Part shown: positions 1-64,000 of the stretch, piece after piece
Layout: each line of letters begins with the position of its first letter
How positions within the stretch are numbered: position 1 is the first letter of the stretch
Sequence record: PX092659.1
Length of the DNA stretch: 64,000 bases
DNA from: a phage
Reading direction: 5' to 3' (one strand)
Position numbers and translations under genes: made by a program
The notes under the pieces: model-generated
What the model was told of the DNA's origin: nothing
Seen by the model: the letters and a program-made list of their open reading frames with translations, nothing else
The model's database searches: none

Positions 1-628
1 TTTAGGACTATTCAGAAAGAATAGAACAACTGTTACTGTCAATTTCTCAACAAATTAATTGCAAATACTGAAGTGGGGTGGCAACTTCCACTTTCACGCT
101 GCGCTGCTGCCTCATTATACCGCACAAATCCTTGAGGATGGCCGCTAAGCCAGATTTGCTCACCTAATGCTTCATATACTAGCTCATACTAGATGCAATA
201 TAACTTACAGAATCACGTCTCGGTAGTTTTTCACTCCTCCCATCTCACTTCACAACCACCTCATACTAGGTTGCTTCGAGGCCTTACCAGGGTTCCTATG
301 GGACGCAGATCGCTAAGTATTCTATTAACTATTTGCTTAAAAACTAACACGTAACAGTTAAAACAACCCTTAATGGGGCAGCCTAACTGTTCCGTATCGC
401 GGATTGTAAACAAGAAAAAACTTTTTCGTAAAGCTCTAGCAACGTACCTTATGCAGCTATTTACGGGTCATCGATTCCTCTCGCCGTAAATCTCTTGTCA
501 GCTTCACTAAGAAAAATTAGTAAAAGATCAATTTTTACTAATGTCTCTCAATTCAATATAAATATTATAGCAAGATTTTGAGCATCATGCAAGTAGATTT
601 TTAAAGAGAATGCTATCAGTGTCTTTGA

Positions 629-661
629 GCACAGAGAAAACCGAGCCAAAATGACTCGGTT
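629..661 (-). terminator. intrinsic terminator closing minus-strand operon
   Basis: On minus strand: hairpin aaccgag/ctcggtt (9-nt loop) followed by TTTTCTCTG, just downstream of the stop of ORF 669..863. Confidence 0.5.
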
Positions 662-668
662 ATACGGA

Positions 669-863
669 TTAATCATAAAAAAGACCACGAATAGTATTAG
701 CAAATTTAAGTATAATAGCGCGGTTTGAGCTACTTAACTTTTTAATATCGAAAGTGGGATCAGTCAAATATCTCGCCATAAATTTTACTTGTTTAGCTGA
801 AAGTTGACCCTTATTCCACTTTTTAATTTTACCATAACATACCCAATATTCTTTATTCATCAT
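669..863 (-). CDS. hypothetical protein (64 aa)
   Basis: ORF in co-directional minus-strand array, start overlaps upstream gene stop. Confidence 0.4.
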   Translation of the reverse strand: MMNKEYWVCYGKIKKWNKGQLSAKQVKFMARYLTDPTFDIKKLSSSNRAIILKFANTIRGLFYD

Positions 864-1245
864 TTAGTCCCGGAACATAGATCCCAACACGATTTAATTG
901 TTCTTTAGCTTCTTTGAGAATATCTGGAGTGTACTCCCAAATATCATCTTCCACCTGTAAAAGATGTGGCGAACAACCGTCATCAGGCACACGACATATG
1001 GCCAAACCACGTGGATGGAACAAAGAGAAATTTAGGGCAACAATCAAGCCCATAGCAGACAATTCATTCCAATCCAATTCCCATTCCCTGGCATATCCAG
1101 ACAGGAAAATGCCAATGCATGGATCATCTATTTGCTGCTCCGGAAAAGTGAAGGAGGCTTGTCTTACCCCCAACCAACGTTGTAGCAGCTTCTCCGCACG
1201 CTTCACCAAACTAGGATCAATCTGACGCCAGTATACTTGTTCCAT
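853..1245 (-). CDS. hypothetical protein, paralog of 1255..1683
   Basis: 130 aa; shares motifs D(D/E)xPCIG, ELxxMGLxxALN, GWxYxP, PGL with adjacent ORF (tandem paralogs). Confidence 0.5.
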   Translation of the reverse strand: MEQVYWRQIDPSLVKRAEKLLQRWLGVRQASFTFPEQQIDDPCIGIFLSGYAREWELDWNELSAMGLIVALNFSLFHPRGLAICRVPDDGCSPHLLQVEDDIWEYTPDILKEAKEQLNRVGIYVPGLNDE

Positions 1246-1254
1246 TATGCCTCC

Positions 1255-1683
1255 TTAGGCAGTTAAACCCGGAATTTGATAACCAAAACGGCGAAGTTTT
1301 TGGATACCATCATTTACTTCTTCCGGTGAGTAAGACCAACCATAACGTTCATTAACCTGAAAACCAGGAGATTCACTAGTTTTATAGTTAACAACGAGGC
1401 GATGCTTAGCAGGCATAAACAGCTTATAGTTTAACGCAAAAACTAAGCCCATTTCATCTAACTCTTTCCAGCCGACAATTTCTTCAAGACCATCCTCTAC
1501 CTGCACAATTAAACCAATACAGGGAGCCTCATCAATATCATCTTTAAAAGCAAAGGAGATTTCGTTATTCTCACACCATATTTTCAAAGAGTTAATAGCC
1601 TCATTATACAGGCTAGCTGGGAGAGTACGCCAAAAGTTAACCAAAATTGGGTTAGCTTCTTTAGAGAGTACATTATTGAACAT
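1255..1683 (-). CDS. hypothetical protein, paralog of 853..1245
   Basis: 142 aa; same conserved motifs as downstream paralog. Confidence 0.5.
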   Translation of the reverse strand: MFNNVLSKEANPILVNFWRTLPASLYNEAINSLKIWCENNEISFAFKDDIDEAPCIGLIVQVEDGLEEIVGWKELDEMGLVFALNYKLFMPAKHRLVVNYKTSESPGFQVNERYGWSYSPEEVNDGIQKLRRFGYQIPGLTA

Positions 1684-1685
1684 AT

Positions 1686-2192
1686 TTACACCTTAAATTG
1701 TTGTAAGGATTTACACATTTCAAGATCTGGGCTAAATTCTAGCATATAGCTAACAGCTTTTAAATCTTGAAGATTTATCCCAGTCCTACCGTTGACTATA
1801 ACTGTTGGATACTGATACATCATAGCACCCGCATCATCAAGTACACACCAATGTTTGAGCTTATACTTTTCAACGAAACGAAGAACAGAATTACCCCTAG
1901 ATAATCCACCTCCAGTAAAATCCGTTGTACCAAGAAAACGATCGATAAGACCTAATCTGGTCATAATCTGAACGTTCTCCATCTCATTTCTAACAGAGAA
2001 CCAAGATGATACTCCAACAATCATTATCGGAGAAGGACGAATAAAGTCCTGAAAAGCCTTGAGAAGCGGTTTGAAAACCCAGTCACTTCCAAAGAAAATC
2101 TTTTCATCATCAGGTGCATGATGGTGGGAGATGCTCGAATTGAGCACCCCATCAATGTCTAGAAAAATAATCGGAGTATTACTTATTTCCAC
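1686..2192 (-). CDS. HAD-superfamily hydrolase-like protein
   Basis: N-terminal HAD motif I FLDIDGVLN; 168 aa. Confidence 0.55.
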   Translation of the reverse strand: MEISNTPIIFLDIDGVLNSSISHHHAPDDEKIFFGSDWVFKPLLKAFQDFIRPSPIMIVGVSSWFSVRNEMENVQIMTRLGLIDRFLGTTDFTGGGLSRGNSVLRFVEKYKLKHWCVLDDAGAMMYQYPTVIVNGRTGINLQDLKAVSYMLEFSPDLEMCKSLQQFKV

Positions 2193-2361
2193 TTTTGTCC
2201 CTTTCTAAGAACGTATCATACTCAACCGTATCAACATATATGACACCATAGTCATCGGATTTATAGTCCATTTCCCACAGCTCACAGCGATAGCACCAAC
2301 TACCGTCCGCCCATACAAATATATCATCAGGGTGTGCATACACAGATTTAATTATGGACAT
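2179..2361 (-). CDS. small hypothetical protein (60 aa)
   Basis: ORF overlapping neighbours by a few codons in operon. Confidence 0.35.
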   Translation of the reverse strand: MSIIKSVYAHPDDIFVWADGSWCYRCELWEMDYKSDDYGVIYVDTVEYDTFLERDKSGNK

Positions 2362-3175
2362 ATTTGTTCCCCGGCATATAAGGCCTACCCTCTAGATGAG
2401 CTTCTACACGAGCAATAAAATCAGGGTCACTGAAGGCATCTACAGCCCCTTTACCCCAGTAAGGGATACCGCGTTCTTCCAACTGGTACATCTCACTACG
2501 AGTCATGCCTTGATAGCCAGGTTCCGCTGCTAGGGCATTATCATAGTAGTTAACAACCATTAGCTTGGCAGCAGTAAGGTTAAGAATAGGAAATAATTCC
2601 CAGTAGAAGTTAATTACTTGGTTAGAGCAACCAACCACAATGATCATATCTTGACTGGTAATACCATCAAAAACATTGTACATTTCTGTATATGCTGGAG
2701 CATGCTCACCAAAGAAGATGACATTAGGTTTAACCCATTTATAGTCATCTGGGTCAATAGAGTTATACCCAACATCAATAATTCGTTTATTACTACTATT
2801 GTAGCTATCAGCTACAACAACCTCCTTTAAGTATCCATGAATGTGGAGAATATCATTATGGGGAACACCAGCACGCTCAATAAGGTCATCAACGTTAGTA
2901 GTCAAATTTACTACTTGACCTGGGTATTGTTTATACCACTCACCAATACGAAGATGCGCAAGGTTAGGTTCAACAGTTTTTAGCTCTTCACGACGCTTGT
3001 TGTAAAACATATGGGTTTTATGATAAAAATTACCACGAAAGGCATGAATATTACATACTTCTTCTAGATCATAATCATCCCACAATGCTTTACCACTAGC
3101 AGTATCAGTACGAAAGGCTCGTACACCACTTTCAACGCTCAAACCCGCACCGCTAATAATAATTAATCTACGCAT
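2348..3175 (-). CDS. Sir2-like NAD-dependent protein (no zinc-ribbon cysteines)
   Basis: Motifs GAGLSVESGVRAFR, TTNVDDL, HIHG, KPNVIFFGE match the Sir2 catalytic core; no CxxC...CxxC Zn module seen. Confidence 0.7.
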   Translation of the reverse strand: MRRLIIISGAGLSVESGVRAFRTDTASGKALWDDYDLEEVCNIHAFRGNFYHKTHMFYNKRREELKTVEPNLAHLRIGEWYKQYPGQVVNLTTNVDDLIERAGVPHNDILHIHGYLKEVVVADSYNSSNKRIIDVGYNSIDPDDYKWVKPNVIFFGEHAPAYTEMYNVFDGITSQDMIIVVGCSNQVINFYWELFPILNLTAAKLMVVNYYDNALAAEPGYQGMTRSEMYQLEERGIPYWGKGAVDAFSDPDFIARVEAHLEGRPYMPGNKYVHN

Positions 3176-3389
3176 TTTTCACCTGTTCTCTGAAGTTTTG
3201 CCCAATACTGTCTAATAGCTCAGCTAATTCTTTATTGCCTTTCTCCATTAAGGTATTAGCAATAACTTCTAGCATAGTAGCGCAGGATTCAACACCATCC
3301 TTATAGCCAGTTTCCCAGTGCTGCATTAATGCGTTTTCCAAAGCGGCGTTTAAACCCTTATCTGGTAGTATCGGCTTCAAGAATGCCAT
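3168..3389 (-). CDS. hypothetical protein (73 aa)
   Basis: ORF in minus-strand array. Confidence 0.4.
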   Translation of the reverse strand: MAFLKPILPDKGLNAALENALMQHWETGYKDGVESCATMLEVIANTLMEKGNKELAELLDSIGQNFREQVKNA

Positions 3390-3561
3390 AAAGTTTCTCC
3401 TCTAATTCCATAACACGATTTTCATAAGAGGCACGCAACTTTTCAATTGCCAGTGCACGCACCGTAACCTCATTAGAATTAATAGCTAATTGGGCCAGAT
3501 CTTCTGTTTCCATACGTCCGTTGTAAATTAAGCGATATTTAAGATGTTTTACGTTTTTCAT
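3358..3561 (-). CDS. hypothetical protein (67 aa)
   Basis: ORF in minus-strand array. Confidence 0.4.
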   Translation of the reverse strand: MKNVKHLKYRLIYNGRMETEDLAQLAINSNEVTVRALAIEKLRASYENRVMELEEKLYGILEADTTR

Positions 3562-3570
3562 TCTTGTTCC

Positions 3571-3852
3571 TTAGTTCTGTACTGTAAATTCATTCTTATC
3601 ACAGTGAGCATAATAATACCCATACATACGATAAATCTTCACAGCCTTAGTAGACCCCTTCGATTCTTCGTAATCAATCCAGAGCCACTTGTCTTTACCT
3701 ACATAATGTACCCGAAACTTCTTAACTTTCTTATCATTCCATGTTGCAACAACACGACGATAATCAAATCCGCCCAACCAATCCAGAGCTTTACGTTCTT
3801 CACTAGGCTCTCCAAGATGGGAGACATCTACTTTAGGAAGCAACTCGCTCAT
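3571..3852 (-). CDS. hypothetical protein (93 aa)
   Basis: ORF in minus-strand array. Confidence 0.45.
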   Translation of the reverse strand: MSELLPKVDVSHLGEPSEERKALDWLGGFDYRRVVATWNDKKVKKFRVHYVGKDKWLWIDYEESKGSTKAVKIYRMYGYYYAHCDKNEFTVQN

Positions 3853-3951
3853 AACTTTCTCCTCTCAAATTTATAAATCTATTATATATAAATTTTTGGC
3901 TGAAAGCAAATAAAATAAAAGCCAGGTCGACTAGCAACCCGGCTGATTAGC

Positions 3952-5778
3952 TTACTTAAGATTTAAGTGTTTTACTCTACCAAGAACTTCTTTTTGTTTC
4001 CCAGAATTGAAAGGCCTACTGCCAGGAGATCCCAGGTACCCGCAAACCCTACGTGTAACCTCTATTTCTTCAGACCCACAACTCGGACATACAAACCCAC
4101 GTTCAGAGGCAACAGATTCACCCATATACCCACAGTTGAAGCACTCATCAATTGGTATATTAACACCAATATAATGGCTACATTCTAGCCCCTTATCCAC
4201 CACATACTCAAGAGCTTTGTGGAACTTTTTCATTTGAGGTAGTTCCACAAATGATATATTACCACCATTAGCTATTTTGGTAAAATGAGCCTCGTACTCA
4301 AATTTAGTATCTGGAGCTACCTTCTCTCTTACGTCCAAATGGTGACTATTAGTAAGATAGCCTTTGTCTGTTAACCAAGAATACTCTGGGAATCTACGTT
4401 CTAGTAATTTATTAAAACGATTACATAGAGACTCACTAGGAGTAGCATACAAGCTAAACCCAAGATTAGTCTCATTAGCTTTAACTTCGCAACGATTTTT
4501 TAGGTGAGTGAGAACTTCCTCTGTAAATTCAATACAGTCCCTATGGGTCTGTGGTAAACTAAACATTATTTGGCACATCTCATAGACCCCAATATACCCA
4601 AGAGATACAGAGGATCTACCCTCAAAAATAGGCCATACATATTCTTCCCCTTCTAAACGTGCACCAAACCCACCGTGCATATAAAGAATAGGGGCTTGTT
4701 TAGCCTTAACTTTCTTCAGTCTGTTTAAGAAGAAGTCATGCGCTTCAAAAGCCTCATCCACATATTTGTCTAGAATACCCCAGAAATCTTCAAAAACTCC
4801 ATCTGCCTCAGCAGCAACCATAGGTAGATTGATAGACACAACACCTAAATTATTACGTCCTGCAATTTCTCCAGAGGGGATAGCAGATAAAAAACTACGA
4901 CAACCCATAGGGGCTTTAAAATCACCAGTAACAGCTACAACTCTCTCGTAACTTAAATAGTCTGGATACATACGAGTAGCAGAACACTCAAGTGCTAGCT
5001 GTTTTATATCATAGTTAGGATCACCTGGGTTTTTATTTAACCCTTCTTTAACTGAGAATACTAGTTTAGGGAAGATAGGGGTTGACTCAGCAGCACCTAA
5101 ACCTTTAATGCGATTTTGGAGGATGGCTTTCTGAATCATCCTTTCCTCCCACTCCTGCCCTAATCCAAAGCCAAGCGTAACAAAAGGGGTCTGCCCATTA
5201 GAGTTAAATAATGAATTAGTTTCATACTCTAGAGCTTGGAATGCATCATAACACTCTTTTTCAGTAAGCTCAGTAGCATACACAGCAGCTTTTCTTTCAT
5301 CCTTGAGCCAACGTAGCCCACGACCCAGATGTTTATTGTAAGACTTTCTGACATACGGGGCTAGAACCTCGTCGATACGATCAATAGAGGTGCCACCATA
5401 CTGAGCACCAGATACTTGGGCAATAATCTGAGCAGTGATTGCACATGCAGTAGTTATGGATTTAGGAGTTTCAATATTTGCATTACCAATTTTAGTACCA
5501 TTCTTCAGCATGCCACCAAGGTCTACTAAGCAACAGTTAGTGTACCCCTGCGCCCTGTAATCCATATCATGAATGTGTATCTTACCTAGATTATGTGCGT
5601 CTAATAGATGTTTGGGTAATTCCTGCGATACTAAATACTTGTTGATTTCTCCGGCTAATAAGTCTCTTTGAGTATGGAACATCTCACTAGGCTTATTAGC
5701 ATTATTATGTTGTAAGTCCTTGTCAGCAGTTAGAGTGAGCAGGCCTTTGCAATTCTCAATTAATTCATTCTCTGTCAT
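3952..5778 (-). CDS. nrdD: anaerobic ribonucleoside-triphosphate reductase (class III)
   Basis: 608 aa; C-terminal zinc-ribbon cysteines and glycyl-radical motif RRVCGYLG. Confidence 0.85.
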   Translation of the reverse strand: MTENELIENCKGLLTLTADKDLQHNNANKPSEMFHTQRDLLAGEINKYLVSQELPKHLLDAHNLGKIHIHDMDYRAQGYTNCCLVDLGGMLKNGTKIGNANIETPKSITTACAITAQIIAQVSGAQYGGTSIDRIDEVLAPYVRKSYNKHLGRGLRWLKDERKAAVYATELTEKECYDAFQALEYETNSLFNSNGQTPFVTLGFGLGQEWEERMIQKAILQNRIKGLGAAESTPIFPKLVFSVKEGLNKNPGDPNYDIKQLALECSATRMYPDYLSYERVVAVTGDFKAPMGCRSFLSAIPSGEIAGRNNLGVVSINLPMVAAEADGVFEDFWGILDKYVDEAFEAHDFFLNRLKKVKAKQAPILYMHGGFGARLEGEEYVWPIFEGRSSVSLGYIGVYEMCQIMFSLPQTHRDCIEFTEEVLTHLKNRCEVKANETNLGFSLYATPSESLCNRFNKLLERRFPEYSWLTDKGYLTNSHHLDVREKVAPDTKFEYEAHFTKIANGGNISFVELPQMKKFHKALEYVVDKGLECSHYIGVNIPIDECFNCGYMGESVASERGFVCPSCGSEEIEVTRRVCGYLGSPGSRPFNSGKQKEVLGRVKHLNLK

Positions 5779-6628
5779 TGATTATTTCCTCGATAAACTT
5801 TATAGCTACTTTTGGTTCAATATTGAAGAATTCCGTAGCGCCATCAAAATCTTTGTAATGGCAATTCTGTTCTTTAAAGTAGTTATGAGCTAATTTTTCG
5901 ATTCGAACTGCACTACTATATTCGCCAATTTCAAATACTTTAAGTATTTCCAAATCAATAAGGTGGCCACTAGATTTAATATGTAGAAGCCTACGCTCTG
6001 GATTGTTAGACCTACCTATTTTAACTCCATGTGTGGGGCTATGCATAACATATATCTTAGTACTTTCTAAATCTCTATAGCTACAGTAAGGACAACCGTT
6101 CCCTCTTAATACAGATCCTGGAGTAGCTCCCCACCTATGCCCTGCGCCACAGAGAAAGGTAGTCTTAGTATTCGCATTAACATATTCACCTACTATTCTG
6201 ATATTTCTGGCAGTAAGACGATCATTTATAACACTAATACTAAGTTTCTGCTTATTAATAGCACAAGACGGACAGCCACTCCCCCTATTAATTATGCTAT
6301 TAAGCGTAGTAGTCCACTCATGACCACAAATACACCTAAATTTAGTGTTTATATCAACACTATTTTTATATCCCCCCAACAATGTAATACCTCTGTCCTG
6401 TAATACAGAACTAATTTTATCAATATCTAGTTTACGGCTATTAGTAGAGCAAGTAGGACAATTGGTCTTTCCATTCCTAATAGCGTCAAATTTAGCTGTC
6501 CATTGATGGCCATATTCACACTGATACGTATGCCTATACCTAGAATTTTGATACGGCTTATCCACCATAGTAAAACCACGCTCGGCTAGGCATTTATCTA
6601 CTTCTTCTTGGGTTAATTTTTTCGGCAT
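5765..6628 (-). CDS. zinc-finger repeat protein with T5orf172/GIY-YIG-like domain (putative homing endonuclease)
   Basis: Repeated CPxC motifs; C-terminal YVMHSPTHGVKIGRSNNPERR matches the T5orf172 signature; start moved to internal Met MPKK with GGAG-type RBS. Confidence 0.55.
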   Translation of the reverse strand: MPKKLTQEEVDKCLAERGFTMVDKPYQNSRYRHTYQCEYGHQWTAKFDAIRNGKTNCPTCSTNSRKLDIDKISSVLQDRGITLLGGYKNSVDINTKFRCICGHEWTTTLNSIINRGSGCPSCAINKQKLSISVINDRLTARNIRIVGEYVNANTKTTFLCGAGHRWGATPGSVLRGNGCPYCSYRDLESTKIYVMHSPTHGVKIGRSNNPERRLLHIKSSGHLIDLEILKVFEIGEYSSAVRIEKLAHNYFKEQNCHYKDFDGATEFFNIEPKVAIKFIEEIINDRE

Positions 6629-6822
6629 TACTCTTCTCCATAGAATTTTTACATTTATTATACTAAACATTATCCACCATGTCAATTAAAATTTTCTTTC
6701 GCCATCTAATACTGTAATATTTCGCGTATAAATAGTTGAGTATCTAGTATCACACATCCCACGTTAAAAGCAAGCAAATTTTTTATTTAAATGCAATATC
6801 ATAGGCTTATTTAAAATTGTAG

Positions 6823-6851
6823 TTGCTTTTTACTGTATATATTGGTATAAT
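6823..6851 (+). promoter_or_regulatory. T5-type sigma70 promoter
   Basis: TTGCTT-17 nt-TATAAT in divergent intergenic region upstream of phoH. Confidence 0.6.
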
Positions 6852-6924
6852 ATATTTGTAAGTTGATAAACAAGATCTTTTTGTTGATCCTCTGTTAGCG
6901 AAGTACACTATAGGAGTGTTATTT

Positions 6925-7677
6925 ATGGGAAAAGCACGTCAAAAAAGAGAGAACCGCAACGGTTCAAGAAAGCGTGGCAACAAATATGAGAATAACGTAA
7001 TTCAGGCGGATTTTTCTAATGATTACGCTAACCCAGTTGCTAAATCCCTAGTAGGTAAAAACCGCGAGCAAAAATCATATATCAATATGATCAAGAACAA
7101 CACAGTGACTGTGGGTATTGGTGAGCCGGGTACAGGTAAAACCTTTATTCCGTCTGTTCTTGCAGCTCAGGAACTCGTAGACATTCACTCAGATATTGAG
7201 CAAGTGATCCTCGTACGTCCTAATGAACCTCTAGGTAAGTCTCTTGGTATGCTTCCTGGTGATCTAGCGGAAAAGCTAGAGCCTTGGTTGGAGCCAATAG
7301 CTGATGGTATGAAATGGGCCATCGGCGATCATGCGTATAAAGGATATGTCGAACGTCAGAAAATTAAATTTTTGGCTGTCGAACATGCTCGTGGCAGAAC
7401 TTTCAACAACTCCTATGTAATTGTCGATGAAGCTCAGAATATTTCCGTTGAGGCAATGATTTGTCTCCTAACTCGTGTAGGACAAGACTGCCGTTTAATT
7501 ATCTGCGGAGATATAGCTCAGAAAGACATTAAAGGTGACTCAGGTCTAGCACTCCTTATGGAAGTCTATGAGAAATACGAAAATGCCCCATTCTCAATGA
7601 TCGAATTGATTGATAACGTTCGTTCTGTCGAGTCTAAAGCATTCTATGATATTTTTAAAGACATGGGGAAGGTGTAA
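6925..7677 (+). CDS. phoH: PhoH-like ATPase
   Basis: Walker A GEPGTGKT; RBS taggag 6 nt upstream of ATG 6925 (ORF track starts at GTG 6916). Confidence 0.8.
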   Translation: MGKARQKRENRNGSRKRGNKYENNVIQADFSNDYANPVAKSLVGKNREQKSYINMIKNNTVTVGIGEPGTGKTFIPSVLAAQELVDIHSDIEQVILVRPNEPLGKSLGMLPGDLAEKLEPWLEPIADGMKWAIGDHAYKGYVERQKIKFLAVEHARGRTFNNSYVIVDEAQNISVEAMICLLTRVGQDCRLIICGDIAQKDIKGDSGLALLMEVYEKYENAPFSMIELIDNVRSVESKAFYDIFKDMGKV

Positions 7678-7678
7678 T

Positions 7679-7900
7679 ATGGGAAACGTCGTTCATCTGA
7701 GCCGTAAAACTAAAATACATCGTACTTCACTGAGTGCTGCTAATATTATTACACGTAAAGAAGGAGAAGAAAGTCCTAAGACAACCCTAGCGTGGAAAAT
7801 TGTAACCTCAAACCCAAATAAACCCTTCAATTATAACGAGCTGAGCACCTCCATAGATATTCTATTAAAAGAAGTAGCTAGAGCTAAAGTAATTGAATAA
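7679..7900 (+). CDS. hypothetical protein (73 aa)
   Basis: ATG immediately after phoH stop; listed ORF 7610..7900 trimmed to this start. Confidence 0.45.
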   Translation: MGNVVHLSRKTKIHRTSLSAANIITRKEGEESPKTTLAWKIVTSNPNKPFNYNELSTSIDILLKEVARAKVIE

Positions 7901-8042
7901 GCTAAAAAGCTAGACTGGTAATATACAGGGCCTGGGTATGAAAATACTCGGGCCTTTTCTATCAGAAAATTTTATTTGCCTAATGACCAATAATAATGTA
8001 GAATATTCCTTAAATCCTGATAACTATAAAAAGGAAAGCCAA

Positions 8043-10373
8043 ATGAGCCATCGCATTGAAAAAGTAATTAAACGTGACGGTACTGTAGAAGACTTTGCTC
8101 CTGAAAAACTCAATGGTTGGGCAGAGTATGGTTGCAAAACAGTTGATGTAAGTTGGTCAGCCATTACTATGGCTGCTCAAAAAACTCTACCTAAAGGGGT
8201 TGTAGATTCCGACACTCTGATGGACGCATTAATTAAAGCTGCTGAAAGTCTTATCAAAGATAACCCAGCATACGATGTGCCAGCAAAGGAATTACGTCTT
8301 GCGCAAATGCGTAAGCGCCTTTATGACTCTTTCGAACCACCTTCTCTACGTTTCTTCCATGACCATATGGTTAGCGTAGGTGCATGGGAAGACATGAGTG
8401 CATGGATTACCGATGAGCAATTTGAAGCTCTGAATCAGGTTATCGATCATGATCGTGACCGTCTTTTTACTAGTGGTGGACTGAAACAGTTCTTTGATAA
8501 GTATTCCCGTCGTAACATAGCCACTGGTGAAATTTATGAAACCCCGCAGTTTGCCTACATGGGTATGGCAATGGCGATGTTATCTCAACCTAACTGGACA
8601 ATTCTAGATGCAATCGACCTCTACAACGCAATGTCGCTCCACAAAATCAACGTTCCTACGCCGCCACTGGTTGGTCTGCGCTCTAGTGACCGTGGATTTG
8701 CTAGTTGCTGCCTCGTGGATTCCACTGACACGTTGGATTCAATCGACACCGCCGAGCACATCGTCTTCAAAATGGTCGCAGCCAGAGCGGGAATCGGGTA
8801 TCATCTTGAAAGCCGATCAATTGCTGATCCGGTGCGAAATGGGGCATTCCCGCATTCCGGAAAACTGCCATATTATAGACACATTGACCGCTCAGTAAAG
8901 GCCAATACTCAGCAAACTCGTGGGGGTTCTGCCACAGTGTCTTATCCATACTTCGACCCTGAAATCATTCAATTGATGCAGGTTAAGCAACAACGTGCTA
9001 CAGATGAGAATAAAATCGATAAGATGGATTATTCTCTGAGCTTCAACAATCTTTTGTTAAAACGTTATCTGAAAAATGAAGATATTACGCTAATGTCATA
9101 CTTCTATGCTCCAGAAGTTCATGAAGCGTTTTATAGTGATGACGAGGCTAAATTTGAAGAAATCTACGTGGCAGCGGAGAAACGTGTGGCATCTCTTACA
9201 AAGATCGACCACGAAGGAAAAACAGTTCCTGCAGCTCCTAAAGTCTCTGCAAAAGAAATCCTAGATACTTGGCTACGTATCCGAATGGAAACAGGACGTA
9301 TGTATGCTCATCACATCGGGGAATCTAATCGTCACGGTAACTTCCTTGATCCGATCCGTATGACAAACCTTTGTGTTGAGATTACTCAGCCTACGCGCCC
9401 GTTCCATCATATCACAGAACTGTATAAGACAAAAGAGCAGCTTGATCAAATGAAGCCGGAGGATATTGGTGAAGTATCTCTGTGTAACTTAGGTGGTGTT
9501 GTACTTGGGCGCATGGAATCTCTGGCTGAGTGGGAAAAAACTTGCTACATCCTTCTGAAATTCGTTGATACAATTATCGAAATTCAGGATTATCCGTTCC
9601 CAACTATGGAATATACGGCTAAGAAACGTCGTAATGTTGGTATTGGTCTAATGAACGCAGCAGGTGCAATGGCAGCAGAAGGTCTGGCTTATGAAGGTAT
9701 TGAAGCCCGTAACTGGATTCACCGTGAGGCTGAAAAACTGTCTTACTTCCTGCATAAAGCCTCTGTACGCCTAGCTAGAGAACAGGGCGCATGTGAGTGG
9801 TTTGATCGTACTAAACCATCTAAAGGAATTCTGGTAATCGACACGTACAAGAAAACTGTTGATGAACTGGTATCCGTAGGTCTAGAAATGGATTGGGAGT
9901 CTCTGCGTGCAGATATTCTGAAATACGGTATGCGTAACTCTGTTCTGACTGCTCAGATGCCGGGGGAAAGTTCCTCTGTTCTGTTAGGTGTTACTAACTC
10001 TATCGAACCGCCTCGTAAGATTGTATCTATCAAGGGTAGTGCAGTAAATAAAGTAATTGCAATTGCTCCAGGTGCAACCGATTGGGAAACGTTAATGAGC
10101 TATAAATTGGCTTATGATGTAGATCGTATCGAGTGGATCAAATGGGTAGCAACTATGCAGAAATTCTTCAGTCAGTCTATCAGTACGAATATGTACTATG
10201 ACTACACTAAGTTTGAGAATGAAATCATTCCTGGCCCAGTAGTAGTTCGTGATTTCATGACTGCTGTTAAGTATGGGTGGAAAACTTGGTATTATGCTAA
10301 CTTCAATACCGCAAATGGTGGAGGTGCTGGAGAAGAAGCAGCCGGTTGTGCATCAGGTGGTTGTACTATTTAA
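8043..10373 (+). CDS. nrdA: ribonucleoside-diphosphate reductase large subunit (class Ia)
   Basis: ATP-cone start MSHRIEKVIKRDGTVEDF after RBS; motifs NLCVEI and CNLG; C-terminal CASGGC tail. Confidence 0.9.
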   Translation: MSHRIEKVIKRDGTVEDFAPEKLNGWAEYGCKTVDVSWSAITMAAQKTLPKGVVDSDTLMDALIKAAESLIKDNPAYDVPAKELRLAQMRKRLYDSFEPPSLRFFHDHMVSVGAWEDMSAWITDEQFEALNQVIDHDRDRLFTSGGLKQFFDKYSRRNIATGEIYETPQFAYMGMAMAMLSQPNWTILDAIDLYNAMSLHKINVPTPPLVGLRSSDRGFASCCLVDSTDTLDSIDTAEHIVFKMVAARAGIGYHLESRSIADPVRNGAFPHSGKLPYYRHIDRSVKANTQQTRGGSATVSYPYFDPEIIQLMQVKQQRATDENKIDKMDYSLSFNNLLLKRYLKNEDITLMSYFYAPEVHEAFYSDDEAKFEEIYVAAEKRVASLTKIDHEGKTVPAAPKVSAKEILDTWLRIRMETGRMYAHHIGESNRHGNFLDPIRMTNLCVEITQPTRPFHHITELYKTKEQLDQMKPEDIGEVSLCNLGGVVLGRMESLAEWEKTCYILLKFVDTIIEIQDYPFPTMEYTAKKRRNVGIGLMNAAGAMAAEGLAYEGIEARNWIHREAEKLSYFLHKASVRLAREQGACEWFDRTKPSKGILVIDTYKKTVDELVSVGLEMDWESLRADILKYGMRNSVLTAQMPGESSSVLLGVTNSIEPPRKIVSIKGSAVNKVIAIAPGATDWETLMSYKLAYDVDRIEWIKWVATMQKFFSQSISTNMYYDYTKFENEIIPGPVVVRDFMTAVKYGWKTWYYANFNTANGGGAGEEAAGCASGGCTI

Positions 10374-10382
10374 TAAAAACAA

Positions 10383-10410
10383 GGAGATCTTCGGGTCTCC
10401 TTTTTCTTTG
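10383..10410 (+). terminator. intrinsic terminator after nrdA
   Basis: Hairpin ggagatc-ttcg-ggtctcc followed by TTTTTCTTT. Confidence 0.65.
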
Positions 10411-10419
10411 AAATTTTAC

Positions 10420-10448
10420 TTGCTAATCGCTACCAGATTTGCTATAAT
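10420..10448 (+). promoter_or_regulatory. T5-type promoter
   Basis: TTGCTA-17-TATAAT. Confidence 0.65.
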
Positions 10449-10474
10449 ATCTCCATTAGTTAAGGAGATTAGTT

Positions 10475-10990
10475 TTGATAACACAAGATGAATTAAAAAG
10501 GATTCTGGAGTATAATCCAGATGAAGGAACATTTACTTGGTTAAATAACCAAGAAGTACACAATAAAGTAAGAGGATTACCTGCTGGCTGTTTAAAACCA
10601 CACTCAGTAGACCCTAACCGAAAAGACTTAGTGATACAAATCAAGGGCAAGAAGTACCCTGCACAAAATATTGCCTTCCTGTACATGACAGGAAACTTAC
10701 CTAAAGTTATGGTTGACCATATAGATGGAGATTCACTAAACTATAAGTGGACTAATCTAAGAGAAGCAGACTGGCAATTAAATAGTCAAAATAGAAAAAC
10801 CAGTAAAAACAATATATTGGGTACTAAGAATATTCGGAAGAAAGGGTCTGGATTTCAAGTTAGAAAATCCATTAACGGAAAAGAATATGTGAAAACTCTT
10901 CCAACTCTAGAAGAGGCAATAGAGTATCGAGATTCTTTAATCCTCTCTATAACCAAAGATCCAACACTACTTAGAAACACAGATAAATAG
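10475..10990 (+). CDS. HNH homing endonuclease (HNH plus AP2-like DNA-binding region)
   Basis: TTG start after AAGGAG; motifs HIDGDSLN, NLREA, KKGSGFQVRKSINGKEY; sits between nrdA and nrdB. Confidence 0.75.
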   Translation: MITQDELKRILEYNPDEGTFTWLNNQEVHNKVRGLPAGCLKPHSVDPNRKDLVIQIKGKKYPAQNIAFLYMTGNLPKVMVDHIDGDSLNYKWTNLREADWQLNSQNRKTSKNNILGTKNIRKKGSGFQVRKSINGKEYVKTLPTLEEAIEYRDSLILSITKDPTLLRNTDK

Positions 10991-10998
10991 GAGAACTA

Positions 10999-12144
10999 AT
11001 GACAACTTTACTTAACTTAAACTGGGATCATACCAATAAAGATCTATTTCTCGGTGATTCTCTTGGTATTGCAGATTATGTACGAGTAGCCCATCCAGAG
11101 CTGGAAAGGCTGGCGTTATTAGCTCGCTCTCAATTTTGGACTGAAACTGAAATCAGTCTGGAAGCAGATAAGAAACAATGGCCTAATCTCCCACGAGAAA
11201 TTCAGGAAATTACACTCCTGAACTTAGCATGGCAGACTCAAACTGATTCCTTTATCAGTCGTGCCCCTGAAGCAGCTATTATGCCACTTGTAAGTCGTCC
11301 AGAATTGGAAGGTATGCTCAAACAGTGGAGCTATTTTGAAGACTTGCATAGTCGTGCTTATAGCAATATTATTCGTAATGTGCTGACTGATCCAGCAGAA
11401 TTTATTGATTCTGTAACCAAAAACCAAGAAGCATTCGCGCGCATCGCTGATTCTGTTGAACTATTCGATGAACTGTACCAGTTAGGTCAGTATTTCATCG
11501 CAGTACGCGATCATCGTGGCGACAATACATACCCAGAAACGGAGTTTCCTGAAGTTAAACGTGAAACTCAGGCTAAACTATTAGATGCTTACTTTGCTAT
11601 CTATGGTCTGGAAGCAATGCAGTTTTACGCATCCTTTGCATGTACCTTTGCATTAGCAGAGAACGATATTCTGCAAGGTATTGCTAAAAATCTGCAATTA
11701 ATCGCTAAAGATGAAGCTCTGCACACTCAGATGTCCAAAGCAATCATCCAGATTATGTTCCAGCAGTTTGACAAAGACCTAGTAGATGAAGCAGTGGCTA
11801 AAGCACCAGCACAGCTCCTGAAAACCCTGAAAACTGAAATTGAATGGGGTCATTTCATTTTCAAAGGTCGTAGTCTGATTGGCTTGAATGCAGAACTTCT
11901 AGAAGAATATCTGTACTTTGTGGGGCGTAATGCATTTATGCACATCGGTGTAGAATGGCCTAGTCATTTACCAGTAATCACCAAAAACCCTATTCCGTGG
12001 ATTATGAACTGGTTGGATACTACTTCTCTACAGCCTGCTCCACAAGAAATTCAGATTGGTGCAGCCTACCGTGTAGGTCAGGTAACTGAGACCTCTACTG
12101 ATACTCTGAAAGATCTGGGTAATGAATTTGGAGATTTCTTATGA
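10999..12144 (+). CDS. nrdB: ribonucleoside-diphosphate reductase small subunit
   Basis: 381 aa with di-iron ligand pattern typical of NrdB (e.g. EAMQFYASF, DEALHT); follows nrdA. Confidence 0.85.
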   Translation: MTTLLNLNWDHTNKDLFLGDSLGIADYVRVAHPELERLALLARSQFWTETEISLEADKKQWPNLPREIQEITLLNLAWQTQTDSFISRAPEAAIMPLVSRPELEGMLKQWSYFEDLHSRAYSNIIRNVLTDPAEFIDSVTKNQEAFARIADSVELFDELYQLGQYFIAVRDHRGDNTYPETEFPEVKRETQAKLLDAYFAIYGLEAMQFYASFACTFALAENDILQGIAKNLQLIAKDEALHTQMSKAIIQIMFQQFDKDLVDEAVAKAPAQLLKTLKTEIEWGHFIFKGRSLIGLNAELLEEYLYFVGRNAFMHIGVEWPSHLPVITKNPIPWIMNWLDTTSLQPAPQEIQIGAAYRVGQVTETSTDTLKDLGNEFGDFL

Positions 12145-12674
12145 TTACAGCAATGTATGCAGTTGGGCCGAATGGGGAGTTCGGCCTCCGAGGTAAACTT
12201 CCCTGGGGTTCCTTCAAAGAAGAACTAGATGCTTTCTATTCTCAACTGGACGTGTTGAATCCAGATAACATCATCATTGGTGCGGGTACTTATTTAGCTC
12301 TTCCATACGCCGTTAGAGAACGTATGATTGGAGCTTCTGACCTATTTATTCGTGCTGATCGTCCACTGCCAGACGATATTACACATGATATTTACACTCC
12401 AATTTCTAAGATTGGGGATGCTTTACCTACATTTCTGAAAGATCAGCAGACAGTAGTTCTAGGTGGGGCTAACCTTCTTCTAGAAATGTATATTCATGGA
12501 CATATTGAAAGTGCTTTTGTATCTACAATCTTTAGTGATCAAAAACTAGAGGCAGATACACACCTAGATAGTATGATACTGGATTATAACTATGAATCCA
12601 CTCGATTAGTCTATGCAGTTGGCGCAAACAGTGATAACAGCCTGCGATTTGTACAGGAATTGGTTACTTATTAA
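12141..12674 (+). CDS. frd: dihydrofolate reductase
   Basis: N-terminal GPNGEFGLRGKLPW resembles DHFR motif; overlaps nrdB stop and td start (ATGA coupling). Confidence 0.75.
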   Translation: MITAMYAVGPNGEFGLRGKLPWGSFKEELDAFYSQLDVLNPDNIIIGAGTYLALPYAVRERMIGASDLFIRADRPLPDDITHDIYTPISKIGDALPTFLKDQQTVVLGGANLLLEMYIHGHIESAFVSTIFSDQKLEADTHLDSMILDYNYESTRLVYAVGANSDNSLRFVQELVTY

Positions 12675-13513
12675 TGCAACAATACTTAAAAATTTTGACA
12701 GATGTAATTTTACTAGGTGAACCCCGTAATGACCGTACAGGAACAGGCACAGTTTCAATTTTTGATTCTTACGCTAAATTCGATCTACGTGACGGGTTTC
12801 CTGCTGTCACTACCAAACGTCTAGCTTGGAAATCAGTAGTAGGAGAACTTTTATGGTTCTTGTCTGGTTCTACAAATCTTCATGATCTACGTGTATTCAC
12901 ATTTGGTCGTGACGAAGGACAGTGGACCATCTGGACTCCAAATTATGAAGACCAAGCTATAAGTATGGGTTATGATAAGGGTAATCTAGGACCAGTATAT
13001 GGTAAACAGTGGCGTAACTTTGGTGGGCGAGATCAGATTCTAGAACTCATTGAGGGACTCAAAAATAACCCGCATGGCCGTAGACACCTAGTATCTGCAT
13101 GGAACGTAGCTGAACTGGACAAGATGGCATTACCACCATGTCACTATGGTTTCCAATGTTACATAAGTAATGATGGATACTTAGATCTTAAATGGACACA
13201 ACGCTCTGTGGATTGTTTCCTCGGTTTACCTTTCAATATTGCTAGTTATGCTTTATTAACGCATATATTAGCAAAACTGACAGGATTAAAACCTCGTTAT
13301 CTTATCTTTAGTGGCGGTGATACTCATATCTATAATGACCACATGGAACAGGTAGAAGAACAGGTAAAACGTAAACCTCGTCCTTTACCGACTCTAGTAA
13401 TGCCAGAATTTGTAGATCTTTACGACTTACTAGAAAATAATACGGCAGCTTGGTCATTCCATTTAGAGGGGTACGATCCTCATCCAGCTCTTAAAGCTAA
13501 AATGTCCTCTTAA
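12674..13513 (+). CDS. td: thymidylate synthase
   Basis: NDRTGTGT, TTKR, GPVYGKQWR and active-site PPCH motifs; uninterrupted 279 aa. Confidence 0.9.
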   Translation: MQQYLKILTDVILLGEPRNDRTGTGTVSIFDSYAKFDLRDGFPAVTTKRLAWKSVVGELLWFLSGSTNLHDLRVFTFGRDEGQWTIWTPNYEDQAISMGYDKGNLGPVYGKQWRNFGGRDQILELIEGLKNNPHGRRHLVSAWNVAELDKMALPPCHYGFQCYISNDGYLDLKWTQRSVDCFLGLPFNIASYALLTHILAKLTGLKPRYLIFSGGDTHIYNDHMEQVEEQVKRKPRPLPTLVMPEFVDLYDLLENNTAAWSFHLEGYDPHPALKAKMSS

Positions 13514-13518
13514 ATTAA

Positions 13519-13545
13519 ATAGCCCTTCGGGGCTATTATATTTAA
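13519..13545 (+). terminator. intrinsic terminator after td
   Basis: Hairpin atagccc-ttcg-gggctat then TATATTT. Confidence 0.6.
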
Positions 13546-13552
13546 ATTTCAT

Positions 13553-13581
13553 TTGCTTATTTAGTGAAATTTAAATATAAT
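13553..13581 (+). promoter_or_regulatory. T5-type promoter
   Basis: TTGCTT-17-TATAAT. Confidence 0.65.
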
Positions 13582-13606
13582 ATATTTTATAAATTGGAGG
13601 TATACA

Positions 13607-13888
13607 ATGATTTCAGCCAAAGAAGCCCAAGAACTTGCAGGATTAACAGAAGTACCCGCATTTCTAAAGTTTATAGAAGAAAAGATTGTAGAAGCTGCTA
13701 AGTCTGGAAATACAGAAGTAATTATTCGAGATAATCCTTACGCTAGGTGGCTATATAATCCTAGAGAAATGCCAGGAGCCGCTAAATCGGTACTAAAAAC
13801 CTTATCGGATAAGGGGTATCATCACTCACAATACTACCGAGAAGCCGCCTTTGTAGACATGGGTCTTAAAATTAGTTGGGGGGTATAA
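13607..13888 (+). CDS. hypothetical protein (93 aa)
   Basis: ORF after promoter with GGAGG RBS; stop overlaps rnh start. Confidence 0.5.
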   Translation: MISAKEAQELAGLTEVPAFLKFIEEKIVEAAKSGNTEVIIRDNPYARWLYNPREMPGAAKSVLKTLSDKGYHHSQYYREAAFVDMGLKISWGV

Positions 13889-14364
13889 TGTCGGTTTTCC
13901 ACATTTACACAGATGGTGCTTGTAAGTCTAATCCGGGTCCAGGTGCTTGGGGTTTTATTGTCTATGATGATAACGACGATCGTTTAGGTTCTAAATCTGG
14001 TTATAATCCTAAAACTACAAATAATGAGATGGAACTCACAGCTATTGTAGAAGCTCTACGTTGGTCTGTTAAAAAAGATAATAGACCAATTGCTATCTAT
14101 ACTGACTCTGCTTATTGCAAAAATGGTATGGAAAGTTGGATGTTTTCTTGGCAAAGGAAAGGCTGGAAGAAAGCAGATGGTGAAGTTCCTCTTAATCTAG
14201 AACTTTGGCAGGAAGCATTTAAATTAACACAGCAGTATATCAACTTTCATAATACTAACCCTACTTTTATTAAGGTTAAAGGACATTCTGGTATTAGTGG
14301 TAATGAAGCTGTAGACGCCTTATGTAACACAGTTATTACTGAAGCTGAAATGGCTGAGATGTAA
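13888..14364 (+). CDS. rnh: ribonuclease H
   Basis: RNase HI motifs HIYTDGACKSNPGPGAWG, TNNEMEL, YTDS, KGHSG; start set to ATG 13888. Confidence 0.8.
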   Translation: MSVFHIYTDGACKSNPGPGAWGFIVYDDNDDRLGSKSGYNPKTTNNEMELTAIVEALRWSVKKDNRPIAIYTDSAYCKNGMESWMFSWQRKGWKKADGEVPLNLELWQEAFKLTQQYINFHNTNPTFIKVKGHSGISGNEAVDALCNTVITEAEMAEM

Positions 14365-14384
14365 TAAATAAATTAAAAATTCTC

Positions 14385-14413
14385 TTGCTTAAAGCCCTCT
14401 AATTTAGTATAAT
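14385..14413 (+). promoter_or_regulatory. T5-type promoter
   Basis: TTGCTT-17-TATAAT. Confidence 0.65.
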
Positions 14414-14440
14414 ATTCGTATTGAAAGTGAGGAGGGCTTT

Positions 14441-14719
14441 ATGCGGATTTATAACTTAAATTCATTAGGATTTAAACCATTGAGAAAACGTGCACAATCA
14501 CCTCGTCAAATAAGAAAGGCTAATATTGGTGAGCCAGAAACACGTCTTCCACCTCCTCCAGAACAACGTTTAGTTTATCTGGATGAAGAATTAGCCGAAC
14601 GCGAAAGAAAAGCTCAAGAAGAGATTGAGCGTAAGAAAATGTGTACTGCTCCAGCATATAATAAAGGAGCGTATCAATATGTTTCCGATGCAGAACAAGC
14701 CAAGATGGTTGGTAGATAA
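14441..14719 (+). CDS. hypothetical protein (92 aa)
   Basis: ORF after promoter and GGAGG RBS. Confidence 0.45.
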   Translation: MRIYNLNSLGFKPLRKRAQSPRQIRKANIGEPETRLPPPPEQRLVYLDEELAERERKAQEEIERKKMCTAPAYNKGAYQYVSDAEQAKMVGR

Positions 14720-14735
14720 TTTTTAAAAAATTCAT

Positions 14736-14764
14736 TTGCTAAACGCTTCAAATTCTTGTATAAT
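14736..14764 (+). promoter_or_regulatory. T5-type promoter
   Basis: aaaaaattcaTTTGCTA-17-TATAAT, near-consensus copy of the repeated promoter. Confidence 0.7.
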
Positions 14765-14802
14765 ATACTTCATAAATTGATAAACAAAAAGGAAAACAAA
14801 TA

Positions 14803-15318
14803 ATGGCTAAGCAGAAAAACGCAAAAACTCAAGCAGCTACTACAGTTAAAACTTTCCCGCAGACTGAGGCTAACCGCAAAGCTCGTCTGGAACGCCACCT
14901 GCGCAAGCACCCTACTGATGCTCAAGCTGCACAGGCACTGAATCGTCCGGCTCCGATTCGTCAAAAGCCGAAGGCTAAGAACGCTACTCGTTCTGTAGCC
15001 CGCCTTGTGACCTATGTACAAGGTTATGGTCACAAATCTGTCCCAGTAACACTGAGTTTCAATGCTGGAGCAGAATTGTTCCCTCGTAATGGCATGGCCA
15101 TGAAAGATTACGAGAAAGCAGTTAACCAGAAACGCAAACCAACGGCAGATGTACTGCGTGATGCTCGTGGACAGTTTGGTTCTGTTAAGCCAAATATCTT
15201 CGGTGTAGAGTATAGCAAAGATAACGTTCGTGCTCTGTGTTACGGTGTAGGCATTAAGTTCACGGGTGATTCTGCTCGTAAATCTGCTAAACCAGCTCGT
15301 AAACGTAAAGCGAAGTAA
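14803..15318 (+). CDS. basic protein of unknown function (171 aa)
   Basis: K/R-rich; visibly different, GC-richer codon choice than neighbours. Confidence 0.5.
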   Translation: MAKQKNAKTQAATTVKTFPQTEANRKARLERHLRKHPTDAQAAQALNRPAPIRQKPKAKNATRSVARLVTYVQGYGHKSVPVTLSFNAGAELFPRNGMAMKDYEKAVNQKRKPTADVLRDARGQFGSVKPNIFGVEYSKDNVRALCYGVGIKFTGDSARKSAKPARKRKAK

Positions 15319-15325
15319 TAGATAA

Positions 15326-15350
15326 GAGGGGCTTTCGCCCCTCATATTTT
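15326..15350 (+). terminator. intrinsic terminator
   Basis: Hairpin gaggggc-tttc-gcccctc then ATATTTT. Confidence 0.65.
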
Positions 15351-15359
15351 GGAGAAACT

Positions 15360-15596
15360 ATGCGTAATTTTGTAGCAAAGAATGATTTTAACCGTGCTAG
15401 CACCCATAAGTCAGCTAGGGATTATACACGACTTTCTAGTCATGAGGTAATGGATGCCTGTTATGAAGAGCTGGAAGGTAGCTGGAATGAATGGCCCGAC
15501 TTCTCTATGGAAGAAAACTGGGATGTCAGTGAGGATATGCTTCCTGGTTTTAAAGACCCCAAGAAGTGGGAGTCTATTAAAGAGACAGCTCTTTAA
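15360..15596 (+). CDS. hypothetical protein (78 aa)
   Basis: ORF in plus-strand array. Confidence 0.45.
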   Translation: MRNFVAKNDFNRASTHKSARDYTRLSSHEVMDACYEELEGSWNEWPDFSMEENWDVSEDMLPGFKDPKKWESIKETAL

Positions 15597-15624
15597 TAGT
15601 TTTCTACACAATAAAGGATAAGTT

Positions 15625-16326
15625 ATGAAAGTAAAACCATTTGGTATGCTAGATATTGAATCTCTAGGAACTCCAGGAGATTGTGGTACTACTCATATCG
15701 CAATGCCTTCTTTCGCTTTTGTGGCTATGCATGGGATTGACAAAGACCCTGACTTAGTATTTGTTACTTTGGATGTGCAGGATCAGCTTAATTCTGGTGC
15801 CAAAGTTACAGCATCTACTCTAGCATTCTGGATGGATCAAGCTAAAAATAGCCCGTCTGCTATTCACATTATGGAAGCTATGAAGGAACGTAATCCAAAA
15901 CTGATTGCCTTCCAGAATGGTAAACATCATTGCACTAATAAATTAGGCTCAAACTATGCTGCCTTCTCTATGGCACAAAATATTATGGAGTTGGCTCTAG
16001 GCGAAAATGCTTTGTATTATGGCAATGGCCCAGAGTTTGATATGACTATCTACTCTGCAAACACGTTCCATGCTGGAACCAATGAAGAGGTAGTTCCGTG
16101 GAAATTCTGGAATTTGGGTAATGTTCGATCTCTTCGTAATCTCTGGATGCAAGCTGGATACAGTTATAAGGCTCTAGAGACCGAAGCTATTAGCTGGGCA
16201 ATAGCTAAAATGGAGAAGATGGACACCATTCGTTATGGGATCTATCCGGTTAAGCACGACCCAGCATTCGATGCCCTAGTTGAGAGCTATTGTGTTGCAG
16301 CTATGATCGAAAAAATGAAAATTTGA
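15625..16326 (+). CDS. DEDDh-type 3'-5' exonuclease-like protein
   Basis: Exo motif I GMLDIESLG and C-terminal YPVKHDPAFDALVESY (H-x4-D). Confidence 0.55.
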   Translation: MKVKPFGMLDIESLGTPGDCGTTHIAMPSFAFVAMHGIDKDPDLVFVTLDVQDQLNSGAKVTASTLAFWMDQAKNSPSAIHIMEAMKERNPKLIAFQNGKHHCTNKLGSNYAAFSMAQNIMELALGENALYYGNGPEFDMTIYSANTFHAGTNEEVVPWKFWNLGNVRSLRNLWMQAGYSYKALETEAISWAIAKMEKMDTIRYGIYPVKHDPAFDALVESYCVAAMIEKMKI

Positions 16327-16336
16327 TTTGCTTCCG

Positions 16337-16365
16337 GCTCCAAAATTCTGTATAATATATTCATA
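16337..16365 (+). promoter_or_regulatory. T5-type promoter
   Basis: TTGCTT-17-TATAAT. Confidence 0.65.
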
Positions 16366-16396
16366 AATTTGAGAAAACAATAAAAGGAAAACAAAT

Positions 16397-16579
16397 ATGC
16401 CAGTATCTAAAAATGTTCGTAAAAACGGTAAGAAAGCTACTCGTAATCTGGGTATCCGTCGTATGGCTGAACGTCAATCAGGTATCCAGAAAATCTTTGA
16501 TCTGCTAAATCGTGCTAATCCTAAAATTGGTAACAGTAATGATACTGTTCTGCGCACTCTGCTGGCAATTGGTCTGTAA
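16397..16579 (+). CDS. hypothetical basic protein (60 aa)
   Basis: ORF after promoter. Confidence 0.45.
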   Translation: MPVSKNVRKNGKKATRNLGIRRMAERQSGIQKIFDLLNRANPKIGNSNDTVLRTLLAIGL

Positions 16580-16632
16580 TAGACCAAATTTAAACAAATT
16601 CAAATCTCAAACTTCATATAAGGAAGCAAATA

Positions 16633-17271
16633 ATGACTACTCGTATCTCTAAAACTCGCGCTCTGGCAACTATCAAATCTCTGGAAGCTAAAATCCGTAA
16701 AGCTACTGAACAACAGCTTCTGATCGCTGTTGGTGAAGGTAAGGATAAAAATAAGGTTGTAGTTGGCGCTGCAATCGAAGTAGACGATCTGTCTGCTCGT
16801 ATTAAGGCAGATTTCCAATCTCTCCTGGATATGATGTCCCAGCGTGATCGTATCAAAGCTGCTCTTATTAAGAGCAATGCGGAAACAGTGGTTGAGATTG
16901 GTTCTCGTAAGATGACTGTTGCGGAAGCAATTGAAGCTAAGCGTTCTATGGAGCTTAAAGCCCAACTGCTGGCTAACATGCGTAAGCAGTTCCATGCCGC
17001 TACGGTTAAGTTTAATACGCAGAAAGCACAGTTTGATGCTAAATATGAGCGTTTGCAGGATAGCATGGCTACCCGCGATAAGAAAACTTCCGAAGATGAA
17101 GTTAAAATGCAGCTCAACCTGCTGGAACTCAAGAATACTCCATTCTTGATTGATCCGCTGGAACTGGAAAAGCTGATTAAGCAGCACGACGAGGAATATC
17201 AGGACTTTGCAACAAATGTTGACTTTGTTCTGTCCGAGTCTAACGCCTCTACCTTCATTGAAGTAGAGTAA
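16633..17271 (+). CDS. hypothetical protein (212 aa), predicted helical
   Basis: ORF with AGGAAG RBS; antisense ORFs in same interval rejected. Confidence 0.55.
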   Translation: MTTRISKTRALATIKSLEAKIRKATEQQLLIAVGEGKDKNKVVVGAAIEVDDLSARIKADFQSLLDMMSQRDRIKAALIKSNAETVVEIGSRKMTVAEAIEAKRSMELKAQLLANMRKQFHAATVKFNTQKAQFDAKYERLQDSMATRDKKTSEDEVKMQLNLLELKNTPFLIDPLELEKLIKQHDEEYQDFATNVDFVLSESNASTFIEVE

Positions 17272-17654
17272 TAATTTAAAAGCTAGTAAATCGGTAGACG
17301 AAAGCCCAAGCATCTTACCTCGCAGCAGCGGTTGAAATACGAGGTTAAATAAGACCGCTGACCATACTATAAAGTATAATCTATTGGAGATTATGTTTAT
17401 TACACCAGCCTCTTAAGCTGACACGTAAGAACAAAGCGTCGTTGATATTACCGACACAACTTCAAAGATCAACATTTAAGTATGAAAGCTGAAAAGTTTA
17501 AAGAACTCAAACTTCTAAACTTCTAAAGCTAAAAGATGCAAAGTATTCGTTGATGATTCAAACCCTAGATCAAAGGTACATGGCTCGTAAGATATGGCCT
17601 GTGGCGCCTCTAGGCTGTTTATCGGTTTACTAGTTTCACAATTTAAAAATGTAT

Positions 17655-17683
17655 TTGCTAATTTACTAAGTTATCTGTATAAT
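17655..17683 (+). promoter_or_regulatory. T5-type promoter
   Basis: TTGCTA-17-TATAAT. Confidence 0.65.
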
Positions 17684-17713
17684 ATATTTTTAAATTGATG
17701 AAACGAGGCTATT

Positions 17714-18031
17714 ATGACTTTTCATATTTTGATTGATGATGTGCGTAATCTTCACGGAATGGACATTATCATTCGAACCCCAGAAGCCGCTGTAGAGTTT
17801 CTGAATAAAACTGATACCACAGGCCATTTCGTTTATATGGATAATGACTTGGCTGTAGATGGTATGGAAGGTTATCAAATTCTCCGTTTACTCTTAGAAT
17901 TTGGGCAGAGACCAAAGAAAGTGGTACTAGTAACCTCGAACCCAGTAGCTAAGCAAAATATGCGCAATGATTTGCTTGACTTAGGGTATAAAGAAAATCC
18001 CAATCGTGTTGAATATGATTGGCAGGAGTAA
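17714..18031 (+). CDS. hypothetical protein (105 aa), weak receiver-fold-like pattern
   Basis: ILIDDV...YMDNDL...LVTSN pattern; tentative. Confidence 0.45.
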   Translation: MTFHILIDDVRNLHGMDIIIRTPEAAVEFLNKTDTTGHFVYMDNDLAVDGMEGYQILRLLLEFGQRPKKVVLVTSNPVAKQNMRNDLLDLGYKENPNRVEYDWQE

Positions 18032-18036
18032 AAAGA

Positions 18037-18486
18037 ATGAAGGCAGCTTTGCTTTTAGTAGCTGCCCTTACCTTCAGCTTTAGTAGTCAGGCATCGCACG
18101 ATGCAAAAGAAATAGATTGCATTGCTAAAAATATCTATTTCGAAAGTCGTGGTGAGGGCATAAAGGGAATGACGGCGATTGCACATGTTACTAAAAACCG
18201 TGTAAACTCCGGTAAATTCCCAGATTCCTACTGTAAAGTAGTATATCAGTCTAACCAGTTCTCTTGGGTATCTAAGAAACCAAAAGTTGATAAAACTGAT
18301 GAGGCTTGGCAAACCGCTAAGAATTTAGCTAGAGTGATATACTACGTTGATTTACCACAAGATCCTACATATGGAGCACTATACTTCCATAGTGGTAAAG
18401 ATAAACCTTACTGGACAAAGAAGTTTAAGAAAACAACTAAGATTAAGGGACATACGTTTTATAAACCTGTTGTCACTAAAACTTAA
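18037..18486 (+). CDS. secreted SleB-like cell-wall hydrolase
   Basis: Signal peptide MKAALLLVAALTFSFSSQA; motifs NIYFESRGE, AIAHVTKNRV, YCKVVYQSNQFSW typical of the SleB/Hydrolase_2 family. Confidence 0.6.
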   Translation: MKAALLLVAALTFSFSSQASHDAKEIDCIAKNIYFESRGEGIKGMTAIAHVTKNRVNSGKFPDSYCKVVYQSNQFSWVSKKPKVDKTDEAWQTAKNLARVIYYVDLPQDPTYGALYFHSGKDKPYWTKKFKKTTKIKGHTFYKPVVTKT

Positions 18487-18496
18487 AAAAATTTAC

Positions 18497-18525
18497 TTGC
18501 TTAGCTACTTAAATTTCTGTATAAT
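18497..18525 (+). promoter_or_regulatory. T5-type promoter
   Basis: TTGCTT-17-TATAAT. Confidence 0.65.
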
Positions 18526-18556
18526 ACTTTCATAAATTAATGAGAGGAAGCGAAAT

Positions 18557-18727
18557 ATGAAATCAGTTGTAATTATTGGTGTTAACACTCGCGGTATTCG
18601 TACTACGAAAACTGTTAAAACTTCTAACATTGCTGAAATCACTACGAACCCTAAAAAGTTTGATTTCGCCAAAGTCTCAGCAGTTATGACAGAACAATCT
18701 TTTAACCAAGCATTGGGGATGAAATAA
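18557..18727 (+). CDS. small hypothetical protein (56 aa)
   Basis: ATG after GAGGAAG RBS; stop overlaps next start; below the ORF-track length cutoff. Confidence 0.35.
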   Translation: MKSVVIIGVNTRGIRTTKTVKTSNIAEITTNPKKFDFAKVSAVMTEQSFNQALGMK

Positions 18728-19185
18728 TGGGTGAAAATATTCTAATGACCCTTCGTGGACTGCTTAGTCTAGCACGTACTCACGGTGATAAGGAACGGGC
18801 ACTTAATCTTCAGACCATGATTGGTGATCTGCAACGTATTGATAAAGACATTGTTACTCGAACCGAGTTCGTAGCCTATCTGAAAGCTCAGATTAAGGCT
18901 CTAGAAAATGCAAAACAACGCGCTATTAAAGTTGGTACGGAAGTTCCTACCGATGTAGACTATGAGCAACTGCTTTATTCCATGCTGCAAGAGTATCAGC
19001 CAAGTCAACTTACTGAAACTGAAATTCGTGAGTATTTTGCAGAACTGGTTAAATTAAACCCAGGTATTACCAAAGCTCTATTAATGAAAACCATTAAGGC
19101 AGAATTTCCTGGACGTTATGACGGTAAAACAACTGCTTTGATTGCTAGTGAATTTTTTAAAAATTCATTTGCTAAATGCTTATAA
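18727..19185 (+). CDS. hypothetical protein (152 aa)
   Basis: ORF in plus-strand array. Confidence 0.5.
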   Translation: MGENILMTLRGLLSLARTHGDKERALNLQTMIGDLQRIDKDIVTRTEFVAYLKAQIKALENAKQRAIKVGTEVPTDVDYEQLLYSMLQEYQPSQLTETEIREYFAELVKLNPGITKALLMKTIKAEFPGRYDGKTTALIASEFFKNSFAKCL

Positions 19186-19197
19186 ATTCTGTATAAT
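19169..19197 (+). promoter_or_regulatory. T5-type promoter at the start of the tRNA island
   Basis: aaaaattcaTTTGCTA-17-TATAAT; overlaps the 3' end of the upstream CDS. Confidence 0.7.
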
Positions 19198-19435
19198 ATA
19201 TTCATAAATTAGGGAACAGCGAGCCGATTACGCTGAACTTGTCTTAATGTAAGATGCGTCGAGCACTAAGATTCGTTGAATAGAGTCGGTGGGTTAGTTG
19301 TAAAACTAGTACACAGGGGGCGGCAATCCCGGTTAGTGGCTAGAACGTGTAAAATGAGGCGTCTGAAACCTCTCCCCTAAACTCTTCTCTAATTTATAAA
19401 TAGTGGGGTGTGGAAATCACTTATGTAGTAGCACT

Positions 19436-19510
19436 GCCGTCCTAGTATAATTGGTATTATCAAGCCGTAACTGGTGGAAGATGTAGGTTCGAATCTTACG
19501 GTCGGTAAGA
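19436..19510 (+). ncRNA. degenerate tRNA-like element
   Basis: Canonical T-arm gtagg-ttcgaat-cttac and 6/7 acceptor pairing, but no acceptable anticodon stem and no CCA. Confidence 0.25.
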
Positions 19511-20009
19511 ACTGGATAACTGATGCTTTTAACGTAAAAGCTTCCGAGGTTAGTTGCGCACTGCCTAAACCACGCGGTAGTTGGTTCCAGGCTAACCAAC
19601 CAGTCTGCTGAATAGTTTTATTACGATTTAACTATGTCCAGACTAAAGAAGAACTTTAGAAGGTATTCTAGGATAGTGAAGTTCTTTCTCCATATCGGAG
19701 TAGTTTTTCAAGCTATCCACAAAGTGGGAAATGCTGACATGAGAGATGTCACTAATGGTGCACAATAGCACAGGTAATTCGCGATAACTCCTGTTGAGTA
19801 GCAGCAAAAGGCGGGAAGTCATGACCCCAAGCCTAACCGAGTCCTCAATATACCGCAGGACATAACCACTAAGTCACCCTGACTTAAACTGGAAAATAAT
19901 AGACGTTACTGTATTTTGTCTTGAAATACTTAATGAGTGAGACTTATGACTCTCCCGGTATCGTCTGTATTTTTAAGAGTTTTTACGAGAGTTCTTAAAA
20001 ATACTTAAA

Positions 20010-20084
20010 CGGGGTGTAGTCTAAGGGAGAGGCAGGAGTCTTCTAAATTCCTTTATGCAGGTTCGAATCCTGTCACCTCGGCCA
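20010..20084 (+). tRNA. tRNA-Arg (anticodon TCT)
   Basis: Manual cloverleaf: acceptor cggggtg/cacctcg, anticodon loop cttctaa, T-arm gcagg-ttcgaat-cctgt, encoded CCA. Confidence 0.75.
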
Positions 20085-20118
20085 ATTTTATTAACTGTAA
20101 CTAAAACAAAGGAAATAT

Positions 20119-21066
20119 ATGTTTAATACTAAAAATATGAAAGAACTGACTTCTGAGCAGAAAGTAATTCGTACTATTAAACGTTGGGGTATTGGTGCTG
20201 TAGTTGGTTTAGCAGGCTTGATTCTAGCCTTTAATTCATATACTATTGTTTCTGATGGTACGGTTAAAACTCAAACATTTCTGGGTAAAGTAGATCCTAA
20301 CCCAGTATTACCAGGTTTCCATCTTGTAAACCCCTTTGCATCTTTCGACACTTTTAGTACAAAAGATATTGCTGTAAAATTAGATAAACTTCAAGTTCCT
20401 AGTCAGGATAAATTTAAATCCACTGTTGACCTGACTGTTATGTTGCAGTTTGATGGTTCTAAGGCACCGATTAACCGTATTAATGCGGGTACTCAGGATC
20501 AAGCGTTAGACAAATATGTAACTGAAAAATTACTGTCTACTATTCGTGAGTTTGGTAAGTCTGTACCTAAAGCACAAGATTTGTTTGATGCTAAAATTCA
20601 GGCTCAATTGCAAACTGCAATTCAACAGGAAGTTGAAGAGTATGCACGCCCATATGGTTATACAGTTAAGCAGGTATTCCTTCAGGATATTACTTTGCCA
20701 CCGGTAATCATGGAACAGGTACAGAATACCAAAGTTCGTGAAGAACAGGTTAATGCTGCTAAAGCTGAATTAGCTCGTGTTGAACAGGAAGCACAGCAAA
20801 AAGTTAAACAAGCAGAAGCAGATCGCGAAGCTCGTAATAACCAAGCTATTGCCAATGAGCGTGACGCAGATGCCAAACTGTACGCAGCTAAGAAAGAAGC
20901 TGAAGCTAACGCCGCGTTGCAACGTACCATTACTCCTGAGATGATTCGCTGGAAGCAACTGGAAGTTGAAATGATTCGTGCTCAGAAATACCAAGGTGGT
21001 GTACCGCAGACTGTGGTTGGCACTGGCTATGATGGCCAAATGATTATGGATATGCGTAATAAATAA
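20119..21066 (+). CDS. SPFH/band-7 (stomatin/HflC-like) membrane protein
   Basis: N-terminal TM helix, SPFH-like core, C-terminal coiled coil rich in A/E/K/Q (AKAELARVEQEAQQKVKQAEADREA). Confidence 0.65.
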   Translation: MFNTKNMKELTSEQKVIRTIKRWGIGAVVGLAGLILAFNSYTIVSDGTVKTQTFLGKVDPNPVLPGFHLVNPFASFDTFSTKDIAVKLDKLQVPSQDKFKSTVDLTVMLQFDGSKAPINRINAGTQDQALDKYVTEKLLSTIREFGKSVPKAQDLFDAKIQAQLQTAIQQEVEEYARPYGYTVKQVFLQDITLPPVIMEQVQNTKVREEQVNAAKAELARVEQEAQQKVKQAEADREARNNQAIANERDADAKLYAAKKEAEANAALQRTITPEMIRWKQLEVEMIRAQKYQGGVPQTVVGTGYDGQMIMDMRNK

Positions 21067-21090
21067 TACCCGCATGTAACATCTGAAATA

Positions 21091-21126
21091 AGCCCTGCGT
21101 TTCCTGGAGAGCGCAGGGCTTTTCTG
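21091..21126 (+). terminator. intrinsic terminator after SPFH gene
   Basis: 9-bp stem agccctgcg/cgcagggct followed by TTTTCTG. Confidence 0.7.
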
Positions 21127-21141
21127 TATTTAAGATAAAAG

Positions 21142-21180
21142 AAAAGCCCCTAAGTCTTTCGACTAGGGGCTTTATTGTTT
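21142..21180. terminator. bidirectional terminator-like hairpin
   Basis: GC-rich stem gcccctaagtc/gactaggggc flanked by A-run upstream and T-run downstream, between convergent genes. Confidence 0.55.
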
Positions 21181-21390
21181 GGTTCTTTAGAACCATATAC
21201 TCTTGTTACAGCAACCACCCATACGGGAGGCCAATCTTGACTGAAAATCTACTCTAGGGGGCAGGATAAGAGTAGGCTTAAAGGCAAACGGATTGAACGC
21301 CGGTATTTGTGTAAACATTGCTGGAGAGCAACAACGTGCTACAGGCATTGGGCAGCACGAAATAGATTTTCTGCAACACATAATTTCTCC

Positions 21391-21807
21391 TTAGGAGTTA
21401 TTACCACCATTTTGAGCTTTTGCAACTTGGCTTTGGCAGAAGCTATTAAACTTACCCATAAGTGATACAAGCTGTTTCCCATCCTCTGTCTTTGCGAAGT
21501 CTTCGAAAAGGGCTAGTACTGCCTGTCCTTCCGCAGAAACCTGCGGTTGTTGGGTTTGTTGCTGAACTTGCTGCTGAGGCACCTGTTGCTGCATTTGTTG
21601 AGGCATTTGCGACTGCCCGCTCATTTGCTGCATCATTTGCATAGGACTCACACTTCCAGGGTTTTGCTGGAGTTGTTGCTGCATCTGTTGCGCTTCTGCT
21701 AAACGCTGTTGCAATTGTTGTAAGTAGGGGTTATCCAGACCCGGAATGGGCTGCTGGGAGCCCATACTTTGATTAAGTCCGTTATTTACAAAACCATATT
21801 TACTCAT
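21391..21807 (-). CDS. Q-rich low-complexity protein (138 aa)
   Basis: Long Gln/Met-rich stretches; convergent with SPFH gene. Confidence 0.5.
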   Translation of the reverse strand: MSKYGFVNNGLNQSMGSQQPIPGLDNPYLQQLQQRLAEAQQMQQQLQQNPGSVSPMQMMQQMSGQSQMPQQMQQQVPQQQVQQQTQQPQVSAEGQAVLALFEDFAKTEDGKQLVSLMGKFNSFCQSQVAKAQNGGNNS

Positions 21808-21828
21808 AATGGGCTCCTCCCCTTAATA

Positions 21829-22821
21829 TTAAGCCGGCAGTTTAGCCTGCAGACCAGCCAGAGTCTGAGTGATAGCACCAAGACTTACAGCGATTTGATT
21901 AATTACCTGACCGTTAGCACCGTTACCCGCAGCGATTGCTTCACGTAGGCGACATGCATCTAACTCATCCTGAATACGAGCAGTAGTTACACCAGCGATA
22001 GCAGTCTGAAGTTCACAGCAACATTCAGCGATCTGACGTTCCAGAGAGTTCTGGTTAGCACACATCTGAGCCTGAACAGCGGCAAACTGGTTATTAGTTT
22101 GTAAAGTCTGCTGGAAAGCGATCTGTGCAGAATCAAACTTATCTTGTGCACGAGCTATCTGATTAGCTGCGAAAGATTGATCAATCTGGCGAGAAAGATC
22201 GAACTGACCCTGAATAACGTTGCGAGTTTCCTGACAGATCTGATTAGACAGATTAGCACCTGTACCATAGATCGTAGTTAGTACAGACTGAGTATCACGG
22301 CTCTGGTTTTGGGATGTCTGGCTAAACCCATTGTTAACTGCGCTTAAAACAGCTCCAGTACCCTGGTTAGCTTCTGTACGAGTAGTGTTAATAGCTGCTA
22401 GAATACTAGCGGTATCTTGGTTCTGAAGTACTGCATCAACTGCGGTACCATCACCAACTACACCACGTCCACCGAATCCACCGAAACCACCGAATCCGCC
22501 TGTTAATAGAGCACCGATTAGGATAGCTCCGAATAGTCCCATACCTTCACCACCGAAAGCACCTGCGTTTGCTGGGTAACCACCCAGTAGGCCAGGGAAG
22601 CCACTAGTAAATACGTTTACTGGTTCTTGCATTTTATGTTTTCCATATTTATGACAATGTTCATCGTCATCTTCTTCATCATCGTGTTCACGATGTTTTT
22701 CTTCGTAGGCTCTGACCTTCTCCCACTTTTTCTTATCTGATTCCTCGTGACGGTGCAGTTCTGCTGCAACGCTAGCGACGGTCTCAGGACTCTTAGCTAC
22801 TTCTTCTGTCATTTTTGACAC
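21829..22821 (-). CDS. membrane protein with His/acidic N-terminus and glycine-zipper TM segment (330 aa)
   Basis: GAILIGALLTGGFGGFGGFGG segment then Q/N/A/T-rich domain with CCC motif; RBS AGGAGG upstream on minus strand. Confidence 0.55.
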   Translation of the reverse strand: MSKMTEEVAKSPETVASVAAELHRHEESDKKKWEKVRAYEEKHREHDDEEDDDEHCHKYGKHKMQEPVNVFTSGFPGLLGGYPANAGAFGGEGMGLFGAILIGALLTGGFGGFGGFGGRGVVGDGTAVDAVLQNQDTASILAAINTTRTEANQGTGAVLSAVNNGFSQTSQNQSRDTQSVLTTIYGTGANLSNQICQETRNVIQGQFDLSRQIDQSFAANQIARAQDKFDSAQIAFQQTLQTNNQFAAVQAQMCANQNSLERQIAECCCELQTAIAGVTTARIQDELDACRLREAIAAGNGANGQVINQIAVSLGAITQTLAGLQAKLPA

Positions 22822-23018
22822 CTCCTAGTATATAGAAAATGTGTGTCTCTTTGATCACTCATCCATAACATATACTTTACACTACCCCAGCGAAAATGTC
22901 AAGGGGTCTTTAAAAATTGCCCCTGAATTTTTAGTGGGGTCACAAATTTTGGTCCTCACCATTTATCTGCTATCCTTAAGTGCCCTATGATTTTCCTCTA
23001 AAAAGTTAAAAAATTTGA

Positions 23019-23047
23019 TTGCTTGAATGCTAAATTCTCTGTATAAT
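23019..23047 (+). promoter_or_regulatory. T5-type promoter
   Basis: TTGCTT-17-TATAAT. Confidence 0.65.
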
Positions 23048-23077
23048 ATATCTATAAATTTGAAAGAGGAACCAAAT

Positions 23078-23596
23078 ATGAATGTTGATGAGCTAACACA
23101 GCACCTCTTATCTAGAGGATTTGATACAGATAAATATCATTGCTGGTTAAGTCCGGAAGGATGGCTAACAGTCCCGTTGTATGACTTCTCTGGGATGTTG
23201 AGGGGCTATCAAACTTATAATCCTTCTGCTCCAAAAGGTCATGGTAAGTGCCCCTTTGAAGCTAAATACTTTACTTATTCTACTACCCAGTGTGTATGGG
23301 GACTAGAAACTCTCAATGGAGATGAAAAAGTAGTATTGATTGCTGAATCTGTATTTAAGGCAGTTGCGTTACATAATGCTGGTTATCCAGCCCTAGCAAT
23401 GTTGGGTTCTTCTCCAGGAAAAGCGTTATTAAAGCAACTGAAATTACTACCTTTTAAATTGGTAGCTGTCGGAGATAATGATCCTGCGGGTGAAAAATTT
23501 GCTAGAAAATTAAACGGCTTTGTTTCTCCCGTAGATGTGGATGAGATGTCTACCGAAAACTTGAAAAATTTTCTTGCTATGAAGCTAAATTTCTAA
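23078..23596 (+). CDS. small Toprim-domain-like protein
   Basis: Start MNVDELTQ after GAGG RBS; VVLIAESVFKA...LVAVGDNDPAGEKF resembles Toprim E...DxD. Confidence 0.5.
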   Translation: MNVDELTQHLLSRGFDTDKYHCWLSPEGWLTVPLYDFSGMLRGYQTYNPSAPKGHGKCPFEAKYFTYSTTQCVWGLETLNGDEKVVLIAESVFKAVALHNAGYPALAMLGSSPGKALLKQLKLLPFKLVAVGDNDPAGEKFARKLNGFVSPVDVDEMSTENLKNFLAMKLNF

Positions 23597-23602
23597 TATA
23601 AT
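23574..23602 (+). promoter_or_regulatory. T5-type promoter embedded in the 3' end of the upstream CDS
   Basis: TTGCTA-17-TATAAT directly upstream of tRNA-Ser/tRNA-Met. Confidence 0.6.
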
Positions 23603-23617
23603 ATATCTTATAAATTC

Positions 23618-23706
23618 GGAAGAATAGCATAACGGTATTGCAGCAGATTGCTAATCTGTCGGCTTGAAATATAGCCTTGTGGGTTCGATTCCCACTTCTT
23701 CCGCCA
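23618..23706 (+). tRNA. tRNA-Ser (anticodon GCT), class II
   Basis: Acceptor ggaagaa/ttcttcc, anticodon loop ttgctaa, long variable arm, T-arm gtggg-ttcgatt-cccac, CCA. Confidence 0.75.
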
Positions 23707-23712
23707 AACATA

Positions 23713-23787
23713 GGGTCGGTAGCTTAAAGTTAAAGCGGTGGCCTCATAAGCTAACGAGTAGGAGTTAGATTCTCCTCCGACCCACCA
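23713..23787 (+). tRNA. tRNA with CAT anticodon (Met, fMet or Ile-lysidine)
   Basis: Acceptor gggtcgg/ccgaccc, anticodon loop ctcataa, T-loop ttagatt, CCA. Confidence 0.65.
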
Positions 23788-23801
23788 ATTAGGTACTGCG
23801 T

Positions 23802-24203
23802 ATGGAAAAGGTTGAATTTGAGTACTTTGGAGTTATTTTAATTGTACACTTAAATGGTACAATAGAAACTAAAGATAGAATAATAACACAACGAAATCAA
23901 TATGGCGAGTATACTAGAACTATAAAAGGAAAGGTACTGTCTCCACGTTGCAATGGTAAATCTGGGTATTTTCAGGTGAAGATTTGCAATAAGGGATTAG
24001 GTAAAAATGAGTATGTGCACAGACTCGTATGGATGGCTTTCAACGGTGAAATACCGGAAGGCTATGAAATAGAGCACAAAGATGATGATAAGTCTAATAA
24101 TGCTTTACCTAACCTAGAATTATTCACAAGAAAGCAGAATATGGACAAAGTCTTAAATAAGATGACTAGAGATTCTCTAGGTCGTTTTGAAAAACTTAAC
24201 TAG
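23802..24203 (+). CDS. HNH homing endonuclease
   Basis: VHRLVWMAFNGEIPEGYEIEHKDDDKSNN...NLELFTRKQN (HNH_3-type). Confidence 0.7.
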   Translation: MEKVEFEYFGVILIVHLNGTIETKDRIITQRNQYGEYTRTIKGKVLSPRCNGKSGYFQVKICNKGLGKNEYVHRLVWMAFNGEIPEGYEIEHKDDDKSNNALPNLELFTRKQNMDKVLNKMTRDSLGRFEKLN

Positions 24204-24211
24204 GAGACTAT

Positions 24212-24397
24212 ATGTCTAAGTTTCAAGAACTCAAGCAAGAGCTAGAAGAATGTGCCTGCCCTGAGTGTAGAGGAATTGGTGAAAGTTCTGATGCAGAAGC
24301 AGGAGATACTTTTTGCAATATCTGGGTTTGCCCAACTTGCAATGGTACAGGTATTAATCCTAACTGCGGTATTTCCCTAGATATTGAGCGAGGATAA
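24212..24397 (+). CDS. small zinc-ribbon protein (61 aa)
   Basis: CxxC...CxxC (CPEC...CPTC). Confidence 0.45.
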   Translation: MSKFQELKQELEECACPECRGIGESSDAEAGDTFCNIWVCPTCNGTGINPNCGISLDIERG

Positions 24398-24498
24398 TAC
24401 CTGTGAAACTAAAAGATTATTATATTGGTTGGTTTGTGGGACTAGTAGTAGTATTTTCACTAGGCTATAATATGTATCAACTAATAAACTGATTACAT

Positions 24499-24575
24499 GG
24501 GGGTGTAATCGAATTGGCATAGGTACTGGACTTAAAATTCAGGTTTTGTGGGTTCGAATCCCACCACCCCTACCA
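24499..24575 (+). tRNA. tRNA with TAA anticodon (Leu by anticodon) but class I architecture
   Basis: Acceptor gggggtg/cacccct, anticodon arm ctgga-cttaaaa-ttcag, 5-nt variable loop, T-arm gtggg-ttcgaat-cccac, CCA. Confidence 0.55.
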
Positions 24576-24590
24576 AATTAAGGAAATAAG

Positions 24591-24758
24591 ATGTATAGAC
24601 ATCCACCTCCGCCAACACGTCGTTCCAGAGAAGTTATCCTCATGGAGTTGACTAAAAACTTCAAGGCAACTCTTGAAGATAGAGATTTAGGCACGGATGA
24701 AGACATTGATTTTATTTGTAGACTATTAAAGATGAAACTGGAGAAACAACATGGCTAA
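24591..24758 (+). CDS. small hypothetical protein (55 aa)
   Basis: ATG after AAGGAAA; below ORF-track cutoff. Confidence 0.3.
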   Translation: MYRHPPPPTRRSREVILMELTKNFKATLEDRDLGTDEDIDFICRLLKMKLEKQHG

Positions 24759-24957
24759 TCCTGAAATTACCGCACAACGTTTCATGCTTAAAGGCATGAT
24801 TGCTGAAGCAGGTATGACTCAAGAGGTTGCAGACTTTCATAAGCAATTTCTTGATATTATAACTCTAGCTAAAGAGACTGGAGAAAAAGAACACGGAGCA
24901 GCAATTATGGCTATATCTCTTATTAGTCTAGACTTGGCTGAAGAATCTGGAGTTTAG
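24751..24957 (+). CDS. hypothetical protein (68 aa)
   Basis: ORF in plus-strand array. Confidence 0.45.
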   Translation: MANPEITAQRFMLKGMIAEAGMTQEVADFHKQFLDIITLAKETGEKEHGAAIMAISLISLDLAEESGV

Positions 24958-24977
24958 CTCCTCCAAACAGAATTTTT

Positions 24978-25007
24978 AAAAATGTACTTGCCTTTTGCTT
25001 TAAATTT
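24978..25007 (+). promoter_or_regulatory. T5-type promoter
   Basis: TTGCCT-18-TATAAT. Confidence 0.55.
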
Positions 25008-25047
25008 CTGATATAATAGTTATATAAATTGATGAAGGAGTTAACGA

Positions 25048-25323
25048 ATGCAAAATCGTGTTATAGCAGCTGGTATTGAAAGTGCAATCTGTAAATCCTG
25101 GGAAGGCTGGGAAGGTGAGATTGAATGGCTTTATTTCTATGATGTAGAACTTCTGCCGGAAGTTAAAGCTAAATGTGTTGAAGCTGGCATGGCTCCAGAT
25201 GCAAAAGCTGATATTGATATTTCAATGTCTGAACTTAAAGGTCGTGTAATTACTGTTAGTGATGAGGGCGAAGAAGTCTTCGAACTTCCATTCTCCTTAA
25301 TTGTCACTCCTAAGTTCGACTAA
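25048..25323 (+). CDS. hypothetical acidic protein (91 aa)
   Basis: ORF with GGAG RBS. Confidence 0.5.
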   Translation: MQNRVIAAGIESAICKSWEGWEGEIEWLYFYDVELLPEVKAKCVEAGMAPDAKADIDISMSELKGRVITVSDEGEEVFELPFSLIVTPKFD

Positions 25324-25359
25324 CTAATACAGCACTGAGCAAGTTCTTTAAAATTTGAC

Positions 25360-25389
25360 TTGCTCAGTGCTATAAAACTTGATATAATA
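25360..25389 (+). promoter_or_regulatory. T5-type promoter overlapping a terminator-like inverted repeat
   Basis: TTGCTC-18-TATAAT; 13-bp inverted repeat agcactgagcaag/cttgctcagtgct (25331-25370) spans the -35. Confidence 0.55.
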
Positions 25390-25520
25390 GTTATCTAATT
25401 TGGAAAGTTCTTTTTAAGGTAGTTCCTACTTTAGTAGAGTAAATTTTTGGCAGATGGCCCCACCATTTTACCGATAACTCCTAGTCAGTGCGGCAACACT
25501 GGCTACCTTAAAGAGAATTT

Positions 25521-25608
25521 GGGCGTTTATTCCGTAAGTGGTAGCGGAGGGGATTGTAAATCCCTGGTCATTGCGACTCGAGTGGTTCGACTCCATTAAC
25601 GCCCACCA
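25521..25608 (+). tRNA. tRNA-Tyr (anticodon GTA), class II
   Basis: Acceptor gggcgtt/aacgccc, anticodon arm gggga-ttgtaaa-tccct, long variable arm, CCA. Confidence 0.75.
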
Positions 25609-25615
25609 AATTTAA

Positions 25616-25692
25616 GTCCTGTTAGACAAACGGGTAAAGTCACTACCCTTTCAAGGTAGGATTTGCGGGTTCGATCCCCGCACAGGACGCCA
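25616..25692 (+). tRNA. tRNA-Glu (anticodon TTC)
   Basis: Acceptor gtcctgt/acaggac, anticodon arm ctacc-ctttcaa-ggtag, T-arm gcggg-ttcgatc-cccgc, CCA. Confidence 0.75.
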
Positions 25693-25701
25693 ATTTCTGC
25701 A

Positions 25702-25777
25702 TTCCTAGAGTGTTACTGGACAGCATGTCGGTCTCCAAAACCGTACGGTCTAGGTTCGAGTCCTAGTAGGTTTGCCA
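25702..25777 (+). ncRNA. tRNA-like element (anticodon arm compatible with CCA/Trp; acceptor stem defective)
   Basis: T-arm ctagg-ttcgagt-cctag plus encoded GCCA end, but only 3-5 of 7 acceptor pairs. Confidence 0.3.
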
Positions 25778-25783
25778 AAATTT

Positions 25784-25858
25784 GCACCTTTAGCTGAGAT
25801 GGATTAGCGCTTGCCTGAAGAGCTTGAGAGGTTCGTTCGATACGAACAGGGTGCACCA
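25784..25858 (+). tRNA. tRNA with GAA anticodon (Phe?), weak anticodon stem
   Basis: Acceptor gcacctt/agggtgc, T-arm gttcg-ttcgata-cgaac, CCA; anticodon stem has two U-U mismatches. Confidence 0.45.
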
Positions 25859-25875
25859 AATTGAAGGAGCTGCTG

Positions 25876-26148
25876 ATGCATCCTGAAAACTTCTTTATTT
25901 ACTGCGCGGATAAGTCGCTGAAACGTAGAATTAACAAAGTCTATCATTATCGTGCTAGTCAACAGCCTTATGTATATGCTTTTGACGGTGATCACATTCC
26001 ACTAGAACAATTATCTTGTGATTACATGATATTGAAGAACTTTGACGAGACGAAGATCTCAAGCGTTCATAATCGACAGAATCCCTTAACGTGGAAATAT
26101 AAGAAGAAAAAGAAAGGCATCAAATTCTTAAAAAATGTAGTTGCTTAG
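25876..26148 (+). CDS. hypothetical protein (about 90 aa)
   Basis: Listed ORF 25861..26148 trimmed to first ATG; ends inside next promoter. Confidence 0.4.
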   Translation: MHPENFFIYCADKSLKRRINKVYHYRASQQPYVYAFDGDHIPLEQLSCDYMILKNFDETKISSVHNRQNPLTWKYKKKKKGIKFLKNVVA

Positions 26149-26169
26149 TTTCTAAAAGTTCTGTATAAT
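26141..26169 (+). promoter_or_regulatory. T5-type promoter
   Basis: TTGCTT-17-TATAAT. Confidence 0.65.
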
Positions 26170-26217
26170 AATTACATAAATTGAACTGGAGAAGCAACAT
26201 GACAGAACAAGATAAAC

Positions 26218-26293
26218 CGACCGTTGGCTGAATGGCTTAGGCGAAGGATTGCAAATCCTTTTTATGTGAGTTCAAATCTCATGCGGTCGTCCA
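26218..26293 (+). tRNA. tRNA-Cys (anticodon GCA)
   Basis: Acceptor cgaccgt/gcggtcg, anticodon arm aagga-ttgcaaa-tcctt, T-arm gtgag-ttcaaat-ctcat, CCA. Confidence 0.75.
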
Positions 26294-26300
26294 AATTTTA

Positions 26301-26383
26301 GGGTCGTTAGCCAAGCGGTTTGGCGGCGGATTGTTAATCCGTGTCGAAAGACAACGTAGGTTCGAATCCTACACGGCCCGCCA
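26301..26383 (+). tRNA. tRNA with GTT anticodon (Asn by anticodon) and a 13-nt variable arm
   Basis: Acceptor gggtcgt/acggccc, D-stem gcca/tggc, anticodon arm gcgga-ttgttaa-tccgt, variable arm gtcgaaagacaac, CCA. Confidence 0.6.
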
Positions 26384-26485
26384 AATTCTGTGTAGAGTTA
26401 AGTAAACCGGTAGCCAACCAGCTATCATTGCTGACATCGAATTCAGCCACAGATACCATTTTCATTAATAACTGAGGAAACAAGC

Positions 26486-26671
26486 ATGTCCAAGAATGTA
26501 ATTGCGCAGCTAGAAGTTCATCGTGATAGCACTATTAACAATATTGAAGTTGAAAAGAAATACATCGAAGAACTTAAACACGATATACTAGTAAGTCTCA
26601 ATCGTCTTAATGTACGAAAAGAGTTTCTTAAAGAACTTAATGCAGCTATTGAAAAACTCAAAGCTGAGTAA
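26486..26671 (+). CDS. hypothetical protein (61 aa)
   Basis: ORF with GAGGAAA RBS. Confidence 0.45.
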   Translation: MSKNVIAQLEVHRDSTINNIEVEKKYIEELKHDILVSLNRLNVRKEFLKELNAAIEKLKAE

Positions 26672-26680
26672 ATGAATTAT

Positions 26681-26757
26681 GCGACCGGGGCTGGCTTGGT
26701 AATGGTACTCCCCTGTCACGGGAGAGAATGTGGGTTCGAATCCCATCGGTCGCGCCA
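26681..26757 (+). tRNA. tRNA-Asp (anticodon GTC)
   Basis: Acceptor gcgaccg/cggtcgc, anticodon arm ctccc-ctgtcac-gggag, T-arm gtggg-ttcgaat-cccat, CCA. Confidence 0.8.
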
Positions 26758-26774
26758 AATAAGGTAGGTTAGCT

Positions 26775-26927
26775 ATGGAATGTAGGGAGTTTACTCCAGA
26801 AGAGATAGAGCAGATAAAAGAATCTGCTATGAAAAATGCTAGAATATCTCTGTCACTGGAAGGTATCATTATTAGTGATGTAAACTTTGAAAAAATCAAA
26901 GCCATAGCTGATGAACTGGAAAAGTAA
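26775..26927 (+). CDS. small hypothetical protein (50 aa)
   Basis: ATG after AAGGTAGG; below ORF-track cutoff. Confidence 0.3.
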   Translation: MECREFTPEEIEQIKESAMKNARISLSLEGIIISDVNFEKIKAIADELEK

Positions 26928-26933
26928 TTTAAT

Positions 26934-27009
26934 ACATCCATAGCTCAATGGTTAGAGCTACCGCCTCTTAAGCGGAGGGTTCTAGGTTCAAGTCCTAGTG
27001 GGTGTACCA
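26934..27009 (+). tRNA. tRNA-Lys (anticodon CTT)
   Basis: Acceptor acatcca/tgggtgt, D-stem gctc/gagc, anticodon loop ctcttaa (one A-A mismatch at stem base), T-arm ctagg-ttcaagt-cctag, CCA. Confidence 0.55.
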
Positions 27010-27034
27010 AATTAATTTAGTATGAGAATATACT

Positions 27035-27382
27035 ATGCGTAATGCTAAAGAAGAGCTGTTACTCGCCTTAAAAAATACCAATTCTAAAGTTAAGTGTATT
27101 AAAATAGAATTTGGGTATTATGGGGACAAAAAAGTCTGGGTATTACCTTTAGGTTATACAGAAGAAGACATTGAGGGGTTTCTTAATAACCTAGACTTTG
27201 AATATGATTCTGGATACGGTGGACAATTACTTTATGGTAATGTATGGTTTGCCGATGGAACTTGGCTAGAACGTGGGGAATATGATGGTGCTGAGTGGTG
27301 GGAATACAAGGCTACACCAGCAATCCCAGAGGAATGCCGAACAATTAATGGTGAAGTAGATAATACTTTACGGTTAAACTAA
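27035..27382 (+). CDS. hypothetical protein (115 aa)
   Basis: ORF in plus-strand array. Confidence 0.5.
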   Translation: MRNAKEELLLALKNTNSKVKCIKIEFGYYGDKKVWVLPLGYTEEDIEGFLNNLDFEYDSGYGGQLLYGNVWFADGTWLERGEYDGAEWWEYKATPAIPEECRTINGEVDNTLRLN

Positions 27383-27504
27383 TAAAATTTCAGTGCAGAA
27401 CACGGAGCTAGCAATTCGGAAGTGCTGACTCATGATAAGCTGCCTATGTACTTGCAAAGCGGTCGTGTCCAAGACTCGGACTCTTGCACTGAAAACAATC
27501 AAAC

Positions 27505-27623
27505 ATTCTAGCGTGGTTGATGGGGAAACCAGCTTGGCTAGGGCAGAAGCTCGTTCGATTCGAGTGAAAGAATGGTTCTCGTAAGTCCGCACAAGTGATA
27601 GCAGGTTCGAGTCCTGTCTAGAA
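27505..27623 (+). ncRNA. tRNA-like RNA with a ~105-nt body
   Basis: 7-bp acceptor-like helix attctag/ctagaat closing a region that ends with canonical T-arm gcagg-ttcgagt-cctgt. Confidence 0.3.
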
Positions 27624-27774
27624 TGATACTATAAAGTTTACTTATTGAGTAGGTTCCGATAGATCGGCGGGTCTATTCTGGCAGTTAAGAGAGGTCTCGC
27701 AAACTTCTTTGTCAGCCGTGGGGTTGGTAGCCTCCAGGTGGCCTACACAATAAGTAAATTTATTAAAAATTCAT

Positions 27775-27803
27775 TTGCTATTTCGCTTAATTCTCGGTAT
27801 AAT
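27775..27803 (+). promoter_or_regulatory. T5-type promoter
   Basis: aaaaattcaTTTGCTA-17-TATAAT. Confidence 0.7.
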
Positions 27804-27835
27804 ATATCTTATAAAGTGTTGAGAAGGAAAGCAAA

Positions 27836-28033
27836 ATGAAAAAAGTTTTACTGCTGTCTGTATTCCTACTTACTGGTTGTTTTAAACTTGACTCAACCAT
27901 TAATAAAGAGTATGAATTTGCTAAAAATTTCTGTGGCGGAGAGAGTAATATAAAGAATTTCTACATATATAGTACAATTCCTAGTACCGTTTATTGTGTA
28001 GACGGACGAATTATTAATATTCCTCCACAATAA
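27836..28033 (+). CDS. small lipoprotein (65 aa)
   Basis: Signal peptide with lipobox LLTGC. Confidence 0.5.
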   Translation: MKKVLLLSVFLLTGCFKLDSTINKEYEFAKNFCGGESNIKNFYIYSTIPSTVYCVDGRIINIPPQ

Positions 28034-28042
28034 AAGAATTAA

Positions 28043-28118
28043 CAGTGCGTAGCGCAGTTGGTAGCGTGGGAGCCTTGGATGCTTCGGGTCGCAGGTTCGA
28101 GTCCTGCCGCACTGACCA
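28043..28118 (+). tRNA. tRNA-Pro (anticodon TGG)
   Basis: Acceptor cagtgcg/cgcactg, anticodon arm ggagc-cttggat-gcttc, T-arm gcagg-ttcgagt-cctgc, CCA. Confidence 0.8.
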
Positions 28119-28124
28119 AACAAT

Positions 28125-28202
28125 TGCGGGTTAGATCTCTGGTAGAGATCGCTAGTCTCATAAGCTAGAAAGAGGTAGGTTCGATTCCTGCACCCGCTTC
28201 CA
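28125..28202 (+). tRNA. tRNA with CAT anticodon (Met, fMet or Ile-lysidine), U-U mismatch at 1:72
   Basis: Acceptor tgcgggt/acccgct, D-stem gatc/gatc, anticodon arm ctagt-ctcataa-gctag, T-arm gtagg-ttcgatt-cctgc, CCA. Confidence 0.6.
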
Positions 28203-28222
28203 TTTTAATAGAGGGTTTCGAA

Positions 28223-28390
28223 ATGAAAGTATTTCGATTAGTAGTAAGTGACAAACGTTTAGGTAAGAATACCTCAAAATCCTTACTTGCTCATTATGGA
28301 AAAGATGAGAAAGAAGTAATGGCGGAGTTTGGGATTAATCACCCTTACTTGAAAGTTCACTCTATTAAAGAAGTATATAATGGTTACTAA
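28223..28390 (+). CDS. small hypothetical protein (55 aa)
   Basis: ATG after GAGGG; between tRNA genes; below ORF-track cutoff. Confidence 0.3.
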   Translation: MKVFRLVVSDKRLGKNTSKSLLAHYGKDEKEVMAEFGINHPYLKVHSIKEVYNGY

Positions 28391-28391
28391 T

Positions 28392-28470
28392 AGATCGCTA
28401 GCTCAATAGGTTTAGTAGCATCCGACTTTTAATCGGAAGGTTCTGGGTTCGAGTCCCAGGCGATCTACCA
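28392..28470 (+). tRNA. tRNA-Lys (anticodon TTT)
   Basis: Acceptor agatcgc/gcgatct, anticodon arm tccga-cttttaa-tcgga, T-arm ctggg-ttcgagt-cccag, CCA. Confidence 0.75.
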
Positions 28471-28488
28471 ATTTCAAGAAAAACGCAG

Positions 28489-28517
28489 TTGCTTAATGCG
28501 TAATTTCTTGTTACAAT
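28489..28517 (+). promoter_or_regulatory. T5-type promoter
   Basis: TTGCTT-17-TACAAT; drives a non-coding transcript. Confidence 0.6.
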
Positions 28518-28745
28518 ATTTATATAAATTGATGAGGAGAAATCCTCGTCATAGTTCACTAAGGTATTAGCTCGACCTAGGACTGGCTGCCAAAAAGCAC
28601 GATCCCTACGATTCGGGAGAAGTTCTAGATTAGTCCACTAGATTCAGCGGCAACTGAATAGTGTATCGGGTTTGCGAGATGACGCGGTTCCTTCCGCTCG
28701 AAGCGAAGGTGCTGTAGTTACGCCGAGCTAATAGCCTTAGTAAAC

Positions 28746-28820
28746 TAAAGAATTTGGGCGAATAGTGTCAGCGGGAGCACACCAGACTTGCAATCTGGTA
28801 GGGAGGGTTCGAGTCCCTCT
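28746..28820 (+). tRNA. tRNA-Ala (anticodon TGC)
   Basis: Acceptor gggcgaa/tttgtcc (G-U pairs), anticodon arm ccaga-cttgcaa-tctgg, T-arm gaggg-ttcgagt-ccctc, CCA. Confidence 0.75.
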
Positions 28821-28825
28821 TTGTC

Positions 28826-28902
28826 CACCAAATACGCGTGATTGATGGAATTGGCATACATACCGTCCTTAGAAGTCGGGTTTTGAGGGTTCGAATCCCT
28901 TG
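28826..28902 (+). tRNA. tRNA with TAG anticodon (Leu by anticodon) but class I architecture
   Basis: Acceptor gcgtgat/gtcacgc, anticodon arm ccgtc-cttagaa-gtcgg (one mismatch), 5-nt variable loop, T-arm gaggg-ttcgaat-ccctt, CCA. Confidence 0.55.
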
Positions 28903-29014
28903 TCACGCACCAAATTTGATGGTCAGAGTAAATTAAACCTACTATCTCGGTTGAGCTGTTTTAATGGGTTCGAATCCCAGCGAGGCGTAACTGCCTGGCG
29001 TGATAGAGGCATCA

Positions 29015-29105
29015 TCTTATTACTGGAAGAGCAAATCGAATTGGCGACGAAAACCGCTTGGAAAGTGGCTGACTGGTAAAACGGCTTGAGAGTTCAAATC
29101 TCTCC
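29015..29105 (+). tRNA. tRNA-Ser (anticodon GGA), class II
   Basis: Acceptor ggaagag/ctcttcc, anticodon loop ttggaaa, ~18-nt variable arm, T-arm gagag-ttcaaat-ctctc, CCA. Confidence 0.65.
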
Positions 29106-29134
29106 TCTTCCGCCAAACACTTGAGGTAATAATA

Positions 29135-29482
29135 ATGTTAGCAAAAGATAAAGCTCTAGAGTTTTTAGCATCTTTAGATGAAGATAAGATTATAGATGCT
29201 GCTGAAAAAGCTGGAATGCCCGATTTAACATATCTGGAACGTGCTATTATTGCTCGTGATAAACTACAGAAAGAGTTTGCTATTGCCCAGGAGGAGTTTT
29301 ATACTCGCTATAACGCTCTTACTAAGCAAATTGAAAATGAGTGTTCCCATACTTGGGGAGTAACAGAAAACCTAGGTAATGATCACGATGGCTGGTCTAA
29401 AGTAAAAATTACCTACTATCATCGTAGGACTTGTAAAATTTGTGGAAAAGTAGAAGATTTCACTAGTACGAGTGACTATTAG
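29135..29482 (+). CDS. hypothetical protein (115 aa), C-terminal zinc-ribbon-like
   Basis: CSHTW...CKIC motif; RBS TGAGGTAA. Confidence 0.5.
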   Translation: MLAKDKALEFLASLDEDKIIDAAEKAGMPDLTYLERAIIARDKLQKEFAIAQEEFYTRYNALTKQIENECSHTWGVTENLGNDHDGWSKVKITYYHRRTCKICGKVEDFTSTSDY

Positions 29483-29495
29483 TATAATAAATACT

Positions 29496-29585
29496 AGAAG
29501 ATAGGACGTAGTGGTACGTAACTGGTCTTGAAAACCAGCCCGCTGTAGCGATACGGTGATGGTTCGACTCCATTATCTTCTGCCA
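29496..29585 (+). tRNA. tRNA-Ser (anticodon TGA), class II
   Basis: Acceptor agaagat/atcttct, anticodon arm ctggt-cttgaaa-accag, long variable arm, T-arm gatgg-ttcgact-ccatt, CCA. Confidence 0.8.
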
Positions 29586-29605
29586 ATTAACTATAAGGAA
29601 GTCTT

Positions 29606-29779
29606 ATGAGCAAAACAGTTACTGTAACAATGAAGGACGGTAAAAAATTTAAAGCATGTCTTCATGAAACAGATAAGGGGTGGATGGCTTATTTGCCACA
29701 CCTAGATTCCACCGGGTACGGAATGACCCAACGTGAAGCTATTGTTGATGCTTTAAATGAGGCTTCTGCTGGTTTATAA
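29606..29779 (+). CDS. small HicB/UPF0150-like protein (57 aa)
   Basis: GWMAYLPHLDSTGYGMTQREAIVDALNEA resembles HicB-fold antitoxins; RBS AAGGAAG; no HicA partner seen. Confidence 0.4.
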   Translation: MSKTVTVTMKDGKKFKACLHETDKGWMAYLPHLDSTGYGMTQREAIVDALNEASAGL

Positions 29780-30148
29780 AAAATTCTTGAAGTATGCCGG
29801 AATCGGTAGACGGGGCTGCCTAAAAGGTTTATAGGGAACATCCACTCCCTGCAACATACCTCATAAAGCGGCTGAGATAAATGGTCTATCTCGTGAAGGT
29901 TCAAGTCCTTCTGCTTCTTGATACATCTATGGCTCAAAGTGTAACGGTGCTATTTGATGCTCTTGGTAAGACTTCCCCGACATGCGTTCGGGAGTAAGCT
30001 GCTAAGACTAGAGTAGAAGAGTTTCTGAGAGCCGCCACAATTGAAAATTCGTACTCGTCTTGAGCTGCGTGCAATAGGAGATAACTTGATTAGTATTCTA
30101 GAACATGCTAATTGAGGATGGTTTCGCTAACCCTGCGAGTTTTCAATT

Positions 30149-30225
30149 GTGGCTATATCATAATTGGTTAATGATCCTGATTGTGAATCAGGCCTATGTG
30201 GATTCGAATTCCACTAGCCACCCCA
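30149..30225 (+). tRNA. tRNA-His (anticodon GTG)
   Basis: Acceptor gtggcta/tagccac, D-stem tcat/atga, anticodon arm cctga-ttgtgaa-tcagg, T-arm gtgga-ttcgaat-tccac, discriminator C, CCA; position -1 is T not G. Confidence 0.7.
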
Positions 30226-30250
30226 AATTAACTTAAATAGGAAATAAAAT

Positions 30251-30448
30251 ATGGCTGATTTCTGCAAACAATGCTCCATTGATATGTGGGGCAGAGATAC
30301 TGGTGATCTTTCTGGTTTGATTACAGAAGCTGAGGTCAAAGAAGGTTATGGTGCAGTTGTGATTTGCGAAGGATGCGGAGTTATTCGAGTAGATCATGAA
30401 GGCAAACGTTTAAAAGAACCGGAAAACTTAGGAGAAACAAATGAGTAA
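30251..30448 (+). CDS. small zinc-ribbon protein (65 aa)
   Basis: CKQC...CEGC motif. Confidence 0.45.
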   Translation: MADFCKQCSIDMWGRDTGDLSGLITEAEVKEGYGAVVICEGCGVIRVDHEGKRLKEPENLGETNE

Positions 30449-30677
30449 TGCTTTAATTAGTGAAATTATGTTAACACGTCTTGCAGAACTGCAAACTCTT
30501 CGAGATGAATCTCAGAATAACTTAGCCTATCATAAACAGATGGTAGATACTCTTACTACTCGTATTGAAACTTACGAGCGTGATATTGCAGCATTACAGG
30601 CTCTTTTCTCAGTATCAGCACCAGATACTTTAGAGCAGCCTGTTGTATCTCAGCCAGTAGAAACAGCATCTAGTTAA
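30441..30677 (+). CDS. hypothetical protein (78 aa)
   Basis: Start overlaps upstream stop. Confidence 0.45.
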   Translation: MSNALISEIMLTRLAELQTLRDESQNNLAYHKQMVDTLTTRIETYERDIAALQALFSVSAPDTLEQPVVSQPVETASS

Positions 30678-30686
30678 TAGCATTTT

Positions 30687-30762
30687 TGGAGTGTAGATCA
30701 ATTGGCAGATCGTCGGCCTCTGACTCCGAAGGTTCCTGGTTCGATCCCAGGCACTCCAGCCA
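30687..30762 (+). tRNA. tRNA-Gln (anticodon CTG)
   Basis: Acceptor tggagtg/cactcca, anticodon loop ctctgac, T-arm cctgg-ttcgatc-ccagg, CCA. Confidence 0.7.
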
Positions 30763-30768
30763 AATAAT

Positions 30769-30844
30769 TGGAGAGTAGTGTAACGGTTAGCACAACGGCC
30801 TTTGACTCCGTTAATGGTAGGTTCGATTCCTCCTTCTCCAGCCA
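30769..30844 (+). tRNA. tRNA-Gln (anticodon TTG)
   Basis: Acceptor tggagag/ttctcca, anticodon loop ctttgac, T-loop ttcgatt, CCA; near-duplicate of the previous gene. Confidence 0.7.
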
Positions 30845-30852
30845 AGTAATAA

Positions 30853-30928
30853 GCGGTTAAGCACACGGGTTGTGTCGCAGGCCTTCCAAGCCTCGCTGAG
30901 TAGGGTTCGATTCCCTCTAGCCGCTCCA
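30853..30928 (+). tRNA. tRNA-Gly (anticodon TCC)
   Basis: Acceptor gcggtta/tagccgc, D-stem caca/tgtg, anticodon loop cttccaa, T-loop ttcgatt, CCA; some stem mismatches. Confidence 0.6.
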
Positions 30929-30944
30929 ACTTTAAGGAAACGTT

Positions 30945-31196
30945 ATGCACGTTTTTGAGTTTCGTAATAAAAGTACCGATAAACGAGTTATTGTTATTGG
31001 AGAAACATACCGAGCATACGAACAAACTGACGGCTCTGTCATCCTGAATGATGAGAAAGGAGGTTTTAGCTTTTATCCAGAAGAACCTTATGAAGAGTTT
31101 CGAAAACAATTTAACCTAGACTGGAGAAAGCATTTAAACACTGTTGCTTCATCTGTAGTATTGCCAACTACCAGTACTGTACTATCTAATGGCTGA
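30945..31196 (+). CDS. hypothetical protein (83 aa)
   Basis: ORF with AAGGAAA RBS. Confidence 0.45.
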   Translation: MHVFEFRNKSTDKRVIVIGETYRAYEQTDGSVILNDEKGGFSFYPEEPYEEFRKQFNLDWRKHLNTVASSVVLPTTSTVLSNG

Positions 31197-31353
31197 TAAC
31201 CTAAAAGTCAAGATCGACAAACAAAAGAAACGTGTAGAAGTAGAGATTGGTGAAGAACGTGTAGCCTTCACCTTTGAATTCCTACAACAAATGGCAATGG
31301 TAGTTATGACTGATAAGTCTCCTGTTATTGAAAAAGAAATCCCGTTGAAATAA
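31189..31353 (+). CDS. small hypothetical protein (54 aa)
   Basis: ATG overlapping upstream stop; followed by hairpin cccgtt-gaaata-acggg. Confidence 0.35.
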   Translation: MADNLKVKIDKQKKRVEVEIGEERVAFTFEFLQQMAMVVMTDKSPVIEKEIPLK

Positions 31354-31363
31354 CGGGATCATC

Positions 31364-31438
31364 GCTCCTAAAGCATTGCTGGCGATGCAGTTGCCTTGTA
31401 AGCATCTGAACCGGGTTCGATTCCTGGTGGGAGCACCA
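31364..31438 (+). tRNA. tRNA-Thr (anticodon TGT)
   Basis: Acceptor gctccta/tgggagc, D-stem gcat/atgc, anticodon loop cttgtaa, T-arm ccggg-ttcgatt-cctgg, CCA. Confidence 0.65.
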
Positions 31439-31453
31439 AATTTAAAAATTCAT

Positions 31454-31482
31454 TTGCTTTCTCTCTTATTTATTGTTATAAT
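31454..31482 (+). promoter_or_regulatory. T5-type promoter
   Basis: aaaaattcaTTTGCTT-17-TATAAT. Confidence 0.7.
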
Positions 31483-31512
31483 ATTTATATAAATTAATGA
31501 GAGGGAAACCAA

Positions 31513-31803
31513 ATGAAACGTTATCTTTCTGTTGTGTTCCAAACTGGTGGTCAACGCTATACCTATGAATTTCCTAGCTCTTGGAAGATCAAAGAAGGTG
31601 ATCAAGTAGTAGTGTTAACACCGCGAGATGGATATAAAGTAGTAACGGTTAAACAAGTATTCCCAAAAGATCATGAACCAGCTAAAGGCATTCGCTATAA
31701 GATGATTCATGGTGTGGTTCGTCAAGTACCACGAACTGAGGTAGAAGTAGATAAGACTGGAGAAGCTAAATTCCGTTATACTTCTTACCTAGATAGTGTG
31801 TGA
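31513..31803 (+). CDS. hypothetical protein (96 aa)
   Basis: ORF with GAGGGAAA RBS. Confidence 0.5.
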   Translation: MKRYLSVVFQTGGQRYTYEFPSSWKIKEGDQVVVLTPRDGYKVVTVKQVFPKDHEPAKGIRYKMIHGVVRQVPRTEVEVDKTGEAKFRYTSYLDSV

Positions 31804-31818
31804 TGTAAATATTTTAAT

Positions 31819-31895
31819 GCTTCGGTAGCTTAGCGATCTAAAGCACTCGGCTGATAACCGAGAGATCGGGGGTTTAAATCCCTCCCGGAGTACCA
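31819..31895 (+). tRNA. tRNA-Ile (anticodon GAT)
   Basis: Acceptor gcttcgg/ccggagt, D-stem gctt/aagc, anticodon arm ctcgg-ctgataa-ccgag, T-arm ggggg-tttaaat-ccctc, CCA. Confidence 0.8.
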
Positions 31896-31991
31896 AATTT
31901 AGGAATTAAGACTATGCGTCCAGGAAAGTTTAAAAAAGCTAGTTGGTCTAAAGAGTATAAAGAATACTTACTTAGTCTAATAAAACATAAT

Positions 31992-32067
31992 AGTTAGTTG
32001 GCAGAGTGGTTATGCACCTCCTTCATACGGAGCGACTACAGTGGTTCAAATCCACTACTAACTACCA
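31992..32067 (+). tRNA. tRNA with CAT anticodon (third copy; Met, fMet or Ile-lysidine)
   Basis: Acceptor agttagt/actaact, anticodon loop ttcatac, T-arm agtgg-ttcaaat-ccact, CCA. Confidence 0.65.
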
Positions 32068-32090
32068 AATTCTAACATCGGGGAGATCTA

Positions 32091-32459
32091 ATGAAAGCAT
32101 ATCAAAACCTTAAATCTGGCGTAATTAACCTTGTTCATGAAAATCAGATTATTCAGCTATACTCCGACAACGGTGAACTTAAACAGAAAGTTCTAGTTGA
32201 AGATCTAGAAGGTATCACACCACAATTCGATCCTGAATCCTTCCGTGAAGTTAAGGTGGAAGTCGCCCCTCAAATCGAAGGTGGTCAGCACCTAAATGTC
32301 AATGTATTAAGCCGTGATCAGCTTTTGGATGCACAGAAACATCCTGAAAAATATCCTCAGTTGACCATCCGTGTCTCTGGCTACGCTGTTCGATTTAATG
32401 CACTGACTCGTGAACAACAGAACGACGTTATTAGTCGTACATTTACTCAGGCGATGTAA
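32091..32459 (+). CDS. grcA: autonomous glycyl-radical cofactor (GrcA/YfiD-like)
   Basis: C-terminal [10 protein letters not shown]...[37 protein letters not shown] matches the PFL-type glycyl-radical domain (RVSGY). Confidence 0.8.
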
Positions 32460-32540
32460 TGGGGTTTGGGTACGATTTCTCCGAACTACGTGGGGTAGTC
32501 GAGCAAACTCCATTTATCTCCCAAGTTTTAGGAGAAATGT

Positions 32541-32855
32541 GTGGATCGAGCATTAAGACGCCATCACCGGCAACGTGTGAAGAACAACCGCAGGAAGTAT
32601 TGGACAGTCTTCCCACATGAAGAAAGCCCTAAGCGGTTAGGTATTATCACTACTACTCCTTGCATCTGTTCTTGTTGGATGTGTGGGAACCCTCGCAAAT
32701 ACTATAAGAATAGTAAAGCAGGCATGAAAATTTCGGAGATTAGGAAAATGGAAGCAATGATTATGGGCATCTCAAATGATGAATTTGATGACTTTGTAGG
32801 ATTCGGAGAAGGAATCAGCTCAGGCTGTTTCGAAGATGAGCGCCCCGATCTGTAA
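32541..32855 (+). CDS. hypothetical Cys-rich protein (104 aa)
   Basis: GTG start after AGGAG; CxCxxC and CG motifs. Confidence 0.45.
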   Translation: MDRALRRHHRQRVKNNRRKYWTVFPHEESPKRLGIITTTPCICSCWMCGNPRKYYKNSKAGMKISEIRKMEAMIMGISNDEFDDFVGFGEGISSGCFEDERPDL

Positions 32856-32867
32856 TTAATAATAAAC

Positions 32868-32900
32868 CCCAGCTATTGAATAAGTAGTCTGGGGTTTTTC
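32868..32900 (+). terminator. intrinsic terminator
   Basis: Stem ccccag/ctgggg then TTTTTC. Confidence 0.65.
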
Positions 32901-32976
32901 TGTATAAAGGTACATAATATATGTATAACAAAATTCATCCACATTAGGTTAATTTAAAAGACTTAATGGAGGTAAT

Positions 32977-33324
32977 ATGAGCCGTACTTATCGTAAACAA
33001 TCTGGTGATCAGTGGTGGAAGTCTAAAGAACAATTCTCTCAAGAATATTCTTTCTTCAAAGAAAATGGCTACTGGATTCGTGTTATTTATGCTAAATCCT
33101 GGGATGATATAAAACAGGAAATGAAGGAAGCAACCATTCGTAATGAGAAAAAGGATGGTTATAACTGGAATTCTATTAGTAAGAATGTTAAGTGGCATTC
33201 TAATAAAATGGTTCGTCAAGGGAATCGTCAAGAACTCCACCGCGTGATGAAAGATCCAGAAAATTACGACTATAATCGCGATCATGACATGCGTAAGCGT
33301 GGATTATGGTGGTGCTATGACTAA
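32977..33324 (+). CDS. hypothetical protein (115 aa), Trp/Lys-rich
   Basis: ORF with GGAGG RBS. Confidence 0.5.
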   Translation: MSRTYRKQSGDQWWKSKEQFSQEYSFFKENGYWIRVIYAKSWDDIKQEMKEATIRNEKKDGYNWNSISKNVKWHSNKMVRQGNRQELHRVMKDPENYDYNRDHDMRKRGLWWCYD

Positions 33325-33341
33325 ATTCTGAAATAATTCAT

Positions 33342-33370
33342 TTGCTAAACCTCTCTTTTCTTGCTATAAT
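33342..33370 (+). promoter_or_regulatory. T5-type promoter
   Basis: aaataattcaTTTGCTA-17-TATAAT. Confidence 0.7.
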
Positions 33371-33400
33371 ATATTTATAAATTGATGAGAGAGGTTTGAA

Positions 33401-33682
33401 ATGAAAACTCGTCTAGACTGTGCTGTTCATGTTCTTGAACACGATGTTGTGGGAACCTGTATGTCTTACCATGAAGCAGGTCGTTTAATTAAAGAACGTG
33501 TGGCAGATGTGTGCGGATTGAAGATTGCTGCTGAGGAAGCTGATGATCTTTTAGGTCAAGCACTAGAGAAAACCGAAATGTTTCTCTGCGATTCTTGTTC
33601 TTGGTGGTGTGAAGCTCACGAACGTTCTTTCAACGATTATGATGTATGTCGTGATTGTAGTGGGGAGGATGAAGATGAATAA
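33401..33682 (+). CDS. hypothetical Cys-rich acidic-tail protein (93 aa)
   Basis: CDSCSWWC...CRDCSGEDEDE tail; stop overlaps next ATG. Confidence 0.5.
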   Translation: MKTRLDCAVHVLEHDVVGTCMSYHEAGRLIKERVADVCGLKIAAEEADDLLGQALEKTEMFLCDSCSWWCEAHERSFNDYDVCRDCSGEDEDE

Positions 33683-33974
33683 GTTTATTATTGCACTGAT
33701 GATCTCCGCAGTTAGTTTCGGTTCTTTGGCATCTACCAAAGTTTCTATGAAAAATGGTAATGTTAAAGTCCAACAGAACGGCATTATTACCGAGTATGGT
33801 AAAGTTCGTGATGTTAGGGAACGTAATGGTAAAGTAGAAATATATACTAATAAAAACTTCTCTACTCCAGCCGTTACTATTAGCAAACGCGGTGAAATAA
33901 CCACTCAACGTACTAATAGCTCCAGTTCTTTTACTTGTCGTTATGATTGCGACTTTGAAGGTGAAGATGAATAA
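33675..33974 (+). CDS. secreted hypothetical protein
   Basis: Signal peptide MNKFIIALMISAVSFGSLAS; ends ...CRYDCDFEGEDE; listed ORF 33609.. trimmed to this ATG. Confidence 0.5.
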   Translation: MNKFIIALMISAVSFGSLASTKVSMKNGNVKVQQNGIITEYGKVRDVRERNGKVEIYTNKNFSTPAVTISKRGEITTQRTNSSSSFTCRYDCDFEGEDE

Positions 33975-34386
33975 TTTAGACCCTAGAATTAAATTTGCAA
34001 TTACAGAAATCCAAGATCAAATTGACGAGGACTTCACCGTTTGGTCAAGGTCTGGTAATGGGGAATACTGCCAGCTTTACAGCATGAAAATGGGTATCTC
34101 AATTGAGCTTAATATCAACTCTGAAGGTAGAGTAGAAGCCCAACCCATGTTCAGTGTTCCAGGCTTCTCTGGGTTTGTTGCGGGTATGAAATTATGCCTA
34201 CCAAATAACCATCTTCATCGAGTTATTTGTCAGCTAGAGACTATTAAGCATTTCTTGCCAGAAGATAATATCAATGACTACTACCATGAAGTCGTAGCAG
34301 CTCATATGATGAGAGAATGTAAACGTCGGAGAGAAGAACGTGAAAAGACTAAACATCAACAGCACAGTGCAGATTCCAGCAACTAA
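33967..34386 (+). CDS. hypothetical protein (about 139 aa)
   Basis: ATG within GATGAATAA overlap; listed ORF 33943.. trimmed. Confidence 0.5.
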   Translation: MNNLDPRIKFAITEIQDQIDEDFTVWSRSGNGEYCQLYSMKMGISIELNINSEGRVEAQPMFSVPGFSGFVAGMKLCLPNNHLHRVICQLETIKHFLPEDNINDYYHEVVAAHMMRECKRRREEREKTKHQQHSADSSN

Positions 34387-34636
34387 GGATGTTTTAACAT
34401 TCCTACGTAGTGAGAATACCCAGTTTTGGCATGACTATATTCAGGAAAATAAAAATAATCCAGACATAGTTGCTTTTGCCAAAAAACGTATTGGGGAATA
34501 TAAAGATCCAGAGATTAAAGATGGGATGATTACTATGCAGTTATGGATAGCTATGAAAACCTTTGGACCTACTATGAGTTTAGGATTTACTCCACTGTTT
34601 ACTGATATTCTAATTAATGAAAGGGATCTGAAATGA
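34340..34636 (+). CDS. hypothetical protein (98 aa)
   Basis: ORF overlapping upstream gene end. Confidence 0.4.
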   Translation: MKRLNINSTVQIPATKDVLTFLRSENTQFWHDYIQENKNNPDIVAFAKKRIGEYKDPEIKDGMITMQLWIAMKTFGPTMSLGFTPLFTDILINERDLK

Positions 34637-34917
34637 TTATCTCCCCATTTGCTCTTTGGTTCGTCATTGGATCTATAGTTGCTATTTATAGCCTGGTTGA
34701 TGATCTGTATATTTCTAAGAATAAAGATGTAATATTATACGTTATACATAAAACACGTCCACTAGATCTAGCACCTCTTGATGATACAACACTATTAAGA
34801 TGTGGTATGTCTGTGATATTTATTATGGATATTCTGCTAGGACCAGCATCTGTATTTTTCTATTACCGAAAAACTCGTAATATGAAAAAATTTAAAGCAG
34901 AAATGCAGAATAATTAA
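34633..34917 (+). CDS. small membrane protein (94 aa)
   Basis: Two hydrophobic helices. Confidence 0.45.
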   Translation: MIISPFALWFVIGSIVAIYSLVDDLYISKNKDVILYVIHKTRPLDLAPLDDTTLLRCGMSVIFIMDILLGPASVFFYYRKTRNMKKFKAEMQNN

Positions 34918-35026
34918 AGAACTCGCGTAGGACCGAGTTGCGTCACCTGCAACTGTTACGGATAAGGGAGTCGTGCCCCTTAGTGCGGTAAGTGGTGAGT
35001 TGGTCGCTGACCTTAACTGGAGATTA

Positions 35027-35372
35027 TATGACTATAGTACTAATTCTTGTTACCACTTGGTTTTTAATCGGCGCTGGGTATGCAGTAGCTATACTTAGAC
35101 ACTTAGATGAATATTCTGCTGAATGGTTCATTAAACACCTTCGTATAGACAACAAGGAGCACGAGTTTGAAAACGAAAAACAAAGAAAAGCAGTTGAAGA
35201 AATGACAGGCGAAGAATGCTTATTCTATATGCGTGCAATAGGATTCTTAGGATTATTTAGTGCTGGCCCACTAGGTTTTACCATAGCTCCTTATAAAGAA
35301 ACAGTAGACGATATTAAGTTATGGAGAAATGCAGGGGTACTGCACAAAGCTAGAAAAACTAATATTACATAA
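35027..35372 (+). CDS. membrane protein (about 115 aa)
   Basis: Start MTIVLILVTTWFLIGAGYAVAIL; listed ORF 34992.. trimmed. Confidence 0.5.
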
Positions 35373-35416
35373 GATTGACACTAAGTCAGCTTACTAGCAA
35401 AAGCAAATAATGACAA

Positions 35417-35451
35417 AGCCCAGCCTGCAAAGTTGCGACTGGGCTATTTTT
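35417..35451 (+). terminator. intrinsic terminator
   Basis: Stem agcccag/ctgggct then TTTTTAT. Confidence 0.7.
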
Positions 35452-35466
35452 ATAATAAAATTTTAG

Positions 35467-35495
35467 TTGCTTAGATGCCCAAACTTTTGTATAAT
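35467..35495 (+). promoter_or_regulatory. T5-type promoter
   Basis: TTGCTT-17-TATAAT. Confidence 0.65.
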
Positions 35496-35526
35496 ATGTT
35501 TATAGATTGAGGCAAGAGGATTAAAT

Positions 35527-36225
35527 ATGAGGATTATTTCTAAGTTCGCCGATGTTTATGATTTGCAGAACAGTTTGTTCGACCCAGATCGTGTTTGGGA
35601 ACGTAAAACTGAAGAGTTGCTGGTTAAAGTAACCGATGATGCAGAAAAGAACATTGTGCATACTCGCCAGGTATTTCGTGATGGCTCGCTATCTTTTCGT
35701 GGTGATTTCGAATATTTTGTAAACCCACTATTTGTTGCAGGTGAAGTTTACTGGTTGCACGAGCTGTACTGCTGGCATCCGGCATTTAGCTTCAAAACGT
35801 TCAACCTCGACACTATGTTCGATAAAATGGAAGAGATGGGATTGCATGCCCGCTCTTACTTAATGGATAAGAGTCGTGGAGATGTTCGTGAAACAATGCG
35901 TGATTTGCTCATTGAAGCAAAACCTAAAGCAGAACGTATCTTGTCCGAACTGCGTGTACCGATTGCATATGTGAAAGGTATTAAAAAGAACGATAATGAT
36001 GATGTTCGTAACTTCGTGATTCAGACTAACATTCGTTTCCATCAGTCAGGTATTCCGTGGCAGGAAATTGAAAGTAACTTATATCGTTTACACCAGATGA
36101 TCGAGCAATATATCTGGGGCGTGTTAGGAACCGGTGAGCCTGATATGATTACCACTTCCGATAAGGATCGCTTAACCGCACATGGATTTGATACTGTTAC
36201 TTCTTTTAGGAATATGAAAAGATGA
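35527..36225 (+). CDS. hypothetical protein (232 aa)
   Basis: ORF with GAGG RBS. Confidence 0.55.
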   Translation: MRIISKFADVYDLQNSLFDPDRVWERKTEELLVKVTDDAEKNIVHTRQVFRDGSLSFRGDFEYFVNPLFVAGEVYWLHELYCWHPAFSFKTFNLDTMFDKMEEMGLHARSYLMDKSRGDVRETMRDLLIEAKPKAERILSELRVPIAYVKGIKKNDNDDVRNFVIQTNIRFHQSGIPWQEIESNLYRLHQMIEQYIWGVLGTGEPDMITTSDKDRLTAHGFDTVTSFRNMKR

Positions 36226-36719
36226 TCAGTAAGGAAGAGCTAAGAAGAATGTTCGATTACCAAGAAGATGGTAATCTTATCTGGAAACCCAGGGAAGGGG
36301 ACGAACATTTTAATAAGATATTCGCCGGAACAGTAGCAGGATCTAGACAAAGTACAGGGCATAGAGTAGTTGAACTATATAATGGTTCCATAGCTATAGG
36401 GGCACATAGATTAATCTATGCATGGCATACTGGAGAATGGCCTGAAATAGTTGATCACAAGGATAAAGACCCAACTAATGATAGATTTGAGAATCTAAGA
36501 CCTGCTACAAGATCTGATAATGCTTGTAACCAAAAAGTAAGAAGCGATAACCATTTAGGCGTTAAAAATATCCATAGAAAAACAAATGGGACTTACCAAG
36601 TAAGAATTACCAAACACGGTAAGCAAGTTTCGAAAACACTTAAGAGTTTGGAAGAGGCTATAAAATGGCGGGATACCAAACTCAAAGAACTCCACGGTGA
36701 GTTTGCGAGTACAGGCTAA
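36222..36719 (+). CDS. HNH homing endonuclease
   Basis: HRLIYAWHTGEWPEIVDHKDKDPTNDRFENLRPATRSDN...GTYQVRITKHGKQV (HNH_3 plus AP2-like). Confidence 0.75.
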   Translation: MISKEELRRMFDYQEDGNLIWKPREGDEHFNKIFAGTVAGSRQSTGHRVVELYNGSIAIGAHRLIYAWHTGEWPEIVDHKDKDPTNDRFENLRPATRSDNACNQKVRSDNHLGVKNIHRKTNGTYQVRITKHGKQVSKTLKSLEEAIKWRDTKLKELHGEFASTG

Positions 36720-37162
36720 TGCGGAAATGGTTTGTAGACTTAGTTTGGAATAACAAGATATACATCCTGGGAGCAGGTCTAGCGATAGGCATCGGGTTCG
36801 GTGCTTATCACTTAGTAGATAAAGTGGAGACTTTAGCAGGAGATCTTGCGGTAGCTACTAAAAAGATTTCTTCTCTAGAAACCTCCCTTAATAAGGTGAA
36901 AGCTGAAAGCGAACTTCGTGAGACTAGAATGAATCAGTATTTCACGATGAATAATATTTCTCAAGCAGACTTAGATAAGAAAATTGGTCAGCTTGATAAG
37001 GCACTTAGCCGCCAAGATATTATAGCTGCAAAGCCCGGATTGGTAACATTAATTGCTAAAAAGCAGAGTAAAGAGTTCGAGGAAAGATTAGCGTGTTTAA
37101 CTGGAAACTTGGAATACTGCTCGCAGCCGCAATCACAATCACAGGCTGTGCACAAGAAATAG
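36719..37162 (+). CDS. membrane-anchored coiled-coil protein (147 aa)
   Basis: N-terminal TM helix; overlaps next ORF by ~70 nt, so one boundary is uncertain. Confidence 0.45.
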   Translation: MRKWFVDLVWNNKIYILGAGLAIGIGFGAYHLVDKVETLAGDLAVATKKISSLETSLNKVKAESELRETRMNQYFTMNNISQADLDKKIGQLDKALSRQDIIAAKPGLVTLIAKKQSKEFEERLACLTGNLEYCSQPQSQSQAVHKK

Positions 37163-37446
37163 AGTCAGAACCCACACACGAGCTACCAACAGCTCATGTA
37201 GACTGGCCTAAAGGACTTCAACCTTGTAGCTTTGACTTTAAGTTTGAAAAGAAATTAGCTACAAATGGAGAAGATGGCGTAGTAGTTGTTGTACCATATA
37301 AAGATTGGAATGCAAAAGCAAAATGTGAGGAAGCAGTTTACTCTTACATTTCACGACTGACTGGTATGGTTTGCTTCTATCGTCAAGATTTACAAGAAAA
37401 ACGTTGCTTAGTTTACTATCCACCCATTACAAATAGGAAAGATTAA
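37093..37446 (+). CDS. lipoprotein (117 aa)
   Basis: Signal peptide with lipobox ITGC. Confidence 0.45.
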   Translation: MFNWKLGILLAAAITITGCAQEIESEPTHELPTAHVDWPKGLQPCSFDFKFEKKLATNGEDGVVVVVPYKDWNAKAKCEEAVYSYISRLTGMVCFYRQDLQEKRCLVYYPPITNRKD

Positions 37447-38198
37447 TGTCAGTATTAGTCGGTTTACATGGTGAAGCTGGTTCGGGAAAAGATACCGTTG
37501 CAAAATTAATTATCGATTGGTGTAATGACACGTATCCAACGTGTTTATCCCGTCGTTACCGTTTTGCTAAGCCCGTTTATGAACTTGCATCCGTAATCCT
37601 CGGTGTAACTCCAGAGTTTCTAGGAGAGCGCAGAGGAAAAGAGATTGACCAATGGTTTACGGTCACACAATCTCAATTGGAGCGAGCCAGAGATGTGTGG
37701 TTTAAGTACGGTATCGATAAGTTTGAAGACTTCTCGTACGTTTGGCCTATTTTTGAGGAAAAATATCTTAATCCTCAACAACTTATCTCAGAGAATAAAG
37801 AAGACGGACTTTATAGTTTATTTATTTCTCCGAGAAAAATGTTACAGCTCATAGGGACAGAGCTAGGAAGGCAGCTGGTGCATGAACGCATTTGGCTCAT
37901 AATTCTGGAGCAATCCATCGCTAAAGACGACCCAGATGTCGCCGTAATAACAGATGTTAGATTCCCCAATGAAGGAGAGTTACTCAGAGAAACAAACCAT
38001 TTAGATATGGATTCTTTGATAGTAAATGTAGTACCCGCTGAGCAGAAGTTCACTATTAAATCAGATCATCCATCTGAAAGTGGTATTCCTGCAAAATATA
38101 TTACTCACGAATTAGTTAATAAATTCGATGGTATCAATAACCTTAAACTAGAAGTTTATAACTTCTGTGACTTAGAGCTAGAACCACTAGTTGGATAA
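37446..38198 (+). CDS. dnk: P-loop kinase, dNMP-kinase-like
   Basis: Walker A GEAGSGKDT at N-terminus; 250 aa. Confidence 0.65.
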   Translation: MSVLVGLHGEAGSGKDTVAKLIIDWCNDTYPTCLSRRYRFAKPVYELASVILGVTPEFLGERRGKEIDQWFTVTQSQLERARDVWFKYGIDKFEDFSYVWPIFEEKYLNPQQLISENKEDGLYSLFISPRKMLQLIGTELGRQLVHERIWLIILEQSIAKDDPDVAVITDVRFPNEGELLRETNHLDMDSLIVNVVPAEQKFTIKSDHPSESGIPAKYITHELVNKFDGINNLKLEVYNFCDLELEPLVG

Positions 38199-38210
38199 TC
38201 AAGGATCGCT

Positions 38211-38810
38211 ATGACTAATAAAAAAGAAGAAAAGACTAACCTGTTTCACTCCATTCGCCAATCTAATGAGTATACCTTTTTCTTTGATGAAGAATTAGGC
38301 CCGCCGGATGAATACCGTGATTTATCAATGGTACTTATGCAGGCAAATGAGGACGACGAAATTAATCTGATGATTAATGGCCCTGGTGGTTATGTTGATA
38401 CTGCTGCACAGTTATCTAACTTAATTGCTAATTGCCGTGGAACAGTTATAGGACACCTGATTGGTCCTAGTGCTTCTGCTTACTGCACAATTTTCCTATC
38501 CTGTCATGGATGGGTAGTACATCCACATGCTACGCTAATGGGACACACGTTCTCTGGCGGATTCTGTGAGAAGGGTCAAGAAATCAAGAAAGCCTATGAA
38601 TCTTACAACAAGTTCGTAGAAGATATGATGCTAGATGTCTACTATCCGTTCTTCTCAATAGACGAAATCGACGAGATGGTAAAAGACAACAAAAATATCT
38701 ATCTAGATAGCAAAGAAATCCATAAGCGTATTGAAATCTTGGCAAAATATCGATCTGAGCAATATAATAAAGCCCAGTTACCTCAATCCGAGGAGCATAA
38801 CGAAGAGTAA
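38211..38810 (+). CDS. ClpP-like serine protease
   Basis: MINGPGGYV and GPSASAY motifs resemble ClpP INSPGG / catalytic Ser region. Confidence 0.55.
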   Translation: MTNKKEEKTNLFHSIRQSNEYTFFFDEELGPPDEYRDLSMVLMQANEDDEINLMINGPGGYVDTAAQLSNLIANCRGTVIGHLIGPSASAYCTIFLSCHGWVVHPHATLMGHTFSGGFCEKGQEIKKAYESYNKFVEDMMLDVYYPFFSIDEIDEMVKDNKNIYLDSKEIHKRIEILAKYRSEQYNKAQLPQSEEHNEE

Positions 38811-38820
38811 GTAATTTTAA

Positions 38821-38850
38821 GCCAGGGTTTAACGACCCTGGCTTTTCTTT
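38821..38850 (+). terminator. intrinsic terminator
   Basis: Stem gccagggt/accctggc then TTTTCTTTT. Confidence 0.7.
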
Positions 38851-38913
38851 TATCTAAAATTCTTCTTGACAACGACAAAATTTTATGCTCCAGAAGTGAT
38901 CTTTAAAAACACA

Positions 38914-38942
38914 TTGTAATTTTCCTCCAAAATTAGTATAAT
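38914..38942 (+). promoter_or_regulatory. sigma70-type promoter upstream of the lysis genes
   Basis: TTGTAA-17-TATAAT; differs from the TTGCTA early family. Confidence 0.55.
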
Positions 38943-38966
38943 GGTACTGGTTAGAGGAGGTTACAA

Positions 38967-39623
38967 TTGGAAAAGTTCTTACAATTATTAACGGTACTGC
39001 TCCAAGAAGCGAAAGATCCAGCATCGCTTCTTAAACGTCTGCTAACTATCTTAGTTGCTGTCATTATTTTCTTATTTGTTAGTAATACTAGTGAGGTGAT
39101 GTCGTTCTTAAAGACTTTCTCCACGTCTGCGGTTCTACAGGATGTTCAAACTCAAAGGATAAGTAATTTTCCTAACGTAGCTAGAGAAAAGAGCATGGTG
39201 CTTTTTTCCCAAACGGGTGCGGATGCTGTTTTTGTAGTCAAGTATAAACCCGATGCCATTAATGATTATTCTAACATTATTGCATGGGAAAGCAATGCGC
39301 AATTAGATAGGGCTGACTTGGCCGATAAAGCGGTAAATAAGACGTCTGAGCTATATAGACGTCACTTAGACGGCTTTAACTACGCATCGGATTTAAGTGT
39401 AAAAGTAAATAAATACATGGGGTTAAATATACCTGCGTTTAAGAACGTTACTTTTAATTACATATACACTTGTCCGTACTTCAATCTAAACAATATCTAT
39501 GCTGGATATATTGGTATTGCTTGGAAAGATAATCCTGTAGATGCAGCCGATTCTGAGAAATTTAACGAGTATTTAACAAAGCTCTGTTCCCCACAACAGA
39601 GATCTTTAGGTAGATCAATATGA
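38967..39623 (+). CDS. hol: putative holin
   Basis: TTG start after GAGGAGG; single N-terminal TM helix; overlaps endolysin start. Confidence 0.55.
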   Translation: MEKFLQLLTVLLQEAKDPASLLKRLLTILVAVIIFLFVSNTSEVMSFLKTFSTSAVLQDVQTQRISNFPNVAREKSMVLFSQTGADAVFVVKYKPDAINDYSNIIAWESNAQLDRADLADKAVNKTSELYRRHLDGFNYASDLSVKVNKYMGLNIPAFKNVTFNYIYTCPYFNLNNIYAGYIGIAWKDNPVDAADSEKFNEYLTKLCSPQQRSLGRSI

Positions 39624-40033
39624 GTTTTAAATTTGGTAAAAATAGCGAAAAACAATTAGCTACCGTTAAGCCAGAGCTACAAAAAGTAGCTCGTAGAGCT
39701 TTAGAATTATCTCCTTATGATTTCACGATCGTACAGGGTATTCGTACAGTAGCACAAAGTGCCCAGAATATTGCTAATGGTACTTCATTCTTAAAAGATC
39801 CTAGTAAAAGCAAGCATATTACTGGGGATGCTCTTGATTTTGCTCCATACATTAATGGTAAGATTGATTGGAATGATTTAGAAGCATTTTGGGCAGTTAA
39901 AAAGGCTTTTGAACAAGCAGGTAAAGAACTAGGCATTAAACTTCGTTTTGGTGCTGATTGGAATGCTTCTGGAGACTATCACGATGAAATAAAACGTGGT
40001 ACCTATGATGGCGGTCATGTCGAACTAGTTTAA
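39620..40033 (+). CDS. lys: endolysin, zinc-dependent L-alanyl-D-glutamate peptidase (M15-type)
   Basis: 137 aa; zinc ligands in SKHITGDALD and DGGHVEL. Confidence 0.8.
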   Translation: MSFKFGKNSEKQLATVKPELQKVARRALELSPYDFTIVQGIRTVAQSAQNIANGTSFLKDPSKSKHITGDALDFAPYINGKIDWNDLEAFWAVKKAFEQAGKELGIKLRFGADWNASGDYHDEIKRGTYDGGHVELV

Positions 40034-40044
40034 TTAATAACTTA

Positions 40045-40067
40045 GGCGGGAGTATTCCCGCCTTTTT
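40045..40067 (+). terminator. intrinsic terminator after lys
   Basis: Stem ggcggga/tcccgcc then TTTTT. Confidence 0.7.
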
Positions 40068-40110
40068 AGGCAAAGGGGGCTTTAATAATTTTTGAAGATA
40101 GGAGAAAGCC

Positions 40111-40527
40111 ATGTTTGCAGAACTATTCACTATGATGCTGCTAGGTATCTGGAAAATAAGTCTAGTAGTATTCGTTTTAATGATAGTCTTTACTATCATT
40201 GCATTAACTACCAGAAATAGCTTATTAATAAAGGTTATTCACGGACTAGAGTATATAATTATGGGTTCATTCGGCGTTTGTAAATGCAATTGCCATAGAG
40301 ATACGAAATATTGTTGGTTATGGATGGAACTAGAGAATCCCATATCCATAGCTTTGGCTGTTTCATTCGGTATGATTCTTATGGCCCTTACTCTAGCATT
40401 AATACCTTTGATGTTAGCTGGGGGAGTTACAGCGTATTTCACCCTTTTCTCCCCGATACTTATGTACTCAATTTACCCAATAACTATGTATCTAGTTAGG
40501 AAAAGATTTATACATGTAGTAGATTAA
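40111..40527 (+). CDS. polytopic membrane protein (138 aa)
   Basis: Four predicted hydrophobic helices. Confidence 0.5.
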   Translation: MFAELFTMMLLGIWKISLVVFVLMIVFTIIALTTRNSLLIKVIHGLEYIIMGSFGVCKCNCHRDTKYCWLWMELENPISIALAVSFGMILMALTLALIPLMLAGGVTAYFTLFSPILMYSIYPITMYLVRKRFIHVVD

Positions 40528-40540
40528 GATAAAAAAGTAG

Positions 40541-40569
40541 TTGACTTTTAGCCCTAGTTATTATATAAT
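40541..40569 (+). promoter_or_regulatory. T5-type promoter
   Basis: TTGACT-17-TATAAT. Confidence 0.65.
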
Positions 40570-40602
40570 ATATACATAAATTAGTTAAGAGAGGTATATA
40601 TT

Positions 40603-41034
40603 ATGTCTGATCGTTTCTATACTCAAATGGCGGAACATTTTCGTATACCACATTACGAGCTAAACATTGCACTCCGTGATCATGACTCTCCTGAGTACAA
40701 AAAGCTCGAAAAGAAAGCGGAAAAATCTATTGATACAAAGGTAGGTGCATCTATGTCTAAGGGCAAAAAGTTAACTCGTCTTGATCTTAATAAAATTTTA
40801 ACTGAACTTTTGGGTACTGATATTGAAGGTGCTAAATTACCACTTCTTGTACTAGAGACTATGATTAAAAAGGTCAAAAATAAAGAATATAAGAAGGTAG
40901 AAGTCCCGGAAGGCAGATTAAAGGCTCCTTATCAGGAAGCATTAACTGAGTGTTTGGGTGTAAATCTTGATCTGAGCACCGCAACCGTAAAAACTATGAA
41001 AAACTTCTTAGAGGCCATTAATAACTATGAGTAA
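40603..41034 (+). CDS. hypothetical protein (143 aa)
   Basis: ORF with GAGAGG RBS. Confidence 0.5.
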   Translation: MSDRFYTQMAEHFRIPHYELNIALRDHDSPEYKKLEKKAEKSIDTKVGASMSKGKKLTRLDLNKILTELLGTDIEGAKLPLLVLETMIKKVKNKEYKKVEVPEGRLKAPYQEALTECLGVNLDLSTATVKTMKNFLEAINNYE

Positions 41035-41317
41035 ATTAGTATATCTATTAAAAGGTTCCACCTGTAACCCGTGTAAACTTTTCGAGCCAGTATTTGATAA
41101 AGTAGTCAATGACTATAATTTGGAAGTCCATAAAGAGACTGATAATACAGAATTAATGCAGAAATTTGGTGTACGCCAAGTTCCTGTAGTAGTTCTAGCG
41201 GATCGCTTACCTAATGGTCGAGTAGAAGCTAATCATATTTTGATTGGACGTCAGCTTCGTAAAGAAACTATGCACGAAGCTATTAAAAACTTCCTGGAGG
41301 ATAATCCAGAAGATTAA
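41027..41317 (+). CDS. thioredoxin/glutaredoxin-like protein
   Basis: CNPC redox motif near N-terminus. Confidence 0.55.
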   Translation: MSKLVYLLKGSTCNPCKLFEPVFDKVVNDYNLEVHKETDNTELMQKFGVRQVPVVVLADRLPNGRVEANHILIGRQLRKETMHEAIKNFLEDNPED

Positions 41318-41324
41318 TAAACCA

Positions 41325-41356
41325 AGCCTGATCTTAGCGGATCAGGCTTTTATTTT
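41325..41356 (+). terminator. intrinsic terminator
   Basis: Stem agcctgatc/gatcaggct then TTTTATTTT. Confidence 0.7.
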
Positions 41357-41358
41357 AC

Positions 41359-41387
41359 TTGCTTTTTGCTAAAAATTTTGGTATAAT
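41359..41387 (+). promoter_or_regulatory. T5-type promoter
   Basis: TTGCTT-17-TATAAT. Confidence 0.65.
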
Positions 41388-41420
41388 ACTTATATAAATT
41401 GATGAGAAGGCTATCTTCGT

Positions 41421-41855
41421 ATGGGTTCTAGTCATACTAAGGGCTATCTACGCACTACAAGAAATAGGAGTATTCCAATGAACTATGCATATCTTATTAT
41501 TAATAATAACGTAGTTTGTGGTACTCGCGCTGTTGAGATGGGTATTACAGAAGAAAAGTATAAGTCACTTCCAGAAAAGGAACAACAATATTATGTTGAA
41601 GAAGCTGCTTGGGAGTATGCTGAGGTTTATCCCGAAGAACGTGAAGATCGTCTTACTCTTGTTGTGTCTCTGGGTTTGGTTGGCTGTGATACCGAAGTTG
41701 ATACAGACCTAGAGACTTTAGAGGAGTGGGAAGAGTTAGATATTTCAGCTAAAAACTCCTTAATCCGTGAAGCCTTTTGGGAAGCTGTAGATTGCCATGT
41801 AGTATTTGAGCCTAATGATGAAGAGGCTGAAAAACATACTAACCATTGGAGATAA
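41421..41855 (+). CDS. hypothetical acidic protein (144 aa or shorter)
   Basis: ORF; internal Met at MNYAYLI may be the true start. Confidence 0.45.
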   Translation: MGSSHTKGYLRTTRNRSIPMNYAYLIINNNVVCGTRAVEMGITEEKYKSLPEKEQQYYVEEAAWEYAEVYPEEREDRLTLVVSLGLVGCDTEVDTDLETLEEWEELDISAKNSLIREAFWEAVDCHVVFEPNDEEAEKHTNHWR

Positions 41856-41859
41856 TTAA

Positions 41860-42105
41860 ATGTTAGCGGAACAAGCAAAACGTTTAGCTAGAATAAATAG
41901 AGCCGCGTCCCTTAAGAGCCGAAAGAAAACGTATAGATGGGTTAAGCGAAGGATAGTATCTTCTGTCGAGATTGGAGGTTCTTTTGTACAGCTTAATCGT
42001 GACGAAATTAGTTATGAAGCTATAAAAGCCCTCTATAAAGATGGTTATACTCTAAAACTATCAAATAATTATGGTACAACTATTTTAAATGTTATTTGGG
42101 AATAA
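41860..42105 (+). CDS. hypothetical protein (81 aa)
   Basis: ORF in array. Confidence 0.45.
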   Translation: MLAEQAKRLARINRAASLKSRKKTYRWVKRRIVSSVEIGGSFVQLNRDEISYEAIKALYKDGYTLKLSNNYGTTILNVIWE

Positions 42106-42107
42106 TT

Positions 42108-42971
42108 ATGAAAAAAGAATTTAATGTGCATAAAACACTAGTAGTACCTGATGATGTTAACTTATTCTTTGTTGGTGATATTCATGGATGCAACGATTTA
42201 CTAGAAGATGCATTACAATTAGCTGGCTATAACGGCAAGAAAGACTGCGTTGTATGCGTTGGGGATTTAATTGATCGAGGCACGCAGAACCTACAAGTTT
42301 TAGCCAAATTCCTGTATAATCCACGCTTTATCAGTGTCCGTGGTAATCATGACCAATTTATGATTGTGGGAGATTGGGCTAACTGGATGTATAACGGTGG
42401 TATGTGGGCCATGAATGAACTAGATGCAGATACCATTAAAAATATTGCTGAAGACATGGCTGAAAAAATGCCAGTATTTCTGACTGTATTGCATCGTGGT
42501 AAAAAGTATGGTGTTGTTCATGGTGGTGTACCTTTTACGTACAAAGAATGCGGTAACGAAGTAGAAACCCCAGTATGGGATAGCCTTATTGCACAAGTAG
42601 AAGCAGCTAAGGAAGATCCACATGACCATCCTGGATACCATGTTGAGCCATACTTATGGGATCGAGATGTAATCCAAGAAATAGGTTTTCACTTAGCTAA
42701 AAATGGTGAAGAACACTCACATTTCCAGCGTTATGCAGGGTTTAAAGAGAAATACATGGTAGAAGTACCTCCGGTTAATGGAGTAGACTTTGTATTTCAT
42801 GGGCATACCGGAGTACCTTACCCGATTTTATACCAGAACCGTGTTTACCTAGATACCGGCGGTGTTTTCAACGGGCAGTTGACGGTTGCGCAGGTTAACG
42901 ATGAAACTGGCAAAATCACCACATTTACCACAGACAAAAATGATAGCTGCGGTGTACAGAGGATCCTTTAA
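42108..42971 (+). CDS. Ser/Thr protein phosphatase (PPP/lambda-PPase-like)
   Basis: GDIHGC, GDLIDRG, RGNHD metallophosphatase motifs. Confidence 0.8.
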   Translation: MKKEFNVHKTLVVPDDVNLFFVGDIHGCNDLLEDALQLAGYNGKKDCVVCVGDLIDRGTQNLQVLAKFLYNPRFISVRGNHDQFMIVGDWANWMYNGGMWAMNELDADTIKNIAEDMAEKMPVFLTVLHRGKKYGVVHGGVPFTYKECGNEVETPVWDSLIAQVEAAKEDPHDHPGYHVEPYLWDRDVIQEIGFHLAKNGEEHSHFQRYAGFKEKYMVEVPPVNGVDFVFHGHTGVPYPILYQNRVYLDTGGVFNGQLTVAQVNDETGKITTFTTDKNDSCGVQRIL

Positions 42972-43258
42972 TGAATGATAGAATGAAAGAAGTACAAGAA
43001 GAATTACGAGCAATGCGTATTGATGCCCTTCGTTGGAGGGCATTAGTTAATGCTTTCGTCAAAGGAGACACCGGAGTAATATATTCTGGAATAGCAGTCA
43101 ATTTTTGTTTTAATTCTCCTGCTGAAATAGAGATAGAAACAAGGCTTACTACCTACCTTAATGAGGTAGACCTTAAGGAAGGAGAGACTCCCGAGGAGTT
43201 TAAAACTAGAGTATTAACTACCTGGGTTGATAACTTAATACAAAAAAGGAGTAAGTGA
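42971..43258 (+). CDS. hypothetical protein (95 aa)
   Basis: ORF, ATGA overlap. Confidence 0.45.
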   Translation: MNDRMKEVQEELRAMRIDALRWRALVNAFVKGDTGVIYSGIAVNFCFNSPAEIEIETRLTTYLNEVDLKEGETPEEFKTRVLTTWVDNLIQKRSK

Positions 43259-43848
43259 TGAAGGTTAAATTCTGGTCAGACTTGCACTTAGACCACCCTG
43301 GAGCACTACGTTTCCGTCCGTGGTTTAAGAACATGAAAGAGCACGATGAGTATATTCTAGATACTTTGTCCAAGCATATTGGTAAACGAACAAAACTTAT
43401 TTTGCTAGGAGATATTGCAGTAGGTCGTGAAGGTCTGGACAAATTAAAGTCGGTTATCCACAATGTCCCTAATCAACTCATTATGGGTAATCATGATGCG
43501 GAGCGTCAAGGACTGAGTATTAGGGACTTAGCGGAAGTTTATGATGATATTCAGGCTCTAGGTAAACAGACTGGAGGTGGCAAAAAGTTTTGGCTATCTC
43601 ACTGCCCTTTGCATCCCAATGAACTTCGTGGTAAACTAAATATTCACGGACACGTACATACTACTTCTTTACGTGATCCACGTTATATTAATGTCTCATT
43701 TGAAATGAGTAAAATTCCAATTCCGCTAGAGGATATTGTATCTGGTAAGTTTACTAGCTATGATAGGGTAGTTAATTGTACTACCGGCGAGGTATTACAA
43801 ATAGGAGAAGACGTAGCTGCTGTATTACGTGGTGATATAAATGTCTAA
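43255..43848 (+). CDS. calcineurin-like metallophosphoesterase
   Basis: SDLHLD, LGDIAVG, GNHD, GHVH motifs. Confidence 0.7.
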   Translation: MMKVKFWSDLHLDHPGALRFRPWFKNMKEHDEYILDTLSKHIGKRTKLILLGDIAVGREGLDKLKSVIHNVPNQLIMGNHDAERQGLSIRDLAEVYDDIQALGKQTGGGKKFWLSHCPLHPNELRGKLNIHGHVHTTSLRDPRYINVSFEMSKIPIPLEDIVSGKFTSYDRVVNCTTGEVLQIGEDVAAVLRGDINV

Positions 43849-43956
43849 GTATATAGCTGAGGCTATTATTAAACGAATCATACAAGCGATAGCAATACTT
43901 ATAATTATTTGTATTGCTATTGGCACAGGATTAGGCATTTTAACTAAAAGTTTTAT

Positions 43957-43985
43957 TTGCTAAAATGCTTAAGTTTCTGTATAAT
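43957..43985 (+). promoter_or_regulatory. T5-type promoter
   Basis: TTGCTA-17-TATAAT. Confidence 0.65.
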
Positions 43986-44015
43986 TACTTTATAAATTGA
44001 TGAGAAGGAATCAAA

Positions 44016-44447
44016 ATGAACAAAGTTGATAAAGCTCTAGTTTTCGCAGCAGCAGATAAGTTTGAACAAGTTAAGGCAACTTTCCGAACCTTGTTCCAGT
44101 CTTACGTTCAGGATAAGTCTAATCCTATTTCTGAACGCTTGATGGTTTGGGAGTGTCATGCTTGCAATGCCCTGCTAATTGCTGATTACCGTAGTGATAT
44201 AGATAAAGATCTTTGTGAAATCCTTATCCCCGAGGAAGCAGAACGTTATCAGTTAATCTCTTTCCAAGATTTGGCGGAGCATATCATTCCTGATGATCTT
44301 TGGGACAAATATTACGGTGATCCTGAAGATGAAGGAATGACTCCAGAAGCCTGTATTGAGCTGATCTGCAAAGATCATCCTGAAATTGCAGAGAAATTTG
44401 AAAAAGTTTTTGCTTCTGAGTTCTCCGGCGTTGTTAACGATTGGTAA
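44016..44447 (+). CDS. hypothetical protein (143 aa)
   Basis: ORF with AGGAA RBS. Confidence 0.5.
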   Translation: MNKVDKALVFAAADKFEQVKATFRTLFQSYVQDKSNPISERLMVWECHACNALLIADYRSDIDKDLCEILIPEEAERYQLISFQDLAEHIIPDDLWDKYYGDPEDEGMTPEACIELICKDHPEIAEKFEKVFASEFSGVVNDW

Positions 44448-44464
44448 GTAATTAAAAAATTCAG

Positions 44465-44493
44465 TTGCTTTAAGCCTTAAAATTCTGTATAAT
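44465..44493 (+). promoter_or_regulatory. T5-type promoter
   Basis: TTGCTT-17-TATAAT. Confidence 0.65.
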
Positions 44494-44525
44494 AAGTTCA
44501 TAAATTAATGAGAGAGGAAATTCTA

Positions 44526-44804
44526 ATGGAAAACATGACTAAAGACTTCGACGCCTCTAACCTTACCAAGACTGAAATGGCCAATGTATTAGCAATTCTC
44601 CTCGACATGCAAGGATTTGAGGGGCAACTGATGAAAATGTCTATTCCGGCGATGAAGAAGATGTATGATTCTCTTAACAAGAACGCTATGGCCTTTAACT
44701 TAGCAAAACAAGAGGCACGCTTTGCTAAGGAGCATCAAGCAGTGGCAGAACGCCGAGCAGCTAGCTTTGAGCGTGAAGTCAAGCAATTAAAGAAAAAATG
44801 CTAA
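44526..44804 (+). CDS. hypothetical protein (92 aa)
   Basis: Listed ORF 44508.. trimmed to ATG after GAGGAAA. Confidence 0.45.
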   Translation: MENMTKDFDASNLTKTEMANVLAILLDMQGFEGQLMKMSIPAMKKMYDSLNKNAMAFNLAKQEARFAKEHQAVAERRAASFEREVKQLKKKC

Positions 44805-45334
44805 CACAAGAAAGATTAAAAGAGTTATTTGAATACCGCCCGGAAACGGGCGAGTTTATAAGGAAAGTCAGTAGAGGACGAGGTAAAGCAGGTAGTATTG
44901 CTGGTAGTCCTGATAAGGATGGTTATATATTTATTGGGATAAATAGAAGAAGATATGCAGCCCATAGGTTAGCCTTTTTGTACATGGAGGGGTATATTCC
45001 AAATCTAGTACACCACTTAAATAATATAAGAAAAGATAATAGATGGTGTAATTTAAAAGATTGTACGTCCCAAGAAAATAATCGTAGCAAAATCGCTCAA
45101 TCTAATTCGGGGTACTTAGGAGTTACCTGGAAAAAAGATCGACAACAATGGAGAGTCCAGGCCAGAAGCGCCGAAAGCATTACAGTACACGGAGGCTACT
45201 TTAGGTATCTAGATTTAGAGTTGGCAGTTCAAAGAGCTAATGAACTACGTTTAGAACTACATGGGCCTAATGCTGTTATAGAAACTTTTGATCATACAAA
45301 ACCCTTACCTACTTTAGAGGACTTAAATAAATGA
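44798..45334 (+). CDS. HNH homing endonuclease
   Basis: AAHRLAFLYMEGYIPNLVHHLNNIRKDNRWCNL...QEN and AP2-like GVTWKKDRQQWRVQ. Confidence 0.7.
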   Translation: MLTQERLKELFEYRPETGEFIRKVSRGRGKAGSIAGSPDKDGYIFIGINRRRYAAHRLAFLYMEGYIPNLVHHLNNIRKDNRWCNLKDCTSQENNRSKIAQSNSGYLGVTWKKDRQQWRVQARSAESITVHGGYFRYLDLELAVQRANELRLELHGPNAVIETFDHTKPLPTLEDLNK

Positions 45335-45612
45335 TTACAGAAATTCTCATTGGATTGCTAGTGCTTATGACACTAGCAGCGATTGGTGGGATTATTGGTA
45401 TTGTAAGCATACGAAAAAATATGGAGGGTATGATTATTACTAATAGTGGACTTCACTGTCGTTTGATAGAACAAGAACAAGATATTGAACTAGCACAGAG
45501 ACGCTCAGATATTCTAAAAGAAAAACTAAACAATATTGAAGCAATAGCTGGAAATACCAAATTACCTGCCAAAGTAATGCGTGCACAGATAATCACGGAG
45601 ATTAAAAAATGA
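45331..45612 (+). CDS. small membrane protein (93 aa)
   Basis: N-terminal TM helix. Confidence 0.45.
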   Translation: MITEILIGLLVLMTLAAIGGIIGIVSIRKNMEGMIITNSGLHCRLIEQEQDIELAQRRSDILKEKLNNIEAIAGNTKLPAKVMRAQIITEIKK

Positions 45613-45854
45613 TGATGTTTATTCTAGCATTTTATTTGATTGTGGTAGGGGTTCTAGTTACTAAGTACCATACATGGGCACCAAAGAATGTAGGTAAGGT
45701 AGCACTGTTTGTTATCCCAGTTCCACTTATTATACTTTCTATGCTACTGGTGATGTTAATAGGTAAAGTAACAAAAACAGATGTTAAGCGCATTGCTGAC
45801 GAATTGCAACAGTCCTGTGATATGGTTGAGGATATTCTTAAAGATGAAGCTTAA
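45609..45854 (+). CDS. small membrane protein (81 aa)
   Basis: Two hydrophobic helices. Confidence 0.45.
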   Translation: MMMFILAFYLIVVGVLVTKYHTWAPKNVGKVALFVIPVPLIILSMLLVMLIGKVTKTDVKRIADELQQSCDMVEDILKDEA

Positions 45855-46170
45855 TTTTAATGAATTAAATACCTTACATGAGATATTACAGTTTGTGAAT
45901 AATAATATTAGTATTCCAGATGATACACTAGAAGTTCTCAGGGTAATCGAGAAAAAGGTAGGAATTGAAATTGAGGACTCTTGGAAACCACTTTCTGTAT
46001 TAACACCTCTTAATATGAAAGTGATAGTTAAAAATATCGATACTGGTGAAGAATGTAAGATGATTCGTAAAGAACTAGCTGATAGTTATTCACCAAAGTC
46101 TGTAGTAATGTATCATGATGACACACCTAAGATCCTACAGACAGCTAATTACGTATGGCGTCTCCCATGA
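45844..46170 (+). CDS. hypothetical protein (108 aa)
   Basis: Listed ORF 45781.. trimmed to ATG overlapping upstream stop. Confidence 0.45.
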   Translation: MKLNFNELNTLHEILQFVNNNISIPDDTLEVLRVIEKKVGIEIEDSWKPLSVLTPLNMKVIVKNIDTGEECKMIRKELADSYSPKSVVMYHDDTPKILQTANYVWRLP

Positions 46171-46314
46171 TTGATTTAGTACCAATTACTGCGGGGCTAC
46201 TGGCACTATTAGTGCTCGCAGTTTTTATTATTGTGGAGCAGGCCAAAGTAATAAGGAGACTTAAAAACAATGATAAAACGTCTTGTTTATCAGGCACCAA
46301 AGATTGTAACTGAG
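46168..46314 (+). CDS. small membrane protein (48 aa)
   Basis: Plus-strand ATG overlapping upstream stop; preferred over antisense ORF 46145..46354. Confidence 0.3.
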
Positions 46315-46470
46315 TATTTTGTATTACTGCCTCAGATTGTATTTCTAACAGCATTATTTAATATACTTTTTCGACATCTAGGAATAACGGAAAATATTTT
46401 CTACACTTCTGAACTACTTCCTTTTATGTACGAAGGCATCCTCGTGGCAATTAACGGAGTTCGTAAATGA
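46270..46470 (+). CDS. small membrane protein (66 aa)
   Basis: ORF in array. Confidence 0.4.
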   Translation: MIKRLVYQAPKIVTEYFVLLPQIVFLTALFNILFRHLGITENIFYTSELLPFMYEGILVAINGVRK

Positions 46471-46928
46471 CAGCACTACAACAACTACAGAATTACTGGT
46501 TTGATAACCAATTTAACGATCTCTTTATCCAGTTATTTGTCGAAACGAACGGACGCTTCAACTACCGATTCTTTAATAAGTTTCACGAAACAAAATTCTC
46601 GCATACAGAAATTAATGCAGCGATCCAAGACCTAACTGGTTCTAAAGTAATTCAGTATCGTGAAGTAGACTTCACACCGGATTGCTTTGGGTTTAAATTG
46701 TTTAAGAAAGCGTATAAATTTGGTAAGTTTGAAGATGCTCGTCAATGGGTTTACGATTTCTGGTACAACACTGATATTGTTCCTAGTCGTGTACTGATTC
46801 TTAACTGGATTGCTAAACAACATCCACCTAAAGCTCAATCGTCCTTCTTACCAACAGACACAGGAAACCTTTACCATGACAGAAAAGAAAAATCCATTGC
46901 TGGAGCAGATGAAGGAATGGGAGAGTAA
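46467..46928 (+). CDS. hypothetical protein (153 aa)
   Basis: ORF, ATGA overlap. Confidence 0.5.
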   Translation: MTALQQLQNYWFDNQFNDLFIQLFVETNGRFNYRFFNKFHETKFSHTEINAAIQDLTGSKVIQYREVDFTPDCFGFKLFKKAYKFGKFEDARQWVYDFWYNTDIVPSRVLILNWIAKQHPPKAQSSFLPTDTGNLYHDRKEKSIAGADEGMGE

Positions 46929-47247
46929 TATTGAATCTGGCCTAATAGACGGTGAAGATATTGTTAACTCTATGCTAGAAGTAACAATAGATAATATTAA
47001 TCCTATTTTGGCCAGTGAAACCTCAGATCTTATAGGACTTTCTAGTACTTTCGATTCTTTAGCTAAATTAGCTTTAGATAATGAAGAGATAACCAAAGAA
47101 GATCTCGCCTCATCTATGAATATGGCTATTAACGCTTACATCGGCAAACGTACCGATGAACTTGGTAAACAGATCAATAAGCGTGATACTACGCTAGGTC
47201 TTATGGAAACGGCCACTATGTTACGAAGTGGTAAACAACTTCATTAA
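46876..47247 (+). CDS. hypothetical protein (about 123 aa)
   Basis: Listed ORF 46810.. trimmed to internal ATG (MTEKKNP). Confidence 0.45.
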   Translation: MTEKKNPLLEQMKEWESNIESGLIDGEDIVNSMLEVTIDNINPILASETSDLIGLSSTFDSLAKLALDNEEITKEDLASSMNMAINAYIGKRTDELGKQINKRDTTLGLMETATMLRSGKQLH

Positions 47248-47253
47248 TTCTAG

Positions 47254-47284
47254 AGGCCAGGACTTAATTGTTCTGGCCTTTTGT
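47254..47284 (+). terminator. intrinsic terminator
   Basis: Stem aggccag/ctggcct then TTTTGTGTTT. Confidence 0.7.
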
Positions 47285-47302
47285 GTTTCAAGGAACTTCA
47301 AA

Positions 47303-47506
47303 ATGCAAGTATATGTCCTTACCAGAGATATAAATGAGTATAATCAGGATGGTGAGTATTTTGTAAAAGTATTCGCTGAAAAGCCAAGTAAACAACAATT
47401 ATTAGATGCTGGAGTACCGGAAGACCAAGCTAAGTGTTTACTACAAGATAAAGAATTTACTGGAGATGCTTACGAATGTTTCTACCTTAACTGTGAGACT
47501 ATTTAA
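47303..47506 (+). CDS. hypothetical protein (67 aa)
   Basis: Listed ORF 47228.. trimmed to ATG after the terminator. Confidence 0.45.
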   Translation: MQVYVLTRDINEYNQDGEYFVKVFAEKPSKQQLLDAGVPEDQAKCLLQDKEFTGDAYECFYLNCETI

Positions 47507-47507
47507 T

Positions 47508-47948
47508 ATGAGAGAGAAAGTAAATGAATTATTAATCGAGGAAGCTAACAACTTTCCAATAAATAGGTTCATTAAATCGGATGGTTCTATTAATAGAACT
47601 AAGATTAAGCAGCTACATTCCGACTTCCAGCAAGAAGCACTAAACCTTATATTTATCAAGAAAGCCGTTGCAGCTCACGGGGCTTTCTTCGGATATGAGC
47701 GTGTAAATTATAAAACAATGCAACAGCAAGTAGAGATCTATTGTCCAGATCACGATGATTATTACTGGCAAACTGCTAGATCTCATTTAGAAGGGCATGG
47801 TTGTCGACTGTGTGCACACAAGGTTGTGCAGCGTGTCACGGATTATGGAACCTATACCGTACCAGCATGTTATCATAAATTTGTAATTGACGATAACCAT
47901 ATAGTTTGGTATAATAAGTTTTCAAAGTTAAGAATGGAGATAAAATAA
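47508..47948 (+). CDS. hypothetical protein (146 aa), Cys/His cluster
   Basis: Listed ORF 47406.. trimmed to ATG; HGCRLCAH motif. Confidence 0.45.
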   Translation: MREKVNELLIEEANNFPINRFIKSDGSINRTKIKQLHSDFQQEALNLIFIKKAVAAHGAFFGYERVNYKTMQQQVEIYCPDHDDYYWQTARSHLEGHGCRLCAHKVVQRVTDYGTYTVPACYHKFVIDDNHIVWYNKFSKLRMEIK

Positions 47949-48133
47949 TGGAAACTCTTTTTATTTTAATGCTAGTAGGTTCCTTGCTAGTTATACTAGC
48001 ACTTCTATTTATTTGCAATCTTCTTAATAAAGAGAACCTAGAGTTAAAGTGTGAGAACCAAATCCTTAACCGTGAGATTAAACAATATAATCTAGCAGCT
48101 CATAATCTGCTAGACAAACTGGAGAATAAGTAA
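47948..48133 (+). CDS. small membrane protein (61 aa)
   Basis: N-terminal TM helix then coiled coil. Confidence 0.45.
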   Translation: METLFILMLVGSLLVILALLFICNLLNKENLELKCENQILNREIKQYNLAAHNLLDKLENK

Positions 48134-48744
48134 TGACTTTTAATACACAACAATCTATTCAAGTAGTACCAGACCATGAACTGAATACGTGGGATTATAG
48201 CTTTAAAGATTTAACTGCTACTGTACAATTCAAATCTATGAAGCTAACATTTGCACACACTGACCTTAAAGCCTGTAAGGATTTTGAAGGTAAGCTCGGA
48301 GATGCTCGTAAGATCTTTGGCAAGGCTCGTATTCCAGCGGATAACCTTATTAATGCATTAATAGATGCTGGTTATAAACTCATGAAGGCTGAGGTAAACC
48401 GTCCTAGTGCTCCAGTAACTATTCGAAATCCGTGGCCGTCAGGGCCAATTACAGTGCGGAACAGTCCTAAAGTAACGTCGGATTTGCACAATGTTCCGTG
48501 CGGTGGCATTATAGAAAATAGTTCCTCATATCGAGTTGGTGAAGATTACGGCCCTTCTGTACAGCTGAAACATACTCAAGAAGCTTTTGAATCTGATATG
48601 CGAAGCGTAGCACCTGCGGATGCTGGAGTTTCTAGGGATTCTGTTTATACTATTCATTTTAATAATCCTGGTAAGCATGGAAGTCTAAATGATGCAATTA
48701 TGGAGGCACTGGGAGCTGTTATTAACGAAAGTAAAAAGGATTAA
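48133..48744 (+). CDS. hypothetical protein (203 aa)
   Basis: ORF, ATGA overlap. Confidence 0.5.
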   Translation: MTFNTQQSIQVVPDHELNTWDYSFKDLTATVQFKSMKLTFAHTDLKACKDFEGKLGDARKIFGKARIPADNLINALIDAGYKLMKAEVNRPSAPVTIRNPWPSGPITVRNSPKVTSDLHNVPCGGIIENSSSYRVGEDYGPSVQLKHTQEAFESDMRSVAPADAGVSRDSVYTIHFNNPGKHGSLNDAIMEALGAVINESKKD

Positions 48745-48823
48745 TAATTCCTAACACACGAGCCTCTACGGAGGCTCTAAAATAAAAAGAAGGTCATCCA
48801 GACCTTAAAAATGGGAGATAATA

Positions 48824-49708
48824 ATGTATAACTTTAAAGATAAACTAAGACAAAATGCTGGTAAAACAAAACCTAAAGAGAACAATAATATTCCTAATGC
48901 CAAAGTATTACCATTTCCAGAACTATCTCAAGAAGAAAAAGATAAATTAGCATTTATGTTTGATGCCCTTCTAGGGCTAAATGGACGTTTATATTCCTCA
49001 CTCAATATTAATGAGAAACGTTTAGTAGAGATGTTTTGTAAACGTTATCAAGTTACTTCAAAGGGCAATTCTTATAAAGAAGGCGAGAAAGCATTCACAG
49101 TCTTAAAAATCAGTGCATATGCACATCGTTTCTTAGTTTATGGGTTACAGATGGAATACTTCACCATCCCATCATTTAGCTCTTTCCATATCTTTGAAGA
49201 TGAACGAATGAATATTGATGATCTCTATGGGGATACGTACAAATATTCAGGAAGTCCATTCCATGATGCATTAAGAAGCTATCCTACTAGTTATCTGCCA
49301 GTTAGGGCATCACAAGGTAAAGCTAGCGTCTTCGCTGTGTACTCAGGATCTAAAGCATCGGATCTAGAAACTTATATATTTAAAGAGCGTAAATCTGTGC
49401 TTCCAGATGAAGCATTGTATAACAATCCGTTGCTTCCAGAAAAAGAACCAGAAAAAACTGATGTAACCCAACCAATCCCATCTGATTCTCAGTATTTAAT
49501 TTATGAGAAACAAGTTAAGTTATCTCTAGAAATTGGGTTAGTTACACCGCTTGCTGCAGCGTTCATAAATAGATATCTAGAAATTCCTGACGAGTTCCAC
49601 ACACGTTATAATACGAATATTCAGATAACAGATGAACTAATTGCGTTAGCAAAAGATACACCTACAGATACTGAGGCGTATCAAAAAGCATACCAAGAGT
49701 TACTGTAA
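48824..49708 (+). CDS. hypothetical protein (294 aa)
   Basis: ORF with GGAGA RBS; last plus-strand gene before the repeat region. Confidence 0.55.
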   Translation: MYNFKDKLRQNAGKTKPKENNNIPNAKVLPFPELSQEEKDKLAFMFDALLGLNGRLYSSLNINEKRLVEMFCKRYQVTSKGNSYKEGEKAFTVLKISAYAHRFLVYGLQMEYFTIPSFSSFHIFEDERMNIDDLYGDTYKYSGSPFHDALRSYPTSYLPVRASQGKASVFAVYSGSKASDLETYIFKERKSVLPDEALYNNPLLPEKEPEKTDVTQPIPSDSQYLIYEKQVKLSLEIGLVTPLAAAFINRYLEIPDEFHTRYNTNIQITDELIALAKDTPTDTEAYQKAYQELL

Positions 49709-50225
49709 GATCCTGCATGTCTCGGTGCACAATACCTGTACCGAGACAGAAATACAAACTCTCGTTGACAGATAGCTAAATGTATGTTATCATAACTCTA
49801 TGAGTTAATAGAATTAACCATTTAGAGTTGCCACACAGAAGGTGTGGTGGTTCAGTAATTTAAAATTACTAACTTGTAGCGTAGGATACGGAGCGACAGG
49901 ACAAGTTAATAAGTAATTTAATATAAATTGCTAGAAACATCACAAGACCTTCTGGCGGGGGCAAAGCTCTATATGAGAACCCTGGGGGATCTTATATTTA
50001 AAATAAAAGTAAAACTTTTGACCACATAATTTACATTCAAGATGATACACCTGTTGCCGCTCATCTGCTAGGATGGTACAACACTTTCTTCTAGACTCCT
50101 AAGTTTCTAGGGCAGTTTTCATTGTTCCTAGAAACTCCAGCAATAGGCGGTTAATACAGGGCGGTTATAGGGAGGGCGGTTATTTCTAGAAGACATTTTT
50201 TGAAAACACATTTCCAGAAATTACT

Positions 50226-50825
50226 GTCGGATTTGCACATTGTGTTTCTAGAAATTTATGGTCGGATTTGCACAAACGCCTAAGTTTTTAGGAACATATA
50301 ATCTCCTGAAAATAGCAGCATTATTTCGGGCCGAAGGCCCATGATTGCCTGAGTTTTTAGAGCCACAAGAATTTTCACTTGTCAAGCTATTTTGCCCCAT
50401 TTAGCTAATAAAATTTTACTTTTTCTGCACCTATCTCAAATTTCCCCAAATTATCTCAACTCTTCCCCAAAATCCCCGCAAATCAGGTGCTTCGCACCAA
50501 TCCTGCGCCCACATCCTTCTAGCTCCCAAATTTTTCTCGCTCTCTCATCTTCTCCTCAAACCTATACAATCACACACCCTCCAATCGAAGTCACAAAAAT
50601 CTTGTCGGATTCGCACATCTTAATCCTAGAAAAACCGTGTCGGATTTGCACATACCCCACAGGATTCGAACGCAGTTCGTGATTGCTGGAGTTTTTGGGA
50701 AAATTCGTCGTCGGATTCGCACATCACAAAAGTTTTTAGGGTCGGATTTGCACACTACCAAAAATTGTCGGATTCGCACATACACGCCAGCACGTAACCC
50801 TTGGAGCAAATGTCGGATTTGCACA
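50226..50825 (+). repeat. eight direct copies of GTCGGATT(T/C)GCACA
   Basis: Copies at 50226, 50261, 50604, 50639, 50710, 50741, 50767, 50812, all in the same orientation with irregular spacing. Confidence 0.85.
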
Positions 50826-50864
50826 AAAGCGCAGGGCAATTGCCCTGCTCGCCTGAATGCGAAT

Positions 50865-50957
50865 GATAATAAGAATCATTATCATTTAAAAAGCGAAATG
50901 AGAATGATAATAATTCGCATTTAAAAAGTGAAATGCGAATGATAATAATTCGCATTT
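50865..50957. promoter_or_regulatory. cluster of three AT-rich operator-like palindromes (Fur-box-like)
   Basis: 50865-50883 gataataagaatcattatc is 17/19 to GATAATGATAATCATTATC; 50896-50922 and 50931-50957 are 27-bp palindromes aaatg(a/c)gaatgataataattcgcattt. Confidence 0.45.
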
Positions 50958-50967
50958 AAGAATGGAA

Positions 50968-51099
50968 GTGAGAAACACTATTATTTAAGTTATCCACAGA
51001 CTTATTAACAGCACGATTTGACTTGACAGAATCCTAGCCATTTTGAGGCGTTATTAACAGACTTATCCACAGCTTATCCTACTGTATAAATATACAGTA
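50968..51099. repeat. left arm of ~130-bp imperfect inverted repeat carrying DnaA boxes and a LexA box
   Basis: Starts gtgagaaacact; TTATCCACA at 50990-50998 and 51063-51071, TTATTAACA variants at 51003 and 51050; about 80% identical to the reverse complement of 53916-54045. Confidence 0.8.
51080..51099. promoter_or_regulatory. LexA (SOS) box-like site
   Basis: TACTGTATAAATATACAGTA fits CTGT-N8-ACAG with AT spacer and TA flanks. Confidence 0.55.
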
Positions 51100-51293
51100 T
51101 TCCTATGTAGTGAATAATTCTAATATACCGCTAAAACGTCCTAGATCGCATTCTAACGCGTTTAATTTTGGTGGGGATACTAAAACAAGGGCAAAATTGG
51201 AGGAGGCTTAAAAATTAGTTAGCCCGCTAACGATCACACAAGGCGACACGTAACACCCTAATCATTAGCAGGCTAACCATCGCGGGCGCAGTC

Positions 51294-51314
51294 AAATGAG
51301 AATCATTCTCATTT
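51294..51314. promoter_or_regulatory. perfect 21-bp palindrome AAATGAGAATCATTCTCATTT
   Basis: Core TGAGAATCATTCTCA is 13/15 to Fur core TGATAATCATTATCA; same half-site as the palindromes at 50896-50957. Confidence 0.4.
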
Positions 51315-51355
51315 GAGAATTGGGGGTACTCCCTGGTAGTTGCGCCCCGTGATTA

Positions 51356-51550
51356 TTAGTCCGGTAATTGATGCGTGATCTTCTCCTCCTCCCCGTAGGA
51401 ATCGACCAAATGCTGATAATAACCATCGTGATCATAAATCACTTTATCATACTCGCCCCGCTCGACCGCTTGCCGGTTTTCCGGCGTATCGGGCACGTAA
51501 AAAACATCAACCATTGTACTGATTTTGGTTACAACAATTTTATTGCTCAT
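51356..51550 (-). CDS. hypothetical protein (64 aa)
   Basis: Last ORF of the minus-strand cassette. Confidence 0.45.
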   Translation of the reverse strand: MSNKIVVTKISTMVDVFYVPDTPENRQAVERGEYDKVIYDHDGYYQHLVDSYGEEEKITHQLPD

Positions 51551-51891
51551 TGCGCCACCTTTCGAAACGCTGTTTCAATACTATCCGCAGTGGATTGAAT
51601 ATATGCGCCTTTCATTATCAGGCGCTCGGTGCATATCTTGCGGAAAATATTAATAAAATCATCTTCATTTTCTGCAATTAACGCTTCACCCATAACCTGA
51701 ACGTCACAAGATGCAAAGGTCAAAAATTGAAACGCTAGTTCACGGGCAACGACCGCATTGATTTTATAATGCGCCGTGCCCTCATAAATATTAATAACGC
51801 CCTTATAAGCTGGTGAAAGCTGGTTTAAATAGTTTGCTAATAATGCCGGACGGCAATTAGCAACAAAGCGGTTGCCCTCATAAATAACCAT
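51547..51891 (-). CDS. hypothetical protein (about 114 aa)
   Basis: Listed ORF 51547..51930 trimmed to internal ATG (MVIYEGN). Confidence 0.45.
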   Translation of the reverse strand: MVIYEGNRFVANCRPALLANYLNQLSPAYKGVINIYEGTAHYKINAVVARELAFQFLTFASCDVQVMGEALIAENEDDFINIFRKICTERLIMKGAYIQSTADSIETAFRKVAQ

Positions 51892-51892
51892 T

Positions 51893-52105
51893 TTATAACA
51901 CTCCCCGAAACGCAGCGTAAAAGGTGGCAAAGTGTTTAACCGTTTCAGCGATCACGTTGCCGCGCTTGTCGAATTTTTTCTCGGTAACACGAAAGGCATT
52001 TTTGTTACGTGCTACATATTCGATTTTACAATCTTCCCGCTCGAACGTGCTAACATCCACCAGCTTAAAGCCTTTCGAACGAGCAAGAGAAACGTTGCGG
52101 ATCAT
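51893..52105 (-). CDS. hypothetical protein (70 aa)
   Basis: ORF; AGGAG RBS on minus strand. Confidence 0.45.
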   Translation of the reverse strand: MIRNVSLARSKGFKLVDVSTFEREDCKIEYVARNKNAFRVTEKKFDKRGNVIAETVKHFATFYAAFRGVL

Positions 52106-52107
52106 TT

Positions 52108-52257
52108 TTATTCTCCTTTACTAGTCATGCAGCCCAGCAGATAAGAAAATACAGCAATGCCAGCACCAACAATAACGGCGTGAACACCGAAAGCTATTGC
52201 AAACAACGATAAAATAGCGCCCAAGATACCTGCCAGAATAGCTCGAAAAATAACCAT
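52108..52257 (-). CDS. small membrane protein (49 aa)
   Basis: Hand-translated minus-strand ORF MVIFRAILAGILG...; stop abuts next start; below ORF-track cutoff. Confidence 0.3.
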   Translation of the reverse strand: MVIFRAILAGILGAILSLFAIAFGVHAVIVGAGIAVFSYLLGCMTSKGE

Positions 52258-52306
52258 TTGTAATACTCCCCTAGTTAGTGGGGCGAAAGTAACGCCCCGT
52301 TATTAA

Positions 52307-52570
52307 TTACATTAAAACAATTTTTGCCGCTTGTTTTTTGGTACAGTGTTCCGCTTTCAGGGTATCCAGCAAAAAGCCAGCCGTTTGCTGATCAATCTTA
52401 TCAGCGTTATACAATTCTTGGATGGTGTTATAAGTTTTAGCAATGCCGTATTCTTGCACCATTTCGTGAATAATAACGCGATTAGACACCCAGCCTTGAG
52501 CGGTAAACAGATGACTAGCAGAAGAGTATGCAACCATTTTAAGCCTCCAAATTTTTGGGAAAATTTTCAA
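52307..52570 (-). CDS. hypothetical protein (87 aa)
   Basis: ORF in cassette. Confidence 0.45.
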   Translation of the reverse strand: MKIFPKIWRLKMVAYSSASHLFTAQGWVSNRVIIHEMVQEYGIAKTYNTIQELYNADKIDQQTAGFLLDTLKAEHCTKKQAAKIVLM

Positions 52571-52600
52571 CCGTCCTCAAACGGTGTAAAGGCATTATAA

Positions 52601-52629
52601 CAAAAAAGGCCGCTGATTATGGCGGCCTT
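52601..52629 (-). terminator. intrinsic terminator (minus strand)
   Basis: Stem aaggccgc/gcggcctt; on minus strand followed by TTTTTTG; downstream of the 330-aa gene. Confidence 0.65.
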
Positions 52630-52655
52630 TACAAAACTTTACACTAGGTTAATTA

Positions 52656-53648
52656 TTACTCGCTTTCGGTGCTAGTGGTAAAAGTAGAAATATCAATACC
52701 TTTCACCATTTCATCAATCATCTCAGCGATGTTAAAACTTTGCACCATTTCTAACATAGCCGCTTCCATAGCTGCACCCGCTACCGCTTTCGCCTTTTGG
52801 TTAGCAGGGGCGTACTGGTCAACCGCTACGCTCAGCAGGTTGGCAATCACTACTCGACCAATCGGCGTATCAATATAACCTTTGATCATGAATGGTGCTT
52901 TTTTAGCCGCTACTTTCGTGATTTGGGTTAATGCAATTTTACCCGCTTCCAGTTTTGCAGCATTTACAATAGCGGATTTATTAGCGGCAACGATGTTAGC
53001 AATCTTGGTCATGGTGTTTTTTCCTTTGTTTTCAGTAGTTTGAATTTTAACGCTTTGAGTGTTAGAATTTACAGCATGGTTTTCCGTATTGTCAATAGGC
53101 TGATTTTCATCTTTCCAGAAAGTAAAACCGGCTTCCTGTATCAGATCATTATAAACATACGGGTATAACTCCGACGGTAACAAAAAATTACCGTTATCAT
53201 CAAAAGCCATTACAGCCGCAAAACGATACCCGTCATAATCTGATCGATTCCATCCAACTGATAAATAACGCCAAAATGAATCGAGAAAATTTTCTACGTC
53301 ATAAAGATCCTTATCATAAGGCTCATAATTTTCTATCGTGAAAACTTCTAAGCTCGCCCCCGCATCATAGGCTTTTACTGTATTGCCTTTTACTACGATA
53401 AAATCAGTATCTGGCCCTCGACTAGTAAGCAAGTGAGATTCCTGATTATATAAAACAAGCGTTGCCCCTTGCTTATATAACGGTAGAAAACTATTCATAT
53501 TATAAGCATCATAATCATCAAAAAAGTTATGATGAATAGTTTCAATATTGAAAACAAAATGTTTGATGCTGGTTGTTCTGCTACCGTCCAGCAGGTTACG
53601 CAGCGCACCTTTTAAGATGGTTGCGTTATCTGGTTTATATAGCCTCAT
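52656..53648 (-). CDS. hypothetical two-domain protein (330 aa)
   Basis: N-terminal ~180-aa domain, polar linker, Ala/Lys-rich helical C-terminus; first gene of the cassette. Confidence 0.55.
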   Translation of the reverse strand: MRLYKPDNATILKGALRNLLDGSRTTSIKHFVFNIETIHHNFFDDYDAYNMNSFLPLYKQGATLVLYNQESHLLTSRGPDTDFIVVKGNTVKAYDAGASLEVFTIENYEPYDKDLYDVENFLDSFWRYLSVGWNRSDYDGYRFAAVMAFDDNGNFLLPSELYPYVYNDLIQEAGFTFWKDENQPIDNTENHAVNSNTQSVKIQTTENKGKNTMTKIANIVAANKSAIVNAAKLEAGKIALTQITKVAAKKAPFMIKGYIDTPIGRVVIANLLSVAVDQYAPANQKAKAVAGAAMEAAMLEMVQSFNIAEMIDEMVKGIDISTFTTSTESE

Positions 53649-53915
53649 TTGTTCGGCCTCCCTCGTTAATCGGTGAGTGAATGATAAAGGTAATTTTCTA
53701 ACATAGGCAAATATTATTTTACCTTTTTATTTTCCTTGCCTAGCGCCTAGTTTTATGCTAACCGCGCAGCGGTGCAATAAAGAGCAAAACACGGCGAAGC
53801 CACCAGGGCGACGGGTGAAGGCTTTACTTTAATATTGCCCCACCGCATTTAGCTCGTTAGAAAGCGTTTTAGGCCGCTTAAAATTGATTGCAGTTGTTAA
53901 CACTACCTTTCTACC

Positions 53916-54045
53916 CTGTATATTTATACAGTAGGATAACCTGTGGATAAGTCTGTGGATAAGCCCTTATATCGCCGCCTATCGTGTCAAATCAAAAAGT
54001 GCTGTGGATAACGTTGTGGATAACTTAAATAACAGTGTTTCTCAC
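53916..54045. repeat. right arm of inverted repeat carrying a LexA box and four DnaA boxes
   Basis: CTGTATATTTATACAG at 53916-53931; TGTGGATAA (reverse complement of TTATCCACA) at 53942, 53954, 54003, 54015; ends agtgtttctcac. Confidence 0.8.
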
Positions 54046-54213
54046 TAACTAATTTATAAAGTTATTATATCGTAAAACATAGTTAGTTGGCTAATAGGAT
54101 TTTACCGTGATTATGAGTCTGCTAACTAATCCTGAAAAACTCATTAGCTCGCTTGCTAACTATTTTGATATAATATAATAGAGATTAAATTAATAACATA
54201 AGGAAACAATTAG

Positions 54214-54732
54214 ATGCCTAAATATAAAGATATAGATTATGACCTTTTTAATAGTTACTTTTATTATGATGAAACAGCGTTATCATTTTTACGTTGGCGG
54301 GAGGATCACGCCGTCGCAGGTGGTTTAAATGGTAATTATTGGCAAGTTGAATTATTAGACATGGGGCAATTCAAAGTACATAGAATTATCTTTTGTATAA
54401 TGAATGGCGGTATAGATAGCGAGCTAATGATTGACCATATTGATCGTAACACACGTAACAATAACATCTGGAATCTTCGCGCGGTTGATAGTTCGCAGAA
54501 TAATTATAATCGTACTCCTAGTGAGTATGAAAACTGTAAGCGTGCTAATGGTATCCCTAGAAACATTTACGTTAATAAAGTTCGCCCCCGTGATAGTTTC
54601 GGGCGTGATTATTTAACTGCTCAAATTAAGAATCCTATTACTAACAAGCGTGTTAGTAAGCCTGGTTATGATTTACAAGAGTTATTATTATGGCTTGAAG
54701 CTAAAAAAGCTGAATTTGGAATTGTCAATTAA
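54214..54732 (+). CDS. HNH endonuclease
   Basis: VHRIIFCIMNGGIDSELMIDHIDRNTRNNNIWNLRAV...QNN. Confidence 0.65.
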   Translation: MPKYKDIDYDLFNSYFYYDETALSFLRWREDHAVAGGLNGNYWQVELLDMGQFKVHRIIFCIMNGGIDSELMIDHIDRNTRNNNIWNLRAVDSSQNNYNRTPSEYENCKRANGIPRNIYVNKVRPRDSFGRDYLTAQIKNPITNKRVSKPGYDLQELLLWLEAKKAEFGIVN

Positions 54733-55121
54733 TTAATTTTATAAAATAACTCGTTTAGTCTTGATTTTTAAAAGTCAAGACCTTTTTCAACTATTTTTCA
54801 ATTTTGCGGTTGTTAAATATTTGTTAAGTCAAAAATAAGCGGCCTAAAACGCCCTAGAACGCGATGAAAGTTTTAGCCATGCCATTGCATTGCCTACCCT
54901 CGTTTATCGCTACCACGAGCTTTTTAGATTTTGTCAAGTAGGGCAAGGCAAATAAAACTGAAAAAATTACTTGCCAACCTGCTGGGTTTTATGGTATTCG
55001 CGCGCCCGTTTCCTTTAAACTTAGGTGAGCGCCGGACGCGGTGCGGTGAAACTGTGTTAGCCATATTGCTAATAATTTTGGTATAATATAATAACCAAAT
55101 GAAACTAATAGGAGAATATTA

Positions 55122-55463
55122 ATGATTGAGCTAACAAAAGATATTGATTTAGAAACTGTACTAGATAATCTTTACTATGATGAAACTAGTCCCAGTTGCC
55201 TACGGTGGAAAGTATCCCGCCCCGGTTGCGCCCTTCATGGGGTAGCAGGTACTAAAAGAAAGGATGGTTACTGGTCTGTACAGCTCAATAAAGAGCGTTA
55301 CTTAGCGCATCGTATTGTGTGGTTATTATTTAATTATAAAATAGATAGCAAACTAGTAATTGATCATATTGATCGTAACCCTAGTAATAATTTTATTGAT
55401 AACTTACGGTTAGTAACTCAAGCCGAAAACAACCAAAATAAGGGAGGCTATAGAAAGGCGTAA
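55122..55463 (+). CDS. HNH endonuclease-like protein (paralog of 54214..54732)
   Basis: AHRIVWLLFNYKIDSKLVIDHIDRNPSNNFIDNLRLV...ENN. Confidence 0.6.
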   Translation: MIELTKDIDLETVLDNLYYDETSPSCLRWKVSRPGCALHGVAGTKRKDGYWSVQLNKERYLAHRIVWLLFNYKIDSKLVIDHIDRNPSNNFIDNLRLVTQAENNQNKGGYRKA

Positions 55464-55595
55464 AACTTACGTTTCTTTACAAAAATAAGGTTGCGCCATT
55501 TTCGGGAATCTCTTACTATTTATCACGTAGGGCGGCAATGACGAACTACACGGCGGGAAGTTTACCGCCACGCTCTTTAAAAATTGGGTACATCT

Positions 55596-55880
55596 TAAAG
55601 CCTATCGGCGGTAAACTTATTCATTATAAGGAATCGACGATATGAAACAAACTCTTTTGATCACTGGCAAGCCTAGCAAGGCACTAGATAGCAAAACAAA
55701 AAATTTGTTGACAGTAGCGCAAAGATCGATAAAATATCGATTTAAGCAGTACAAGAAAGGCCGCCAGCAAGGTCTAGAAATGATCTGGCGAAATATTATG
55801 ATTGACTTAAAAGAAAATCATAAAAAATTGCAAAAAACCGTTTGACAACCTAGCCGATAGGTTTTAAGATGTACCCAGTT
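55596..55880. repeat. 24-bp inverted repeat pair flanking a 67-aa ORF
   Basis: 55596-55619 gggtacatcttaaagcctatcggc versus 55857-55880 gccgataggttttaagatgtaccc (23/24 complementary). Confidence 0.8.
55642..55845 (+). CDS. small basic hypothetical protein (67 aa)
   Basis: ORF bracketed by the 24-bp inverted repeats. Confidence 0.4.
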   Translation: MKQTLLITGKPSKALDSKTKNLLTVAQRSIKYRFKQYKKGRQQGLEMIWRNIMIDLKENHKKLQKTV

Positions 55881-56076
55881 CGATAAGAGCGATAACTTGA
55901 TAAAATTTGACGGTCGGTGCTTACCATAATGCATCCCGCCCCCTAACTGGGATATAGCGGCCTACGTGGAGTTCTTTAAATCGATTATATTGGCGAGCGG
56001 ATTGTTACTTATTACCTGCTGTTACTTTCTAGCAGGTAATGCGGAACAATCCACCAAATAACTCGGAGTTTATATT

Positions 56077-56328
56077 ATGCAAAACGTTATTACCGCGCCT
56101 AAAATTGGTCAATCCGTCTTCATTCCTTTCGTTACTAAAACGGATGAATTAACCGGAAAGGCCGAACGCATTAAAGGTGCGGCGCTTATGCCGTTCGATA
56201 CAATCGACGCGGTATATGCTGAAACTGAACGCAGTAACAACGGCAAGCCTGTTTTTAGCGTTCGCGTTAAATCCGGTGACGTTGTAAAGGTTGTTCAACG
56301 TAACGAAAAATGGGAAGCTGTTTTATAA
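56077..56328 (+). CDS. hypothetical protein (83 aa)
   Basis: ORF with RBS; followed by hairpin atatccccc/gggggatat. Confidence 0.45.
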   Translation: MQNVITAPKIGQSVFIPFVTKTDELTGKAERIKGAALMPFDTIDAVYAETERSNNGKPVFSVRVKSGDVVKVVQRNEKWEAVL

Positions 56329-56427
56329 TTTAGTGTTAACTTTATATCCCCCTAGTAGTTCGGGGGATATAACGATTAACATTATGTTAATCTTATCCCT
56401 TAAATTAAACTAATAGGAGTTTTTACC

Positions 56428-56835
56428 ATGACTAACGTTAAAACCGCAAAATTTTCTTGGAATGAAGAAAACACCCAGCAGGCTGTTACCATGTATCAGC
56501 AGTTAATTAACGAAAACGGTTTAGATTTCGCAAATAGCGACGGTTTAAAAGAAATTGCGAAAGCAGTTGGCGCGGCTTCTCCCGTGTCCGTTCGCTCAAA
56601 ATTGACCAGTGCAAAAGCGTATCAGAAAAGCGATAAGCCGCGCAAAGTTGGCGGCGGTAGCTCAATCCGCAAAGCGCATTATGTGCGCGTTATTGCAAAA
56701 CATGCCATCGATTCCGGCATTATCAAAGACGCTGACGATCTGGCATCACTGGAAAGCGCAAAATTGGAAACGCTGGACGCCGTGGCGCAACTGTTAGGCG
56801 TTGCCGATGAAGTGAAACAAGCCGCAGGCGAATAA
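56428..56835 (+). CDS. hypothetical protein (135 aa)
   Basis: ORF with AGGAG RBS; followed by palindrome agtggggaatattccccact. Confidence 0.5.
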   Translation: MTNVKTAKFSWNEENTQQAVTMYQQLINENGLDFANSDGLKEIAKAVGAASPVSVRSKLTSAKAYQKSDKPRKVGGGSSIRKAHYVRVIAKHAIDSGIIKDADDLASLESAKLETLDAVAQLLGVADEVKQAAGE

Positions 56836-56891
56836 ATTTAATTAGTGGGGAATATTCCCCACTATAATTTCCCTTTGACTGGAGTTTTAAA

Positions 56892-57089
56892 ATGATCCTT
56901 TACCCCACTGAATCCCTCATTCTAGGCTTATTTATTATGGCGGCCTCATTATTATTCGCTTATTTTCAAAATGATTTAGATTCATATTATTTTAAGCGTA
57001 AATCTAAATTGGCAAAACGTTTAGGCTTACTTTGCTTTATTGCCGCCGTTGTTTGTGGTGTTAGTTCTAGTCTAATGCCGATTAGTTAA
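56892..57089 (+). CDS. small membrane protein (65 aa)
   Basis: Two hydrophobic helices. Confidence 0.4.
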   Translation: MILYPTESLILGLFIMAASLLFAYFQNDLDSYYFKRKSKLAKRLGLLCFIAAVVCGVSSSLMPIS

Positions 57090-57187
57090 ATGTTGCAAAT
57101 TATAACGCTGTAAATAAACGGCGTTATATTTGGCAATATTTGCCAATAACAAACGTTTTTTAATCCCTTTAATGGAGTTTTATTAAT

Positions 57188-58852
57188 ATGATTATTTCCG
57201 CAGAAAAACAAACCGTTATCCTGAAAATGGCCGCTGACTTTAATTTCTATGGTAAACGTCTGCGCGCCACTAAACTGGAGGTCTGCGACGATATATCAAA
57301 AGCGGTCTATGATACTACAAAACACTCGACCGCGATTTGTGATTGGTTGGAAGCAAATAAACCAGCGAAACCAAAAGCGGCGAAAGTAGCAAAAGCCATT
57401 AAAAACGACGAGCGCCCAGAAGCGGCGGGGATTGTTTCTAGTACCGTGGAACAATGGGAAGTAAAACAAGGTAAACGCTTTATTATTACGTCGATTCAGA
57501 ATAATACTTTCCCGCATAAAAACTTTTTAGCCTCGTTGGAGCAATTTGCTAAATATATCGGCGCTGATTTGCTGGTTAGCAAGTATATTTATAATAAAAA
57601 CGGATTCCAAAATGGCGAGGGTGCAGATGGAATAAAATATGATTCCGCGTTCGATAAATATATTTGCAGCAAAAACGTGTTTTTGAATAATCGCCGTTTT
57701 GCTTTCATGGCTGAAATTAACGTTTTGCCCACCGCAGATTATCCGCTTTCTGGATTCGCTGAAACTGCAACCGCGCTTAATCTGGAAGGTCTGGCAATTG
57801 GAGCGGCTAAAATCACCGCCGAAAGCGTGCCAGCTTTAAAAGGTGAAATTGTGCGCCGCATGTATTCAACCGGAACGGCAACGCTCAAAAACTACATTCA
57901 GCAGAAAGCAGGGCAAAAAGCCGAAGCATTGCATAATTACGGTGCGCTTATTGTCGAGTTTGATGAGGACGGTGAATTTTTTGTTCGCCAGCTTGAAACG
58001 ATGGACGAAAGCGGCATGTTTTATGATCTGAATATCTGCGCGACCCCCGCCGGATGTTTTGAAACGTCCGATCATGTTTTAGGCTTGCAATATGGCGATA
58101 TTCACGCCGAAAAATTAGATGATGATTGTGCCGTTGCGTCATGGGCTGGCGAAAATAGCTTGCTTGATATTCTCAAGCCTAAATATCAGTTTATCCATGA
58201 CGTGCATGATTTCACATCACGCAACCATCATAACCGTGCGTCAGGTGTATTCCTAGCGAAACAGTATGCAGCCGGACGTGATAAAGTTCTGGATGATCTT
58301 ATCGATACCGGTCGCGTGCTGGAATCAATGGAACGCGATTTTAGCCAAACAATCATTGTTGAATCGAATCACGATTTGGCGCTATCCCGTTGGCTTGATG
58401 ATCGTAATGCTAACATTAAAGACGATCCAGCCAATGCGGAACTATATCACCGCCTAAATGCTGCGATTTATGGAGCTATTGCAAAGCAGGATGATACTTT
58501 CAACGTGCTAGATTATGCGCTGCGTAAGGTTGCAGGTTGTGAGTTTAACGCCATTTTCCTAACGACTGACCAATCTTTCAAGATTGCAGGCATTGAATGC
58601 GGCGTACACGGTCACAACGGCATAAACGGCAGCCGTGGCAATCCGAAACAGTTTAAGAAATTGGGTAAACTGAACACGGGGCACACTCACACCGCCAGCA
58701 TTTACGGCGGGGTATACACCGCTGGCGTGGCTGGTAGTCTGGATATGGGTTACAACGTTGGCGCGTCAAGCTGGACGCAAACGCATTTAATTACATATGC
58801 AAACGGTCAGCGCACTTTGATCGACTTTAAAAACGGTAAATTCTTTGCCTAA
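57188..58852 (+). CDS. A1: pre-early A1-like protein, predicted metallophosphatase/nuclease
   Basis: 554 aa; GDIH, HDVHD, ESNHD, GVHGHNG, GHTH phosphoesterase motifs; position and size match phage T5 A1. Confidence 0.65.
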   Translation: MIISAEKQTVILKMAADFNFYGKRLRATKLEVCDDISKAVYDTTKHSTAICDWLEANKPAKPKAAKVAKAIKNDERPEAAGIVSSTVEQWEVKQGKRFIITSIQNNTFPHKNFLASLEQFAKYIGADLLVSKYIYNKNGFQNGEGADGIKYDSAFDKYICSKNVFLNNRRFAFMAEINVLPTADYPLSGFAETATALNLEGLAIGAAKITAESVPALKGEIVRRMYSTGTATLKNYIQQKAGQKAEALHNYGALIVEFDEDGEFFVRQLETMDESGMFYDLNICATPAGCFETSDHVLGLQYGDIHAEKLDDDCAVASWAGENSLLDILKPKYQFIHDVHDFTSRNHHNRASGVFLAKQYAAGRDKVLDDLIDTGRVLESMERDFSQTIIVESNHDLALSRWLDDRNANIKDDPANAELYHRLNAAIYGAIAKQDDTFNVLDYALRKVAGCEFNAIFLTTDQSFKIAGIECGVHGHNGINGSRGNPKQFKKLGKLNTGHTHTASIYGGVYTAGVAGSLDMGYNVGASSWTQTHLITYANGQRTLIDFKNGKFFA

Positions 58853-58919
58853 TTAAATTTATAAGCTGGGAATATTCCCAGCTTAAACGCCTTATTAAAT
58901 TAATTGGAGTTATATAAGT

Positions 58920-59312
58920 ATGAAAAAGCAAAATATTCCATTCGATCGCGCTCAATCTTCCATTGTTCTGGTTTATTCTAATGGCGAACGTTACCACGTC
59001 GAGGCGGGGCACGTTATTGATGAGCTATTGGACTTTAACGACGCCTTGCAGGTTACTACCTTTGCATATATGCAAGGTAAACTAACCAGCCATATTAAGG
59101 CAAAAGGCGTTTATGTTGACACGGTGAAACAAGAAACGATTATCATCGACTCCGTAAAATCCGGCCTAGCCTTTGCAGTTGTCGCGCCTTGCCCCGCTTG
59201 CCCCGATGATCAATTGACCAGCGCAAAGGTATATACCTGCGCGGGCATTCGTTCCGGTGTATCTGGTGAAGATATTAGTTTTATTGCTGATGCGTTGGCG
59301 TATGGTCTTTAA
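58920..59312 (+). CDS. A2: pre-early A2-like protein
   Basis: 130 aa immediately downstream of the A1-like gene; assigned by position and size only. Confidence 0.45.
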   Translation: MKKQNIPFDRAQSSIVLVYSNGERYHVEAGHVIDELLDFNDALQVTTFAYMQGKLTSHIKAKGVYVDTVKQETIIIDSVKSGLAFAVVAPCPACPDDQLTSAKVYTCAGIRSGVSGEDISFIADALAYGL

Positions 59313-59392
59313 TAGTTGATTTATTATTGCCCGCTATTTATAAGCGGGCAATGCTGGATAAACTAAATCCCTTAAATGGAGAACGTAACAAA

Positions 59393-60127
59393 ATGAATCA
59401 AGTTAAAACGAATATTACCCGTAATTTCCCGCATATTTCCCGCGTCATGATTTGGGATCTGGACGGCACTATCATTAATTCTTTCCATCGCGTAGCGCCT
59501 TGCTTTGATAGCGAGGGCAATTTAGATTTAAATAAGTATAAAAATGAAGCCTGCAAACATGATTTAATAATGCAAGATACACTATTGCCCCTTGTTACAT
59601 ATATGCGCCAGTGCATGAATGACGCAAATACTTTAAACATTATTTGCACCGCTCGACTAATGAGCAAGTCGGACTATTATTATTTGCGCAAACAAGGCTT
59701 GCGCGGTCGTGGTAATAGTAATATCCGCGTGTTTTCCCGTGATACACTGCATAAATATTTTGAGGCTGATAAAGTTAGCGAGATATACCACAGCAAAGAC
59801 GCAGTTTATAAAAGTTACTATTTTGGGCTATTCAAACAATTATATCCGAACGCTGATTTTACAATGATTGATGATCATAAAGGCGTGCTATCAGCGGCAG
59901 CGTCATACGGATTTAAAACGCTGGACGCGCAAGCCGTTAATGATATTCTATCGATCGGCGTTACATTGATAGGTGAAACCTTTATTGATGAATCTCTTGA
60001 GGATGATAATGATTATCAGTTCCTAGCCGATCGCTTGCAATTATGTTGGGAAAGTATGACCGAAGAAGAACGCGCAGAATATAGTTGCAGCCCGCAACAA
60101 TATATTGAGAAATTAAAAGTTGCGTAA
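59393..60127 (+). CDS. dmp: HAD-family 5'-deoxyribonucleotidase-like protein
   Basis: HAD motif I WDLDGTIIN; 244 aa from ATG 59393 (listed ORF starts further upstream at 59327). Confidence 0.65.
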   Translation: MNQVKTNITRNFPHISRVMIWDLDGTIINSFHRVAPCFDSEGNLDLNKYKNEACKHDLIMQDTLLPLVTYMRQCMNDANTLNIICTARLMSKSDYYYLRKQGLRGRGNSNIRVFSRDTLHKYFEADKVSEIYHSKDAVYKSYYFGLFKQLYPNADFTMIDDHKGVLSAAASYGFKTLDAQAVNDILSIGVTLIGETFIDESLEDDNDYQFLADRLQLCWESMTEEERAEYSCSPQQYIEKLKVA

Positions 60128-60144
60128 TAATTAAAGTTGAAATT

Positions 60145-60181
60145 GTTTCACCCTGCAATTAAAATGGTTGCAGGGTGAAAC
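60145..60181 (+). terminator. strong hairpin (possible terminator) after the dmp-like gene
   Basis: Perfect 14-bp stem gtttcaccctgcaa/ttgcagggtgaaac with 9-nt loop; no clear T-run. Confidence 0.45.
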
Positions 60182-60291
60182 AGTTAGCATGGTAATAGTA
60201 ACGGGGGTGGCGGTTAGCAGACTAAGTATTTTCGCCGGAGGCAGTGAGCACACCCTCATGTGTAATCTTATGAAATTTGGCAAAAGTCAAA

Positions 60292-60537
60292 TTAGCGCAT
60301 AGAAGGGTCATCAAACCTGTGTTCTGGTCTGAACTCACGGAATCTCTTCCGCGACGCCCGAGAACCATCCGACCACTCCCGTTCAAACTCCGCACGTTTC
60401 TCCGAGAATCTCCGCTCTCTTTCCGCAATCTCCCGCGATACTTCCGCAATATATTTACGATGCTTGTTAATAGCCGCAGTCATTCCGAAAACTCCCGCGA
60501 TTATCCCGATAATAAAAGCAACTATAATACTAAACAT
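60292..60537 (-). CDS. small membrane protein (81 aa), last of tandem array
   Basis: N-terminal TM helix MFSIIVAFIIGIIAGVFGM then R/E-rich tail. Confidence 0.45.
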   Translation of the reverse strand: MFSIIVAFIIGIIAGVFGMTAAINKHRKYIAEVSREIAERERRFSEKRAEFEREWSDGSRASRKRFREFRPEHRFDDPSMR

Positions 60538-60724
60538 CTAATTCCCTCTCAATTTGCAGAATACGGGTACTATCACAACGTTGAAGTTCTACTAATTTTT
60601 CTATAGCAAATTGTTGCTGCTTTACCTGGGCCTCTAGAGTTTTTAGACGAACATACGCGGTATAAGAAACAATGAAAATTGCCCAGACTAGTATTACTAT
60701 TAGTGTAGCTGCCACTTCCATCAT
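60530..60724 (-). CDS. small membrane protein (64 aa)
   Basis: N-terminal TM helix then coiled-coil tail; ATG overlaps upstream stop. Confidence 0.45.
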   Translation of the reverse strand: MMEVAATLIVILVWAIFIVSYTAYVRLKTLEAQVKQQQFAIEKLVELQRCDSTRILQIERELDV

Positions 60725-60828
60725 TTACGTTTCTCCAGTAATAAGGTTTCAACTCTAGCTAAGTGATTATCTAAAATACATTGCCCGATAATCACAATCC
60801 CTAGTAATGCAATAATTACCCATTCCAT
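60721..60828 (-). CDS. small membrane protein (35 aa)
   Basis: Hand-translated MEWVIIALLGIVIIGQCILDNHLARVETLLLEKRK; ATG overlaps stop of upstream ORF. Confidence 0.3.
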   Translation of the reverse strand: MEWVIIALLGIVIIGQCILDNHLARVETLLLEKRK

Positions 60829-60983
60829 TATTTACGCTCCTCTAATAAAATTTCAATCCTAGATAATCTGTTACTCAACTGTACTAATTTAACTTCTACT
60901 TGTGTTATAGAGGTATCTATTACACGTAAGCCTACAAAGAGAAGTATCAGTAAGACGAATATGCCAATAATTACCCATTCCAT
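60828..60983 (-). CDS. small membrane protein (51 aa)
   Basis: Listed ORF 60828..61013 trimmed to MEWVIIGIFVLLILLFVGL..., paralogous to 60721..60828. Confidence 0.4.
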   Translation of the reverse strand: MEWVIIGIFVLLILLFVGLRVIDTSITQVEVKLVQLSNRLSRIEILLEERK

Positions 60984-61111
60984 TAAATCCACCCCGCCAT
61001 AGCTGCTAACCAAAAACCTACGAAAATAAAGAATAGGATAGTTCCGAATCCAAAGCTATTAATCCAACTATCGTACACTTCTCCGCGTCTATTCTTTCTT
61101 TTATTTGACAT
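60983..61111 (-). CDS. small membrane protein (42 aa), first of tandem array
   Basis: Hand-translated MSNKRKNRRGEVYDSWINSFGFGTILFFIFVGFWLAAMAGWI; GGAG RBS upstream on minus strand. Confidence 0.3.
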   Translation of the reverse strand: MSNKRKNRRGEVYDSWINSFGFGTILFFIFVGFWLAAMAGWI

Positions 61112-61272
61112 GTCTTTCATACTCCTGTAAATGTTGTATTTGGAATATTCTAGCAATTGCACGAGTCATAACATTTTATCTTATATGGTGTTCTGAATGA
61201 CCTCAATTGCATTGTGAACTAGTTTTGACCTAGGATCCACCCCGGTACACATTCCTGGAAAGATTTTTCCTG

Positions 61273-61506
61273 TTAGAAAGCCCCTTCGCATGTATTTCCT
61301 TCGGTAAAGTAGCTTACCGGAGCCCAGAAAGACCCGTAGGCCATGATTGGTGCCACTAAGAACATATCCCCTTTCCTATCAAAAACATTGGCCTTATATT
61401 TCACATGATCCTGCATATAGTAGGCCTCACATTTAATATCTTTAGGCCCAAAAGTAGAGCAAGCCGAAAGAAGTACCACTGCCAGAGCTAAAAATAATTT
61501 TTTCAT
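61273..61506 (-). CDS. llp: Llp-like lipoprotein (lytic-conversion / receptor-blocking type)
   Basis: 77 aa; signal peptide with lipobox LLSAC; divergent from the adjacent receptor-binding gene, the arrangement known for T5 llp/oad. Confidence 0.65.
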   Translation of the reverse strand: MKKLFLALAVVLLSACSTFGPKDIKCEAYYMQDHVKYKANVFDRKGDMFLVAPIMAYGSFWAPVSYFTEGNTCEGAF

Positions 61507-61585
61507 TTACATTCTCCTCTATTTAATTTATAATACTATTATACAGAATTATGGCAGTATAAGCAACTAAATTTTTGGAGAACTT

Positions 61586-63508
61586 ATGAGTTTTTTCGCT
61601 GGTAAGCTAAATAACAAATCTATACTCTCACTGCGAAGGGGTAGTGGTGGGGATACTAACCAACATATCAACCCTGATTCCCAAACCATCTTTCACTCAG
61701 ATATGCCGCACGTAATTATAACGGAAACTCATTCTACTGGGTTAAGGTTGGATCAGGGTGCTGGTGACTATTACTGGTCTGAGATGCCTAGTAGAATTAC
61801 ACAGCTACATAATAATGACCCCAATAGAGTTGTGCTAACAGAAATTGAGTTTTCTGATGGCTCTAGACATATGTTATCTGGCATGTCTATGGGGGTAGGG
61901 GCTAAAGCGTATGGAATTATAAATCCGCAGGTCATGTCTCAAGGTGGTTTAAAAACACAAATAACAGCTAGTGCTGATCTATCTCTTGATGTGGGCTATT
62001 TTAATAGTGGTACTAGTGGAACTATCCCCCAGAAATTAAGAGACGGTACTGGATGTCAGCATATGTTTGGCGCCTTTAGTGGGCGTAGAGGGTTTGCATC
62101 TAGTGCAATGTATTTAGGGGGTGCCGCTCTTTATAAGTCTGCCTGGGATGGTTCAGGATATGTAGTGCCGGATTCAGGAACTCTAACTATCCCTAGCGAC
62201 TACGTTAGGCATCCCGGAGCTAGAAACTTTGGATTTAACGCCATATATGTTCGTGGTAGGTCTTGTAATAGAGTTCTTTATGGTATGGAAGGGCCCAACT
62301 ACACCACTGCTGGAGCTGTACATGGGGCGTCGAGTTCAGGGGCTCTTAACTTTATGTCTAATCCTAGCAATCCCTCGGCTCCTAAGTACTCTGTAGGTTT
62401 CGCACGTGCTGATCCCACTAACTATGCGTATTGGGAAAGTATGGGTGATCCGAATGATGCTGCTAATGGGCCCATAGGTATATATAGTGAGCACCTCGGT
62501 ATTTATCCATCTAAAATTACCTGGTATGTTACTAACTTAGTGTATAATGGTTCAGGTTATAGTATTGATGCTGGATTATTTACAGGTAATGATATAAAAT
62601 TAAGCCCCACTGAATTTATTATTAAAGGTATTAACGTTAATAATACATCTTGGAAGTTTATCAACTTTGTTGAGAAAAACTTTAATGTAGGGAGCAGAGC
62701 TGATTTTCGTGATGTTGGGTGTAACTTGAGTATGGGTGGCCCCTCTACTGGGATCTCTGGCATAGCAACATTTGGACTACCAACCACAGAAAGCAATAAC
62801 GCACCAAGTATTAAGGGTGGTAACGTTGGTGGTTTAAATACTAATGTAGTTAGTATTTATAACTTTTTACCTTCAGCATCTTGGTATGTTTCTAGTAATC
62901 CTCCAAAAATAGGGAGTAATTATGGGGACGTTTGGAGTGAAAATCTTCTACCTTTAAGACTTCTAGGTGGTAGCGGAAGTACTGTACTATCTGGTAACAT
63001 AGTATTTCAGGGTAATGGTTCCGTGCATGTTGGTACTGTGGGACTAGATCTTAATAGTAGTAGAAATGGTGCAATTGTATGTACTATGGAGTTCCTAGAT
63101 GACACATGGTTGTCTGCAGGAGGTATTGGCTGCTTTAATCCTACGGAAATGCTATCTAAAGGCGCTGAATATGGCGATAGTAGGTTTAGAATGGGTGGCA
63201 ATACTATTGATAAAAAACTTCACCAAATATTGTCCCTACCTGCAGGAGAATATGTACCATTTTTTACTATTAAAGGTACTGTAGTAAATGCTTGTAAATT
63301 ACAGGCTGCTGGGTATACTCCAACTCCGTACTGGGTATCTGGGTTGCCAGGATCCGTAGGTCAAACGGGTTACTATACTCTAACATACTATATGAGAAAT
63401 GATGGAAATAATAATATCTCTATTTGGTTAGAATCCTCTATGAGCAATATAATTGGCATGAAAGCATGCTTACCAAATATTAAACTTATAATTCAACGCC
63501 TTACCTAA
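61586..63508 (+). CDS. oad: receptor-binding tail protein pb5/Oad-like
   Basis: 640 aa, Gly/Ser/Asn-rich, divergent from llp; size and context match T5 pb5. Confidence 0.65.
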
Positions 63509-63518
63509 AGGAGGAAAT

Positions 63519-64000
63519 ATGGCAAATGATGTATTAGTACCAGATCTTATGTCCCCTGAAGGGATGGATGTAATTGAAGCTTATTTACAGTGCGGCAGCG
63601 ATGTGCCTTCTGCCGCACGTAGTCTTGGAATGTCCGAAATTGCTTTCCGAGATATTATGAATCGTAGTGAGGTTAAGAACTACTTAAATGATATTTTTAT
63701 GGAGAGTGGTTTCCGTAATAGGGATCGTTTATTTGGTGTTCTGGATGAAGTTATTAAGCGTAAGCTGGAGGAACTAGAAGAAACTGGCATGGGTTCTGAC
63801 CAGGATATTATGGATATTCTCTGGAAAGCACACAAAATGAAGATGGAAGAAATGAAGATGATGGTGGAGTTAGAAAAAGCTAAAGCTGCCGTCCGTACTC
63901 CAGCTAACCAGACCAACATCCAGAATAATATTATTGCTGGAGCTGGGGATCAAAACTACATGGACTTAATTACTTCCCTAGCTACTGGAGGTAAGAAGTA
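63519..64000 (+). CDS. hypothetical protein, partial (runs off window end)
   Basis: ATG after AGGAGG RBS, open to window end; starts [22 protein letters not shown]. Confidence 0.5.

What the first reader, a model, noticed from the sequence alone, without database searches (positions are those of the whole stretch)
28519..28745. Promoter-driven ~220-nt non-coding segment with long-range 9-bp helix
A T5-type promoter at 28489-28517 fires into a region with no ORF. It starts with a hairpin (tgatgagga/tcctcgtca, 28520-28541), and attagctcg (28556-28564) pairs perfectly with cgagctaat (28714-28722), enclosing about 150 nt that has further local stems, immediately before tRNA-Ala. Candidate structured small RNA.
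Basis: seen in the sequence. Interest (0 to 1): 0.5.

Follow-up and report, generated by a model that had tools for sequence, protein, structure and literature searches.

The report
Phage T5 stable RNA "RNA2H"
The flagged segment is a real, highly structured non-coding RNA already annotated in phage T5 as "RNA2H" (function unknown); its intricate double-pseudoknot fold turns out to be conserved across T5-like phages of many hosts, so it probably does something specific that nobody has yet identified.

Summary
The promoter (TTGCTT 28489-94, TACAAT 28512-17) is placed correctly. The hairpin is at 28530-51 and the 9-bp helix at 28566-74/28724-32. That helix is part of a ~22-bp flanking stem.

The segment is the 172-nt "RNA2H" (window 28565-28736). 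T5 and BF23 RefSeq records annotate it as a stable RNA of unknown function behind early promoter P13b, so as an entity it is already known. It has no Rfam family, is not tRNA-like, has no similarity to E. coli genomes, and has no credible ORF.

New here:
- Covariance models find homologs BLAST missed, in Pantoea/Erwinia, Klebsiella, Aeromonas and Providencia T5-like phages (52-63% identity in three of them).
- Covariation is extensive: 38 of 56 nested pairs show double changes.
- The fold is a three-way junction holding a core with two pseudoknots. One pseudoknot occurs in six different complementary versions.
- The flanking helix and a bulge at the annotated ends are conserved, even where no promoter is adjacent. 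The end geometry (2-nt 3' stagger) suggests RNase III excision from the tRNA-operon transcript.

Viable T5 deletion mutants and natural variants lack it, so it is an accessory. Its function is inferred only: most likely a trans-acting binder or decoy.

The parts
28489..28517 (+). Core of early promoter P13b (-35 TTGCTT 28489-94, 17-nt spacer, -10 TACAAT 28512-17). The annotated P13b block maps to window 28469-28543.
   Evidence: positions. (T5 and BF23 RefSeq 'promoter P13b'). (similar to other T5-type promoter copies in the window). Not flagged by the generic scan.
28530..28551 (+). Leader hairpin (9-bp stem, GAAA loop). It lies in the primary transcript but outside the mature RNA and is not conserved.
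   Evidence: Absent in the Klebsiella, Aeromonas, Pantoea and Providencia copies. Loop inverted GAAA to UUUC in L038 and L042. Interrupted by a ~116-nt insert in Spc35 and Thor.
28552..28564 (+). 5' strand of flanking helix P0 (pairs with 28735-28747). It lies outside the annotated mature RNA and is the proposed processing stem.
   Evidence: Compensatory changes in AAS21, Klebsiella, Aeromonas and PR1. A perfect 13 bp in Aeromonas and PR1.
28565..28736 (+). Mature RNA2H (172 nt) as annotated in T5 (NC_005859 31808-31979, minus strand) and BF23.
   Evidence: 98.3% identity to T5 rna2H over all 172 nt.
28565..28574 (+). P1 5' strand (10 bp with 28724-28733).
   Evidence: Rebuilt with different sequences in bombadil, AAS21, Klebsiella, Aeromonas and PR1. 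13 of the 22 P0+P1 pairs show double changes.
28575..28578 (+). P2 5' strand (ACCU; pairs with GGGU 28668-28671). With P1 and P5 it forms a three-way junction.
   Evidence: AUAC/GUAU in Klebsiella; GACC/GGUC in PR1. Not evident in Aeromonas.
28580..28584 (+). Pseudoknot PK1 5' strand (GGACU; pairs with AGUCC 28632-28636 in the hp3 loop).
   Evidence: Six complementary versions: GGACU/AGUCC, GAACC/GGUUC, GAGUC/GACUC, GAGCC/GGCUC, GACGG/UCGUC, GAACC/GGUUU. The competing MFE helix is destroyed in AAS21.
28588..28591 (+). Pseudoknot PK2 5' strand (UGCC; pairs with GGCA 28649-28652 in the hp4 loop), followed by the A-rich linker 28592-28596.
   Evidence: one compensatory G-C to A-U change in Klebsiella. 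(U-A to U.G). Otherwise invariant, so support is moderate.
28597..28600 (+). P3 5' strand (GCAC; pairs with GUGU 28661-28664). Tentative closing helix of the hp2/hp3/hp4 junction.
   Evidence: G.U to A-U in Klebsiella. (C-G to U-A in Aeromonas). Unclear in PR1.
28603..28618 (+). hp2, a variable and expandable hairpin.
   Evidence: UCCC/GGGA becomes UUGCA/UGCAA with a 22-25 nt extension in Epseptimavirus; all 4 pairs covary.
28624..28642 (+). hp3 (UCUAG/CUAGA stem). Its 9-nt loop carries the PK1 3' strand 28632-28636.
   Evidence: UCUGA/UCAGA in bobsandoy, CUGG/CCAG in AAS21 and Aeromonas, CGGA/UCCG in Klebsiella.
28643..28658 (+). hp4 (UUCAG/CUGAA stem). Its loop CGGCAA carries the PK2 3' strand 28649-28652.
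   Evidence: AGAGA/UCUCU in AAS21, ACGC/GCGU in Klebsiella, ACUCUG/CAGAGU in Aeromonas.
28674..28723 (+). P5, a long irregular hairpin that stacks on P1 (the 3' strand is continuous from 28721 to 28733). The module is swapped between lineages.
   Evidence: GCG/CGC versus GUG/CAC versus GAG/CUC at the base; 9 of 11 inner pairs covary.
28724..28733 (+). P1 3' strand.
28734..28734 (+). Bulged nucleotide at the P1/P0 boundary, next to both annotated mature ends.
   Evidence: G in the T5-type, AAS21, Klebsiella and PR1 copies; A in Aeromonas; always at the same position.
28735..28747 (+). 3' strand of flanking helix P0. The annotated mature 3' end is C28736.
28756..28830 (+). tRNA-Ala(UGC), the next gene of the same transcription unit, followed by tRNA-Leu 28836-28912.
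   Evidence: The same RNA, tRNA-Ala, tRNA-Leu order is seen in Klebsiella phages.

Best explanation
This is the T5-family stable RNA 'RNA2H'.

Shown or annotated:
- It lies behind early promoter P13b at the head of a tRNA transcription unit.
- It does not encode protein.
- It folds into a conserved architecture: a ~22-bp terminal helix (P0+P1), then a three-way junction (P1/P2/P5), then a compact core. In that core the loops of hairpins hp3 and hp4 pair back to an upstream strand, forming two pseudoknots (PK1 and PK2).

Inferred, step 1 (about 0.6): the 172-nt RNA is cut out of the precursor by a double-strand-specific endonuclease, most likely host RNase III. The cut would be at the bulge between P0 and P1, leaving the annotated 5' end U28565 and a 2-nt 3' overhang ending at C28736. 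This would also free the downstream pre-tRNAs.

Inferred, step 2 (about 0.4): the excised, nuclease-resistant RNA accumulates and acts in trans as a specific binding partner (decoy or scaffold) for a host or phage protein of RNA or tRNA metabolism or defence. Like the phage tRNAs around it, it would be an accessory function that is dispensable in laboratory hosts.
For: Identity:
- 98.3% identical over 172 nt to T5 rna2H, with the same P13b to RNA2H to tRNA-Ala order as T5 and BF23.

Non-coding:
- No ORF inside the RNA.
- Indels of 1, 7, 22 and 25 nt, and whole-hairpin swaps.

Structure:
- z = -5.4 against shuffles.
- CM-detected homologs in Pantoea AAS21 (90.9 bits), Klebsiella (91.2), Aeromonas (51.9) and Providencia (58.3). 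The AAS21, Klebsiella and Aeromonas copies are 62.9%, 52.1% and 52.1% identical to the window copy.
- 97.4% of cells paired; 38 of 56 pairs with double changes; covariation score 0.469 versus at most 0.081 for slid controls.
- Pseudoknot PK1 occurs in six complementary versions.

Processing:
- P0 lies outside the annotated mature ends yet is conserved and covaries in all lineages. That includes AAS21 and PR1, where no promoter is adjacent and an ORF follows.
- The bulge sits at the same position in every copy.
- With the annotated ends, U28565 pairs with A28733 and C28736 pairs with G28563. That is a 2-bp stagger, the RNase III signature (plus established knowledge of RNase III).

Trans-acting role:
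- The tertiary core is conserved far beyond what a processing stem needs.
- Both records annotate it as a stable RNA.
- It is first after a strong early promoter in three lineages.

Accessory status:
- T5 deletions 29191-32442 and 30661-38625 are viable and remove rna2H (PMC11464382).
- FFH1 carries a natural internal deletion.
- No copy was detected in SHSML-45: BLAST found only a promoter copy there, and the CM found nothing in the 3 kb fetched around it.
Against: - The mature ends come only from database annotation whose experimental basis I could not read (searches found no paper).
- RNase III cleavage is inferred from geometry alone.
- No partner is known.
- The RNA can be lost without an obvious cost.
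- P2 is not evident in the Aeromonas copy, and P3 and PK2 have little covariation.
- The alignment behind one search is model-guided and therefore leans toward the structure.
- The position at the head of tRNA operons would also fit a purely cis role.
Confidence: 0.45

Rival explanations
1. It is a purely cis-acting module of the tRNA operon. The flanking helix gives an RNase III entry site that separates the leader from the pre-tRNAs, and the compact fold merely insulates, stabilises or times processing of the downstream tRNAs. On this view the excised RNA is a long-lived by-product with no function of its own.
For: - It always lies within or at the head of the tRNA region. It sits directly between a promoter and tRNAs in the T5-type, Klebsiella and Aeromonas phages.
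- P0 is conserved.
- It is dispensable.
Against: - A processing stem needs only P0 and P1. It does not explain conservation and covariation of P2, hp3, hp4, PK1, PK2 and the invariant junction nucleotides down to about 52% sequence identity.
- In PR1 an ORF follows directly, and in AAS21 an HNH endonuclease gene lies between the RNA and tRNA-Ala.
Confidence: 0.2
2. It is a small catalytic RNA or a ligand-binding aptamer. The double-pseudoknot core would create an active site or binding pocket, for example for self-processing or for sensing a metabolite.
For: - The compact pseudoknotted core, A-rich linker and invariant junction nucleotides resemble the general build of glmS, HDV-like and twister ribozymes and many aptamers. 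That comparison comes from my own knowledge and was not tested.
Against: - No match to any Rfam ribozyme or riboswitch even at E up to 10.
- Two ends in a helix with a 2-nt stagger fit a protein dsRNase better than self-cleavage.
- A stable excised RNA is not what one expects of a cis-regulatory riboswitch, and no terminator or sequestered RBS follows it.
Confidence: 0.1
3. It is a tRNA-like mimic. P1 would act as an acceptor stem, with the 5' end made by RNase P and a discriminator plus CC tail (GCC) completed by the CCA-adding enzyme, so that it engages tRNA-binding enzymes.
For: - The annotated ends give U1-A169 followed by a G-C-C 3' tail.
- P1 stacks on P5 through a continuous 3' strand, as the acceptor and T stems do in tRNA.
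- It is embedded among tRNAs and the 'tRNA-like' RNA1, RNA2 and RNA3.
Against: - Not detected by ARAGORN or by the Rfam tRNA or tmRNA models.
- No T-loop.
- The tail would be GCU in PR1 and ACC in Aeromonas, and the first pair varies.
- Leader-trailer pairing (P0) disfavours RNase P, by established knowledge.
Confidence: 0.07
4. It is a promoter-proximal RNA that modifies the transcribing RNA polymerase in cis (put-like processive antitermination), so that the long, largely untranslated tRNA unit is read through.
For: - It is the first transcribed element after a strong promoter in three lineages.
Against: - There is no adjacent promoter in AAS21 or PR1.
- It is excised and stable.
- It is much larger and more complex than put RNAs (my own knowledge).
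- No intrinsic terminators were detected just downstream on the + strand.
Confidence: 0.05
5. It is a protein-coding or spurious region, as many deposited genomes imply by annotating a 'hypothetical protein' over it.
For: - CDS calls overlap it in many records.
Against: - No conserved ORF.
- Frame-breaking indels and helix-preserving double substitutions.
- The curated T5 and BF23 records call it an RNA.
Confidence: 0.01

Closest known systems
Bacteriophage T5 / BF23 'RNA2H' (gene rna2H, T5s04; NC_005859 31808-31979; NC_042564 4056-4227)
   Same: It is the same gene. It is 98.3% identical to the T5 copy over all 172 nt, sits behind the same promoter P13b, and has the same downstream tRNA-Ala and tRNA-Leu.
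   Different: There are only three substitutions relative to T5 in the RNA, and TACAAT instead of TATAAT at -10. This phage lacks tRNA-Val between tRNA-Lys and the promoter. The database entry gives no structure or function.
Phage T4 'species 1' and 'species 2' stable RNAs (rnaC, rnaD)
   Same: They are small stable RNAs of unknown function embedded in a lytic coliphage tRNA gene cluster, and are annotated the same way. They are made by processing of tRNA-cluster transcripts (my own knowledge).
   Different: There is no detectable relationship. The CM with filters off gives less than 10 bits over the T4 cluster. They are 139 and 119 nt long and lie at the far end of the cluster, after tRNA-Arg, rather than at its head.
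RNase III processing stems (rRNA precursor stems, T7 early-mRNA sites)
   Same: A helix of about 22 bp is formed by sequences flanking the product, and the product ends are staggered by 2 bp within the helix next to a bulge.
   Different: Cleavage by RNase III has not been shown here. The excised product is a 172-nt pseudoknotted RNA rather than an rRNA or mRNA.
GOLLD and ROOL large ornate RNAs of phages and prophages
   Same: They are complex-folded non-coding RNAs of unknown function that often lie next to tRNA genes in phage genomes (my own knowledge, not tested).
   Different: They are several-fold larger. There was no Rfam match to them or to anything else, and the phage groups differ.
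Promoter-proximal cis-acting RNAs such as HK022 put
   Same: It is a structured RNA transcribed first after a strong promoter in three of five lineages.
   Different: It is excised and stable, much larger, and pseudoknotted. Two lineages have no adjacent promoter.

Membership tests
T5/BF23 RNA2H (rna2H) | Sequence homology to the annotated T5 rna2H over its full length | tested here: met
   172 of 172 nt aligned at 98.3% identity. The ends match base for base.
T5/BF23 RNA2H (rna2H) | Genomic context: downstream of early promoter P13b and upstream of tRNA-Ala(UGC) and tRNA-Leu(UAG) | tested here: met
T5/BF23 RNA2H (rna2H) | Accumulates as a discrete stable ~172-nt RNA in infected cells | not testable with these tools
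   Known only from the annotation text 'stable RNA'. No primary paper was found in the library.
tRNA / tRNA-like RNA | Cloverleaf with D and T arms detectable by tRNA models | tested here: not met
   ARAGORN and Rfam tRNA/tmRNA models give nothing inside 28565-28736, even at E up to 10.
tRNA / tRNA-like RNA | Conserved discriminator plus CC(A) 3' tail | tested here: not met
   The tail is GCC in the T5-type, AAS21 and Klebsiella copies, but ACC in Aeromonas and GCU in PR1.
RNase III-processed RNA | About two turns of dsRNA formed by the flanks of the product | tested here: met
   About 22 bp of P0+P1 with one mismatch and one bulge. It is conserved and covaries.
RNase III-processed RNA | Product ends staggered to leave a 2-nt 3' overhang | tested here: met
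   With the annotated ends, the 5' end U28565 pairs with A28733 and the 3' end C28736 pairs with G28563. This depends on the annotated ends being experimental.
RNase III-processed RNA | Cleavage depends on RNase III | not testable with these tools
   Needs an rnc mutant or an in vitro cleavage assay.
Any Rfam family (6S, Y RNA/YrlA, RNase P, known ribozymes, riboswitches, GOLLD/ROOL and others) | Covariance-model match at or near the gathering threshold | tested here: not met
   Only tRNAs pass the gathering threshold in the window. In the permissive search of 28440-28800 nothing falls inside the RNA; the best non-tRNA hits are 14-17 bits at E of 2 or more, over the promoter and leader.
T4 species 1/2 RNAs (rnaC/rnaD) | Sequence and structure homology | tested here: not met
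   Model R2 with filters off over T4 68500-73500 gives a best score of 9.5 bits, and not on rnaC or rnaD.
put-like antitermination RNA | Obligatory promoter-proximal position | tested here: not met
   No T5-type promoter is seen adjacent in AAS21 or PR1.

The most novel reading that the evidence does not exclude
RNA2H would be the founding member of an undescribed class of compact, double-pseudoknotted functional RNAs conserved across Demerecviridae. Candidates are a protein decoy, an aptamer or a small ribozyme. It would act in the tRNA-centred conflict between T5-like phages and their hosts, for example by neutralising an RNA- or tRNA-targeting defence or processing enzyme. That would give a function to one of the tRNA-cluster 'stable RNAs', which current T5, BF23 and T4 records still annotate only as stable RNAs of unknown function.
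Probability: 0.3. Interest if true: 0.75.

Novelty: already known. Interest (0 to 1): 0.45.

Why it matters

What was not available in Rfam, the annotations, or the searchable literature is anything beyond "stable RNA with unknown functions". This analysis adds three things.

1. **A covariation-supported fold.** It has a flanking processing helix, a three-way junction and two pseudoknots.
2. **A wider distribution.** The RNA is conserved in T5-like phages of Escherichia, Salmonella, Klebsiella, Pantoea/Erwinia, Aeromonas and Providencia, at sequence identities too low for BLAST.
3. **A concrete processing hypothesis.** The geometry of the ends points to RNase III excision.

Conservation at that level, in an element that can be lost in the laboratory, is typical of accessory host-interaction or anti-defence functions. 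The same region of T5 has recently yielded tRNA-based counter-defences against PARIS and a retron (PMC11464382, PMC10644984). The model tells experimenters which nucleotides to mutate and which ends to look for. It would also support a new Rfam family and correct the many spurious "hypothetical protein" calls laid over this RNA.

Tried and rejected
**Searches that found nothing**
- Rfam at gathering and at permissive thresholds: only tRNAs, nothing inside the RNA.
- ARAGORN: no tRNA or tmRNA inside the RNA.
- BLAST of the RNA against 5,426 E. coli genomes at E up to 10: no match, so it is not an obvious host mimic or antisense RNA.
- Literature searches for RNA2H and T5 stable RNAs: no paper on it in the library.
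- Metagenome scan with an invariant core motif: only near-identical T5-like copies plus one chance hit.
- IMG/VR and bacterial/archaeal genome scans with a conserved-motif pattern: no new members in IMG/VR, and zero hits in 185,579 species genomes.
- T4 rnaC/rnaD and the Vibrio phage Pylo tRNA cluster: no CM hit even with filters off.

**Structural elements rejected**
- The minimum-free-energy core (helix 13-20/57-64 and CACUA/UAGUG, mature numbering). It is thermodynamically favoured, but bobsandoy and L003 break it and AAS21 destroys it. It is replaced by hp3, P2 and PK1.
- The small hairpin GCU/AGC (hpA). It fails in the Klebsiella copies and is replaced by PK2.

**My own errors and exclusions**
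- My first pair count mis-registered the three outermost P0 pairs by one column.
- The first CM alignment picked up reverse-strand echoes and was redone.
- vB_Kpn_3 (L062) looks like a chimera between the Klebsiella and Epseptimavirus types with a broken P1, so it was left out of the covariation set.

**Idea noted but not pursued**
- UAAGG/CCUUA in P0 resembles a Shine-Dalgarno sequence and the 16S rRNA 3' end. PR1 has UAAAG/CUUUA instead, so plain helix conservation is the simpler reading.
Full report
**1. Checking the observation**

- The promoter hexamers are where stated: TTGCTT 28489-28494 and TACAAT 28512-28517, with a 17-nt spacer.
- The hairpin TGATGAGGA/TCCTCGTCA lies at 28530-28538/28543-28551.
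- ATTAGCTCG lies at 28566-28574 and its perfect complement CGAGCTAAT at 28724-28732, enclosing 149 nt.
- tRNA-Ala starts at 28756.

There is no ORF of 20 aa or more on the + strand within the RNA. The 9-bp helix is only the inner part of a far longer one: 28552-28574 pairs with 28724-28747, about 22 bp with one C/A mismatch and one bulged G. The 231-nt stretch folds at -84.9 kcal/mol, against -59.9 +/- 4.7 for dinucleotide-preserving shuffles (z = -5.4). This is not a chance feature.

**2. What it is**

BLAST against phage genomes finds the segment in 536 records of T5-like phages. The core stretch 28552-28746 is 100% identical to Salmonella phage SP3 and relatives.

Two curated records annotate exactly this stretch. 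BF23 (NC_042564) and T5 itself (NC_005859, 31808-31979, gene rna2H, locus T5s04) call it "RNA2H, stable RNA with unknown functions", preceded by "promoter P13b". The annotated 172-nt RNA maps base for base to window 28565-28736 and is 98.3% identical to the T5 copy.

All seven "stable RNAs" annotated in T5 are present in this window. The promoter resembles the other T5 early promoters scattered through the window. A generic sigma-70 scan misses it because its -35 hexamer is TTGCTT.

The object is a known gene whose function is not known.

**3. What it is not**

- No Rfam family matches, even at E up to 10.
- ARAGORN sees no tRNA or tmRNA in it.
- It has no similarity to any of 5,426 E. coli genomes.
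- It is unrelated to the analogous T4 stable RNAs rnaC and rnaD.
- A conserved-motif scan of 185,579 bacterial and archaeal genomes found nothing.
- The many "hypothetical protein" CDS calls laid over it in deposited genomes are contradicted by frame-breaking indels and helix-preserving substitutions.

**4. Comparative structure**

Within Tequintavirus and Epseptimavirus the core is almost invariant, but whole peripheral hairpins are exchanged while keeping their architecture.
- hp2 changes from UCCC/GGGA to UUGCA/UGCAA with a 22-25-nt extension.
- The base of P5 changes from GCG/CGC to GUG/CAC or GAG/CUC.
- Bombadil carries a G-C to A-U swap in P1.

A covariance model built from 44 unique copies then found full-length homologs that BLAST had missed.
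- Pantoea phage AAS21, which is identical to the copy in Erwinia phage KEY: 90.9 bits.
- Klebsiella Sugarlandvirus phages: 91.2 bits, with about 79 Klebsiella phage records by BLAST.

A broader second model found two more.
- Aeromonas phage AhP_Mru1: 51.9 bits.
- Providencia phage PR1: 58.3 bits.

The AAS21, Klebsiella and Aeromonas copies are 62.9%, 52.1% and 52.1% identical to the window copy.

On a model-guided alignment of 18 sequences from five lineages:
- 97.4% of cells form standard pairs.
- 38 of 56 nested pairs show changes on both sides.
- The covariation score is 0.469, against at most 0.081 when partners are slid by 1-3 columns.
- No shuffle out of 500 reaches the observed values.

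The caveat is that the alignment is fitted to the model.

**5. The core is pseudoknotted**

The thermodynamic optimum pairs 28577-84 with 28621-28, and CACUA with UAGUG. The diverged copies refute this. AAS21 destroys that helix, and bobsandoy and L003 break it.

What is conserved instead, from hand segmentation verified against the sequences:
- P2: ACCU/GGGU, which becomes AUAC/GUAU in Klebsiella and GACC/GGUC in PR1.
- hp3 and hp4, whose stems are completely replaced in other lineages.
- PK1, between 28580-84 and the hp3 loop 28632-36. It occurs as GGACU/AGUCC, GAACC/GGUUC, GAGUC/GACUC, GAGCC/GGCUC, GACGG/UCGUC and GAACC/GGUUU.
- PK2, between UGCC 28588-91 and GGCA 28649-52 in the hp4 loop, with one compensatory change (ACC/GGU in Klebsiella).
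- A tentative P3 (GCAC/GUGU), with one one-sided and one compensatory change.

The result is a three-way junction (P1, P2, P5). The P2 arm carries a compact, doubly pseudoknotted domain with an A-rich linker and a few invariant junction nucleotides.

**6. Biogenesis (inferred)**

The flanking helix P0 (28552-64 with 28735-47) lies outside the annotated mature RNA, yet it is conserved and covaries in every lineage. It is a perfect 13 bp in Aeromonas and PR1.

It is kept even where no T5-type promoter is seen adjacent (AAS21, PR1) and where an ORF rather than a tRNA follows directly. A single bulged nucleotide always sits at the P0/P1 boundary (G in most copies, A in Aeromonas).

With the annotated ends, the 5' end U28565 pairs with A28733 and the 3' end C28736 pairs with G28563. 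That is a 2-bp stagger leaving a 2-nt 3' overhang in the middle of a ~22-bp helix. This is the classic product geometry of RNase III, by established knowledge. I therefore propose RNase III excision from the P13b transcript, which would also release the pre-tRNA-Ala/Leu segment.

The alternative is a tRNA-like end: RNase P cleavage plus a GCC(A) tail. Three things weaken it.
- Leader-trailer pairing disfavours RNase P.
- There is no T arm.
- The tail would be GCU in PR1 and ACC in Aeromonas.

- It is missing in the other genera.
- Its GAAA loop is inverted to UUUC in L038 and L042.
- It is split by a ~116-nt insert in Spc35 and Thor.

**7. Function (inferred)**

The RNA is dispensable.
- T5 mutants with deletions 29191-32442 or 30661-38625 are viable, and both deletions remove rna2H (PMC11464382).
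- Phage FFH1 has lost the inside of the RNA by a deletion between 6-bp direct repeats GCTCGA.
- No copy was detected in SHSML-45. BLAST found only a promoter copy there, and the CM found nothing in the 3 kb fetched around it.

Yet the tertiary fold is preserved down to about 52% identity. A processing stem alone cannot explain that.

My best reading is an abundant, excised, compact RNA that acts in trans by binding a specific macromolecule. It would be an accessory host-interaction function, like the phage tRNAs around it, which are now known to counter tRNA-targeting defences (PMC11464382; PMC10644984).

My rough confidences:
- Identity and structure: about 0.95.
- RNase III step: about 0.6.
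- Trans-acting binder: about 0.4.

The rivals are a purely cis processing or insulation module (0.2), a ribozyme or aptamer (0.1), a tRNA mimic (0.07), a put-like antitermination RNA (0.05), and coding or spurious sequence (0.01).

**8. Novelty and verdict**

The element is already known as an annotated gene, so the finding is a correct rediscovery.

I could not find any of the following in Rfam, in the annotations, or in the searchable literature:
- the conserved double-pseudoknot architecture,
- the distribution across Demerecviridae,
- the processing model.

These make an old unknown directly testable. Interest is moderate at 0.45. It would be considerably higher if a specific partner or activity were found.

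Noticed in passing
window 26386-26458, 27504-27626, 27649-27749, 29786-29930, 29931-30037, 30042-30147: The six other 'stable' or 'tRNA-like' RNAs annotated in T5 are all present in this window at 85-100% identity: RNA3, RNA2, RNAIV, RNA1, RNAI and RNAIII. Like RNA2H, they have no known function and no Rfam family passing threshold.
   Followed up: partly
L007 (Spc35) about 365-470; also L008 (Thor) and L047: In some T5-like phages a ~116-nt insert sits inside the leader hairpin between P13b and RNA2H, and the hairpin stem is retained around it. Its fold is only modestly better than shuffles (z = -1.7).
   Followed up: partly
L038 and L042 (metagenome contigs), leader hairpin: The leader hairpin loop is inverted (GAGGA-GAAA-UCCUC becomes GAGGA-UUUC-UCCUC) while the stem is unchanged. 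This looks like a small hairpin-loop inversion.
   Followed up: no
L009 / L030 (phage FFH1); window 28570-28575 and 28696-28701: FFH1 carries a clean internal deletion of RNA2H whose endpoints coincide with a 6-bp direct repeat GCTCGA. This suggests loss by repeat-mediated recombination.
   Followed up: partly
L062 (Klebsiella phage vB_Kpn_3, partial genome) 116-332: This RNA2H copy looks chimeric, with a Klebsiella-type 5' half and an Epseptimavirus-type 3' half. That breaks P1 and P2. It is either a recombinant or an assembly artefact.
   Followed up: partly
L056 19505-19627 (AAS21_gp103), L057 17011-17145, and many records: Deposited genomes often annotate short 'hypothetical protein' CDSs over this RNA, on either strand. 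These are very probably spurious.
   Followed up: partly
window 28965-28979 and 29088-29104: Two isolated T-arm-like motifs (GGTTCGAATCC-type) lie downstream of tRNA-Leu. They give only weak partial hits to the tmRNA/tRNA clan and are not called tRNAs. They may be remnants of degraded tRNA genes.
   Followed up: partly
L057 about 17237-17322 (Aeromonas phage AhP_Mru1): Right after the RNA2H homolog there is an unannotated sequence that looks tRNA-like by eye. It has a GGTTCGATTCC T arm and ends in CACCACCA.
   Followed up: no
window 19436-19507, 25521-25608, 29496-29585: The two tRNA finders disagree. Rfam calls a weak tRNA at 19436-19507 (30.7 bits) that ARAGORN does not list. ARAGORN's tRNA-Tyr (25521-25608) and tRNA-Ser (29496-29585) are absent from the Rfam gathering list.
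   Followed up: no
window 28223-28390: A 55-aa ORF sits between tRNA-fMet and tRNA-Lys. It corresponds by position to 'ORF trn 2.12' in BF23 and to T5.065 in T5. This phage lacks the BF23 ORF trn 2.12.1 and the tRNA-Val found there in BF23.
   Followed up: no

What the first reader, a model, noticed from the sequence alone, without database searches (positions are those of the whole stretch)
30034..30153. Perfect 14-bp long-range complement whose 3' arm overlaps the 5' acceptor strand of tRNA-His
gccacaattgaaaa (30034-30047) is the exact reverse complement of ttttcaattgtggc (30140-30153). The downstream arm includes the first nucleotides of the tRNA-His acceptor stem (30149-), so the precursor could fold into an alternative structure that sequesters the tRNA 5' end, possibly affecting processing or the G-1 status of tRNA-His.
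Basis: seen in the sequence. Interest (0 to 1): 0.45.

Follow-up and report, generated by a model that had tools for sequence, protein, structure and literature searches.

The report
Processing helix around phage T5 RNA III
The inverted repeat is real and conserved: it is the closing helix of a long-annotated small stable RNA (RNA III) of T5-like phages, and it probably serves as an RNase III cutting site that releases RNA III and frees the neighbouring tRNA-His.

Summary
The window comes from a T5-like phage (Demerecviridae). The repeat is confirmed: 14 perfect bp, 18 bp with one G.U, and 20 bp as RNA (30034-30053 / 30134-30153). About 0.065 such repeats are expected by chance per window.

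GenBank records for T5 and BF23 annotate this 106-nt segment as stable RNA III (30042-30147, 100% identical here). RNA I lies upstream and ends ...GAGCC-G-CCA at 30037. tRNA-His lies downstream (G1 = 30149).

- **Helix composition:** the inner 12 bp are RNA III's terminal stem. The outer 8 bp pair RNA I's G-CCA plus the CAAU spacer with AUU plus G1-C5 of tRNA-His.
- **Conservation:** T5-like phages carry four unrelated RNAs in this slot. All keep the invariant GCCACAAUUGA/UCAAUUGUGGC and a 20-21 bp helix with compensated inner pairs.
- **Ends:** the annotated RNA III ends leave a 2-nt 3' overhang around a two-fold symmetric CAAU^UG duplex. RNA 2H, a second stable RNA of the cluster, shows the same geometry. 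This is the RNase III signature.
- **Folding:** in the uncut precursor model the helix wins over the tRNA-His acceptor stem by 9.5 kcal/mol.

RNase III cleavage is inferred, not shown. The object is already known, so interest is moderate.

The parts
30034..30053 (+). 5' arm of the 20-bp precursor helix. G30034 is the discriminator-like base of RNA I, 30035-30037 its CCA, 30038-30041 the CAAU spacer, and 30042-30053 the 5' end of RNA III.
   Evidence: boundaries from the BF23 and T5 annotation mapped
30134..30153 (+). 3' arm of the helix. 30134-30147 is the 3' end of RNA III, U30148 is position -1 of tRNA-His, and 30149-30153 are G1-C5 of the tRNA-His acceptor strand.
30038..30043 (+). CAAUUG, which pairs with CAAUUG at 30144-30149 to form a two-fold symmetric duplex. 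The annotated ends imply cuts at 30041^30042 and 30147^30148 (CAAU^UG on both strands), giving 2-nt 3' overhangs. This is the inferred RNase III site.
   Evidence: Annotated ends placed on the helix. The core is invariant in all 9 arm variants.
30144..30149 (+). Second CAAUUG copy, the partner strand of the symmetric core. It ends at G1 of tRNA-His.
30042..30147 (+). Stable RNA III (106 nt), 100% identical to annotated rnaIII of T5 and BF23. It has a 12-bp terminal stem, three internal hairpins and a 2-nt 3' overhang (AU).
29931..30037 (+). Stable RNA I (107 nt). Its closing stem GGCUC/GAGCC (29931-29935 / 30029-30033) is followed by G-CCA, a tRNA-like end. In the fold this stem abuts the long helix with no spacer on the 5' strand.
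30148..30225 (+). tRNA-His(GUG). G1 = 30149, C73 = 30222, and CCA is encoded (30223-30225). Position -1 is U30148, which T5 and BF23 records include in a 78-nt tRNA-His feature.
29786..29930 (+). RNA1, a tRNA-like RNA of unknown function. It is the upstream member of the same run of abutting RNA genes.
   Evidence: (Rfam tRNA 25.2 bits, with a 45-nt insertion in the anticodon loop)
29459..29488 (+). Sigma-70-like promoter match (TTCACT-18-TATAAT) upstream of tRNA-Ser. It is a candidate start of the polycistronic precursor. This is a consensus match only.

Best explanation
The inverted repeat is an RNA-level helix in the polycistronic precursor RNA1 - RNA I - RNA III - tRNA-His of a T5-like phage.

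Its inner 12 bp (30042-30053 / 30134-30145) are the terminal stem of the known stable RNA III. Its outer 8 bp pair the G-CCA end of RNA I plus the CAAU spacer with AUU plus G1-C5 of tRNA-His.

The helix forms as soon as the 3' arm is transcribed, before the tRNA-His 3' strand exists. It therefore holds the tRNA 5' strand and RNA I's CCA end in a 20-bp duplex.

Host RNase III then makes a staggered double cut in the symmetric core (CAAU^UG on both strands, at 30041^30042 and 30147^30148). This would have three consequences:
1. RNA III is released with a blunt-paired 5' end and a 2-nt 3' overhang, which suits a stable RNA.
2. RNA I is left with a 4-nt trailer that 3' exonucleases can trim back to CCA.
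3. The remaining 6-bp outer duplex is weak enough to let tRNA-His fold, with a one-nucleotide leader (U-1).

Shown here: the helix, its conservation and covariation, the identity with annotated RNA III, and the geometry of the annotated ends.

Inferred: that RNase III is the enzyme, and the order of events.
For: 1. Identity. BF23 (AJ604530) and T5 (NC_005859) annotate RNA1, RNA I, RNA III and tRNA-His at exactly these positions. The window is identical to both across RNA III.

2. Conservation. Four unrelated inserts occupy the slot between RNA I and tRNA-His. The CCA-to-G1 distances are 111, 126, 138 and 68 nt. Their interiors are found in 283, 55, 15 and 65 GenBank phage records, once per genome. 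All keep the invariant GCCACAAUUGA/UCAAUUGUGGC and a 20-21 bp helix. On 9 distinct arm variants, 98.3% of cells pair and 8 of 20 pairs change on both sides. 0 of 500 shuffles reach these values, and slid registers pair only 30-48%.

3. End geometry. The annotated 5' end U30042 pairs with A30145, and the annotated 3' end is U30147. That is a 2-nt 3' overhang inside a longer duplex. A 4-nt gap (CAAU) is left after RNA I. RNA 2H, the second stable RNA of the cluster, has the same geometry: U28565.G28734, 3' end C28736, and a stalk continuing 13 bp outward.

4. Fit to RNase III rules. A double cut leaving 2-nt 3' overhangs in a helix of about 22 bp is the established pattern (PMC6212723, PMC3867540). 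At least 11 bp are needed from cut to helix end (PMC1540722), and the inner side has 12-13 bp in all four classes. G:C pairs act as antideterminants at proximal-box positions 2 and 4. Those positions are A:U or U:A on both sides of the dyad here, and invariant. RNA I's 5-bp stem abuts the outer end and could stack to give about 25 bp.

5. Need for cleavage. In the model the helix has P about 1.0 and the tRNA acceptor stem P about 0. The cloverleaf-forced structure is 9.5 kcal/mol worse.

6. Precedent. E. coli RNase III takes part in maturation of phage T4 tRNAs (PMC4810235, its refs 47 and 48).
Against: - There are no cleavage data. I could not read the original T5 and BF23 RNA papers, so the experimental basis of the annotated ends is unverified.
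- The two pairs between the proposed cuts are A:U and U:A. In vivo E. coli sites usually have at least one G:C there (PMC6212723).
- Proximal-box position 3 is G:C on both sides, whereas A:U is optimal in the minimal substrate (PMC1540722).
- The outer half is only 7-8 bp unless RNA I's stem stacks on it.
- The outer 11 bp are invariant, so they carry no covariation signal. They consist of elements constrained for other reasons: CCA, the AAUU-type spacers common to this cluster, and the tRNA-His acceptor sequence, which equals E. coli's. In three loci the outermost pair is lost (A.C).
- A 12-bp terminal stem is also what an RNase P-type (acceptor/T-arm-like) substrate would have.
Confidence: 0.55

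Rival explanations
1. The helix is functionally only the terminal stem of RNA III, giving stability against exonucleases. The ends are made by RNase P (5' end of tRNA-His, possibly 5' end of RNA III via a 12-bp acceptor/T-arm-like minihelix), RNase E at AU-rich spacers, and exonucleases. The outward 8-bp extension is a by-product of generic sequences: CCA, a self-complementary AAUU-type spacer, and the UGG at tRNA-His positions 2-4.
For: All 24 tRNAs of the cluster have encoded CCA followed by AAUU-like trailers, so CCA-CAAUU is not special. AAUU is self-complementary. The outer 11 bp never vary, so they give no covariation evidence. The outermost pair is lost in 3 loci. The inner stem is 12-13 bp, the length of a tRNA acceptor/T stack. 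RNA I just upstream has a tRNA-like end.
Against: The annotated RNA III 3' overhang is 2 nt, not the NCCA-type 4 nt seen in RNA I. The same 2-nt geometry recurs in RNA 2H, within a stalk that extends 13 bp beyond the ends. In the model the helix buries both AU-rich spacers in duplex, which suits a single-strand nuclease poorly, and prevents the tRNA-His acceptor stem that RNase P needs. The cut sites are two-fold symmetric, CAAU^UG on both strands.
Confidence: 0.27
2. The helix is a regulatory alternative structure that competes with the tRNA-His acceptor stem. It would delay or tune tRNA-His maturation, or change its -1 status, without being a nuclease site itself.
For: The helix is predicted to dominate over the acceptor stem in the precursor by 9.5 kcal/mol. 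It is conserved in all cassette classes. tRNA-His has an unusual U at -1.
Against: No second, mutually exclusive conserved structure or ligand or protein site is evident. The stable RNA ends fall inside the helix, so it is cut. After excision of RNA III the sequestering strand is gone, so any 'regulation' reduces to the processing order.
Confidence: 0.1
3. This is a DNA-level element. The arms would be terminal inverted repeats, and the duplicated palindrome CAATTG a target-site duplication, of small mobile cassettes. Alternatively they would be a recombination or homing-endonuclease site that drives cassette exchange.
For: Four unrelated inserts sit at exactly the same joints, CAATTGA...TCAATTG. 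RNA I variants and cassettes occur in mosaic combinations. HNH homing endonuclease genes lie nearby in T5 and SE24.
Against: Each cassette occurs once per genome and only at this site. The inner arm sequences differ between cassettes, but the pairs are compensated with G.U wobbles. That preserves an RNA helix, not a DNA repeat. Exchange is explained by homologous recombination in the conserved flanks.
Confidence: 0.05
4. This is a chance complementarity or an intrinsic terminator.
For: A weak terminator-like consensus match lies at 30123-30139 followed by UUUUCAAUUG.
Against: The expected number of such repeats is 0.065 per window. The helix is conserved with compensation. The U-run lies inside the helix, not after it. 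tRNA-His and the downstream genes have no promoter match of their own between 30053 and 30149.
Confidence: 0.02

Closest known systems
rnaIII (RNA III) of bacteriophages T5 and BF23, annotated as 'stable RNA with unknown functions' (NC_005859 T5s01; AJ604530)
   Same: It has the same position (between rnaI and tRNA-His) and the same 106-nt sequence (100% identity). It therefore has the same terminal stem, which is the repeat reported here.
   Different: There is no difference in the object. The records give no structure, processing pathway or function. They do not mention the extension of the stem into RNA I's CCA end and the tRNA-His 5' strand.
RNase III processing stalks of bacterial rRNA precursors (16S and 23S) and E. 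coli double-cleavage RNase III sites
   Same: Sequences flanking a stable RNA pair over about two helical turns. A staggered double cut leaves 2-nt 3' overhangs and releases the enclosed RNA (PMC6212723, PMC3867540, PMC4810235).
   Different: Here the stalk is only 20 bp. The enclosed RNA is about 60-130 nt. The outer part of the stalk is made of the functional ends of two other RNAs (RNA I's CCA and the tRNA-His 5' strand). The cut products are the mature ends, with no further trimming of RNA III. RNase III dependence is not demonstrated.
Phage T7 R1.1-type RNase III hairpins and the minimal substrate uR1.1
   Same: An 11-12 bp helix lies between the cut and the distal end. A:U or U:A pairs occupy proximal-box positions 2 and 4 (PMC1540722).
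   Different: T7 sites are usually cut once, in an internal loop between mRNAs. Here a fully paired, sequence-symmetric core would be cut on both strands. Proximal-box position 3 is G:C.
Phage T4 tRNA cluster with its small stable RNAs (species 1 and 2) and RNase III-assisted tRNA maturation
   Same: The phage tRNA cluster is transcribed as polycistronic precursors that also encode small stable RNAs of unknown function. Host RNase III contributes to maturation (PMC4810235, refs 47 and 48; the details of the T4 RNAs come from my own knowledge).
   Different: There is no sequence relationship. In T4 the RNase III cut lies upstream of a tRNA and is followed by RNase P. Here the proposed cut would itself define position -1 of tRNA-His.
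Bacterial tRNA-His with gene-encoded G-1:C73, processed by RNase P at -2/-1
   Same: The acceptor stem GUGGCUA/UAGCCAC, C73 and encoded CCA match E. coli tRNA-His (the E. coli sequence is from my own knowledge).
   Different: Position -1 is U, not G. The determinants for the non-canonical RNase P cut (G-1 paired to C73; PMC5499578) are therefore absent.

Membership tests
T5/BF23 rnaIII stable RNA gene | Lies between rnaI and tRNA-His in the tRNA gene region of a T5-like phage | tested here: met
   Synteny with the annotated BF23 and T5 records. Coordinates were mapped by alignment.
T5/BF23 rnaIII stable RNA gene | Sequence identity with the annotated rnaIII | tested here: met
   The 111-nt CCA-to-G1 segment is identical in the window, T5 (L002) and BF23 (L001).
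T5/BF23 rnaIII stable RNA gene | Accumulates as a stable RNA of about 106 nt in infected cells | not testable with these tools
   This is only the depositors' annotation ('stable RNA'). The primary papers are not in the held library.
E. coli RNase III double-cleavage substrate | Continuous double helix of about 20-22 bp, with at least 11 bp between a cut and the helix end | tested here: met
   The helix is 20 bp (21 in one class). It has 12-13 bp on the inner side in all four classes. The outer side has 8 bp, plus RNA I's 5-bp stem abutting it. Criteria are from PMC1540722 and PMC3867540.
E. coli RNase III double-cleavage substrate | Product ends staggered with 2-nt 3' overhangs | tested here: met
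   The annotated ends U30042 (paired to A30145) and U30147 leave a 2-nt overhang. RNA 2H shows the same: 28565/28734, end at 28736. The test rests on the deposited annotation.
E. coli RNase III double-cleavage substrate | No G:C or C:G antideterminant at proximal-box positions 2 and 4 | tested here: met
   Inner side: U30042:A30145 (pb4) and A30044:U30143 (pb2). Outer side: U30148:A30039 (pb4) and U30150:A30037 (pb2). All are invariant. I deduced the register from the uR1.1 numbering in PMC1540722.
E. coli RNase III double-cleavage substrate | Preferred pairs: A:U at proximal-box position 3, and at least one G:C between the two cuts in vivo | tested here: not met
   pb3 is G:C on both sides. 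The two central pairs are A30040:U30147 and U30041:A30146. These are preferences, not requirements (PMC1540722, PMC6212723).
E. coli RNase III double-cleavage substrate | Cleavage depends on rnc in vivo, or occurs with purified enzyme | not testable with these tools
   No experimental data were found.
Intrinsic (Rho-independent) terminator | Short GC-rich hairpin followed directly by a U-tract, at the end of a transcription unit | tested here: not met
   The loop is 80 nt. The U-run is inside the 3' arm. tRNA-His follows with no promoter match in between.
Miniature mobile element with terminal inverted repeats and target-site duplication | Multiple dispersed copies sharing the terminal repeats | tested here: not met
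   The arms occur only once in the window. Each cassette occurs once per genome, always at this site.
Canonical bacterial tRNA-His gene | G encoded at -1, pairing with C73 | tested here: not met
   U30148 is at -1 and C30222 at 73. The feature is defined in PMC9976931 and PMC5499578.

The most novel reading that the evidence does not exclude
The invariant, two-fold symmetric CAAU^UG duplex is a dedicated RNase III site with two uses. First, it lets T5-like phages express interchangeable small RNAs from one fixed 'slot'. At least four unrelated RNA III cassettes exist, each supplying its own compensating 12-bp stem. [quoted passage not shown] This would give a tRNA-His carrying U-1 with a 5'-phosphate, which E. 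coli RNase P could not produce because there is no G-1:C73 pair. It would partly replace the missing G-1 identity element for HisRS.
Probability: 0.15. Interest if true: 0.65.

Novelty: already known. Interest (0 to 1): 0.35.

Why it matters
The repeat itself is explained. It is the terminal stem of an RNA gene annotated in T5 and BF23 for about twenty years, so as a discovery it is ordinary.

Three points go beyond the database records and are cheap to test.

1. The annotated ends of two T5 stable RNAs (RNA III and RNA 2H) both have the RNase III signature. This gives a concrete processing pathway for RNAs whose biogenesis and function are listed as unknown.

2. The slot between RNA I and tRNA-His holds four unrelated RNAs in different T5-like phages, all framed by the same invariant helix. 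This suggests a modular expression platform for small phage RNAs. It also marks these RNAs as candidates for host-interaction or anti-defence roles, a current theme for T5 tRNAs.

3. T5-type tRNA-His lacks the encoded G-1 that E. coli HisRS relies on, and its 5' strand is locked in this helix in the precursor. How this tRNA gets a functional 5' end is therefore a real, directly testable question.

Tried and rejected
- **Rfam.** With permissive thresholds on 29400-30700 and on three variant loci, only tRNAs matched. A weak tRNA-like hit corresponds to RNA1, and there were spurious antisense 'Plastid-ycf2' hits on tRNA-His. No family covers RNA I, RNA III or the other cassettes.
- **Coding potential.** ORF 30105-30236 matches phrog_28521 (E = 1e-36). 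Its conserved part is simply the translation of tRNA-His, and its start and ends change with the cassette. I rejected it as an annotation artefact. Two other small ORFs had no PHROG hit.
- **Collection scans.**
  - The viral scan with the RNA I end pattern GAGAGCCRCCACAATTG returned several unrelated contigs (L046-L055). These are chance matches in coding DNA.
  - The metagenome scan with the tRNA-His 24-mer returned two contigs (L043, L045). They contain the 24-mer but no tRNA, so they are not usable as 'no-cassette' controls.
  - No T5-like genome with RNA I directly abutting tRNA-His was found.
- **Literature.** Seven searches found nothing in the held library on processing of T5 RNA I or RNA III, or on a T5 link to RNase III. 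Himeno 1989 (PMC334892) is not held. The supplementary matrix of in vivo RNase III pair preferences (PMC6212723) is also not held, so the helix could not be scored against it.
- **Terminator reading.** Rejected.
- **Dispersed-repeat or mobile-element reading.** Rejected.

Full report
**1.

The sequence at 30034-30047 (gccacaattgaaaa) is the exact reverse complement of 30140-30153 (ttttcaattgtggc). The repeat finder extends the arms to 18 nt, 30034-30051 and 30136-30153. The single mismatch there is a U.G wobble at the RNA level. RNA folding extends the helix to 20 bp, 30034-30053 with 30134-30153.

ARAGORN and Rfam place tRNA-His(GUG) at 30149-30225 (59.9 bits).

In 200 dinucleotide-preserving shuffles of the window, perfect 14-mer inverted repeats with a loop of 200 nt or less averaged 0.065 per window. 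Only 3.5% of shuffles had any. The arms are not repeated elsewhere in the window.

**2. What lies there**

The window is a T5-like phage of the Demerecviridae, with 24 tRNA genes. The region is 98% identical to Salmonella phage vB_Sen_I1 and 94% identical to BF23.

The BF23 tRNA-region record (AJ604530) and the T5 RefSeq record annotate a run of abutting RNA genes here. After alignment they map to the window as follows:

| Feature | Window coordinates | Annotation or note |
|---|---|---|
| RNA1 | 29786-29930 | 'tRNA-like RNA with unknown functions' |
| RNA I | 29931-30037 | 'stable RNA' |
| RNA III | 30042-30147 | 'stable RNA', 106 nt |
| tRNA-His | 30148-30225 | 78-nt feature that begins at the U before G1 |

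The window is 100% identical to T5 and BF23 over RNA III. RNA I has a tRNA-like end: stem GGCUC/GAGCC, then G, then CCA ending at 30037.

The 20-bp helix is therefore composite:
- G30034-A30037 (RNA I's G-CCA) pair with U30150-C30153 (tRNA-His positions 2-5).
- C30038 pairs with G1.
- A30039 pairs with U-1.
- A30040 and U30041 pair with the last two bases of RNA III.
- 30042-30053 pair with 30134-30145. This is the 12-bp terminal stem of RNA III.

RNA III alone folds as that stem plus three hairpins, with a 2-nt 3' tail. Neither Rfam nor the other variant loci give any family for RNA I or RNA III.

The small ORFs over the region are not genes. The one with a PHROG hit (phrog_28521) is the translation of tRNA-His, with variable ends.

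**3. Conservation**

I collected the segment between RNA I and tRNA-His from GenBank phages, IMG/VR and metagenomes. T5-like phages carry four unrelated sequences in this slot:

| Cassette type | CCA-to-G1 distance (nt) | GenBank phage records with the interior |
|---|---|---|
| T5-type (this window) | 111 | 283 |
| chee158/SE24-type | 126 | 55 |
| TrudiGerster-type | 138 | 15 |
| S114-type | 68 | 65 |

Each interior occurs once per genome. All four types keep GCCACAAUUGA...UCAAUUGUGGC unchanged. All four form a total helix of 20-21 bp, with different but compensated inner pairs.

On an alignment of the nine distinct arm variants:
- 98.3% of cells are standard pairs.
- 8 of 20 pairs change on both sides.
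- No shuffle out of 500 reaches the observed values.
- Slid registers pair only 30-48%.

The outer 11 pairs never vary and so say nothing either way. In three loci RNA I's G is A and the outermost pair is lost.

RNA I also has two sequence variants. They combine freely with the cassettes, which indicates module exchange by recombination in the conserved joints.

**4. Mechanism**

*End geometry.* The annotated ends of RNA III are informative. The 5' end U30042 pairs with A30145 and the 3' end is U30147. This is a 2-nt 3' overhang in the middle of a longer duplex. A 4-nt gap (CAAU) is left after RNA I's CCA.

The duplex around the ends, CAAUUG (30038-30043) with CAAUUG (30144-30149), is two-fold symmetric. 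Both strands would be cut at CAAU^UG.

RNA 2H is the other annotated stable RNA of the cluster (window 28565-28736). It shows the same geometry: U28565.G28734, 3' end C28736, in a stalk that continues 13 bp beyond the ends. RNA I, by contrast, has the 4-nt NCCA overhang of a tRNA.

*Fit to RNase III.* A staggered double cut leaving 2-nt 3' overhangs in a helix of about two turns is the hallmark of RNase III (PMC6212723, PMC3867540).
- The minimal requirement of 11 bp between cut and helix end (PMC1540722) is met on the inner side by 12-13 bp in all four cassette classes.
- The two proximal-box positions where G:C pairs block binding or catalysis are A:U or U:A on both sides of the dyad, and invariant.
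- RNA I's 5-bp stem abuts the outer end and could stack on it, giving about 25 bp.

*Features that are not optimal.*
- Proximal-box position 3 is G:C.
- The two central pairs are A:U and U:A, whereas in vivo sites usually include a G:C (PMC6212723).

*Folding model.* Partition-function folding of the precursor gives the helix probability about 1.0 and the tRNA-His acceptor stem about 0 in all four classes. Forcing the cloverleaf costs 9.5 kcal/mol. This is a nearest-neighbour model without tRNA tertiary energy.

The helix can also form before the tRNA's 3' strand is transcribed. I therefore think the helix is a processing stalk:
1. RNase III excises RNA III.
2. RNA I is left with a CAAU trailer for exonucleolytic trimming.
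3. The tRNA-His 5' strand is released.

RNase III involvement in phage T4 tRNA maturation is a precedent (PMC4810235). I rate this mechanism at about 0.55. That the repeat is RNA III's closing helix, selected as RNA structure, is near certain.

**5. Rivals**

- **Terminal stem only (0.27).** RNase P, RNase E and exonucleases would make the ends, and the outer extension would be a by-product of CCA, the AAUU-type spacers shared by all tRNAs of this cluster, and the tRNA-His sequence.
- **DNA-level mobile or recombination element (0.05).** This is disfavoured by single-copy, single-site occurrence and by G.U-compensated pairs.
- **Chance or terminator (0.02).** This is refuted.

**6. The G-1 question**

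The gene has U30148 at -1 opposite C73. The acceptor stem GUGGCUA/UAGCCAC, C73 and encoded CCA otherwise match E. coli tRNA-His (the E. coli sequence is from my own knowledge).

Position -1 in other phage tRNA-His genes:
- U in Klebsiella phage KNP2 and in a Proteus Novosibvirus. I saw no comparable helix upstream of either, by eye only.
- G in phiEa104 and in two Eneladusvirus phages.

E. coli RNase P shifts its cut to -2/-1 only with a G-1:C73 pair. Loss of G-1 lowers HisRS efficiency by more than 100-fold (PMC5499578, PMC9976931).

T5 and BF23 records nevertheless annotate a 78-nt tRNA-His starting at U-1. That is exactly the 5' end an RNase III cut at CAAU^UG would make. This is the basis of the speculative novel reading (probability 0.15). 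I could not verify how the annotated end was determined.

**7. Verdict**

Sequestration of the tRNA 5' strand in the precursor is predicted and the helix is conserved. But the element is the terminal and processing helix of the already annotated stable RNA III, not a stand-alone regulator.
- Novelty of the object: already known.
- Points that go beyond the annotation: the RNase III reading, the four-cassette slot, and the missing G-1.
- Interest: 0.35.

Noticed in passing
window 28552-28747 (RNA 2H = 28565-28736): This is a second annotated stable RNA of the cluster ('RNA 2H' in BF23). It is enclosed by a stalk of about 23 bp. Its annotated ends (U28565 paired to G28734, 3' end C28736) again leave a 2-nt 3' overhang, and the helix continues 13 bp outward. 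This is the same RNase III-like geometry as RNA III.
   Followed up: partly
window 30148 (position -1 of tRNA-His); L034:715, L035:710; L056, L057, L058: T5-type tRNA-His has U, not G, at -1 opposite C73. The same holds in Klebsiella phage KNP2 and a Proteus Novosibvirus. Erwinia phage phiEa104 and two Eneladusvirus phages encode G-1. The canonical bacterial route to G-1 (RNase P cut at -2/-1) should not apply to the T5-type gene.
   Followed up: partly
window 29786-29930: This is RNA1, a class-II-like tRNA look-alike. It has an acceptor stem, D arm, long variable arm and T arm. About 45 extra nt sit in the anticodon loop, including a small hairpin. ARAGORN misses it, and Rfam tRNA scores 25.2 bits, below the threshold of 29. 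T5 and BF23 annotate it as 'tRNA-like RNA with unknown functions'.
   Followed up: no
L003/L004/L044, L006/L016/L033, L007/L023 (segment between RNA I and tRNA-His): Three further RNAs, unrelated in sequence (about 121, 133 and 63 nt), replace T5-type RNA III in the same stalk in other T5-like phages. None has an Rfam match, and most records leave them unannotated. RNA I also exists in two sequence variants that combine mosaically with the cassettes.
   Followed up: partly
window 30105-30236 (+): A 43-aa ORF matches phrog_28521 at E = 1e-36. The family appears to be an annotation artefact. Its conserved core is the translation of tRNA-His, and its start and end change with the flanking cassette. 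Several GenBank records annotate 'hypothetical protein' over RNA I, RNA III or tRNA-His.
   Followed up: yes
window, all 24 tRNA genes (20010-32067): Every tRNA gene encodes its CCA end. Nearly all are followed by an AAUU- or AAAUU-type trailer, and leaders are similarly AU-rich. This may be a shared processing signal, for example for a single-strand endonuclease. It also supplies part of the self-complementary CAAUUG core.
   Followed up: no
window 25331-25371; 19967-20004; 13534-13582; 60144-60182: These are other strong hairpins. One has a 15-bp perfect stem (25331-25371) upstream of tRNA-Tyr. Another is an AU-rich hairpin of about 17 bp ending 6 nt before tRNA-Arg (20010). Two further perfect inverted repeats of at least 14 bp have short loops. 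Their roles (terminators or processing sites) were not examined.
   Followed up: no
window 30149-30223 (-), and the same place in L003, L006, L007: The Rfam 'Plastid-ycf2 5'UTR' hits (about 27 bits, threshold 65.7) on the strand opposite tRNA-His are spurious. They reflect tRNA-derived sequence in that family model.
   Followed up: no
L043, L045 (metagenome contigs Ga0265309, Ga0265303): The 24-mer CAATTGTGGCTATATCATAATTGG occurs in these contigs without any tRNA around it. It is either a chance match or a fragment, and is unrelated to T5-like phages.
   Followed up: partly
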